37,938 nt of DNA from Dehalococcoidia bacterium (GTDB lineage Bacteria > Chloroflexota > Dehalococcoidia > UBA2979), in NCBI GenBank assembly GCA_040880625.1, contig JBBDIC010000152.1, forward strand, positions 9,239-47,176, read 5' to 3'. Shown here piece by piece: positions 1 to 37,938 of this stretch. Position numbers and translations under genes: made by a program. The notes under the pieces were generated by a model. It was not told the DNA's origin. It worked only from the letters and a program-made list of their open reading frames with translations, and ran no database searches. The first letter of the stretch is position 1. Each line of letters starts with the position of its first letter.

Positions 1-1772
1 CCGCTGGTGATCGCCCGCAGTTCGTGATCCTGTCACGCGAGCGCGCGAAGCTCTCCTACCGTTGGAAGCCCGCTGTGGTGTCACGGCTCGCGATCGGCGG
101 CGGGCGCGTCGCCCTCGACGACGATGGAGAACCGCTGCGGCGGCTCTGCTGTCCCGCGTGTTACGCGGCGCTCTTCGACGGTGAGGGACTGCCGCTCGAC
201 TTGCAGGCGCTCTCGCGGAAAAAGCACGCGTGCGACGCGTGCGGGTCGCCGCTCTGGCAGGCGGACCGCGCCGGGCCGCGGCGATTCCCGCTCGCCGACT
301 ACGTCGCTCGGCGCATGCCGGGCGCTTTCGATCTGCTGATCGTGGACGAGCAGCACGAGTACAAGGCGCGCGGCTCGGCGCAGGGGATCGCGGCGGGGGC
401 GCTCGCTGAGGCCTGCGGACGGACGCTAACGCTCACCGGCACGCTGATGGGCGGTTACGCCTCGACGCTCTTCTATCTGCTGTGGCGGTTCTCGCCCGAG
501 GTGCGGGAGGAGTTCGGCTACGGTGACGAAGGTCGCTGGATCTCGCGCTACGGGATCGTCGAGCGCATCACGCGTCGCGGAGACGACGAGGCCATTGAGG
601 ACGGGCGGTCCAGCCGCCGGCGTGGCTATCGCACGCGCACCGTTGAGAAGCCGGGCGTCTCCCCCGCGGTGCTGTTCCACCTCATCGGGAACACGGTGTT
701 CCTACGCCTGGCGGACGTCGCCTCCGATCTGCCGGAGTACCGCGAAGAAGTGCGGCTGATCGCGATGGACCGCGGCGACGGTCAGGGGCCGTCGCAGGCA
801 TCGTCCTACCGGCAACTGTCGGATGCGTTGCACGCGGCCGTCATGGCCGCATTGGCTGCGGGCACGCGGCGACTGCTAGCCGCATATCTGCAGACGCTGC
901 TGGCTTACCCGGACGCGTGCACCAACGGCGAGACGGTGATCGACCCGGGGAGCGGCGAGGTGATCGCCTCGGCGCCACCGCTGCCCAGCGACCGTCTCTA
1001 CCCGAAGGAACAAGCGCTGCTCGACCTCGTGCAGGAGGAGCGCAGTCGCGGGCGACGTGTGCTCCTCTACATCACGCACACGCAGAGCCGCGACATTGCG
1101 CCGCGACTCGAACGCGTGCTCGGTGCGGTGGGGATCCGCGTCGCCACGCTCAAAGCGGACACGGTTGCCACCGACGCCCGCGAGGACTGGGTGAATCGGA
1201 AAGTGCGCGAGGGCATCGATGTGCTGCTTGTACATCCCCGGCTCGTCCAGACCGGGCTCGACCTGATCGACTTTCCGACGATCGTTTGGTACGAGGTCGA
1301 GTACTCCGTGTACACGATGCGGCAGGCGAGCCGTCGCTCGTGGCGCATCGGCCAACGACATCCGGTACGGGTGATCTACTTCGCATACCGCGCCACGCTT
1401 CAGGCGCAGGCTTTGCAACTGACCGCGAAGAAGCTGCAGGCGTCGCTCGCGGTGGAAGGCGACCTCGTCGAAGAGGGCCTCGCCGCCCATGGGACCGATG
1501 GCGATGACTTGTTGCTCACGCTCGCCCGCAGCCTCTCGGCTCAGGACGAAGTGAACGAGGAGTCGCTCGAAGGGCTGTTCGCGGAGGTACGGGCGGTCGC
1601 CGATGCAGCGGAGGACGCGCTCGACCGCGAGGAGACCGAGGTGCCTGCGCCCATCGGGATGTCAGTGGACGCTGCCGTAATCGAGCTAGACCTCACACCC
1701 GTGGTCGATCCCGTCGGGGTGCTGATCCGGGCCGAGGAGGTCCGCGAGGGAGGGCAAATGCGACTGTTGTAG
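1..1772 (+). CDS. SNF2-family DExH helicase (5' end cut by window edge) with inserted Cys4 zinc ribbon
   Basis: The frame is open from nt 3 to the left edge, with no stop before the GTG at 24. Motifs read in the translation are: DExH box LLIVDEQHEYK, SNF2 motif III LTLTGTLMGG, helicase-C block RVLLYITHTQS...VATLKADT, and motif VI QASRRSWRIGQRHPVRVIYF. A CxxC...CxxC ribbon (CCPACYAALF...CDACGSPLW) lies upstream of the DExH box. The C-terminal tail is acidic. Confidence 0.75.
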   Translation, partial: AGDRPQFVILSRERAKLSYRWKPAVVSRLAIGGGRVALDDDGEPLRRLCCPACYAALFDGEGLPLDLQALSRKKHACDACGSPLWQADRAGPRRFPLADYVARRMPGAFDLLIVDEQHEYKARGSAQGIAAGALAEACGRTLTLTGTLMGGYASTLFYLLWRFSPEVREEFGYGDEGRWISRYGIVERITRRGDDEAIEDGRSSRRRGYRTRTVEKPGVSPAVLFHLIGNTVFLRLADVASDLPEYREEVRLIAMDRGDGQGPSQASSYRQLSDALHAAVMAALAAGTRRLLAAYLQTLLAYPDACTNGETVIDPGSGEVIASAPPLPSDRLYPKEQALLDLVQEERSRGRRVLLYITHTQSRDIAPRLERVLGAVGIRVATLKADTVATDAREDWVNRKVREGIDVLLVHPRLVQTGLDLIDFPTIVWYEVEYSVYTMRQASRRSWRIGQRHPVRVIYFAYRATLQAQALQLTAKKLQASLAVEGDLVEEGLAAHGTDGDDLLLTLARSLSAQDEVNEESLEGLFAEVRAVADAAEDALDREETEVPAPIGMSVDAAVIELDLTPVVDPVGVLIRAEEVREGGQMRLL

Positions 1773-1780
1773 AGGCAGTT

Positions 1781-1823
1781 CGGAGTCGGGTGCCTGGTCA
1801 AATGTCCGGGCCGCCCGACTCCG
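1781..1823. terminator. Hairpin between convergent genes (possible bidirectional terminator)
   Basis: cggagtcggg (1781-1790) is the perfect reverse complement of cccgactccg (1814-1823). The hairpin starts 8 nt after the helicase TAG and ends 5 nt from the TAA of the minus-strand 42-codon ORF. A T/C-rich run (ccctcttacttctt) follows on the + strand. The 23-nt loop weakens the call. Confidence 0.35.
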
Positions 1824-1828
1824 CCCTC

Positions 1829-1957
1829 TTACTTCTTGCCGCCGCGGCGTACCGTCTCGGTGACCGTTGTCGCCGGGCGGCGGCCAGCCTCGCGTGCTGG
1901 GACGAACTGCCCAGTGCGAGCATCGCGGACCACCTTGCCTGTTTCCTTTGATGCCAT
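1829..1957 (-). CDS. Small basic protein, 42 aa (MASKETGKVVRDARTGQFVPAREAGRRPATTVTETVRRGGKK)
   Basis: This ORF is below the 60-aa cut-off of the track and was translated by hand. It starts with ATG at 1957 preceded by AAAGGAATCGGACG (AAGGA Shine-Dalgarno) and ends with TAA at 1829-1831. The composition is protein-like, unlike the Arg-rich 72-aa track ORF in another frame. It is convergent with the helicase and divergent from the R-M promoter. Confidence 0.4.
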   Translation of the reverse strand: MASKETGKVVRDARTGQFVPAREAGRRPATTVTETVRRGGKK

Positions 1958-2025
1958 CGTCCGATTCCTTTCTGGAGGTCGAGTCCTCCGTTTCTTTGTG
2001 GCCCAGATAGTAGCACGGGTACGTG

Positions 2026-2054
2026 TTGACTTATTGCGTCAGCACGGTTAATAT
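2026..2054 (+). promoter_or_regulatory. Sigma-70/SigA-type promoter predicted to give a leaderless mRNA for the R-M operon
   Basis: TTGACT (2026-2031), an exact 17-nt spacer, then TAATAT (2049-2054). The A of the ATG at 2061 lies 7 nt after the -10 box, which is the expected transcription start. No Shine-Dalgarno is present. This is the most AT-rich spot of the local region. Confidence 0.55.
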
Positions 2055-2060
2055 CTGCGT

Positions 2061-2657
2061 ATGAATATTGCGGACGTCGCAGAGATTCGTCAAGGCATGG
2101 CCCTGGCTGGCCGCGCGGCCGGAGCCCGGCCCGGCGACTGGCCGCTCCGCGTCGTCGAGAGCTCGGACGTCGTCGACGATCGCGTCAGCCTCCAGGGGTT
2201 ACGGGAGATCGAAGTCCTACGGGACGGACGCAGCGAGGCGCACCTGCTGCGCCCGTTCGACATCCTGGTGACGGCGCGATCGCAGGCGATAAAGGTGGCA
2301 CTCGTGCCGCCCGAGGTCAGTCGCACCGTCGCGTCATCAACACTGCTCGTCGTCCGCACCCCGGATCCAGGCAGCGGCCTGTCGCACTACCTGTGGTACT
2401 ACCTCACTTCGACGCGCGGGCGTGCAGAGATGGCTTCGAGGCTGACCGCTACGGCACTGCCGACGCTCTCCGCGAAGGCGCTCGGCGACGTGCCGACCGC
2501 GATCCCCCCGCTTGCCGAGCTCCGGCGGCTCGTGGACGTAATAGAGACGTCCGAAGCGACCCACGCGGCGGCGTTTGAGGCCGCGCGCATTCGACACCAT
2601 GTCCTTCGGGACGCCATCATCGCCGCGGTCGCGGCACAGGCCGGCGAAAGGAACTAG
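2061..2657 (+). CDS. Half-size (single target-recognition-domain) type I specificity-subunit-like protein
   Basis: The protein is 198 aa. It has an HsdS TRD-like layout: an N-terminal 'IADVAEIRQGMA' box, 'LLRPFDILVTARSQ', 'SSTLLVVRT', 'YLWYYLTSTRG' and 'LPTLSAKALGDVPTAIPPLAE', followed by a C-terminal helical conserved region. Its stop lies 2 nt before the hsdM ATG. Confidence 0.7.
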   Translation: MNIADVAEIRQGMALAGRAAGARPGDWPLRVVESSDVVDDRVSLQGLREIEVLRDGRSEAHLLRPFDILVTARSQAIKVALVPPEVSRTVASSTLLVVRTPDPGSGLSHYLWYYLTSTRGRAEMASRLTATALPTLSAKALGDVPTAIPPLAELRRLVDVIETSEATHAAAFEAARIRHHVLRDAIIAAVAAQAGERN

Positions 2658-2659
2658 CG

Positions 2660-4192
2660 ATGCCGCTCACGACCGAGGAACTTGAGTCGAAGCTCTGGCG
2701 CGCGGCGGACATCCTGCGCGGGCAGATCGATTCGAGTGACTACAAGAACTACATCTTTTCGATGCTCTTCCTGAAGCGGCTCTCCGATCGCTTCGCTGAG
2801 GAGGTCGACCGCGCGGTGGCCGCCGGCGTGCCTCGTGAAGTCGCCGAGCGCGAGCCCGATGAGCATGAATTCTTCGTACCCCCTGACGCGCGTTGGAGTG
2901 CGATCGTCCGCGAGGCAATGAACCTTGGCGAGGTGCTGAATCGTGCGAGCGCCGAGATCGAGGAGGCGAATGCGCCTCGGCTCGACGGCGTGCTGCGGAA
3001 CACGAACTGGAACGACGAGTCGAAGCTCGGCAGCCCGGTCAGCCGCGACCGCATCATCGGCAGCCTGCTGCGGCACTTCGACGCAGTGGACCTGCGCGAC
3101 GAGAACCTGACGCGCGATGGCGAGCAGGGCGCGGTGAACGTCCTGGGCGACTCGTACGAGTACCTGATCCGTGAGTTCGCCGACGACGCCGGCAAGAAGG
3201 GCGGCGAGTTCTACACGCCGCGCTCCGTCGTCCGGCTGATCGTGGAGTTGCTCGAGCCGCGCGAGGGGATGCGCATCTGCGACCCGACCGCGGGGTCCGC
3301 GGGTATGCTGATCTACACGGCGCAGTACGTCGCGGAGCACGGCGGCAACCCGCGCAACCTCGTGCTGCACGGGCAGGAGCGGAACCTCGGCACGCTCGCC
3401 ATCGGCAAACTGAACCTGCTGCTGCACGGCCTGCGCGCCGCACGCTACGAGGGTGGCGACGTGATCGAGGAACCCCGTTTGATGGACGAGCGCGGGCGGC
3501 TGATGTCCTACGACCGTGTGGTCGCGAATCCGCCGTTCAGCCTGAAGGAATGGGGACACGACTTCGCGCCGAACGACCCGCACCACCGCTTTGACCGCTA
3601 CGGCGCGATCCCGCCGAAGACGAAGGGCGACCTGGCCTTCCTGCAGCACATGCTCGCCGTCACCAACCCGGACGGGATGGTGGGCGTAGTGATGCCGCAC
3701 GGGATTCTCTTCCGCGGAGGCGCAGAGGGGACGATCCGCAAGGGGATCGTGGAGGCCGACCTGTTCGAGGCGGTGATCGGCCTGACGCCCAACCTGTTCT
3801 ATGGGGCGAGCATTCCAGTGGCGATCTGCATCCTGAACAAGAAGAAGCGGCCGGAACGGCGTGGCAAGGTGTTGTTCATCGACGCGGCGCAGCCGGGCTA
3901 CTTCCGCGCCGGCAAGGCGCAGAACCACCTGGACCGCGAGCACGTGACGAAGATCGTGGAGGCGTTCCGCGCCTTCGAGGAGATCGAGCAGTTCGCCCAC
4001 GTCGCCGACATCGATGAGATCCGGGCCAATGACTTCAACTTGAACATCTCGCGCTACGTCGACACGACGCAGCACGAGGAGGTCCCGAGCGTCGAGGACG
4101 CCCTCGCCCGCCTGCGCGAGGCGGAGGCACGACGCGACGACGCAGCAGCGCGCATGGACGCGCTGCTCGTGGAGCTCGGTTATGCCCGCTAG
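2660..4192 (+). CDS. hsdM: Type I restriction-modification N6-adenine DNA methyltransferase subunit
   Basis: N-terminal HsdM domain (LWRAADILRGQIDSSDYKNYIFSMLFLKRLSD), AdoMet motif I ICDPTAGSAGML, and catalytic motif IV VVANPPFS. The C-terminal part reads ANDFNLNISRYVD. Confidence 0.95.
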   Translation: MPLTTEELESKLWRAADILRGQIDSSDYKNYIFSMLFLKRLSDRFAEEVDRAVAAGVPREVAEREPDEHEFFVPPDARWSAIVREAMNLGEVLNRASAEIEEANAPRLDGVLRNTNWNDESKLGSPVSRDRIIGSLLRHFDAVDLRDENLTRDGEQGAVNVLGDSYEYLIREFADDAGKKGGEFYTPRSVVRLIVELLEPREGMRICDPTAGSAGMLIYTAQYVAEHGGNPRNLVLHGQERNLGTLAIGKLNLLLHGLRAARYEGGDVIEEPRLMDERGRLMSYDRVVANPPFSLKEWGHDFAPNDPHHRFDRYGAIPPKTKGDLAFLQHMLAVTNPDGMVGVVMPHGILFRGGAEGTIRKGIVEADLFEAVIGLTPNLFYGASIPVAICILNKKKRPERRGKVLFIDAAQPGYFRAGKAQNHLDREHVTKIVEAFRAFEEIEQFAHVADIDEIRANDFNLNISRYVDTTQHEEVPSVEDALARLREAEARRDDAAARMDALLVELGYAR

Positions 4193-5423
4193 CGTGCCCG
4201 AGGGATGGCGGCGTCTAGCCATCGAAGAGATGGCGTGTCAGCGGACGGAGAAGGTTCGCCCGGCTCGCGATGATCAGACGCCATATGTAGCCCTTGAACA
4301 CATCCCGAACGGCGGAGGCCGGCTACTCGGCATGGACATTGCGGGCTCTGCGATGAGCCACAAGACGCGCTTCTCGGCAGGCGACACGCTATTCGGGAAG
4401 TTGCGACCGAACCTTCGGAAGGTCGTTCGAGCGCAGTTCGATGGCGTTTGTTCCACCGACATCCTTGCGGTCGCAGCCAAGAATGGCACGGACGCCGCGT
4501 TCCTCTACCAGCTCCTGGCCAGCGACGTTGCTCATCGGCATGTGATGGGAGACATCACCGGCACCAAGATGCCACGCACGTCATGGGAGCGGCTGGCCGA
4601 CCTTTCAGTGTCGTGTCCATCCCTCCCCGAACAGCGCGCCATCGCCGCCGTCCTCGACGCCGTCGACGACACCATCGAGCGCACCGAGGCGGTGATCGCG
4701 GCGACCGAGGATCTGCGTCGCTCCCTCCTCCACGAGCTGCTCACACGCGGCGTCCCCGGCATGCATTCGGAGTGGAAGCACGTCCCTGGCCTCGGCACCG
4801 TACCGGCGTGCTGGGAGGTGACGACTCTGGGGGAGTGCCTCGAAAGGATCGAGGCGGGCAGAAGCCCGCTGTGTGAGAGTCGTCCCGCACGCGGCGACGA
4901 ATGGGGAGTCCTCAAAGTCAGCAGTGTCAGCTGGGGTGAGTTCCGCCCGAACGAAAACAAGGCGCTTCTGCCCGAAGCCAAACCGGATTCTCGCTACGAG
5001 GTCAAGCCAGGCGACCTCCTGCTGAGCCGTGCGAACACCCCAGACTTGGTCGGGAGGGCTGTTCTGGTCCGGAACACGCCCTCCAGACTTCTGTTGAGCG
5101 ACAAGACCCTGCGGCTCCTCCCGAAGTCTGCCCGGACTAACACGGAGTTCCTCTTGCTGGCCCTCGGTACGCCGTCGGCCCGAACCCAGATTTCCGGCGC
5201 CGCATCCGGCAGCAGCCGGTCGATGTTCAACGTCTCGCAAGAGGCTCTGCGACTAGTGCGTTTCGCACTCCCATCTCTAGATGAACAGCGCTGTATCGCG
5301 GAAGCACTCCAAGCAGTCGCTGCGGCACAAGGCGCCAAAGAAGACGAGATCGCGGAGGCCAAGATGCTGAAGGCAACGCTGGCCGAGGGGTTGCTGAGCG
5401 GTCGCGTCCGCGTGGCCATCTAG
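4182..5423 (+). CDS. hsdS: Type I restriction-modification specificity subunit (two TRDs)
   Basis: The protein is 413 aa with two TRDs separated by the central conserved helix (LPEQRAIAAVLDAVDDTIERTEAVIAATEDLRRSLLHELLTRG). A second conserved region follows (LPSLDEQRCIAEAL...LKATLAEGLLSGRVRV). It overlaps the hsdM end by 11 nt. Confidence 0.9.
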   Translation: MPASVPEGWRRLAIEEMACQRTEKVRPARDDQTPYVALEHIPNGGGRLLGMDIAGSAMSHKTRFSAGDTLFGKLRPNLRKVVRAQFDGVCSTDILAVAAKNGTDAAFLYQLLASDVAHRHVMGDITGTKMPRTSWERLADLSVSCPSLPEQRAIAAVLDAVDDTIERTEAVIAATEDLRRSLLHELLTRGVPGMHSEWKHVPGLGTVPACWEVTTLGECLERIEAGRSPLCESRPARGDEWGVLKVSSVSWGEFRPNENKALLPEAKPDSRYEVKPGDLLLSRANTPDLVGRAVLVRNTPSRLLLSDKTLRLLPKSARTNTEFLLLALGTPSARTQISGAASGSSRSMFNVSQEALRLVRFALPSLDEQRCIAEALQAVAAAQGAKEDEIAEAKMLKATLAEGLLSGRVRVAI

Positions 5424-5432
5424 GAGACTCGA

Positions 5433-6428
5433 ATGGCAGGCCGACGGATCTACTCAGTTCAAGCCGAGCTGCTCCAAAAGTCGAAGGAGGCAGCCCTCAA
5501 TGCTGTTCAGACGTTCAACAATCCATTGACGACCTTCAAGACGGAGACCTTCATCGTGCTCATGGTGGTCGCATGGACGTATCTGCTCCACGCGCACTAT
5601 CGACGAAAAGGTATCGAGTATCGCTACTTCACGCAGGGGAAGAACCGACGCCGCTTCGATCGGACGAAGTCGGGTGCCTTCAAGCACTGGGAGTTGGAGC
5701 GATGCCTCAACGAGAAGAAATGCCCGCTGGACGCGGCTACCCAAGCGAATCTACGGTTCCTGATCGGCCTCAGGCACGAGGTCGAGCATCACATGTCGAC
5801 ACAGTTGGATGACCACCTAGGAGGGCGCTATCTCGCCTGCTGTTTGAACTACGAAACGTGGGTCACCCAGTTGTTCGGCATGGAGCATAGTTTGGGTGCC
5901 TCGCTTGCTCTGGCGCTGCAGTTCCGCGACTTAACTGCGAATCCTGAACCTACGGATGCCCTGAACCCACTCCCCGCCAACGTTTCGCGTTACATCGAGG
6001 AGTTCGATGCGGCGGTTGGTGACGAAGAGTTTGAATCCCCGCGCTTCTCGTACCGAATCCTCTTCACACCCAAACTCGCCAACCGACGTGGTCAGGCCGA
6101 TCGTGTTATCGAGTTCGTGCCTGCGGACTCCGAGTTAGCTCAAGTCATCAACGCGGAGTACGTGGTTCTCAAAGAGACCGAGCGCCCGAAATTCCGACCG
6201 AAGGACGTGGTCCAGGCGATGACCGAGGAAGGCTTCTCGCGCTTCCGCGTACATGAGCACACCGAGCTCTGGAAGCAGCTTGATGCCAAGAATCCTACCA
6301 ACGGTTATGGGGTGGACGTGTCAGGGCAGTGGTTCTGGTATGAGCGCTGGCTTGAGCGTGTCAGGCGCGAGTGCCGGGAGCACCCAGAACGGTTCGCCGC
6401 ACTTCCTGATTTGGGGCTTAGTGCATGA
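5433..6428 (+). CDS. R-M-embedded protein of unknown function, HEPN-like (Rx4H); resembles DUF3644-type proteins from memory
   Basis: The protein is 331 aa. An AGGAG overlaps the hsdS stop 9 nt upstream, and its TGA overlaps the hsdR ATG (ATGA at 6425-6428). The N-terminus reads SKEAALNAVQTFNNPLTTFKTETFIVLMVVAWTYLLHAHY, and LIGLRHEVEHH (R114-x4-H119) fits the HEPN Rx4-6H motif. My hand counts give lower G+C (about 57-62%) than the hsdM sample (about 75%). Confidence 0.55.
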   Translation: MAGRRIYSVQAELLQKSKEAALNAVQTFNNPLTTFKTETFIVLMVVAWTYLLHAHYRRKGIEYRYFTQGKNRRRFDRTKSGAFKHWELERCLNEKKCPLDAATQANLRFLIGLRHEVEHHMSTQLDDHLGGRYLACCLNYETWVTQLFGMEHSLGASLALALQFRDLTANPEPTDALNPLPANVSRYIEEFDAAVGDEEFESPRFSYRILFTPKLANRRGQADRVIEFVPADSELAQVINAEYVVLKETERPKFRPKDVVQAMTEEGFSRFRVHEHTELWKQLDAKNPTNGYGVDVSGQWFWYERWLERVRRECREHPERFAALPDLGLSA

Positions 6429-9400
6429 CCATCTCCGACCGCCTCAACGAACTGAACCACGCAGAGACCCCCGCGCGCGAACTTCTCGAGCGGCTGGGAT
6501 ACGCCTACGTGCCTCGCGAAGTGTTGGCAGCGGAACGCGAGGACGAGCGCGGCGTGCTGCTCACGGGCCGGCTGACGGCGGCTCTGATGCGCCTCAACGA
6601 GTGGATGACCGAGGACCAGGCGCAGCGCGTCATCTTCAACCTCCAGCACATCGACGCCACCGGCCTCGCTCGCAACCAGCGCATCCACGAGTACCTGGTC
6701 TACGGCATGCCGCTCACGATCGACCGTGGCGGCCGGCAGGAGACGCCCACGGTCCGCTTCTTCGACTTCGACCATCCGGAGCCGGGTGTTGGCCTCAATG
6801 AGTACGTCGTGACCACGCAGTTCCGCGTCCGCCGTGGCAACGAGCGCGGTAGCGACCGGACCAGCGAGGACGACGAGCGTGTGGTGATGCCCGACCTCGT
6901 GCTCTTCGTGAACGGCATCCCGCTCGTCGTGCTGGAGGCCAAGTCGCCGTCCCTCCTCGAAGTGTGGAAGGCGAAGGCGGTGCGCCAGCTGCTCCGCTAC
7001 CAGGAGGCGGGGCCGGAATGGCACGGCACCGGCGCGCCGGATCTCTTCGATACCAACCTGATGTGCGTTGCCCTTTGCGGTGCGGATGCCGCTTACGGAG
7101 CCATCGGCGCGCCGGAGAACGCCTACGCGCAGTGGAAGTCGATCGAGCCATTCACCACGGCGGACTTCGAGCGCCGCTTCGGCGTCCCGCCCGAGGGCCA
7201 GGCGCGCCTCATCGTCGGTCTGCTCAACCCGTCGGTGCTCCTCGACGTCCTGCGCGACTTCGTCGTCTTCGAGCCGGAACGTGGGCGGCTGGTGAAGAAG
7301 ATCCCGCGCTACCAGCAGTACCGCGCCGTCCGCCATGCCATCGCGCGTGTCCTCGACGGTCGCACGCCCTCGGAGCGTGGCGGCGTGGTCTGGCATACGC
7401 AGGGCTCCGGGAAGTCGCTGACAATGCTCTATCTCGCGACGAAGCTGCGGCGCTCACCGGCGCTGCAAAATCCCACGATCGTTGTGGTCACAGACCGCAC
7501 GCAGCTCGACGAACAGATCTCGAAGACCTTCGAGCGCACCGGCTTCCCGAACCCGGAGCGCGCCGACAGCACACGTGACCTTCGTGCGCTGCTCAGCACG
7601 AACAACGGCCGCACGGTCATGACCACGATCCAGAAGTTCGAGGACGCGCTTGGCGGCCCTGCAGGTGACCGCGATCATCTCAATGACGCCGACAACGTCG
7701 TAGTGATGATCGACGAGGCGCACCGCACCCAGTACGGCCGCCTCGCTGCCAAGATGCGTGCCGCACTGCCGAAGGCAACCTTCATCGGCTTCACCGGCAC
7801 GCCGATCGACCAGGGCTTCAAGCGCACCACGCTCGGTACGTTCGGCGAGCTCATCGACTCGTACACGATCCCGCAATCCGTGGAGGACGGCGCCACCGTC
7901 CCCATCTACTACGAAGCGCGCCTCCCGGAGCTGCACGTCGAAGGCCCGGAGACTCTCGACCGCCTCTTCGACACGCTCTTCCGAGATGAACCGGAGGAGA
8001 CCCGCGCCGAAATCCGTCGCCGCTACGCGAACAAGGAGACGATCGCGGAGGCGGCAAAGCGCATCGAAGCCGTAGCGCTGGACATCGCGGAGCACTACCG
8101 GACGAAGGTGCAGCCCAACGGCTTCAAGGCACAGGTCGTGGCGCCGAGCCGCGCGGCCGCTGTGCGGTACGCGGAGCACCTCGTGACGTTCGGGCTCTCC
8201 GCGTACCCAGTGATCACGACGACGAACAACGATGGCCCCGAGTTCCGGTGGGCGCGCGAACTGGACGAGAACCAGATCGTCAACGCGTTCATCGATCCTG
8301 ACGGCGAGCCGCAGATCCTCGTGGTCGTCGACAAGCTCATTACCGGCTTCGATGCGCCCGTGGAGCAAGTGCTCTACCTCGACCGTTCGATCCGCGAACA
8401 CACGTTGCTTCAAGCGATTGCCCGCGTGAACCGCCGTTACTCGCGCACGAAGGACGGCGTCACGACGGAGAAGACCTACGGCCTCGTCGTCGACTACCAC
8501 GGCGTTTCGCGCGAACTGGAGAGCGCCCTCGCCATCTTCGACCGCGGCGATATCGCTGATGCACTCACCGAGCTACCCGAGGATCCCGGCCCCGTTATCC
8601 AGGCGACCGCCGATCGTGCGGAGGCGCACTTCCGCGGGCTCAACCTCGACGACGCTTGGGCGTGCGTCCATCGCTTCGACGCAGACACCGGTACCGAGGG
8701 CGACTACAAAGCCGACCTCTATGAGCTGTTCGACCGCGACTACCGCGACTTCTCAACGCTGATGGATCGGTTCCTGCCGGAGCCGGCCGCGATCGCCTAC
8801 CTCGATCGCCTGCGACGCCTCACCGTCATCCGGTCCTACGCGCGCGCCCTGTTCCTCCGAGAGCGCGCCGACATCGACTGGACCGCCGTCGGCGCGAAAG
8901 TAAAGCAGCTCCTCGATTCACGGATCGACGCGACGGTGCGCGAACTGATGGCGCCGGTGTCTATCCTCGACCAGGACTTTGAGCAGAAAATCGCGCGTCT
9001 CCCTCACGACGAAGCACGCGCCTCGGTGATGGAGCATGCCATCCGAGCCCAGATCAAGGAGCGCGTCGATGAGAACCCGGTGTTCTACGAACGCCTTTCG
9101 GAAGCCCTCGAACGGATCATCCGCGAACTCCGTGCACGCCTCATCGATGCCGCCGAGGGCTGCAAGCGCCTGGCTGTGCTGCGTTCTCAGATCAGCCGTG
9201 AGGAGGCGATCGCAGCGGAGCACGGCCTCACGCCGGTTTCGTTCGCCGTCTACGGCCTCCTCTCTGGGGACACGGTCGGCGGTGAAGCCAATGCCGGCGC
9301 GCGACAGGTGCGTGACGAAAGCGACGGCTACGTCCCCGAGTTCGACGAGCGGCTGAAGGAGGTCGCGCGCGATATCGATGCAGTCCTCCAGGAGCACCGC

Positions 9401-9553
9401 GCCATCATCGACTGGCGCGAGAACCTCGACGTGCAGCGCGAGATGCGGCGCGACATCAAACGCCTCCTCCGCGACACAGGCCGCTATGCCGAAGAAGAAC
9501 TCGACGAGCTCGTGCGGCAGGTCGTGGAGGTCGCCCGGAGGCGCCTCACATGA
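6425..9553 (+). CDS. hsdR: Type I restriction enzyme endonuclease/translocase subunit
   Basis: The protein is 1042 aa. N-terminal PD-(D/E)xK nuclease motif (PDLVLFVNGIPLVVLEAKSP), helicase motif I WHTQGSGKSLTM, motif II DEAH (VVMIDEAHRTQ), TGTPI, and motif VI QAIARVNR. Confidence 0.95.
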   Translation: MTISDRLNELNHAETPARELLERLGYAYVPREVLAAEREDERGVLLTGRLTAALMRLNEWMTEDQAQRVIFNLQHIDATGLARNQRIHEYLVYGMPLTIDRGGRQETPTVRFFDFDHPEPGVGLNEYVVTTQFRVRRGNERGSDRTSEDDERVVMPDLVLFVNGIPLVVLEAKSPSLLEVWKAKAVRQLLRYQEAGPEWHGTGAPDLFDTNLMCVALCGADAAYGAIGAPENAYAQWKSIEPFTTADFERRFGVPPEGQARLIVGLLNPSVLLDVLRDFVVFEPERGRLVKKIPRYQQYRAVRHAIARVLDGRTPSERGGVVWHTQGSGKSLTMLYLATKLRRSPALQNPTIVVVTDRTQLDEQISKTFERTGFPNPERADSTRDLRALLSTNNGRTVMTTIQKFEDALGGPAGDRDHLNDADNVVVMIDEAHRTQYGRLAAKMRAALPKATFIGFTGTPIDQGFKRTTLGTFGELIDSYTIPQSVEDGATVPIYYEARLPELHVEGPETLDRLFDTLFRDEPEETRAEIRRRYANKETIAEAAKRIEAVALDIAEHYRTKVQPNGFKAQVVAPSRAAAVRYAEHLVTFGLSAYPVITTTNNDGPEFRWARELDENQIVNAFIDPDGEPQILVVVDKLITGFDAPVEQVLYLDRSIREHTLLQAIARVNRRYSRTKDGVTTEKTYGLVVDYHGVSRELESALAIFDRGDIADALTELPEDPGPVIQATADRAEAHFRGLNLDDAWACVHRFDADTGTEGDYKADLYELFDRDYRDFSTLMDRFLPEPAAIAYLDRLRRLTVIRSYARALFLRERADIDWTAVGAKVKQLLDSRIDATVRELMAPVSILDQDFEQKIARLPHDEARASVMEHAIRAQIKERVDENPVFYERLSEALERIIRELRARLIDAAEGCKRLAVLRSQISREEAIAAEHGLTPVSFAVYGLLSGDTVGGEANAGARQVRDESDGYVPEFDERLKEVARDIDAVLQEHRAIIDWRENLDVQREMRRDIKRLLRDTGRYAEEELDELVRQVVEVARRRLT

Positions 9554-10281
9554 CCGAGTGCGGTGAGGTGCAGCTCGGCGATGCGCGCATCCAGTACCGC
9601 GTCGTCCGCAGTCCGAAGCGCCACAAGACGATCGAGATCACCGTTGATGAACTGGGCCTGGTCACCATCGCCGCCCCGATGGGCACCACATCGGACCGTC
9701 TCGAAGAAACCGTGCGCCGGCGAGCGAAGTGGATTGTGTTACACGACGGCGCGGCATCACCGAGCGCGCCGACGCGGCGATTTGTGAGCGGCGAGTCGTT
9801 CCCGTATCTCGGGCGTTCCGTGCGTCTTACCGTGCGCCCCACCGACGATCAGGACGTCTCCATCCGGTTCCACCACTGGCAGTTCGACCTCGACGTCCCG
9901 CGGCGCCTGCATGGCGACGAACGCCAGATGAAGGTGCGCGCCGCCGTGGCGGCGTGGTACCGGGAGCGCGCAGCACTGAAGCTCCCGGCGCGCGTCGACC
10001 GCATCGCCGGCCTCCTCGGTGTACAGCCCAAAGCCGTCCTCATCCGTGATCAGCGCATCCGCTGGGCTAGTTGTTCTGCCGATGGGACACTTCGTTTCAA
10101 CTGGCGCGCTGTGATGGCCCCGCCAGCACTTATTGACTACGTCGTGGCACATGAACTCGCCCATTTGCGGATCCGTGCCCATAGCGCCGAGTACTGGGCC
10201 GTCGTTGCTCAGGCGATTCCGGACTACCGCATGCGGCGAGAGCGACTGAGAGAAGTTGGCGCTGTCCTGGACATCAGTTGA
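9550..10281 (+). CDS. YgjP-like/COG1451 (DUF45, M48-like) HExxH metal-dependent hydrolase
   Basis: The protein is 243 aa. Its ATG overlaps the hsdR TGA (ATGA at 9550-9553). The zinc motif VVAHELAHL is preceded by RWASCS...LRFNWR, which is typical of this family. Confidence 0.8.
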   Translation: MTECGEVQLGDARIQYRVVRSPKRHKTIEITVDELGLVTIAAPMGTTSDRLEETVRRRAKWIVLHDGAASPSAPTRRFVSGESFPYLGRSVRLTVRPTDDQDVSIRFHHWQFDLDVPRRLHGDERQMKVRAAVAAWYRERAALKLPARVDRIAGLLGVQPKAVLIRDQRIRWASCSADGTLRFNWRAVMAPPALIDYVVAHELAHLRIRAHSAEYWAVVAQAIPDYRMRRERLREVGAVLDIS

Positions 10282-10613
10282 TCTGCCTCGCGTCGTCGGG
10301 TCGCTCCAGATGATGGACAAGAAGTGCGACGGACCTCGGCGTCGGGGTGCTGCGCCTGCAGCTCGGTGAGGCGGGCGGCCACCTCGGCTGTGGTCAGCCC
10401 CGAGGGGATGACCGCGAGCGGCTCGGTCGGAGCCGCCCCACCTTCGGCCCGTCTCGTCTCGATGCCCGACCGCCATGGCCTCGCGCGCTTCGCGGAGTCG
10501 CTTGGCCCAGCACGGCCAACGCCGGACACGGCACCTGCCAGCCGATCGCGGTGACCTTCGCCGTGAGGTGACAGGCCGCGGGCTTCGGGCACTCCGAACA
10601 CATCTCGTCGGGA

Positions 10614-11465
10614 TCAGGCCGGTTGCAGAGCGGTCTCGAAGAAGATGGTCAGTTCCTTCGCAACCGCTTCGGGTGCGACCACCGGGGCGAAATGTCCGAC
10701 GCCCGGCACCTCCCGAACGTAAGGATCGGCGACGTGCTGAGCGATGTGCCGTGCCGCGTCGTCGAACGCCGCGCCGAGCAGCGTCTCCTCGCCCGTCAGG
10801 AGCAGGACCGGCACCGTGACCTGCGCGAGGACCTCGGGGTGGTCCGGCCCGGGCCCCTCGGTGGTCATGAGCTGCTGGAAGAACGACAGCAGCTCCGGAA
10901 CACCTGCGGACCACCGCTCGTGGAAGTCCGTGCCCTCGAGGGCAGCGACTTCGTCGTCGTTGCAGATGCCCGCGAGGAACGCATGAACGGCATCAATCAG
11001 GCGACCGTCGCGAGCCGCGATCCCCACCTGCTCGATCGCAGCAGCGAGTTGACCGAGGCAGGCCTGTCCATTCGGTCCGAGGGCGTCCGCCGACGCGCCC
11101 GACTCCCAGACGGCCACGGCGGCCACCGCGTCGCTTCGGGCCGCCGCTCCGAGCACGAACGGACCGCCGCCCGACCACCCAATCAGGCTGACCGGCTCGC
11201 CAATGCTCTCCACGAATGCGATGACGTCCTCCTGGAGGCGTGGCAGCGAATGGTCTGGATGGTCGGCGGACAGTCCGCGGCCACGCGTGCTGGGCAGGTA
11301 GCAGGTGAATCGGTCCGTGAGATGGGGCAGCAATTCGTCCCAGGCGAACTCGCCGTCCCCGATCGCGCCGTGGACCAGTACCAGCCGTGGCCCCTGCCCG
11401 ATGACTCGTCCGACGATCTCAGTGCCGTCTGCGGATGTGGCTCGCTGGATCCTTGCTTCCCTCAT
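10614..11465 (-). CDS. Alpha/beta-fold hydrolase
   Basis: Nucleophile elbow LIGWSGGG, 'LVLVHGAIGDG' near the N-terminus, and a C-terminal 'VPGVGHFAP' His motif. The start was trimmed to the ATG at 11465 (MREARIQ...), which is preceded by a perfect AGGAGG. The longer track ORF has no ribosome-binding site. Confidence 0.85.
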   Translation of the reverse strand: MREARIQRATSADGTEIVGRVIGQGPRLVLVHGAIGDGEFAWDELLPHLTDRFTCYLPSTRGRGLSADHPDHSLPRLQEDVIAFVESIGEPVSLIGWSGGGPFVLGAAARSDAVAAVAVWESGASADALGPNGQACLGQLAAAIEQVGIAARDGRLIDAVHAFLAGICNDDEVAALEGTDFHERWSAGVPELLSFFQQLMTTEGPGPDHPEVLAQVTVPVLLLTGEETLLGAAFDDAARHIAQHVADPYVREVPGVGHFAPVVAPEAVAKELTIFFETALQPA

Positions 11466-11605
11466 GATTCGTGCCTCCTGGTGTGTGGCGCCGCGGTTCG
11501 GCGCGTCTGCGCACACGCTAGGCATCGCGCCGCTGCGGCACATCGGCGCGACTGACCATTCTGCGGTCAGGCCACTACGCGCTTGTGCGTAGGGAGGGGG
11601 CGGCG

Positions 11606-13228
11606 CTACCGGGCGGTCGCGATGCCGTGGTCGATGGCATAGCGCGCGGCCTGGGTCCGGGAGGTCACATCGATCTTGCTGAAGATGTTGGTCAGGTGCC
11701 GCGCGACCGTGCGCTCGCTGATGAACAGCTCCTCGCCAATCTGCCGGTTGGAGCGGCCAGCGGCCACCACCGCCAACACCTCACATTCGCGACTGGTCAG
11801 CCCGTCCGGCGCTTCCTGTGTGGGCCGGGATACGCCCAGGCGCTCGAACGTAGCCACCGCCAGCGAGACCTCCGAGGCCGCAGACACCTCGTCGTCCAGT
11901 GCCCGGTAGGCCTCCGCGAGTCGGATCGAGGTGCAAGCAGCGTCGTACGCCGCACCGACGTCCTGCCAGCGCCGGCAGGCATCCCGGAGTACAGGCAATG
12001 CCTCCTCGGCACGGCCTTCGGCCAGCAGCACGGCGCCCCGCGCGGTGGCCGCCATCGCCTCCAGCCCCGACGTGGGGTACGTCGAAGCCGTTTTCTCGAG
12101 CTCGGCCGCGGCGGACGCAGCCTCGTCTGTCCGTCCCGCGGCGAGAGCGATCTCGACGTATGCGGCGCACAACGGCGCCCGGACCAACGAGTCGGCTCCC
12201 ACTGCGGCGACGGCCGAGCGCATCGAGCGGTAGGCCCCCTCGGCGTCACCATCGGCGAGCCGCAGCAGCGCCCGTCCCGGCTGCGGGTTGCGTCCGCGAG
12301 CGTGCGCCTCGTCGTACGCATCGGTGGCGCCCGGGTCGCCGCGCAGCCGGCGTGACTCGGCAACGACGTACCAGGCCTCTGCGGCGTAGTCGATCCGTGA
12401 GGAGTCGAGGAACTCCATGACCTGCAGGGCCGCCCGCTCGGCCTCGGCCCAAGCTCCGCGGAGCAGATGGAGTTGGGCCCGGTGCACGGCACACAGGCCG
12501 CCGAACGGACCCCCGAGCGGCAGCGCCGCGGGGAGCGTGCGCAGCCACGCCTCGGTGAGGTCCGTCCAGCGGGTCATCCGCCGGAGCTCGGCCACCTCGT
12601 GGCAGGCCGCGATCGTGTGGCAGTAGAGGGTGCCCAGGGTGAACGGCGCGAGCCGGCCGTCGAGGACCGCGACCATCGCCTCGTCGACCAGCGCCAACCC
12701 GTCCGCCGTGTGGCCCGACTTCAGTAGCGCCCGACCCTCGGCATGGATACCCACGGCCACCAGGTCGGGCTGGTCCAACCGGCGCCCGAGGTCCTGCAGC
12801 TGGCGAGCAGCCTTCACCGCGTCTGCCGGCCTCCCAGCGTGCAGGTTCGCCTCCACCGCAGTGAGGAACAGCAGGTAGCCGTGCGCGGTGCACTCCGGCA
12901 GCCCCTCCGTGAGGCGTCCGGCGCGGCCGAGCCAGCCCATGCCCTGCGGCTCGTCGCCCAGGCTCAGATGGAAGATCCCGAGGAGCACCGCGGACATGGC
13001 GGCGTCCGCCGGCCGGGAGTCCGCCAGGAAGGCGTTGTACGCGACCGCGCCGAGCCGTAGGTTGTCCTCGGCCCGGCCCATCCAGAACAGCGTGTCGGCG
13101 TAGGCGGCGAGGTCGTCCGCGGCCAGTTCGTCGGTGGCGATCGCCGCGAAGGACGCCGCGGCCGTCGGCCAGTCCTGAGACGCGTAGGCCCCCCGGGCGC
13201 GGGTCAGATTCTCCCCGTGTGCGGCCAT
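11606..13228 (-). CDS. LuxR-family transcriptional regulator with long TPR-like/helical-repeat N-terminal region (no NTPase domain seen)
   Basis: C-terminal LuxR HTH: LTSRECEVLAVVAAGRSNRQIGEELFISERTVARHLTNIFSKIDVTSRTQAA. The preferred start is the ATG at 13228, preceded by GAGGGGGAATCGG. The ATG at 13246 is the alternative. Confidence 0.85.
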   Translation of the reverse strand: MAAHGENLTRARGAYASQDWPTAAASFAAIATDELAADDLAAYADTLFWMGRAEDNLRLGAVAYNAFLADSRPADAAMSAVLLGIFHLSLGDEPQGMGWLGRAGRLTEGLPECTAHGYLLFLTAVEANLHAGRPADAVKAARQLQDLGRRLDQPDLVAVGIHAEGRALLKSGHTADGLALVDEAMVAVLDGRLAPFTLGTLYCHTIAACHEVAELRRMTRWTDLTEAWLRTLPAALPLGGPFGGLCAVHRAQLHLLRGAWAEAERAALQVMEFLDSSRIDYAAEAWYVVAESRRLRGDPGATDAYDEAHARGRNPQPGRALLRLADGDAEGAYRSMRSAVAAVGADSLVRAPLCAAYVEIALAAGRTDEAASAAAELEKTASTYPTSGLEAMAATARGAVLLAEGRAEEALPVLRDACRRWQDVGAAYDAACTSIRLAEAYRALDDEVSAASEVSLAVATFERLGVSRPTQEAPDGLTSRECEVLAVVAAGRSNRQIGEELFISERTVARHLTNIFSKIDVTSRTQAARYAIDHGIATAR

Positions 13229-13430
13229 CCGATTCCCCCTCGACATGGGGCATGCTACCGCGCGCGCTCCGTACCCACGAGGGATTCCGACCAGATCGTT
13301 CCGTCTTCGACTGAAACCGACCCCTCGGTTCGAGTGGCCTTCGACCACTCGCGCGTATCGTCCGCGGCATAAGCAGGGCGTACGCCGGTTCCGCCGCTCG
13401 CATTCGAGCAGACAAGCCGGCACGGATGGC

Positions 13431-13556
13431 TCATCCGGGCATCGGCAACGGATCACCCCGACACCGCTCCAGCTCGGGCGTCGGGGTGTCCGGCCACAGC
13501 ACGGCCCGGATCAGGTCGCGGTCCCGCTCCATCTCCTCGACGGTGCATGACTTCAT
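13431..13556 (-). CDS. 41-aa ORF translationally coupled to the upstream CHY-like gene (MKSCTVEEMERDRDLIRAVLWPDTPTPELERCRGDPLPMPG)
   Basis: Its ATG overlaps the upstream TGA (ATGA at 13553-13556). Third-position G/C is high throughout and the composition is balanced. It lies directly upstream of the LuxR gene on the same strand. I recognise no homology. Confidence 0.35.
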   Translation of the reverse strand: MKSCTVEEMERDRDLIRAVLWPDTPTPELERCRGDPLPMPG

Positions 13557-13984
13557 GGCAGCGCCCCCTGCCGGCGGCGCCAGCGTCCGCAGCGTGGCCG
13601 GTGCTGGCCGATGTTCTGGCGCCAGGTCCGCCTGTGCGCCTTGATCAGCGACCGCTGCAGCGCGAGGACGGTGGGCCGCATCTCCTCGCACGCGGCCAGA
13701 GTCGTCGCCAGGCGGTGGAGGTCGTGGTCGAGATGGTCGGCTTCGTCGAGGGCGGCAGCGGTGCCCAGATCCCGCCGGACGTCGACCTCCTTCTTGATGG
13801 TCGCGGCGAGTAGCCGGATCACTTCGCAGCAGTGGTCAGCGACCGCCTGGTGGCACTCGTAACACGGGAACCACCTCCTGCAACAGTGCATGCGTAGCGC
13901 AACGATATCGGTAGGCCCATGCCAGTGGACACAGCGTGTCTCCTCATCGACGTCGAGCCCATACACGCGCTCTCCGTGCACCAC
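13553..13984 (-). CDS. CHY-type zinc-finger-like protein (only the first half of the domain) fused to a helical C-terminal region
   Basis: VHGERVYGLDVDEETRCVHWHGPTDIVALRMHCCRRWFPCYECHQAVADH matches the N-terminal half of bacterial CHY-finger (COG4357-type) proteins. The expected second Cys cluster is absent in all three frames. The start was set to the GTG at 13984, because upstream codons overlap the transporter 3' end and look non-coding. Confidence 0.5.
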   Translation of the reverse strand: MVHGERVYGLDVDEETRCVHWHGPTDIVALRMHCCRRWFPCYECHQAVADHCCEVIRLLAATIKKEVDVRRDLGTAAALDEADHLDHDLHRLATTLAACEEMRPTVLALQRSLIKAHRRTWRQNIGQHRPRCGRWRRRQGALP

Positions 13985-14093
13985 GCGCCCTGTACTCGCT
14001 GCATCTCCATCGCCACCCTTCCTGCTACGCACTGGCCCAGCTACAAACGCCGGCACGAGGGGCCTCACTCCAAGATCCGCCGAAGCCTCACCC

Positions 14094-15527
14094 CTAGCCG
14101 ACCGGGTCGCGCAACGACCGGACGCGACCTCTGATGCCGTCCAGGTCAGCCACTCGTTGCTGGAGGACGGACACGGCGAGCGCGACCACGGTGGACGCGA
14201 CGAGTGCGCCGAGGAACGGCAGCAGCGTCGGCACCGCACCGGGGAAAGTCGCCAGGCGAACGGCCTCGCCGAGTGAGCCGGTGGCCACCATGTTGGGCAC
14301 GACGCAGCCGGCCAGGCCCGCCACCGACCCTGCGAAGGCGGCGCTGGTCGTAGCGCGACTCCAGAGGCCGAGCAGCGTGGGGACCACGGTGGCCGCGCAG
14401 AGTAGGTCGGCGATGAGGAAGAGGCGGAGCACGGAGTAGCTCTGCCAGGCGATCACCACCGCCGGGACGAGGAGCAGCACCGTCACAATGCGCGCCTGTG
14501 GCAGCGTCAGCCGACGATGCTCCGCGGCGACCAGTGCCGTCATCCCGTTGACCAGCGTGTCCACCGAAGACGCCACCAGCGCCACGCCAAGCACGATGAC
14601 CGTGGCGACCACCCAGGCCGGCGCTGCGGCAACGACGGCGAAGAAGGGCACCGGCGGAGTCCCCAGGTCGATTGCGGCTCCCGCAGCGATGAGGCCAAGG
14701 ACCCCCAGGACGAGCACGACCGGTATCGAGACAAGGGCTCCGAGCAGACCCGCCCGCGCGAGGCTGCGGGTGTCCCTGGAGGCCCACACACGCTGCCAGT
14801 AGCCCTGGTGAAAGAGGTTCGCCGCGGTGACGGCGATGATCAGCGTGACCGCCACCTCGATACCAACGCGGTCGACCCGGACGAGGCCAGAATCGCTGAA
14901 TGCCGCGACCGGGTCGCTCACCTCTCCGATCACCGCAGCCGTGACGATCACGAGTAGCGCGATCGTGAGCCAGGCCTGCCAGCTGTCCGTCCGCATGCTT
15001 GCGCGGAGTCCTCCCGCAGCCGTGTAGGCAAGGGTGGCCGCTGCCACCGCGACGACAGCGATACGTGGATCAAGCCCGGAGAGGATGGCAGTGACGCCGC
15101 CCACGGCTGTCAGTTCGGCGGTGACGAAGAAGAACATGTACATGATCGAGATGCCGATCACGTACGCCTGGAACGGCCGCCCGAAGCGAGCCCCGACAAA
15201 CTCCGTGAGCGTGTGCCCTTCGGGGACGATGCGGCGCATGCGCCGTCCCAGCAGGATGAACGCGAGGATCGGCGCCGCGACGCCGAGGGCGTAGCCGACG
15301 ACCCCGACGAGCCCAATAAACGCCCCGACCTCCGGTGGCGCGAACAGGATCCAGGCTCCGAGGCCGGAGGCGACGAACGAGAGCCCCACCGCCGTCGTGC
15401 CCTGACTGTTGCGCGCGATGACGAAGTCTTCGAGGTCGCCGTCCGCACGACGTGCCCGGATGCCGACCCACGCGAACAGCGCCAGCACCGCCACCATGGC
15501 GACCAGCGTGATCTCCCACCCAAGCAT
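14094..15527 (-). CDS. Sodium:solute symporter (SSS) family transporter; candidate thiamine-precursor importer of the ThiV type
   Basis: A multi-TM protein of 477 aa. The N-terminus (FVIARNSQGTTAVGLSFVASGLGAWILFAPPE) resembles the SSS (PutP/PanF) signature region. The start was trimmed to the ATG at 15527, preceded by GAGGGAGACAGCC. It is the last gene of the TPP-riboswitch operon, next to the TenA genes. Confidence 0.7.
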   Translation of the reverse strand: MLGWEITLVAMVAVLALFAWVGIRARRADGDLEDFVIARNSQGTTAVGLSFVASGLGAWILFAPPEVGAFIGLVGVVGYALGVAAPILAFILLGRRMRRIVPEGHTLTEFVGARFGRPFQAYVIGISIMYMFFFVTAELTAVGGVTAILSGLDPRIAVVAVAAATLAYTAAGGLRASMRTDSWQAWLTIALLVIVTAAVIGEVSDPVAAFSDSGLVRVDRVGIEVAVTLIIAVTAANLFHQGYWQRVWASRDTRSLARAGLLGALVSIPVVLVLGVLGLIAAGAAIDLGTPPVPFFAVVAAAPAWVVATVIVLGVALVASSVDTLVNGMTALVAAEHRRLTLPQARIVTVLLLVPAVVIAWQSYSVLRLFLIADLLCAATVVPTLLGLWSRATTSAAFAGSVAGLAGCVVPNMVATGSLGEAVRLATFPGAVPTLLPFLGALVASTVVALAVSVLQQRVADLDGIRGRVRSLRDPVG

Positions 15528-15574
15528 GGCTGTCTCCCTCACTGCACTGTGTGACGCGTCCACGCGGACCGCCT

Positions 15575-16204
15575 CTATCCGGCGCTGGTCATTACCCAGA
15601 ACCGTCGTTCGAACGTCATGACACGCCGAAAGGCCCGTTGTGCGTCGGTGTGCTCGACGACCGCCGCTCCCCGGAGCGCTTCGTTTGCAGCACGGTGGAG
15701 CGCGCTGACGTACCCGCGGAAACCATCGTTGGACCAGTGCTCGACAAACTCGCGATACGGTGCGGCACCTGGGCGCGCCGCGCTCCACGCGTCGAGGTAA
15801 CTGCGCTCGACGGCCCAGACGGCCGTCAGCGCCACGGAGGGAGCAACGAAGGCAAGCGTCTGCAGATAGTCAGTGAACGCCAGGCAGTCATCGACCGGTT
15901 CGTCAGCAAGGTCGAGTCCGAGGTGGGTGGCGCGGTGAGCGAGCCAGTCCAGCTCCTCCTGGAGTGCAACGACACCGTTCAGGAGCGTGCGCCGCGCCTC
16001 GCCCGTGACCAGCGGGATCACCCGCGACTGCGCCTGATACAGGCCGTCGATGAAGTGCCGGTCCTGCACGAGCCAGCGCTGGAACGACCTCTCGGGGAGC
16101 GTGCCGTCGCGCGCGCCCGTGATGAACGAGGCGTTGGAGGTCGCCTCGTCCCACTCGGCCCGATGGTGCTCGACGAGCTGCTCGACGTCAGCCAGACGTT
16201 CCAT
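15575..16204 (-). CDS. TenA/THI-4/PqqC-family protein (second, divergent TenA paralog)
   Basis: The protein is 209 aa and reads ...FITGARDGTLPERSFQRWLVQDRHFIDGL...AVWAVERSYLDAW...FERRFW. Its ATG at 16204 lies 1 nt after the upstream tenA TGA. Confidence 0.75.
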   Translation of the reverse strand: MERLADVEQLVEHHRAEWDEATSNASFITGARDGTLPERSFQRWLVQDRHFIDGLYQAQSRVIPLVTGEARRTLLNGVVALQEELDWLAHRATHLGLDLADEPVDDCLAFTDYLQTLAFVAPSVALTAVWAVERSYLDAWSAARPGAAPYREFVEHWSNDGFRGYVSALHRAANEALRGAAVVEHTDAQRAFRRVMTFERRFWVMTSAG

Positions 16205-16205
16205 G

Positions 16206-16850
16206 TCAGTCGCCAACGGCCTGCCCCTTCCACGCCGCATCAAAGAACCAGTACTCCAACTCCATCGCGCGGTGGTAGGACTCACGCTCGGCACCGCCGG
16301 CAGGGTCTGCGTCTGCGTACCGATCCAGCAGCGCTTCAATGAGTGACGCCAGCTCCTCAAACTCCTCGGCGGCGTACGTCTGTACCCAGTCGCGGTACGG
16401 CTCCGCCACCTCGCCCACGGCGAGGCGGCGCCCGAGGTACGCATACAGGCGCATGCACGGGGTCATGGCCGCGAGGGTCTCGCCGATGGTGGCACCATTT
16501 CGGACGCGGTCCTCGAGGAAGTCCGTATAGGCAAGGGTGGCGGCGGCAGGCTCGACGTGGTCGAGGTCGATCTCGAGTTCGCCGGCGACACGTCGGTGGA
16601 GCTCGATCTCCTCGAAGACCCCACGGAGCAAGCGATAGAAGGCGTAGAGGCCATCCCGGTCGGGCGCCATCGCGAGGCAGTAGGCGTAGCTGCGCGCGAA
16701 GACTTCGAGGAAGAACGCATCCTGCGCGATGAAGTCACGGTATCGGTCCGCCGGCAGTGTCCCATCGGCAATGCCTCGGAGGAACGGGTGTGCAAGGCAG
16801 CGCGACGCCACCTCATCCGCCTCGCTCCAGAGCATCGCCGAGAGACTCAC
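16206..16850 (-). CDS. tenA: Thiaminase II / aminopyrimidine aminohydrolase (TenA family)
   Basis: LAHPFLRGIADGTLPADRYRDFIAQDAFFLEVFARSYAYCL...ELEYWFFDAAW. The GTG start overlaps the upstream stop (GTGA at 16847-16850). Confidence 0.85.
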   Translation of the reverse strand: MSLSAMLWSEADEVASRCLAHPFLRGIADGTLPADRYRDFIAQDAFFLEVFARSYAYCLAMAPDRDGLYAFYRLLRGVFEEIELHRRVAGELEIDLDHVEPAAATLAYTDFLEDRVRNGATIGETLAAMTPCMRLYAYLGRRLAVGEVAEPYRDWVQTYAAEEFEELASLIEALLDRYADADPAGGAERESYHRAMELEYWFFDAAWKGQAVGD

Positions 16851-17482
16851 GGCTCCACCTCTTCGTGTGAGCCCTGCTCGATCGCCGCCAGGTAGGCAAC
16901 CACCGCGCCGGCCGGGTCCCGAGCACCGAGGACACCCGAGACCACCGCAACCCCGGTCGCCCCCGCCTCGAGGCAGCGAGCAACGCGCTGAGGGGTGATA
17001 CCTCCGATCGCGATCACCGGGACCCGGGCCGCTTCACAGACGGCACGGAGGGCCTCCGTACCCGTCTTCGTGCCTGCCTTGGAGCCAGGCACGAAGACGG
17101 ACCCGAAGACGGCAGCATTGACGCCCGCCTGCTCGGCTCGATGCAAGGCGTCCACGTCGTGTACGGCGGAGGACTGCCAGCGGGGTTCGGGCGGAAGGTG
17201 GTCTGGAAGGGCGGCTTCGGGCCAGTGCACGCCCTGATAGCCCAGGCCCGCAGCAACGTCCGCCGAGCCGTTCAGGATGAGGACGCTTCGAGGGAGACGC
17301 GCCCGCACCGTCCGCGCCAGGGCCTCTAACTGGCCCTCGTCCAGCGTCTTCGCCCGGAGCTGGACGGCCACTCTCGGATCCGTCGCGACCGGCGCGAGCG
17401 CCTCAAGGGCGTCCAGCAACTGCACCTCGGTACCCGCGTAGCCGAGGTCAGCGACGACGATGAGCCGAGGTGCGCCGATCAC
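16847..17482 (-). CDS. ThiE/TenI-family protein (second copy; thiazole tautomerase TenI-like or thiamine-phosphate synthase paralog)
   Basis: TIM-barrel ThiE-like sequence ([12 protein letters not shown]...[21 protein letters not shown]...[11 protein letters not shown]...[11 protein letters not shown]...GVAVVSGV). The start was trimmed to the GTG at 17482, which overlaps the thiG TGA. The 400-aa track ORF is an artefactual extension through thiG. A canonical thiE exists at 18645-19301. Confidence 0.75.
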
Positions 17483-18339
17483 GGCCACGCCGCATTCCGG
17501 GCCCCGATACGCCCCTCCATCGGTGACGAGGGGTCGGCATAGAAGCGCTTCGGCATGCGCCCCGCGAGGAAGGCCTCGCGGCCTGCGACCGCCGCGTGCC
17601 GGACCGCGCGCGCCATGCGCACGGGGTCTCGCGCCTGCGCCACGGCCGTGTTCAGCAACACCGCGTCGCAGCCCAGCTCGAAGGCCTGCGTGATGTCCGA
17701 CGCCGTACCGATCCCGGCGTCCACGATCACGGGGATGGATACCAGGGAGCGGATCAGCTCGAAGTTGTGGGGGTTGCGGATGCCGAGTCCGGAACCGATG
17801 GGTGCCGCCAGCGGCATCACCGCGACGCATCCGACATCCTGAAGCCGGCGCGCGATGACGGGGTCGTCGTTCGTGTAGGGAAGCACGTGGAAGCCCCGCT
17901 GGACGAGTGCGGCGGCAGCGGTCACCGTCTCGATCGGATCGGGGAGGAGCGTCTCTTCGTCGGCGATGACTTCGAGCTTCAGCAGGCTCGTGCCCAACGC
18001 CTCGCGGGCGAGCTCCGCCGTCAGAACCGCTTCCTGTGCGGTGAAGCAACCGGCGGTGTTGGGAAGCACCTGGTACCCGTGGTCAGTGAGCAACTCGTAT
18101 AGGTTCTCCCCATCGCGGGAGCGCAGGTCGACGCGACGGACCGCCATCGTGACCAGCTCCGTCCCTGAGGCGGCCAGCGCGTCGAGCATCGTCTGAGTGC
18201 TCGGGTAGCGTGCGGAGCCGAGGATGACCCGAGAGCTGAACTCAACCTCACCGAGCTTCCAGGTGTCGTCATCGGGCGCGGAGGGAGGTGCGCCAGTCGT
18301 CGTGGCAGGCGTGTCGGGCTCGTTCCCCGGGTTCGTCAT
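17479..18339 (-). CDS. thiG: Thiazole synthase
   Basis: [21 protein letters not shown]...LKLEVI...LLPDPIETV...[12 protein letters not shown]...[18 protein letters not shown]...[13 protein letters not shown]. The ATG at 18339 lies 1 nt after the thiS TGA, with AAGGAGG inside the thiS end. Confidence 0.95.
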
Positions 18340-18340
18340 G

Positions 18341-18562
18341 TCAGCCTCCTTGGATGGGACGGACGATCTCGACCTCGTCGCCCGGCTCCACGTGAGTCGT
18401 CGCCCAGTCTGAGCGATGGACCACCTCGCCGTTCCTTGCCACCGCAACACCGCGTCCGAGGGCGGGGCTCACGAGGTCGTCGACGCTCGTGCCGGACCCG
18501 AGTTCACGCGGCTCGCCGTTCACGGTCACTCTGACCGTTGCCTGGATCCTGTCGCCAGTCAC
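18341..18562 (-). CDS. thiS: Sulfur-carrier protein ThiS
   Basis: The protein is 73 aa and ends in the diagnostic ...[10 protein letters not shown]. The core reads [10 protein letters not shown]...[10 protein letters not shown]. The GTG start at 18562 is preceded by GGAGG at 7-nt spacing. Confidence 0.8.
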
Positions 18563-18644
18563 ACGGGGGCCTCCGGCCCTCTCGTCGTCGCAACAACGAT
18601 GATGCCTCCGGCCACCACACAGACGCCGGCCCCCTGTAGCGTTC

Positions 18645-19301
18645 TCATCGAGCCCGCCCGGCCAACAAAGACTCGATCGCATCCATGCATTCGCGGGCCG
18701 CGGCCTCGATGTCGTCAGCGGCGACGACGGCCGACACGACGGCGATGCCGTGGGCGCCGGCCGCCAGCACCTCCGGGATACGCTCGGCCGTGATGCTGCC
18801 GATGGCGACGACCGGCACCGGACATGCGGCGCAGATGCGGGCGAGCGTCTCCAGCCCCATGTCAGGAGCGGGGTTCCGCTTCGTCCGGGTGCCGTAGATC
18901 GGGCCGACGCCCAGGTAGTCGATGTCCGACTGCCACACGCGCTCCGCCTCCTCGAACGAGTTGGCCGTGCCACCGATCGTCGCGTCGGGGCCGAGGATCG
19001 CGCGAGCCGTGGCGACGTCGAGGTCGTGACGTCCGAGATGGACGGCCCCTGCGCCGACGCTGCGCGCCACGTCGACGCGGTCGTCGACGATCAACAGGGC
19101 GTCGTGTTTCTCGGCTTCTTCGAGGATCTGGGCGGCCACGTCGATCCATTGCCGCGTGGTCCACGGGCGCTTCTCGCGGAACTGCACGGCGTCGGCGCCA
19201 CCGCGGAACGCCAGTCGCGCGATCTCGAGGTGCGAGTGGCGATCCTGGATCTCTTCGTCGGTGATGACCTGCAGGCGGGGAATCAACCGTCGTGCGCTCA
19301 T
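18645..19301 (-). CDS. thiE: Thiamine-phosphate synthase
   Basis: LQVITDEE...GADAVQFREK...LIVDDRVDVA...GAGAVHLGRHD...IGGTANS...DYLGVGPIYGTRTK...PVVAIGSI...HGIAVVSAV. The ATG at 19301 overlaps the thiD TGA (ATGA). Confidence 0.9.
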   Translation of the reverse strand: MSARRLIPRLQVITDEEIQDRHSHLEIARLAFRGGADAVQFREKRPWTTRQWIDVAAQILEEAEKHDALLIVDDRVDVARSVGAGAVHLGRHDLDVATARAILGPDATIGGTANSFEEAERVWQSDIDYLGVGPIYGTRTKRNPAPDMGLETLARICAACPVPVVAIGSITAERIPEVLAAGAHGIAVVSAVVAADDIEAAARECMDAIESLLAGRAR

Positions 19302-20107
19302 CGGGCGCCCCCTCGGAATGCGAAGAAATGGTCGGTCGGACCAGCACCGGCCCCGAGTGGCAGGCCGTGCCGGATCGCCTCGGTCAGGTAGCGCTTCGCG
19401 GCGCGGACCGCCTCCGGGAGGTCGTCGCCTGAGGCAAGTTGGGTGGCGATCGCCGCGGAGAAGGTGCAACCGGTACCGTGCGTGTTGCGGCTCTCGATCC
19501 ACTCGCCGTCGATCACCTCGGCACCATCCGCGGTCACCAGCACGTCCGTCCCCGGACGCTCCTTGAGATGCCCTCCCTTCACGATGACAGCGCGGGGGCC
19601 GCACTCCAGGATCCGACGCCCGGCCTCCGCAGCATCAGCCAGGGTCTTGATCTGCATGCCTGCCAGCAGCTGAGCCTCGTGGATGTTCGGGGTGACGAGC
19701 AGGGCCAGGGGCAGGAGCCGCCTGCGGAGGGCCTCGATCGCGTCATCGGTGAGGAGCGTGAAGCTGGACTTCGAGATCATGACGGGGTCAAGGACGTAAC
19801 GTGGAGCGCCGTGACGTTCCAGGCAGTCTGCCACGACCTCGACGCGCTCGCGGTCAGCAAGCATGCCGCTCTTCATCGCGTCGACCTTGAAGTCGTCAAA
19901 GAGCGCCGCGAACTGCGCCTCGATGATCTCCCGGGGCAGCGCGAGCGCCGCGGTGACCGCCTGCGTGTTCTGCGCGGTGACCGAGGTGAGGACGGACAGG
20001 CCGTACCCGCCGTTGGCGGAGATGGTCTTGAGGTCAGCCTGTATCCCCGCGCCCGCGCTACTGTCGGAGCCGGCGACGGTCAGTACAACCGGTAGGGTCG
20101 AAGCCAT
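19298..20107 (-). CDS. thiD: Hydroxymethylpyrimidine / phosphomethylpyrimidine kinase
   Basis: [21 protein letters not shown]...[10 protein letters not shown]...AMKSGML...VLDPVM...LVTPNIHEA...VIVKGGHL...[12 protein letters not shown]. The start was trimmed to the ATG at 20107, preceded by GTGGGGGCATC. Confidence 0.95.
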
Positions 20108-20214
20108 GATGCCCCCACGGTCCCGCACCTGATGCGAGCACACGAGGCCGATGGCCAACGTCCTTAGTCGGGCTCAATCCGATGGGGGATGGTGTGAATC
20201 TGGGCGGAGTCTCG

Positions 20215-20310
20215 CCGCAGTGCACATCCCTCCGCCGGCATTACCCGGATCAGGTGTACGGGTGTCATCTCAGGCCGGACCACGTCCGACCACCCCGTGT
20301 GCTAACTGCA
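20215..20310 (-). promoter_or_regulatory. TPP (THI-box) riboswitch upstream of thiD
   Basis: The minus strand reads CACACGGGGTGGTCGGACGTGGTCCGGCCTGAGATGACACCCGTACACCTGATCCGGGTAATGCCGGCGGAGGGATGTG. This contains the universal CUGAGA, ACCUGAUC.GG.UAAU.CC.GCG and AGGGA elements. A 113-nt leader to thiD lacks an obvious U-tract terminator. A CCCCCA run in the leader could pair with the GGGGG Shine-Dalgarno. Confidence 0.9.
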
Positions 20311-20335
20311 TGTATAGCAGATCGCGAGCAGTGGG

Positions 20336-20983
20336 TCAGTTTGGGCGAGGAGCAAGCTCGGTGTCCGCCCTTGTCAATCGGATGTCGACCTCCCGCTCGA
20401 CGTAGGACCATTCCTCTGTCGTCCGTAGGCGGCCTACCAACTCCTCGAACGCTGCGGCGTCTCGCGGCGCGTATTCGAACCAGGTGAGGAAGTCGAACGG
20501 CTCCCCAAGATCCCGACCGTGGTGCAGACGGCGGGCGACGGCGGGAAGGTACGCGAGGCTTGTGGCGACGTGCTTCGAGCGCTCTTCGAAGATCGCGCGC
20601 CGTTCGTCCTGGGACAGCGCCCACCAGGTATCTACCTTGCGGATAGGGATGAGTGCCGCCTCGGTCGCCTCCGGTCGTCCGAGTTCGGGCTGGCGGGCAG
20701 TCAGTGCCTCGTGCTCCGCCGAGGTCGTGTACCGCTCGTTGCTCGTCACCCCTCGGAGCACCCAGACGGCCTCCGCGGACCGAGGCACGGGCGCAGCCCC
20801 CTCGAACACGACGAGATGCGGCGCGGCCAGCAAGCCCTCACCGCGCACGGCAGACAGCCTGGTGATTTGCCAGGGACCTGTGGAGCCCCCGACGAACGTG
20901 AACTCGCGTGGGACGGCTCGATGCGGCCCGGGATGCAAGCCCGCGGAGAAGCTTCTCGCTGTCCCGGGTACTTTTTCGGCCAT
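20336..20983 (-). CDS. Chlorite dismutase-family haem protein (short, clade-2-like)
   Basis: WWALSQDERRAIFEERSKHVATSLAYLPAVARRLHHGRDLGEPFDFLTWFEYAP...LRTTEEWSYVERE parallels, as I recall it, the Nitrobacter-type Cld segment (WW...ER...H..TLAYL..VKRKLYHS...DFITYFE). That segment includes the proximal His and the distal Arg. Confidence 0.7.
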   Translation of the reverse strand: MAEKVPGTARSFSAGLHPGPHRAVPREFTFVGGSTGPWQITRLSAVRGEGLLAAPHLVVFEGAAPVPRSAEAVWVLRGVTSNERYTTSAEHEALTARQPELGRPEATEAALIPIRKVDTWWALSQDERRAIFEERSKHVATSLAYLPAVARRLHHGRDLGEPFDFLTWFEYAPRDAAAFEELVGRLRTTEEWSYVEREVDIRLTRADTELAPRPN

Positions 20984-21189
20984 CTACTTCGAATCCTCCC
21001 CGGGAATGGTACCGCCCCGGGCGTCGGTCCCAGCCTGGCCGATTGCGCGAGGACGCTTGAAGCAATCGCCCGCCTCCTGGATGCAAACTGACCCACTACC
21101 AGATCGGGGCACGCGTGGCGCGCAACGTGCACGCCCCGTTCCCTCGCCCGCGACCATCACGGTCGCCCACGGGTGGCTCGTCGTGTCGC

Positions 21190-22341
21190 TTACGAGGTGG
21201 CAGCGGCGGTCGCGAAACGGCCCGGTGCGAACGGTTCCAGGAGCGCGTCGAGGTGCCCATCGCACATCAGGTCGGCGAGCAGCCGTGCTGTGACCGGGGC
21301 GAGTTCCACGCCGTTACGGAAGTGCCCGGTGGCGACGAACAGGCCCGCACCGTCGACGTTCCCGATCGCGGGCAGATGGTCGCGGAGCACCGGCCGGAAC
21401 CCCACGCCGCACTCCGCGAGTTCCAGTTCGACGATGCCCGGCAGCGCCCGTCGCGCCTCGCGCAGCAGGTCATACACGGCGCCCGCGGTGGAGCGTCCGT
21501 CGAACCCCTGATCCTCCATCGACGCGCCGACCACGAGTTCACCGTCTGCGCGCGGAACGATGTAGACATCCGGTGTGCGGATGACGTGCCGCACCAGGCG
21601 CTCGCCGCGCAGACGGAGGATCTGTCCCTTCACGGGGCGCAGCGGCAGCGGCACCAGTGGCAGCCCTGCGATCGGCGACGCGATCTGTCGCGACCACGCC
21701 CCCGCGGCGACCACGACCTGGGGCGCACGCAGCGTCTCGGCCCTGCCCTCGCGATCGACCGTCACCTCGTACTCCGCACCGTCGACATCCAGCGCTACAG
21801 CGGTGACGCGCGCGCCTTCGAGGAGCCTGACGCCTGCACGTTCCAGCGCGACGAAGAGCGCACGTAACAGGCGTCGAGGGTCGACCTGCGCGTCAGGCAT
21901 CCGCAGCGCGCCCACGATCCCTGGCGCCAGATACGGCTCTTCCTCACGGGCCTGTCGCCCCGTCAGGCGCTCTGCGGCGAGGCCGCGGTCCCGCTGGAAC
22001 GCGTGCAGGTGTTCGATCAGCGCGAGGTGGTCGCGGTCCAGTGCGACGAGCAGCGTCCCCGTCGCGTCGTATCCCGTCTCGATCCCGCTCTCACGCGTAA
22101 GCGTCGCAGCCCACGCGGGGTACGCCTCGTGGCTCGCGAGGGCGAGATGCGTCAGGCGAGGGTCGGTGAGGTCGACCTCCGAGGACGGTGCGAGCATCCC
22201 TGCCGCCACGCCCGCCGCCGTGCGCTCGCCGATCCGTGCACCTTCGGCGACGGTGACGCGCTGCCCGCGATGCGCGAGCGCGTGGGCGACGGCGAGGCCG
22301 ACAATGCCACCGCCGATGACGACGGTGTCTGACCGTTCCAT
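21190..22341 (-). CDS. thiO: Glycine oxidase (FAD-dependent)
   Basis: N-terminal FAD fold DTVVIGGGIVGLAVAHALAHRGQRVTVAE and a DAO-family body. It is the first gene behind a TPP riboswitch. A GAGGGA Shine-Dalgarno lies 5 nt before the ATG at 22341. Confidence 0.85.
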   Translation of the reverse strand: MERSDTVVIGGGIVGLAVAHALAHRGQRVTVAEGARIGERTAAGVAAGMLAPSSEVDLTDPRLTHLALASHEAYPAWAATLTRESGIETGYDATGTLLVALDRDHLALIEHLHAFQRDRGLAAERLTGRQAREEEPYLAPGIVGALRMPDAQVDPRRLLRALFVALERAGVRLLEGARVTAVALDVDGAEYEVTVDREGRAETLRAPQVVVAAGAWSRQIASPIAGLPLVPLPLRPVKGQILRLRGERLVRHVIRTPDVYIVPRADGELVVGASMEDQGFDGRSTAGAVYDLLREARRALPGIVELELAECGVGFRPVLRDHLPAIGNVDGAGLFVATGHFRNGVELAPVTARLLADLMCDGHLDALLEPFAPGRFATAAATS

Positions 22342-22494
22342 CAGGTCCCTCGTGCCACGGCCGCGATGCCGGAGGCTGCACCGATGCGCCCGAGCGCCTC
22401 GATACCTGCCACCGGCGTCGGCCCCGACATCGGTGTAGTCGGCACTGCTGTTCTAGACCGACCAGGCCGCCTCTGAGGAGATCGCGGCGGCGTC

Positions 22495-22582
22495 ATTGGA
22501 CATCCCTCCGCCGGTATTGCCCGGATCAGGTGTGCGGGTGTCATCTCAGGCCGGACCATGTCCGACCACCCCGTGTACAGGA
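22495..22582 (-). promoter_or_regulatory. TPP (THI-box) riboswitch upstream of thiO
   Basis: The minus strand reads ACACGGGGTGGTCGGACATGGTCCGGCCTGAGATGACACCCGCACACCTGATCCGGGCAATACCGGCGGAGGGATGTCC. By my alignment it differs from the thiD copy at only 4 positions over about 80 nt. A leader of about 155 nt runs to thiO. Confidence 0.9.
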
Positions 22583-22790
22583 GCAGGGTACAGCAATCCT
22601 CAACGCCGGCAGGCGCACACTCCAGCGTTGTACGCACACCCCCACAGTCAGCGGACAAGTTCCGCTCGGCGGATACAACCTCGGCACCGCGGGCCTCGCT
22701 TCACCCGATCTACCGAACGTTCGCCAACAACCTTCGTTCCCCTACTAGGACGGCATTCGGGCAACCAGTCCGAAATCAGGGAGGAAGCAC

Positions 22791-23525
22791 ATGCTGAATA
22801 CGATTAGTGCGGTGATTGCGGCGAAGAAGACGGTGGCTGCAGGCCTCGCAGCCGCGGTCATCGTTGGCGGCGGTGTGGCCGCCGAAGCGTCGGGCCTGAC
22901 GTCGACCGTGTCGGGACACCTCACGGCCGACTCGCACGTGGCAGCTGACGCCCAGACGGATACGGCACTGGAAACGCTGGCAACGCTCAACGCTGACGCG
23001 CACGCCGACGCCGGTCTTCAGACAGCGGTCAGCGCGATCATGGACGCCCACGCGAATACGGACGCTAACGCTCAGACACACGTGGCAGCCGATGTGGACG
23101 GCTCCGCGTCCACCGGTGAGCAGGTCAGCGCCGAGGCGCGCAGCCGGGTGGGCGCCATGGCGGAGTTCGTCCTCGATCTGCTCGGGATCAACGTCGATGC
23201 ACGCAGCGACACGAGCGCAGACGCGACGGCCGCCATCGACACGGACGCGGACGTCAAGTCGACGCCGGGTCTTGAGGCGGCCATCGAGGCTGTGGTCAGC
23301 GCGGATGTCAGCGAGCAGGCCGAGGCGGGAATCTCGACCGCCCTCGACGCCATCGGTGATGCACCGACGGGCGTGCAGGCTCAGGTCGACGGCCTGTCGG
23401 TCGCGGTCGGCGCGAATGCAGCGGCCGACGGGGATCTGGACGCCTCCAGCCCCTCGGGCGTAGCCGCTGGTGGATCGGCGCACGGTTCTGGCACGCTCGG
23501 CATCGGGCTCGCGATCGGGCAGTAA
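22791..23525 (+). CDS. Ala/Asp/Thr-rich low-complexity protein with N-terminal signal/anchor helix
   Basis: GGGAGGAAGCAC precedes the ATG. The N-terminus is hydrophobic (ISAVIAAKKTVAAGLAAAVIVGGGVAAEA). The acidic body is low-complexity (ADAQTDT, ADAHADA, DAHANTDANAQTH, DTSADATAAIDTDADV...). A strong terminator follows. I recognise no family. Confidence 0.65.
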   Translation: MLNTISAVIAAKKTVAAGLAAAVIVGGGVAAEASGLTSTVSGHLTADSHVAADAQTDTALETLATLNADAHADAGLQTAVSAIMDAHANTDANAQTHVAADVDGSASTGEQVSAEARSRVGAMAEFVLDLLGINVDARSDTSADATAAIDTDADVKSTPGLEAAIEAVVSADVSEQAEAGISTALDAIGDAPTGVQAQVDGLSVAVGANAAADGDLDASSPSGVAAGGSAHGSGTLGIGLAIGQ

Positions 23526-23547
23526 CGCTCCCCTCCCAGGGGATACA

Positions 23548-23595
23548 GGGCGGCCCGTGGGTCTCACCAGCTACCCACGGGCCGCCCTGTTTGTT
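23548..23595 (+). terminator. Rho-independent terminator
   Basis: GGGCGGCCCGTGGGT (23548-23562) pairs perfectly over 15 bp with ACCCACGGGCCGCCC (23573-23587). The loop is 10 nt, and TGTTTGTT follows. Confidence 0.85.
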
Positions 23596-23758
23596 CGTCC
23601 CTTCTGATCGCTGAGTCGCCAGTGCGCGGGCCGGCTTGCGGCTCATGCAGATCAGGCACGACTTCCCGGAGCAACGAGAATGCGCCATAGATCAGCGATC
23701 GCAGACGGCCCCCTTGACTGCCCTCTTCACCGATCGGTCGACGAACCGGCCTCCGAAG

Positions 23759-24795
23759 CTATGACTCTGGCCGGACCACACTGTCAGAACTCTCGACGCC
23801 CGCTTCCCCGAACGTCGCCATCTCGTCGAGGACGCGGCACGCGGCGACACAGAGCGAGATGCCGAGTGCGGCACCGCTGCCTTCGCCCAGCCGCATCCCG
23901 AGGTCAAGCAGCGGCTCCAGTTGCAGATACTCAAGCGTCGCAGTGTGCCCCGGCTCCATAGAACGATGAGCGGCGACCAGGTAGGTGCGCAGCTCTGGCG
24001 CGATTGCCTCCGCGATCAGCGCCGCGGCCCCGGAGATCACGCCGTCGATGACGACGGGAATGCGTGCGGCGGCGGCGGCGAGGTAGACACCAGCGAGGAC
24101 ACCCGATTTCGAAACCGCCTACCTTCGCGAGCAGGCTGATGCCGTCATCGGGATCAGCCTGGTTCACATCCAGCGCCCGCTGAACGGCGCGAACCTTGGC
24201 CTCGAAGCGATCGTCATCGACACCTGTGCCGCGGGCAGTCACGGTACGCGCGGCTCCGCCGGTGACAGCGGCAATGATCGCCGCAGCGGCCGTAGTGTTC
24301 CCGATACCCATGTCGCCGCACGCCACGATGCTGGCGCCGCGGAACGAACGCTCCTGAGCGAGAAGCGCGATGCCCTCGCCGACGGCGCGCTCGGCTACCG
24401 CGTGCGACATCGCCGGTCCGATAGTGATGCCGTTCGTCCCGGGGTCGAGGCGCAACCGATAAAGCGCCTCATCGTCTGGCGTCTCGCCGTCGACGCCGGC
24501 GTCGACGATACGAACTCGCGCGCCAGCATGATGAGCGAGCACGTTGATCGCTGCCCCGCCGGCGAGGAAGTTACTGACCATCTGCCTGGTGACCTCGCGC
24601 GGGTATGCCGACACACCGTGACGCGCCACACCGTGGTCGGCGGCCGCGATGACGATCAGGCGCTCAGCAAGCCTGGGACGATCGGTCCCGGTCATCCCTG
24701 CGATACAGCCTAGTGTTCGAGGCGCCCAAGGGAACCCAGAGGATGCTCGCGACCGTCGTTGTAATCAGCGCGGCCCAGTCACCATCTCTACTCAT
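23759..24795 (-). pseudogene. cobT: Nicotinate-nucleotide--dimethylbenzimidazole phosphoribosyltransferase, disrupted by three frameshifts
   Basis: CobT-like segments lie in different frames. Frame 0 holds the ATG at 24795 (GAGGAG Shine-Dalgarno). Frame 1 holds REHPLGSLGRLEH and then a TAG. Frame 2 holds LGCIAGMTG...VIAAADHGV...GDMGIGNTTAAA...LLAKVGGFEI. Frame 1 again holds GVLAGVYLAAAAARIPVVIDGVISGAAAL...EPGH...MRLGEGSGAA...MATFGEAGV. The total length of 1037 nt is not a multiple of 3. One indel is an extra G in a G-run (ccc at 24102-24104 on the + strand). Another is near 24711-24716, and a third is near 24745-24770. Confidence 0.8.
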
Positions 24796-24882
24796 TGGAC
24801 TCCTCGATGATTCAGCCCGTGTCTCCGTGTACGAAATGACGTCACGCGTCCAACCCGATCCGCGCGACCAAGTGGTGGATCG

Positions 24883-26382
24883 TCACGTCTTCTGCCGCAA
24901 CATCGCGCGGATGGCATCCACGTCCAGGTGCGTGCGGACGGTCGAGGCGAGTCGGTCGAACGCTTGCTGGCGCGCGACACCGCTCTCCGAAGGCGATGTG
25001 CGGTCTGATCTGCGCCCGAGACCGGCGAGGAGCGCGTGGCGGACGCCGTCGTTGTGGAGCAGGCCGTGCAGGTACGTACCCGCGACACGCCCGTCGGCAG
25101 AAACGGCGCCGTCAGGCCTTCCATCGAGATCGAGAAGTGGGGAGATGCTCCCCATCGTTCGTCCCATATGGATCTCATAGCCGCGGACATCGAGCCCGGA
25201 AGCGGCTGACCAGGCGCCCGGGACGCTGCACATGGTTCCCCCAACGCGCTGCGTCGCCTTCACCGCCGTAAACTCCGTCGTCAGCGGCAGCAGTCCGAGT
25301 CCGTTGACTTCCGTACCCGGCGCGGCCTCCACCCCGTCGCGGTCGAGGAGCCGCTCCCCCAGCATCTGGTAGCCACCACAGATACCGAGGACGTGCGCGC
25401 CCGTCGCGACGCGTGCGGAGATCGCCTCGTCAAGACCCTCGGCACGCAGCCAACCGAGATCGGCTACGGTCGCCTTTGTGCCGGGAATCAAGATGAGATC
25501 GGGCATCCCCAGCGCGCGCCCACTTTCCACCCAGCGGACGCGCACCCCGGGCTCACGGAGCAGGGGGTCGAAGTCGTCGAAGTTCGCGATACGAGGAAGG
25601 CGGATCGCTGCGACCTCGACCTCGCCTGGCGCCGCGGTGCCGGCGCGCGGGAGCCGCTCCAGGGCGACAGCGTCTTCATCGGCGACACCCAGGCGGTCGA
25701 TCCACGGGATGACGCCCAGCACGGGGACGCCGCCGCGCGCCTCGACCAGCTCGATTGCGGGCTGCAGCAGCGATGGGTCGCCGCGGAAGCGATTAATCAC
25801 GAGTCCGCGAACCAGAGGACGGTCCTCCGGGAGGAGCAGGTCGAGCGTGCCGAGGAAGTGCGCGAAGACCCCGCCGCGGTCGATGTCGCCGACGAGCAGC
25901 GTGAGCGCACCCGCATGGCGTGCGACGCGCATGTTCACGATGTCGCTCGCCTGCAGGTTCGGCTCCGCAGCGCTCCCGGCGCCCTCCACGACCACGAGGT
26001 CGTATCGCTCCCGTAGTGAACCGAGGGCGCGCTCCACATGTGGCCAGAAGTCTCGCTTCCGCTCGATGAACTCGCTGCTGCGCAGCACACCCGCGGGCCG
26101 GCCGTCGAGCACCACCTGCGATGTGCGATCGCCCTGCGGCTTCAGCAGCACGGGGTTCATCGCCACCTCGGGTTCGAGGCCAGCGGCGGCGGCCTGCTCC
26201 GCCTGCGCCCGACCGATCTCGAGGCCATCGGCGGTCACCGCCGCGTTGTTCGACATGTTCTGCGCCTTGAACGGCGCCACCTGCACCCCGTCCTGGGCGA
26301 AGATGCGACAGAGCGCCGTCACCAGCACGGACTTCCCCACGGAGGACGCCGTGCCGACGACCATCAGTACCGGGGCGGTCAT
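24883..26382 (-). CDS. cobQ: Cobyric acid synthase
   Basis: LMVVGTASSVGKSVLVTALCRIF...APFKAQNMSNNA..., with a C-terminal glutamine amidotransferase domain (GICGGYQMLG...GYEIHMG). The ATG at 26382 overlaps the upstream TGA (ATGA). Confidence 0.95.
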   Translation of the reverse strand: MTAPVLMVVGTASSVGKSVLVTALCRIFAQDGVQVAPFKAQNMSNNAAVTADGLEIGRAQAEQAAAAGLEPEVAMNPVLLKPQGDRTSQVVLDGRPAGVLRSSEFIERKRDFWPHVERALGSLRERYDLVVVEGAGSAAEPNLQASDIVNMRVARHAGALTLLVGDIDRGGVFAHFLGTLDLLLPEDRPLVRGLVINRFRGDPSLLQPAIELVEARGGVPVLGVIPWIDRLGVADEDAVALERLPRAGTAAPGEVEVAAIRLPRIANFDDFDPLLREPGVRVRWVESGRALGMPDLILIPGTKATVADLGWLRAEGLDEAISARVATGAHVLGICGGYQMLGERLLDRDGVEAAPGTEVNGLGLLPLTTEFTAVKATQRVGGTMCSVPGAWSAASGLDVRGYEIHMGRTMGSISPLLDLDGRPDGAVSADGRVAGTYLHGLLHNDGVRHALLAGLGRRSDRTSPSESGVARQQAFDRLASTVRTHLDVDAIRAMLRQKT

Positions 26383-27452
26383 CGCCGGCCTCGCCGCGCG
26401 GGAGTTGGCAGCGCCGCGAGTGCCGCCTCGAGGGCGTCGCCGTGCTCGATGGGCGGTATGGCGACACGTACCCACTCCGGCAGCCCGAACGACGCGCAGT
26501 CTCGTGCCAGGAAACCGTGGTCGAGCAGCGTCCGGCGTGTGGACGCCGCCTCGCCCGTACGGATCAGCAGGAAGTTCGCCCGCCCCGGGGCTACCTCGAA
26601 TCCGCGTGCCTTACACGCCCGCCTGAGCCGTTCGCGCAGCCTCCACGTCTTGGCAAGGGCCGCGATGCGGGCCTGCCGCTGCTCGGTCGCGACAAGCCCC
26701 GCAGCGAGCGAGGCTGCGTCCACCGACCACGACGGCTGCAGCGCCGCGAGACGTGCGACGAGCTCCGGGGCTCCGACGACGTAGCCCAGACGCAGGCCGG
26801 GTATGGCGTGGAGTTTGGTCAGGGAATGGATCACCACGATCGGCCGCCCCTCCCGCACGAGGTCGTCCGGATCCCATGCGTCCTCGACAAAGTCGTTGTA
26901 GGCGGCGTCGACGACGGTCAAGCGCTCTCCTTCGTGAGTCTCGGTCAGGCGCTCCACCTCCGGTCGGGCTGCGTATGCCCCCGTCGGATTGTTCGGCTGG
27001 CACAGGAACACCATCGCCGCGGTGTCGACTTCCGGTGCGTCGAGCCGTGGCTGGAACGCGGGCGGGCGAGCAGTGGCCTCTATGGCGCGGGCACCGGCCG
27101 CTTCAATCGCTGGCCGATACTCACCAAAGGTGGGCCCGAGGATGACGGCGGCGTCCGACGGTCCGAGGAACGCTCGCGCCACGAGGTGGATGGCGGCCGT
27201 CGCGCCCGGAGTCACGAGCACCATCCCGGGGTCAACCTTCGAAGCGCGAGCGATCGCATCGCGCAGGGGCAGGGCGTGCGGAGGTGGATAGCGGTCGAAG
27301 CGGATCGAGCGTGCAGCCGCCACGACGGCTGGATCCGGTCCGTCCGGATGGAGGTTGGCGGACAGGTCGATCACCTTCACGGGATCAAACCCAAGCACGC
27401 GCAGTTCCTCCTCCTGCATGCCGCCATGTACGACGCCGCTCCCGCCGCTCAT
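26379..27452 (-). CDS. cobD: Class I/II aminotransferase-fold L-threonine-O-3-phosphate decarboxylase-like enzyme
   Basis: HisC/CobD-like sequence with the PLP lysine motif IHSLTKLHAIPGLRLGY and the motif LCQPNNPTG. The ATG at 27452 overlaps the cbiB TGA. It sits between cbiB and cobQ. Confidence 0.8.
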   Translation of the reverse strand: MSGGSGVVHGGMQEEELRVLGFDPVKVIDLSANLHPDGPDPAVVAAARSIRFDRYPPPHALPLRDAIARASKVDPGMVLVTPGATAAIHLVARAFLGPSDAAVILGPTFGEYRPAIEAAGARAIEATARPPAFQPRLDAPEVDTAAMVFLCQPNNPTGAYAARPEVERLTETHEGERLTVVDAAYNDFVEDAWDPDDLVREGRPIVVIHSLTKLHAIPGLRLGYVVGAPELVARLAALQPSWSVDAASLAAGLVATEQRQARIAALAKTWRLRERLRRACKARGFEVAPGRANFLLIRTGEAASTRRTLLDHGFLARDCASFGLPEWVRVAIPPIEHGDALEAALAALPTPARRGRR

Positions 27453-28414
27453 CTTCGTCTCCCTGCCGAGACCGCCAGGAGCAGGAACGTCGCGACGGCG
27501 CCCGCCGCGGTGTCCGCGATCCGACACGCTCGCCGGATGTCGGCGGAGGTGGCGGCCCGTCCATCACCACACAGGATGTAGGCGTCACGCTTGCTGAGCA
27601 CCACGCCCAGAGCACCGGCCATCGCCGCCATTGGGTGGCCGGCATTCGGGCTCAAGGTCTGCCAAGCATCGCGACGCCAGACGCGCCACGCGTTCCCGGC
27701 GTCTCCACCCGAGATCGGAGCGGTGATGCAAATCGCCGCCGCACCGAGACGCGCCGGAACGAGGTTTAGGGCGTCGTCGAGCCGCGCGGCGCCCATCCCC
27801 AGCTCTTCGAGGAACGGTTCGTGATAGCCCCACAGTGAGTCGAGGGTGTTCATCGCCCGGTATGCCCATGCCCCCGGTGCTCCAGCGACCGCGGCCGCGC
27901 ACCAGGGGGCGAGCACTCCGTCGTGCAGGTTCTCTGCGACCGACTCGATGGCAGCGGCTGCTATCTCGGATGCGTCGAGGGCCGAGGTGTCTCTGCTCAC
28001 GAGGTGGTAGCCGAGCAGGTGCCGAGCCCCGGCGAGATCGTCGGCGTCGAGCGCGTCGGCCACCTCTCGTGCCCGCGCGAGGAGCGTACGGCGGGACGAC
28101 GCGAAGCCGATCAGTGCCACCGCGGCCACGCTCCGTCCGCCGAGCACTCGTGGCCATCGTCGCTCGGTTTGGCGCGCGAGCGCGGCGAGAGCGAGTGGGA
28201 TCGCTACCGCCATCCCGACCCCGTACACGCGCCGTCGCCTCGCGCCGGACGGGGCAAACCGCCTTGCGAGGTTCGCCGCGCGTCCGATGAGCACGACCGG
28301 GTGGCGGCTGTTCGGTGGATCCCCGAACGCCGCATCGATCAGGATGCCACCCAGCAAGTCCGCAGCACGACGCGGCCATTCATCCTGGCGCTCGAGTGGC
28401 TCAAATACTGGCAC
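27449..28414 (-). CDS. cbiB: Adenosylcobinamide-phosphate synthase
   Basis: A 321-aa membrane protein of the CbiB/CobD family (DAAFGDPPNSRHPVVLIGR...NTLDSLWGY...LNLVPARL...SPNAGHPMAAMAGALGV). Confidence 0.9.
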   Translation of the reverse strand: MPVFEPLERQDEWPRRAADLLGGILIDAAFGDPPNSRHPVVLIGRAANLARRFAPSGARRRRVYGVGMAVAIPLALAALARQTERRWPRVLGGRSVAAVALIGFASSRRTLLARAREVADALDADDLAGARHLLGYHLVSRDTSALDASEIAAAAIESVAENLHDGVLAPWCAAAVAGAPGAWAYRAMNTLDSLWGYHEPFLEELGMGAARLDDALNLVPARLGAAAICITAPISGGDAGNAWRVWRRDAWQTLSPNAGHPMAAMAGALGVVLSKRDAYILCGDGRAATSADIRRACRIADTAAGAVATFLLLAVSAGRRR

Positions 28415-29729
28415 GTGTGTCCGCCCTCACGCCCCCTAAGAACGACGGCGCGAAGCTCTTCCCCGGCAAAGGAACTGTACGCGTGGCTTCGAGTGCCTCA
28501 TCAGAGGAGCAGCAGCGGACCGCTGGAGTCAGCATCGCAAATACTCGGCTCGCTTCACCGCCAGTGTGGTCCCGCGCCTCGAACGAGCGCCGTTCGATCG
28601 ATACCAGCCGCGAGGCTCTGCTCGCCGCCTGGAGGTTGGCAAGATTCGCGGACGAGAACGATGTGTCCGCGAGGATCACCCAGTCTGCCGCCGCGATCAG
28701 GTCGAGGTGGTCGAGATGCGATCGCGGATCGACCGCGGAGAAGCTCGGGAGCCGCGGGCCGGTGACGCGGAGCGCGTCGGCGGCCAGCGCGTCGAGATCG
28801 CCTTCGTTCAGCGGGCCGACCGTGACCCGCGCCCCGGCCGCGACCAATGCCTGAAGCAGTCCCGCCCCGGACCCGCCGCCGCAGATGACGTGGACACTCG
28901 GACGCGCGTGTCCTTCACCCACCTCGGCGCGTTGCTCATCGAAGCTCACCGTCAGTGCCTGCGTGAACGGACTGCGGTAGACGGCAGCGGCGACGCCGAA
29001 GACGCGAGAGAGACGTTCCGGCGTCAGCACCTGCTCGGGTGTCCCATCCGCAGCAACGCGGCCGTGCTCCAACATGACGAGGCGGTCGCAGTAGCGAGCG
29101 GCGAGGTCGAGGTCGTGTACCGCGACGATCACGGTGAGGCCTTCATCCGCCAGCCGGCGGAACAGTCCGAACATCCCGAGCTGGTGCTGCACGTCGAGGC
29201 TCGCCGTCGGCTCGTCGAGCAGCAAGACCGGCGTCTGCTGGGCGAGGCCACGCGCGATGAAGACGCGCTGCCGCTCTCCCCCGGAGAGCGTCGAGGCGGA
29301 GCGCGGCGCGAACGTGTCCGTGTGCGTGAGGCGCATCGCCTCATGGGCGATCTCGCGGTCGCGCTGCCCTTCGATCTCCAGCCGGCCGAGGTGTGGATAC
29401 CGCCCGGTGAGGACGAGCTCCAGGCTCGTGAAGCCGTGCGTCTCCGGTGGGTGCTGCGAGATCAAGGCGAGCCGGCGCGCCACCTCGCGTGCTGAGAGAT
29501 CCCGCAGGTCACTCTCGCCGAGGGTCACGGTTCCTCGCTCGTGCTTGAGTACCCCGGCGATGGCCCCCAGGAATGTGGACTTACCCGCACCGTTCGGACC
29601 GATCAGTCCGACGATACTCCCGCTGCCGACCTCGAAGTCGATCGCATGCAGCAGACGCGTGCCCCCGATACCAACATCGAGCGCACGCGCTGATACCAGC
29701 GGCAGCTGGGTCGCTTTGCCCCCGGTCAT
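28401..29729 (-). CDS. btuD: FepC/BtuD-type ABC transporter ATPase with a C-terminal extension of about 175 aa of unknown function
   Basis: Walker A GPNGAGKST, signature LSGGERQR, and Walker B LLLDEPTASLD, with the ABC domain ending near aa 262. Residues of about 265-442 (VHVICGGGSGAGLLQALVAAGARVTVGPLNEGD...) are additional. The ATG overlaps the btuF TGA. Confidence 0.8.
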   Translation of the reverse strand: MTGGKATQLPLVSARALDVGIGGTRLLHAIDFEVGSGSIVGLIGPNGAGKSTFLGAIAGVLKHERGTVTLGESDLRDLSAREVARRLALISQHPPETHGFTSLELVLTGRYPHLGRLEIEGQRDREIAHEAMRLTHTDTFAPRSASTLSGGERQRVFIARGLAQQTPVLLLDEPTASLDVQHQLGMFGLFRRLADEGLTVIVAVHDLDLAARYCDRLVMLEHGRVAADGTPEQVLTPERLSRVFGVAAAVYRSPFTQALTVSFDEQRAEVGEGHARPSVHVICGGGSGAGLLQALVAAGARVTVGPLNEGDLDALAADALRVTGPRLPSFSAVDPRSHLDHLDLIAAADWVILADTSFSSANLANLQAASRASRLVSIERRSFEARDHTGGEASRVFAMLTPAVRCCSSDEALEATRTVPLPGKSFAPSFLGGVRADTRASI

Positions 29730-30874
29730 CTCAGTCCGAACGCCGGGAGACTGAACGGCGGTGGGCTCTCGAGGTACTCGGCCGGGAAGTCGCCCGGCCA
29801 GAGGATCGCCGCGAGTTGTTCGGCGCCGCGGATGTTCTCGTAGGACAGGGTGGTGTGGAACTTCCCCGGCACCACATAGACGCGTTTGTCCCGGATCGCG
29901 GGCACCTCCGCCAGTACCGGCGCCGCGAAGAGTTCGTCGCGGAAGGCTTCGCCCTCGGTAGCGGTCATCGGGATGACGATGACGTCGGGGTTAACCGAGA
30001 TCAGGGTTTCCAGACTGATACGGGGGTAACCCTTCAGGCCTGCGTCGCACGGAGCGCAGGAGCCTCCGGCGGCGAGAGTGATACTTTCCGGCGTCGAGCC
30101 GGCCGCCGACGTGGTCATGTTCTCGGCGTACTTCGTCGTGTACATGACGCGGGGAGATGACCCGGATGCGCTGCTCCTGGTGGCAGCCACCAGCGTCTCA
30201 TGTCGCTCCTGGACCTCCCGCACGAGTTGCAACGCCCGCTCCTCCTCGCCGTACAGGTAGCCGAGGAGCAGGATGGTCTCGATCCGTCCCTCGGCGCCCT
30301 CCCGCAGTTCCAGCTGGACGACGGTGATGTCCACGTTCTCGAGTGCGCGAATGAAGTCCGCGTCACGGTTCGGCGAGGCGACCACGAGGTCGGCCTCCAC
30401 GCTCGCAATCTGCTCGGGATCACGTCCGACTGCGCGGACATCGGCCACGACCGAGGCGACGTTCGAGTAGTCCGGGTTCTGCGTGCTCGTGCCCACTGCC
30501 GCCAGACGGGCGATCGGCACCAGACCGACAGTGATCTCGTCGAAGCCCACGGAAGTGGTGTGGATACGCGCCGGCTTCGACTCGATCGTGATGCGGCCGT
30601 TGAGGCCTTGCACCACGCGGGGCCAACCTCGATTGGTCGAATCGACGATCCCCGGCACGTCAGCGAACGGATCGGGGCCGGGCTCCGCCGTGGGTGTACT
30701 ACCGCCGGCTTCATCCGCTCCGGCAGTCGGTTCCGCGGTCGATTCCGCTGGTCCCGTCGGAGTGGCGGCGGGCTCGGCTGCGCCACCGCCGCAAGCGGCA
30801 AGCAGCAGGACAGCCATCATGAGGACGGTGACGGACAACACTGCCCTCAGCGGACGTGCAAATTGTCGAGTCAT
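29726..30874 (-). CDS. btuF: Periplasmic-binding-protein (cluster A, BtuF/FecB-like) lipoprotein
   Basis: Signal peptide plus lipobox (VLLLAACGGG), a low-complexity linker, then a PBP fold (ADLVVAS...DITVV...NPDVIVIP...VPAIRDKRVYVV). Confidence 0.8.
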   Translation of the reverse strand: MTRQFARPLRAVLSVTVLMMAVLLLAACGGGAAEPAATPTGPAESTAEPTAGADEAGGSTPTAEPGPDPFADVPGIVDSTNRGWPRVVQGLNGRITIESKPARIHTTSVGFDEITVGLVPIARLAAVGTSTQNPDYSNVASVVADVRAVGRDPEQIASVEADLVVASPNRDADFIRALENVDITVVQLELREGAEGRIETILLLGYLYGEEERALQLVREVQERHETLVAATRSSASGSSPRVMYTTKYAENMTTSAAGSTPESITLAAGGSCAPCDAGLKGYPRISLETLISVNPDVIVIPMTATEGEAFRDELFAAPVLAEVPAIRDKRVYVVPGKFHTTLSYENIRGAEQLAAILWPGDFPAEYLESPPPFSLPAFGLR

Positions 30875-30897
30875 GTTTGATCCTTCCAGGTTCCGGG

Positions 30898-31995
30898 CTA
30901 GATCACGCCTGCTCGGCTCTTGTTCCGCAGCAGCACGAGCAAAAAGAAGGGCGCCCCGATGAACGCCGTCACCATCCCGACTTGGAGTTCCGCCGGGCGG
31001 ACGGCCATGCGGGCGACGGTGTCCGCGAGCACGATGAACAGCGCTCCCGCTAGGGCGCTCGATGGCATCAGGACGCGATGGTCAGGGCCCACGATCAGCC
31101 GCACGACGTGAGGGACCACGAGGCCGACGAAGGCGATCGTGCCGCTCACCGCGACGGCCGCGCCGGTCATGATGGCGGCGATCGTGAGCAGCACCGGACG
31201 CAGCCGGTCTACCGACACGCCGGTCGAACGGGCGAGCTCGTCACCCAGCAGGAGCAGGTTCAGATCGCGCGCGAACGCGATGATGACCGTCGCGCCGAGC
31301 AGGATCGGGACGGCCGCGACGCGGACGTGCTGCCAGCCGGAGCCGGACAGGCCGCCGGCCAGCCAGTACACGATGCCCCGCAGGTTCTCCTCGTCGGGGA
31401 CCATCAGGATGATCGTCGACATCACGGCGCTGAGGAACGCGCTGATCGCGATCCCTGCCAGCAACAACGTCGCCATCGAGAACCGGCCGCCGACGAGTGC
31501 GATGCCGTAGACGAGAAATGCCGCGCCGATGGCACCTGCGAACGCGAAGGCCTGCAAGGCGAACGGAAACCAGCCGGTGAGCTTGAAGGCGAGCGCCACC
31601 ACGGCGCCGGTGGCGGCCCCCGCTGAGACGCCGATGATGCCCGGGTCGGCCATCGGATTGCGGAAGAGGGCCTGCATCGTCGCACCCGCGACCCCAAGGC
31701 CCATGCCAACGACGATCCCCACGAGCAGCCGCGGGAGGCGGAGTTGCTCAATGACGAGCTGCTCCGTCCGGGTGGCGGAGGCGAATTCGATGTTCACGAG
31801 ACCAAGGAGCACGCTGGCAGCGTTCTGGAATGGAATGCTGAAGGCTCCCACGGAGACGGAGAGTGTCCCGGCCAGCAGGAGGAGCGCGACGAGCACCATG
31901 AGACTGGCCACCAGCCGAGCGACCACGCCTCGTTCCGGCCGGATCGCCTCGCGACCCACGTGGACCGGTGCGGCGACTTCGGCGAGTGGCGTCAC
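30898..31995 (-). CDS. btuC: FecCD-family ABC permease
   Basis: A multi-TM protein of 365 aa with FecCD signatures (LRLPRLLVGIVVGMGLGVAGATMQALFRNPMADPGIIGVSAGA...LLGDELARSTGV...GTIAFVGLVVPH). Confidence 0.9.
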   Translation of the reverse strand: MTPLAEVAAPVHVGREAIRPERGVVARLVASLMVLVALLLLAGTLSVSVGAFSIPFQNAASVLLGLVNIEFASATRTEQLVIEQLRLPRLLVGIVVGMGLGVAGATMQALFRNPMADPGIIGVSAGAATGAVVALAFKLTGWFPFALQAFAFAGAIGAAFLVYGIALVGGRFSMATLLLAGIAISAFLSAVMSTIILMVPDEENLRGIVYWLAGGLSGSGWQHVRVAAVPILLGATVIIAFARDLNLLLLGDELARSTGVSVDRLRPVLLTIAAIMTGAAVAVSGTIAFVGLVVPHVVRLIVGPDHRVLMPSSALAGALFIVLADTVARMAVRPAELQVGMVTAFIGAPFFLLVLLRNKSRAGVI

Positions 31996-31996
31996 G

Positions 31997-32689
31997 TTAG
32001 AACTCGATCCCCGGCTGCGCCTTGATGCCCTGCTCCCTGAACGGGTGCTTGAGGACGCGCATCTCGGTGGCGAGGTCGGCGAACTCGATCAGCGCATCGG
32101 GGGCGTGGCGGCCCGTGATCACGACGTGCATCCGCGGGGGGCGATGTTCACGCAGCCAGTCGATGCACTCGGCCGTGTCCAGCCAGTTGTAGTGCAGCAG
32201 GTAGGTGAACTCGTCGAGGATCAGGACGTCGAAGGCATGCTCGCTGATGTAGCCCTTCGCCCGCTCCCAACCGGCGAGCGAGCGCGCCGCCGACTCGCCG
32301 AGGTCGGAGCTCTCCCAGGTCCACCCGTCGCCCCAGCCCTCGACGTGGATGCCGGCGTCGCGGGCCATGCGCAGCTCACCGAAGCGAGCTGTCCCGGGCT
32401 TGATGAACTGGATGATCCCGACCCGAAGCCGGCGCCCCTTCGCGCGAAACGCGATTCCCATAGCGGCGGTGGACTTGCCCTTCCCCATGCCGGTGTTGAC
32501 GATCACGAGGCCTTTGCGGCGGTTCCCTTGTCGCACCTGCTGGCGGTACGCCTCAGCCTCCGGCGTGGAGCCAGGGCCCGATGTGCCGGAACCAACGCGG
32601 CACTTCGCGTCCGCCCGATCGGAAAGCACACCGGCCCAGTGGGACGTAAACCGCGAGGCAGCAAAGAGCGCGCGATCGGTGAGGGACAC
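31997..32689 (-). CDS. cobO: ATP:cob(I)alamin adenosyltransferase (CobA/CobO/BtuR type)
   Basis: KGLVIVNTGMGKGKSTAAMGIAFRA...VGIIQFIK...DVLILDEFTY...VITGRHAP...ADLATEM. The start is uncertain. The GTG at 32689 sits right after the riboswitch terminator U-tract, and about 60 aa precede the P-loop versus about 30 in the enteric CobA I recall. Confidence 0.85.
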   Translation of the reverse strand: MSLTDRALFAASRFTSHWAGVLSDRADAKCRVGSGTSGPGSTPEAEAYRQQVRQGNRRKGLVIVNTGMGKGKSTAAMGIAFRAKGRRLRVGIIQFIKPGTARFGELRMARDAGIHVEGWGDGWTWESSDLGESAARSLAGWERAKGYISEHAFDVLILDEFTYLLHYNWLDTAECIDWLREHRPPRMHVVITGRHAPDALIEFADLATEMRVLKHPFREQGIKAQPGIEF

Positions 32690-32716
32690 AAAGAAACCCC
32701 TTCCTCACGGAAGGGG
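32690..32716 (-). terminator. Riboswitch expression-platform terminator
   Basis: On the minus strand, CCCCTTCC (32716-32709), GTGA loop, GGAAGGGG (32704-32697), then TTTCTTT (32696-32690). Confidence 0.6.
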
Positions 32717-32721
32717 TGTGA

Positions 32722-32890
32722 CTCGAACGCGCGGGGCCGGACAGCCCGCGTGTCTGTCACCCGTCTCCCGCGGGCTCGACACCGGCCTGGTTCGGCGACC
32801 TGGCTGACCGTCTCAGGGACGGATCACAGTTGCGGGACAGCGCCGGGTTCTCACCGGACTTCGCGAATCAAACCGTCAGCGGGACTTTAG
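32722..32890 (-). promoter_or_regulatory. Cobalamin (B12) riboswitch
   Basis: The minus strand reads ...GAAGTCCGGTGAGAACCCGGCGCTGTCCCGCAACTGTGA...GGTCAGCCAGGTCGCCGAACCAGGCC.... This covers the GGUG.GAA.CC...CCCGCAACUGU core and a B12-box-like segment. It is followed by the terminator hairpin and the cob/btu operon. Confidence 0.8.
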
Positions 32891-32919
32891 AGGTTGCACA
32901 GGACCCGAGCAACCGATCC

Positions 32920-33762
32920 ATGGGAGGCGGCGCCGCCTTGGTAGAGACTCTCTCTCTCCGCGTGGGCCTTCGCGCTCCCCTCGAGCCGTCGCCGCGGGGT
33001 ACGGTCAACACGGCGTGCGCCTCCGGTACGGACGCGATCGGACACGCCTTGAGCCTGGTCCGCCTCGGACACGCCCGCGCACTGCTCGCAGGGGGTGCGG
33101 AGGCGATGATCACGCCTCTCTCACTCTCGTCGATGGGACGGTTGGGCGCGTTCTCCAAGAACAACGACGATCCAGAACACGCCTCACGGCCGTTCGACGC
33201 GGACCGCGACGGGTTCATCCTCGGCGAAGGCGCCGGCGTGCTGTTGCTCGAGTCCGAGATGTCCGCGCTCGAACGAGGCGCTGATATCTACTGCGAACTG
33301 GCTGGCATCGGCTGGTCATTCGACGCGACCGACGACACTGCGCCCGACCCCCAAGGTCAGGCGCTTGCGATGACCCGGGCACTGGACGATGCCGGGCTTG
33401 GACCTGGCGACGTGGACTACATCAACGCCCACGGCACGAGCACGCCCTATAACGACCGGACCGAGACTCAGGCGACCAAGATCGCATTCGGTGATGAGAC
33501 GAGGCGGCTGCGCCTCTCCTCGACGAAGTCGATGACAGGGCACCTCGCTGCCGCAGCAGGGGGAGTCGAGGCGGTTGCCTCAGTACTGACCCTCCACCAT
33601 GGCATCATCCCTCCGACGATCAACTATCTGACACCCGACCCGGAGTGCGACCTGGATGTGACTCCCAACGTCGCCCAGGCGGCGGACGTGAACGTGGTGA
33701 TGTCGAACTCCTTCGGGCTCGGCGGACAGAATGCGTGTGTGGTCTTCCGCCGCTACGAATGA
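32920..33762 (+). pseudogene. fabF: Beta-ketoacyl-ACP synthase II, 5'-truncated (about the first third missing)
   Basis: Only the region equivalent to about residue 140 onward of E. coli FabF is present: TACASG (active-site Cys), ASRPFDADRDGFILGEGAG, YINAHGTSTP, SSTKSMTGHL, PPTINY, CDLD, NSFGLGGQN. The ORF sequence upstream of 32920 is antisense to the B12 riboswitch and is not KAS-like. Confidence 0.7.
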
Positions 33763-34153
33763 CTGAGACCGGGTACGCCGACCGTCCAGGGTCAGGAAGA
33801 AATACACGTCCGGCCCGCTCGAGGGCGGCTGGCTCAAGGTGATGGGGAAGGGCAGCAAAGAGCGGATCGGTAGTGAATGGGCATAGCGCCAGAGCGCACG
33901 CTGGGAAGCGTTGTACGCATCCCCCATCGACGACGATAGCCGAGGAGCGAGAAGACGCATCGAAAGCGCGGCCCGTCGGCATCGTTATCAAACGCGAGGG
34001 CACACGCCCACGTACGTTCCGTCCTAAGCTGCGGCTCGCCACCCGATCCAGCGACTGACCCCGAGCACCATTGGGCCACACGGGACATAGAGGTCGGCGT
34101 GTAGGGAACGGAGGGATGGAGCCTCCCCCGTCTCCACCAAGGCTACTAGCAGG

Positions 34154-34179
34154 GCCCGCCGCAAGGCGGGTTCTTTGTT
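34154..34179 (+). terminator. Terminator-like hairpin
   Basis: CCCGCC (34155-34160), GCAA tetraloop, GGCGGG (34165-34170), then TTCTTTGTT (34171-34179). It lies about 400 nt downstream of the fabF stop. Confidence 0.55.
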
Positions 34180-34311
34180 GCCCGATGTGGCTTTCCGCAT
34201 TCGCAAGCGTGAAGTGAAATATGGATTGGGCCGGGGTGACGCCTGAGTCTTCCGATGGTGCGTCGGTTCGAAAGTCATCAGGCACCCCGCGGACTCTAGC
34301 AGCCGGTCGCA

Positions 34312-35133
34312 TCATACCCATCCGCGGTAGACGGCAGCCGAGCGCGGTGAGTGCTGAAGCGCCAGTGCCGCGAGACCAAGAGCTGCCCACAGCCAAAACG
34401 CTGACGGGCGCTTCGCAGTCATGACGATCCCAGTCGCTGCATCTCGCTCCCCCGCCGTGTAACCGAGGTTGAAAATCGCCCACGTCTCCCCATGCGAGGC
34501 CGCTGACAGCATTGAGTAGAGACGGTTGAAGGTTGGCTCTTCACCGACGTGCAGAACCACTCGGACGAGTTCCGAGCGCGATGGCATCGCTGCCTCATAC
34601 CCGAGCCATCGCCCGCGACGGTCACGTACCGTTGGGATGTGAAACCGCGCCACGTCAGCCTCGATGGCGACGATCTCTTCGGCGCGGGACTCCTCATCTA
34701 GTCGCTCGCGGCTCAGGGCCTCACTGCGGTGGAGGGTCAGCATCCTGCTCAGCCGCGTCCGCGGTGGAATGTTCGCTTCGGTGAGCCATGCCGATACTGC
34801 GCAGACCTCCACTAGCGACCGCGCCACGCTCCAAGGTGCCCAGACTGGCGTCGGCTCACCTTCCGCGGCTTCAGCTCCCCATGTACAAAGCGCATCGCCG
34901 TGATCGAGAGCAGCAGCGACTAGCAGATCCACGTATCCGAGCGTGTCTCGGACGGGCTGCCGATACCCTGTCAATGCGGCCTCGCGGGCCGCTGGGGACC
35001 GAGACGTGAACAGCTCCTCACCCGCGACAGCATGCTGCGCCCAAAGTCGATCGATTACTTCGAGCAACCGCCGCAAGTAGGTCGCGGCCTCGGCAACATC
35101 AGCAAGGGTCCGTTCTGACTCGGTTGCGTCCAC
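34312..35133 (-). CDS. Hypothetical protein, 273 aa (orphan; helical, one C-terminal hydrophobic segment)
   Basis: An uninterrupted ORF with varied composition. One sampled 60-nt block gives G+C of about 63%. I recognise no family with confidence. The segment WSVARSLVEVCAVSAWL...RLYSMLSAASHGE is vaguely reminiscent of Abi/DUF5677-type helical proteins. Confidence 0.55.
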   Translation of the reverse strand: MDATESERTLADVAEAATYLRRLLEVIDRLWAQHAVAGEELFTSRSPAAREAALTGYRQPVRDTLGYVDLLVAAALDHGDALCTWGAEAAEGEPTPVWAPWSVARSLVEVCAVSAWLTEANIPPRTRLSRMLTLHRSEALSRERLDEESRAEEIVAIEADVARFHIPTVRDRRGRWLGYEAAMPSRSELVRVVLHVGEEPTFNRLYSMLSAASHGETWAIFNLGYTAGERDAATGIVMTAKRPSAFWLWAALGLAALALQHSPRSAAVYRGWV

Positions 35134-35449
35134 GCCGCGCAGCTTAGGGGCACTCAGGCGGGCTCAGGACTCTTGCGAGTCAGATAGTCGTCGTGGCCTC
35201 CGCAAGCCCGCCGCCGCACCTGAATCCAACGGCGCCTGAAGGCGTGGTCCGGCCGTCCCTCATCACGACGGCGTGACAGCGAGACTTCCTACCGTCCGCC
35301 TTGCCCCATCCAGGCCGTGCTGCGGCCGCGAGTCTTCGGGCGCTGCTCGATCTTGATGGCGTACTCCTCACCGCCGGCCTCCATGCGCTGATGGACAAGG
35401 CAGTCCGTCCACCTCTCGAACTAATCCCCGGACTGGCCGCGTCAATCCC

Positions 35450-36313
35450 TCACAGATCCCGGCGCTGAAAACTGAAGATCGCCAATGCGAGGATGCCGAG
35501 CACCCAGACGGCTACCCACGCCAGGTACGCCTCGGACGGGGGGGCGGTCGCGACGAAGGGGTTGGCGGCCAACTCGGCGGCGCTGGTGGTCTGCGCCACC
35601 AACGCGGGCTGGACGCTGTACAGCGCCCCCTCCCAGAGGCCGTTCGCCGGCAGCACGAACTTCGTCGCGAGGCCGGCGTTTCGGACGACCTCGCTGCCGA
35701 ACGCCTCGCCGATGCCGTGTGCGATGCCGCCGATCCACGCGAGCCCGAACAGGACGAGGGCGATGATGCCGCCGGTCATTGGCGCAAGGCGCGTGCTGAA
35801 CAGCAGCGTCAGCGTGAGCATCACGACGGCCTCGCCGACGAGGAACGCGATGGCGGCGAGCGGGTGCGGCGGCGTGTAGCCCACCAGCGCGCGCACGGCG
35901 AGGAACTCCGCGCCCGCGGTGGCTGCCGCGTAGCCGCCGATCAGGACGGCGACCCCGAGCCACTTCCCGATCACGATGTCGCTGCGCCGGATCGGGCGCG
36001 GCAGCACGGCGAGGAGCACGCCGGAGTCGGCCTCGTCGGAGATGACGGGGGCCGCGACGAACACCGCGCCTACGGCGAAGACGAAACTGTACATGAAGGT
36101 GATCAGCGTCACGAGGACCGCGGCCAGCGTCTTCTGCTCCAGCGGCGAACACGGCTCGCCGTTGGCGCAGGGCAACGACGTGATGCGCTGGAACCCCCAC
36201 GCGCTCATGCCCACGAGGACCAGCGTCAATACCACGACGGCGATGAGCAGCCGTCGACGCGACGCCTCGCGCAGCGTGAGGCGTGCGATCGTGAGCACGG
36301 CGGACGGGTTCAC
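35450..36313 (-). CDS. ABC-2-type transporter permease
   Basis: A 287-aa protein with six or more hydrophobic segments and a typical N-terminus (ARLTLREASRRRLLIAVVVL). Its start overlaps the end of the upstream ATPase gene by 4 nt. Confidence 0.8.
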   Translation of the reverse strand: MNPSAVLTIARLTLREASRRRLLIAVVVLTLVLVGMSAWGFQRITSLPCANGEPCSPLEQKTLAAVLVTLITFMYSFVFAVGAVFVAAPVISDEADSGVLLAVLPRPIRRSDIVIGKWLGVAVLIGGYAAATAGAEFLAVRALVGYTPPHPLAAIAFLVGEAVVMLTLTLLFSTRLAPMTGGIIALVLFGLAWIGGIAHGIGEAFGSEVVRNAGLATKFVLPANGLWEGALYSVQPALVAQTTSAAELAANPFVATAPPSEAYLAWVAVWVLGILALAIFSFQRRDL

Positions 36314-37290
36314 TCGCCGCCCCTCTCGCCGAGGAGTTGCAGGAACCGGTCCTCGAGCGATTCGAGGCGGGTCTCCACGCGGTACACGCGACCCCCGAGG
36401 TGGACCGCTGCCGCGACGAGTTCCGGGACGCTCTCCGCGGCGATGGCCTGGAAGGCGTACCAGCCACCCTCGGTGTCGAAGTCACCGAACTGCGCCCGGA
36501 GTTGCGACTCGGCAGCGGCGGTGAGGCCGGTCATGTGGATGCGGACCGTCTGCCCGCCGCGCAGTAGTTCGTCGAGGGCGCCGCTCGCGATGACGCGTCC
36601 GTGGTCGACCACGGCCACGCGGTCGCAGACCTGCTCGACCTCGGACAGGAGGTGCGAGTTGAGGAAGACCGTGGCGCCTCGACGTTTCAGGTCGCGGATG
36701 ATCTCGCGTACGTCGTGGCGGCCGACGGGGTCGAGTGCCGAGGTCGGTTCGTCGAGGAAGACCAGGTCGGGGCTGCCGAGCAGCGCCACGCCGAGGCCCA
36801 GCCGCTGCTGCATGCCCTTCGAGAACGTGCCGACGCGGTCGTCCGCGCGCGAGACCAGCCCCACGTGGTCGAGGGCGCCGTCGATCTCGGCGGCGTGGCG
36901 CGTCGAGGGGATCCCGGCGAGGTCGCAGTGCAGGCGCAGCACCTCGCGCGCCGAGAGCCATGCCTGGTACCGAAACAGTTCCGGCAGGTAGCCGATGCGC
37001 GCGCGGGCCGCTCGGTCTCCCAGCGGCGCGCCGAGGACGGCGCCACCGCCCGAGGTCGGCCGGCTCAGGCCGAGCAGCAGTTTCACGGCCGTCGTCTTGC
37101 CCGCGCCGTTCGGGCCGAGGAACCCGAGCACCTCGCCGCGCCGGACGGTGAGCGTGAGGCCGGCCAGCGCCGTCGTCTTTCCGTACTGCTTCACGAGGTC
37201 CGCGACCTCGATGGTCGGGGCGCCCTCGGACGCTGCGTGCGCTCCGACGACGCCCGAGGAGGCGTGTGATCCGGTCGTGTCCTCGGCCAT
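36310..37290 (-). CDS. ABC transporter ATP-binding protein (ABC-2/CcmA-like)
   Basis: Walker A GPNGAGKTT, signature FSKGMQQRL, and Walker B LVFLDEPTSALD. The start was trimmed to the ATG at 37290 (MAEDTT...), which shares one nt with the upstream TGA. Confidence 0.9.
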   Translation of the reverse strand: MAEDTTGSHASSGVVGAHAASEGAPTIEVADLVKQYGKTTALAGLTLTVRRGEVLGFLGPNGAGKTTAVKLLLGLSRPTSGGGAVLGAPLGDRAARARIGYLPELFRYQAWLSAREVLRLHCDLAGIPSTRHAAEIDGALDHVGLVSRADDRVGTFSKGMQQRLGLGVALLGSPDLVFLDEPTSALDPVGRHDVREIIRDLKRRGATVFLNSHLLSEVEQVCDRVAVVDHGRVIASGALDELLRGGQTVRIHMTGLTAAAESQLRAQFGDFDTEGGWYAFQAIAAESVPELVAAAVHLGGRVYRVETRLESLEDRFLQLLGERGGE

Positions 37291-37938
37291 CAGCGCAGCG
37301 AGTCCGCGATGTCGAGGACCTCTCCCTCGCCGAGCGGTGCGGCCACGATGTAGACGATGCCGTCCTTCGCCCACACCACCGCGGCGGCGAAGCCGCTCCG
37401 TTCCGAGAGCGCCGTTCCGGTCACACCGTGCACGGTCACCTCGCGCGTGTCGATCTCGCCCGCCGGCACGGGGATCGGCCACGTCGTCGTCGGGTCGCCG
37501 ATCGCGCGGATGGCGTTGGCCAACTCATCGGAGATGCCGGGCTGGCTCAGCAGGTAGTCGCGGAGTTCGCCCACGGATGTCCCGGTCGTCGTCGCGAACG
37601 GCGCCTCGGTCTGCACCACCAGCAGTTGCGGGATGGCGTCGGCGAAGCCGGCCAGTGGTCCGCCCTCGCCGGCGTCCGGCGGCGAGGACGCACCACCGAG
37701 GAAGCCCGAGGCACCGTACATCGCGACGACCGCGGCGCCCGTGGTCATCTGCACGGACGCGCCGTCGATGTCAGCCGGCATCGGTGGCAGGGCCTCGCCC
37801 TGCGCGTCGGCGGCCGCCTGCGCCCGCGCGGCGCTGAAGGTGAACGTGGCCGACTGGCTCGGCAACGTGATGTACGCGGGCGCCGCCGACACGGATGCCG
37901 GCAGATCCCCCGGCGTGAGCACGGACATGCCCATGGCG
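37290..37938 (-). CDS. DUF4367-like (anti-sigma-factor C-terminal / LolA-like) domain protein, 5' end probably beyond window
   Basis: The C-terminus (VTVHGVTGTALSERSGFAAAVVWAKDGIVYIVAAPLGEGEVLDIADSL) resembles the DUF4367 pattern as I recall it. The frame stays open to the right edge. Confidence 0.5.
   Translation of the reverse strand, partial: AMGMSVLTPGDLPASVSAAPAYITLPSQSATFTFSAARAQAAADAQGEALPPMPADIDGASVQMTTGAAVVAMYGASGFLGGASSPPDAGEGGPLAGFADAIPQLLVVQTEAPFATTTGTSVGELRDYLLSQPGISDELANAIRAIGDPTTTWPIPVPAGEIDTREVTVHGVTGTALSERSGFAAAVVWAKDGIVYIVAAPLGEGEVLDIADSLR

Follow-up and report, generated by a model that had tools for sequence, protein, structure and literature searches.

A DUF3644 (HEPN-family) gene, predicted to encode an RNase, between hsdS and hsdR of a type I restriction-modification operon in a Dehalococcoidia bacterium

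Why does a type I restriction/modification (R-M) operon carry a gene for a 331-aa protein between its specificity and restriction genes, and does that protein depend on the restriction complex made by its neighbors? The question is raised by a stretch of 37,938 nucleotides from a Dehalococcoidia bacterium (Chloroflexota; assembly GCA_040880625.1, contig JBBDIC010000152.1, positions 9,239 to 47,176, forward strand), which is referred to here as the window. An earlier note on this DNA had proposed that the gene encodes a HEPN RNase guarding the restriction enzyme. The reading favored here, to which we assign a probability of about 0.6, is that of a HEPN abortive-infection effector that works autonomously as a single protein and is co-expressed as cargo of the restriction operon.

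The operon and the composition of the embedded gene

The gene lies in a block of six tightly packed genes (halfS-hsdM-hsdS-DUF3644-hsdR-YgjP), with coordinates read from the window:

1973-1990, terminator-like hairpin, upstream of the promoter-like site
2026..2054, + strand, promoter-like site TTGACT-17-TAATAT (consensus match only), just 5' of halfS
2061..2657, + strand, halfS, opening the operon; HsdS-like specificity subunit of half size (198 aa, a single target-recognition domain)
2660..4192, + strand, hsdM, type I methyltransferase subunit (510 aa)
4182..5423, + strand, hsdS, full-length specificity subunit (413 aa)
5422..5426, + strand, AGGAG Shine-Dalgarno-like element, overlapping the hsdS TAG, 6-nt spacer to the ATG
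5433..6428, + strand, DUF3644 / PDC-S19 gene (331 aa; N-terminal HEPN domain and conserved C-terminal domain)
6425..9553, + strand, hsdR, type I restriction/translocase subunit (1042 aa)
9550..10281, + strand, YgjP-like zinc metallopeptidase (243 aa; Pfam PF01863, 9e-55), last gene of the block

A gap of 2 nt separates halfS from hsdM, while hsdM and hsdS overlap by 11 nt and hsdR and the YgjP-like gene by 4 nt. Near the start of the block, the consensus scan gave no promoter-like site other than 2026-2054. Profile searches identified halfS (PADLOC Specificity_I, E=8e-12), hsdM (Pfam N6_Mtase, 5e-99, and HsdM_N, 2e-25; PADLOC MTase_I, 8e-146), hsdS (Pfam Methylase_S in two stretches; PADLOC Specificity_I, 5e-53), and hsdR (Pfam HSDR_N, SWI2_SNF2, ResIII, T1R_D3-like, and T1RH-like_C; TIGR00348, 1e-150), and the type I R-M operon is apparently intact. 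No tRNA gene that might have served as an integration site was found in the window.

The composite six-gene layout with its half-S subunit and metallopeptidase, to which the earlier note had drawn attention, recurs in relatives. Homologues of halfS with 49-66% identity occupy the equivalent position in five related loci, and a YgjP-like gene is found 3' of hsdR in ten. A literature search for a tie between YgjP (DUF45, COG1451) and type I R-M returned nothing usable.

The hsdS stop codon TAG (5421-5423) is followed after 9 nt by the ATG of the DUF3644 gene at 5433, and the same stop-to-start spacing is seen in a locus whose DUF3644 protein is 72% identical (L132). At the other end, the TGA of the gene (6426-6428) overlaps the ATG of hsdR (6425-6427) in an ATGA junction. 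These junctions imply that the gene would be co-transcribed and translationally coupled with hsdS and hsdR. The position of the ORF inside the operon and both junctions are as the earlier note had read them, while its claim that the gene cannot be expressed independently is overstated, as an internal promoter in a Chloroflexota genome may escape a consensus scan. That scan found no sigma-70-like promoter within hsdS. The ORF is not a chance one, because it matches the Pfam family DUF3644 at E=9e-53 and 3860 database proteins match it at E<=1e-5; one of these, a "DUF3644 domain-containing protein" from an NCBI Dehalococcoidia MAG, is 100% identical.

The GC content of the gene is 57.4%, compared with 66.3% for hsdM, 65.9% for hsdR, 68.3% for thiG, and 67.7% for the whole window, and no other 996-nt interval of the window is as low (mean 0.676, sd 0.026). 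The deficit lies chiefly at the third codon position, where GC3 is 0.705 vs 0.85-0.89. Homologues behave similarly: at 82 of 87 loci, the gene has a lower GC content than its flanks (median difference -7.7 points). The gene looks compositionally foreign and may well have been acquired separately, which agrees with the separate cassette suggested before; the GC dip reported then also holds, and only the reference values given for it were too high (about 75% for hsdM and about 70% for thiG). Repeats at or beside the ends of the gene and IS ends, which would point to an insertion, were also sought, and only short matches turned up, probably by chance.

A HEPN-family protein with a conserved C-terminal domain

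Three features were delineated within the 331-aa protein:

5466..6011, + strand, HEPN domain (aa 12-193, boundaries from the Pfam match)
5748..5789, + strand, predicted catalytic motif N106...R114-H-E-V-E-H119 (family consensus N-x7-R-N-x-I-E-H)
6018..6392, + strand, C-terminal domain (aa ~196-320)

The match to Pfam PF12358 (DUF3644) scores 179 bits (cut-off 27.6) and aligns residues 12-193 with profile positions 1-181 of 183. The PADLOC model PDLC04948 (PDC-S19) covers nearly the full length (E=1.5e-146, residues 3-319, profile positions 5-322 of 325), and six further PDC-S19 models in PADLOC match as well. PF12358 is also matched by all 53 aligned relatives, and the family comprises 1299 clusters at 50% identity (E<=1e-3). 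DUF3644 corresponds to the EC042_2821 HEPN family, described in 2013 with the remark that it "occurs in R-M system operons" (Anantharaman et al., PMC3710099); there, a C-terminal REase-fold domain of ~180 aa is fused to the HEPN domain, and some members have an N-terminal wHTH in addition (PMC3710099). Some of the relatives analyzed here are ~400 aa long and have an additional N-terminus of ~90 residues.

The segment LIGLRHEVEHH contains R114 (codon 5772-5774) and H119 (codon 5787-5789). Together with N106, these are the sole invariant columns among the 53 relatives, which are 24-55% identical, and they correspond to the HEPN RNxxxH motif; E118 is conserved in 48 of 53. Such strict invariance speaks for a maintained catalytic site and against a scaffold. 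The protein is a HEPN-family member, predicted from its sequence to be an RNase.

Structural modeling points weakly in the same direction. An AlphaFold model built from a diverse alignment reached a pLDDT of 89 and a pTM of 0.72; with close relatives only, the pLDDT was 70 and the C-terminal half was blurred. The predicted HEPN helices span aa 9-28, 36-58, 101-120, and 130-148, and are interrupted by a beta insertion at ~aa 64-85. The top Foldseek match in the PDB is 2hsb (HEPN AF_0298; probability 0.97, TM 0.69, rmsd 4.3), and HepT, HEPN, or MtlR structures make up 22 of the top 50. Since all Foldseek E-values exceed 0.4, the HEPN fold call rests on ranking and probability together with Pfam and the classification in the literature, and the N-terminal domain can be said to match HEPN structures best, weakly. 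No solved structure of a relative emerged when PDB sequences were searched with a profile, the lone match (ATP6V1FNB, E=0.044) being noise. The HEPN assignment and the choice of R114 and H119 as its predicted catalytic residues, both put forward in the earlier note, are supported by the Pfam search and by the invariance of the motif, and HEPN/HepT structures rank first, if weakly, in the fold comparison proposed there.

The C-terminal domain is modeled with strands at 209-213 and 226-230, a helix at 234-242, and a helix-helix-beta hairpin-helix arrangement at 256-316. It is conserved throughout the family (hhalign between two subgroups 99.7%, E=2e-25) and is probably the EC042_2821_CTD of Anantharaman 2013. 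The corresponding Pfam model PF18740 (EC042_2821 REase-like) is matched by 3 of 53 relatives (best E=1.4e-4; one of them, from a subgroup compared by hhalign, scored below the cut-off) and, in the Pfam search, not by the window protein. Putative acidic and basic residues are loosely kept (D223 in 41/53, K247 in 43/53, and E248 in 32/53). A canonical PD-(D/E)xK site was considered and rejected, as D223, E227, K247, and E248 occur in only 60-81% of relatives and lack the ExK register. The Foldseek and BFVD fold searches were run on the whole protein, both domains together. Short BFVD matches (63-97 aligned columns) were to small helix-turn-helix and excisionase proteins, none of them significant, and they probably fall on the last ~70 residues. 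We infer a sensing or nucleic-acid-binding role for this domain.

Homologues inside and outside type I loci

The context of homologues was surveyed in 55 loci with at least 3 kb on both sides (38 from GTDB species and 17 from metagenomes). The search behind the census returned relatives of 49-69% identity, so that it covers the nearer half of the family. As the neighborhood comparison suggested in the earlier note would have it, there is strong enrichment of homologues in the interval from hsdM/S to hsdR, across diverse type I systems. This position was found in 14/55 loci (6/38 GTDB species and 8/17 metagenome), and a further 8/55 have type I genes nearby. No type I gene was detected nearby in 33/55 (28/38 GTDB and 5/17 metagenome); as detection was by tblastn with the window's own proteins, such stand-alone counts are upper bounds. 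Among metagenome loci, hsdR lies downstream in 15/39 and hsdM/S upstream in 22/52. Overall, about 25-40% of DUF3644 loci are R-M-linked. HsdM proteins flanking homologues are only 26-42% identical to that of the window, and the host systems thus represent different type I families.

The closest relatives (69-72% identity, seven loci) share the layout of the window, and two of them (L132 and L133) also share the junction geometry. Plasmids contributed 27 matching records; the four copies for which annotation was read stand alone, beside partition (ParB), toxin-antitoxin (VapBC), or integrase genes. On a neighbor-joining tree of 60 sequences, the context switches between embedded and stand-alone at least nine times, and it is clade-structured, with 9 state changes compared with about 20 after label shuffling. 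With 33/55 loci and four plasmid copies lacking type I genes, a restriction complex is not needed to restrain the family.

Related loci carry other genes between hsdM and hsdR, namely RhuM, RhuM-Fic, GmrSD, reverse transcriptase, and Schlafen/AlbA_2-ATPase. This stretch would therefore appear to be a general cargo site for accessory defense genes, in agreement with "guilt-by-embedding" (Payne et al., bioRxiv 10.1101/2024.01.29.577857). As unrelated cargo shares the same slot, position alone does not prove physical coupling.

In the favored reading, dimerization would bring R114 and H119 together in a composite RNase site that needs no metal, as in other HEPN families. The infection cue may be foreign nucleic acid or protein, and the effector would be idle until its own C-terminal domain detects it. 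By analogy, the activated effector would cut tRNA, rRNA, or mRNA, and the resulting halt in translation would lead to abortive infection or growth arrest. Placed in the operon, the gene would be co-regulated with the R-M genes, expressed at a low, stoichiometric level, and transferred along with them as a second defense layer, and physical control by HsdMSR would not be required.

A guard in the style of PrrC, in which a HEPN protein bound to HsdMSR is silenced and is freed as an RNase when an Ocr/ArdA/Stp-like protein disables the enzyme, is the reading put forward in the earlier note. The gene lies inside a type I locus as prrC does in EcoprrI (PMC12707154, PMC1484252), its translational coupling to hsdS and hsdR would favor co-assembly, and the same slot is reused in diverse type I families with embedding that is heritable within clades. 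However, the 331-aa protein has no ABC-ATPase/NTPase, which is the activation relay of PrrC (PMC1484252), and while prrC is described as always R-M-linked (PMC3458546), type I genes are missing from most DUF3644 loci in the census and from the four plasmid copies; in addition, unrelated cargo (GmrSD, RhuM, Fic, and RT) occupies the same hsd interval. We therefore regard this guard as unlikely. A narrower version is rather doubtful and concerns only the stably embedded clades, whose clade structure and persistence down to 69-72% identity would be equally expected if embedded members depended on R-M. Here, the C-terminal domain would dock onto HsdR or the M2S1 core and the HEPN site would be held inactive until inhibition by Ocr/ArdA or disassembly frees the RNase, with stand-alone copies being derivatives that sense something else. 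If true, such an ATPase-less guardian would mean that a PrrC-like solution evolved a second time, independently.

The protein might instead act against plasmids or conjugation as a HEPN RNase that degrades, for example, replication primer RNA and so complements restriction, a role that has been put forward for the single-gene HEPN proteins named Ishtar. The two-domain plan resembles that of Ishtar (bioRxiv 10.64898/2026.07.06.735840), and plasmid homologues adjoin partition genes, which would suit plasmid-plasmid competition. Yet family strings are absent from the Ishtar table, the alignment is limited to a 14-residue motif with a probability of 0.9%, Ishtar proteins are shorter, and their mechanism is itself a hypothesis, which makes this role improbable. 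Least probable of all is a protein that is no nuclease, whether an MtlR-like regulator or winged-helix DNA binder controlling hsd or restriction alleviation, or a selfish toxin stabilizing the cassette. MtlR, a regulator with a HEPN fold (6kcr), is among the Foldseek matches, the helix-turn-helix/excisionase matches would lie in the C-terminal ~70 residues, and C-terminal residues are not strictly conserved. Against this, exactly N106, R114, and H119 are invariant across relatives of 24-55% identity, and the frequent stand-alone copies speak against an R-M-specific regulatory role.

The locus shows layered immunity in a clean natural form, with an apparently intact type I R-M system alongside a translationally coupled predicted RNase, a conserved half-S subunit, and a YgjP-like peptidase. 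The census adds that the hsdS-hsdR association spans several unrelated type I families, that it is heritable within clades, yet has been lost or gained at least about nine times, and that the DUF3644 gene is nearly always compositionally foreign. Comparing embedded with stand-alone members would bear on co-regulation as opposed to real functional coupling, for many embedded defense genes.

Comparison with known systems

PrrC and RloC are HEPN-superfamily RNases (PMC3710099 Table 1), and prrC lies within the type Ic hsd locus EcoprrI (PMC12707154; PMC1484252), where PrrC acts as a second-line defense behind restriction (PMC3458546; PMC1484252; PMC12707154). The window protein shares with them the HEPN superfamily, and its gene, too, lies within a type I hsd locus, here with coupled junctions. 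In PrrC, as in RloC, an N-terminal ABC-ATPase precedes a C-terminal HEPN domain, and in PrrC the NTPase part relays activation (PMC1484252; PMC3458546). In contrast, the window protein has its HEPN domain at the N-terminus, belongs to another HEPN family, and gave no ABC/AAA match in Pfam, NCBIfam, or PADLOC. Its family is R-M-linked in a minority of loci, whereas prrC is described as always linked (PMC3458546).

A functional precedent is offered by HEC-08 of E. coli ECOR52, an Hma-embedded single-gene defense protein with an N-terminal HEPN domain (bioRxiv 10.1101/2024.01.29.577857). H128 lies in its Rx4-6H motif, and H128A abolishes phage defense (bioRxiv 10.1101/2024.01.29.577857). HEC-08 is the only tested protein that its authors call DUF3644 (bioRxiv 10.1101/2024.01.29.577857); the current Pfam library gives no DUF3644 match in it, and we reject membership of the window protein in the HEC-08 group, as hhalign aligns the motif region alone (probability 0.3%). 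HEC-08 also has C-terminal zinc-finger repeats, whereas the window protein has no Zn-ribbon match.

Ishtar proteins combine a HEPN domain at the N-terminus, assigned by their authors to DUF4145 or DUF3644, with a C-terminal alpha/beta domain (bioRxiv 10.64898/2026.07.06.735840). They clear plasmid RP4 with little killing, by a mechanism that is hypothetical (bioRxiv 10.64898/2026.07.06.735840). They are about 210-260 aa long, compared with 331 aa here. No DUF3644-family signature strings were found in the table of Ishtar homologues, and membership was rejected because an A. baumannii family member from that table aligns only over the 14-residue RNxxEH motif (hhalign, probability as above).

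The HepT/MNT comparison set consisted of type VII toxin-antitoxin HEPN toxins, such as SO_3166 and AF_0298-like minimal HEPN proteins. Structures of this set (2hsb, 6m6w, 7bxo, 5yep, and 8xeh) match the N-terminal domain best, with a target-normalized TM of 0.45-0.69, and have the Rx4H site in common with it. The window protein is 2.5 times larger, with the extra beta insertion and C-terminal domain, and is only 8-13% identical to them. It does not belong to a HepT-MNT pair, its neighbors being hsdS and hsdR and the operon proteins having no nucleotidyltransferase family in Pfam.

PDC-S19 is a single-gene "phage defence candidate" whose genes are embedded in BREX, DISARM, and type I R-M (bioRxiv 10.1101/2024.01.29.577857), and its candidate status derives from genomic embedding only (Payne et al., bioRxiv 10.1101/2024.01.29.577857). 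In the portions of the text and supplementary tables of Payne et al. that were accessible, no statistics or experiments on PDC-S19 were found, and a literature search found no experimental report on it or a close relative. The window gene is likewise a single gene, with a full-length match to PDLC04948.

The closest likeness is to EC042_2821/DUF3644, shared in HMM membership, the Rx4H motif, a HEPN domain followed by a C-terminal domain of ~130-180 aa, and occurrence in R-M operons. The window copy differs in nothing essential: it has no N-terminal wHTH extension and comes from a Dehalococcoidia MAG instead of a proteobacterium. Both the DUF3644 family and its R-M association were thus already described in 2013, and PADLOC lists the family as the "embedded" candidate PDC-S19. 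As the family is catalogued and is often type I cargo, the locus illustrates a known pattern well and is not a new kind of system.

The gene block and its surroundings

As the earlier note had described, a 331-codon ORF is wedged between hsdS and hsdR at 5433-6428 (+), which both the ORF listing and the raw sequence bear out. The upstream hsdS ends with TAG at 5421-5423, an AGGAG at 5422-5426 stands ahead of the ATG at 5433, and the TGA (6426-6428) overlaps the ATG of hsdR (6425-6427), whose product has 1042 aa.

2061-2657, + strand: halfS, operon's first gene, a half-size HsdS (198 aa, one target-recognition domain); 2-nt gap before hsdM
2660-4192, + strand: hsdM; 11-nt overlap with hsdS
4182-5423, + strand: hsdS, full length; 9-nt gap to the DUF3644 gene
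5433-6428, + strand: DUF3644 gene; 4-nt overlap with hsdR
9550-10281, + strand: YgjP-like zinc metallopeptidase gene (PF01863, E=9e-55), its start overlapped by hsdR by 4 nt

The six genes are packed tightly, with no space for terminators between them, and near the first of them a consensus scan shows a single sigma-70-like site, at 2026-2054, preceded by a terminator-like hairpin (1973-1990). Packing and the single promoter-like site fit a putative six-gene operon from halfS to the YgjP-like gene. The claim that the ORF cannot be expressed independently of the restriction genes is overstated, as a scan of this kind may miss an internal promoter.

Homologues of halfS (49-66% identity) occupy the same position in five homologous loci (L009, L026, L030, L037, L052), and halfS therefore belongs to the conserved make-up of this type I family rather than being a remnant; as an S-half dimer it may form an alternative specificity. 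The YgjP-like gene, for which neither PADLOC nor NCBIfam holds a matching model, also follows hsdR in L005, L009, L026, L030, L031, L037, L132, L133, L136, and L137.

Upstream, an ORF at 24-1772 (+) contains a Helicase_C domain (helicase C-terminal region) and has weak similarity to DpdE, ZorD, BrxH, and the phage DNA helicase phrog_62; starting 23 nt from the window edge, it may be truncated. Because this ORF resembles defense helicases, the R-M block may lie at the edge of a larger defense island cut off by the window. Downstream of the block, the genes are ordinary chromosomal ones:

Among these genes: alpha/beta hydrolase; LuxR-type regulator
16206-22341: thiamine cluster, with TenA 16206-16850, ThiG 17479-18450, and ThiD 19298-20158 on the - strand
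21190-22341: ThiO-like FAD oxidase
20210-20307, - strand: TPP riboswitch upstream of the thiamine cluster (65 bits, gathering score 54.3)
Cobalamin cluster: CobQ, BtuR, FecCD/BtuF/ABC transporter
28401-32689, - strand: BtuR, FecCD, periplasmic-binding-protein, and ABC transporter genes
32757-32862, - strand: borderline cobalamin riboswitch (31.6 bits vs threshold 31.5; model positions 48-166 only) upstream of the BtuR/transporter genes, overlapping the start of a ketoacyl-synthase-like ORF at 32830-33762 (+)

The DUF3644 gene has a G+C content of 57.4%, compared with 66.3% in hsdM, 65.9% in hsdR, 68.3% in thiG, and 67.7% in the window. No other 996-nt segment of the 37.9 kb is as low (mean 0.676, sd 0.026), and third codon positions account for most of the deficit. 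The dip had been seen in the right direction by the earlier reader, with reference values (about 75% for hsdM, about 70% for thiG) that were too high. The gene is also below its flanks in 82 of 87 homologous loci (L001-L131), with a median of -7.7 points and a dip of up to 27 in L037 (0.36 vs 0.63-0.67), independent of host G+C content and context, and wherever embedded loci were checked it forms their G+C minimum. The cause could be horizontal transfer at a high rate or, if the gene is toxic, selection that favors poor codon usage.

Family, HEPN motif, and second domain

The protein matches Pfam DUF3644 (PF12358; E=9e-53, residues 12-193) and, over nearly its entire length, the PADLOC model PDLC04948 (PDC-S19; E=1.5e-146); a profile search of NCBIfam gave no model, and a Dehalococcoidia MAG protein in NCBI is 100% identical. 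Its family comprises 3860 proteins at E<=1e-5 in a 90%-clustered database, or 1299 clusters at 50% identity and E<=1e-3. Anantharaman et al. 2013 (PMC3710099) assigned DUF3644 to the HEPN domains, noted the family in R-M operons, and described for it a C-terminal "EC042_2821_CTD" of about 180 aa with a REase fold and, in some members, an N-terminal wHTH. PDC-S19 is a single-gene candidate that PADLOC took over from work on genes carried inside BREX, DISARM, and type I R-M systems (bioRxiv 10.1101/2024.01.29.577857). Judged by its sequence, the window protein belongs to both DUF3644/EC042_2821 and PDC-S19, as it carries their defining features; the tentative part is its C-terminal domain, which gives no match to the Pfam model PF18740. 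The gene type and its R-M context have both been described previously, and the earlier reader was right on both from the sequence alone.

Across 53 relatives (24-55% identity to the window protein) exactly three alignment columns are invariant, N106, R114, and H119, the last two being the pair picked out earlier as catalytic; 48 of the 53 retain E118, and N, H, or D occupies position 115. The resulting motif, N-x7-R-[NHD]-x-I-E-H, is the classic HEPN RNxxxH. An AlphaFold model from this alignment reached a mean pLDDT of 89 and a pTM of 0.72 (pLDDT 70 in an earlier model from close relatives only). Its first-ranked Foldseek match in the PDB is the HEPN protein AF_0298 (2hsb; probability 0.97, target-normalized TM 0.69, rmsd 4.3 Å), and HepT toxins (6m6w, 7bxo, 5yep, 8xeh, 8yuf, 7ae8), ST0689, TM0613, and MtlR make up 22 of the top 50, yet every match has E >=0.4. 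The predicted fold by itself is consistent but weak support; combined with the HMM match and the invariant motif it makes the HEPN assignment, already proposed in the earlier note, secure.

Residues ~196-320 form a second domain conserved family-wide, as the profile of the window-like subgroup matches that of a distant subgroup with 99.7% probability (E=2e-25). PF18740 ("EC042_2821-like REase-like domain") is matched by 3 of the 53 relatives, and P0238, a protein of the distant subgroup, scores 18.4 bits, below the cut-off of 24.9. We conclude that this is probably the C-terminal domain previously described for the family. The model has strands at 209-213 and 226-230, a helix at 234-242, and a helix-helix-hairpin-helix unit at 256-316; short matches in a viral structure library (63-97 aligned columns, none significant), to small helix-turn-helix and excisionase proteins, presumably fall on the latter unit. 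A PD-(D/E)xK site built from D223, E227, K247, and E248 was rejected, as these residues are out of register and kept in only 60-81% of relatives. The domain may be REase-like or winged-helix-like, and a role in binding or sensing is more likely than that of a second nuclease.

Embedded and stand-alone homologues

Among 47 loci from GTDB species representatives, the 38 with >=3 kb on each side were counted. Six (L005, L009, L026, L030, L031, L037) have the gene between an upstream hsdM/S and a downstream hsdR of the same orientation, four have a type I gene nearby, and 28 have none, an upper bound given that type I genes were detected by tblastn with the window's own proteins. The flanking that the earlier note had wanted counted is thus real for a part of the family only. 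Pfam scans agree with these counts, finding Methylase_S eight times and N6_Mtase four times in the two upstream ORFs and HSDR_N six times and YgjP-like four times in the two downstream ORFs; other flanking ORFs belong to diverse families, with a few transposase, PIN, and Phd matches.

The association is stronger in the 80 metagenome loci, found in a search covering relatives of 49-69% identity: of 17 informative on both sides, 8 are embedded and 4 adjacent to type I genes, with hsdR downstream in 15/39 and hsdM/S upstream in 22/52. In most of these loci HsdM is only 26-42% identical to that of the window, so the host systems are of distinct type I families. The order hsdM-hsdS-DUF3644-hsdR is preserved in the three closest relatives (69-72% identity; L052, and proteins P0002 and P0003 in L132-L137), where YgjP comes after hsdR on every contig that extends that far; L132 and L133 also share the window's 9-nt gap and 4-nt overlap. 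Plasmids gave 27 matching records, and the four copies whose annotation was read are stand-alone, beside ParB, DUF3768, VapBC, or integrase; phage genomes contain almost no homologues. On a neighbor-joining tree of 60 sequences of known context, embedded versus stand-alone requires at least 9 changes, compared with about 20 (minimum 14) for shuffled labels, and context is therefore heritable, yet switched repeatedly.

Some loci have peculiarities of their own. The L044 homologue is split (residues 9-139 at 8001-8393, residues 138-314 at 9870-10406) by a ~1.5-kb insertion with a 451-aa ORF, probably a disrupting insertion sequence, and those of L032, L040, and L047 look frameshifted. The operon of P0002 (72% identical) directly adjoins a CBASS-like set of SMODS cyclase, TIR-SAVED effector, and ThiF/E1-like genes (L135 1-3546), and L135-L137 have two small ORFs (38 aa; 128-136 aa) between the DUF3644 gene and hsdR.

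Related loci hold extra genes between hsdM and hsdR, before or after the DUF3644 gene:

L109 7213-8208, L119 6386-7411, L120 3065-4063: RhuM
L080 7062-8060: RhuM-Fic fusion
L109 4044-5825: GmrSD-type enzyme
L081 4793-7716: reverse transcriptase and Schlafen/AlbA_2-ATPase protein
L106 7118-8569: Schlafen/AlbA_2-ATPase protein similar to that of L081
L026 6956-7876, L030 6948-7883: protein of 307-312 aa in the hsdS-DUF3644 gap, weak zinc-ribbon matches only
L119 3938-4759 (also L090, L120) and L119 5730-6386: two recurrent proteins without a Pfam match

The L026 and L030 operons are otherwise window-like, with a DUF2442 gene (L026) or a DUF4238 gene (L030) between hsdM and hsdS. The named cargo types of this list are already known from type I R-M operons (PMC3710099 Table 1; Payne et al., bioRxiv 10.1101/2024.01.29.577857). 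This stretch is a general cargo site, and the hsdS-hsdR position alone is therefore no proof of physical coupling to the enzyme.

Proposed mode of action and known systems

Family, invariant N...Rx4H, predicted HEPN-like fold, second domain, coupled embedding, and foreign composition are established for the window gene, and its family occurs both embedded and alone. HEPN proteins cleave RNA without a metal ion, their Rx4-6H sites being brought together across a dimer (PMC3710099). By analogy, the window protein would be a latent RNase that an infection cue activates via its own C-terminal domain and that then arrests translation, its operon position giving co-regulation, low coupled expression, and co-transfer. 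We assign this reading a probability of about 0.6.

The earlier note had instead proposed a PrrC/RloC-style guard, in which HsdMSR silences the RNase until an anti-restriction protein frees it. For the embedded clades, this would suit a gene that sits within the hsd locus like prrC, with tightly coupled junctions and heritable embedding, but it is unlikely given that prrC is reported to be always R-M-linked (PMC3458546), which most DUF3644 family members are not, and that the ABC-ATPase defining PrrC and RloC is absent from the window protein. An anti-plasmid role like that of the HEPN defense protein Ishtar is more doubtful still, with an hhalign probability of 0.9% and the motif alone aligned, and a non-catalytic or regulatory role, set against a motif invariant in all 53 relatives, seems slightly less probable again.

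Outside DUF3644/EC042_2821 and PDC-S19, the window protein is a member of none of the other systems compared: not of Ishtar, nor of HEC-08, another HEPN defense protein (hhalign probability 0.3%), nor of HepT-MNT, which has an antitoxin neighbor where the window gene has none, nor, without the ATPase, of PrrC/RloC. The guard model, if true, would make this protein an ATPase-less analogue of PrrC.
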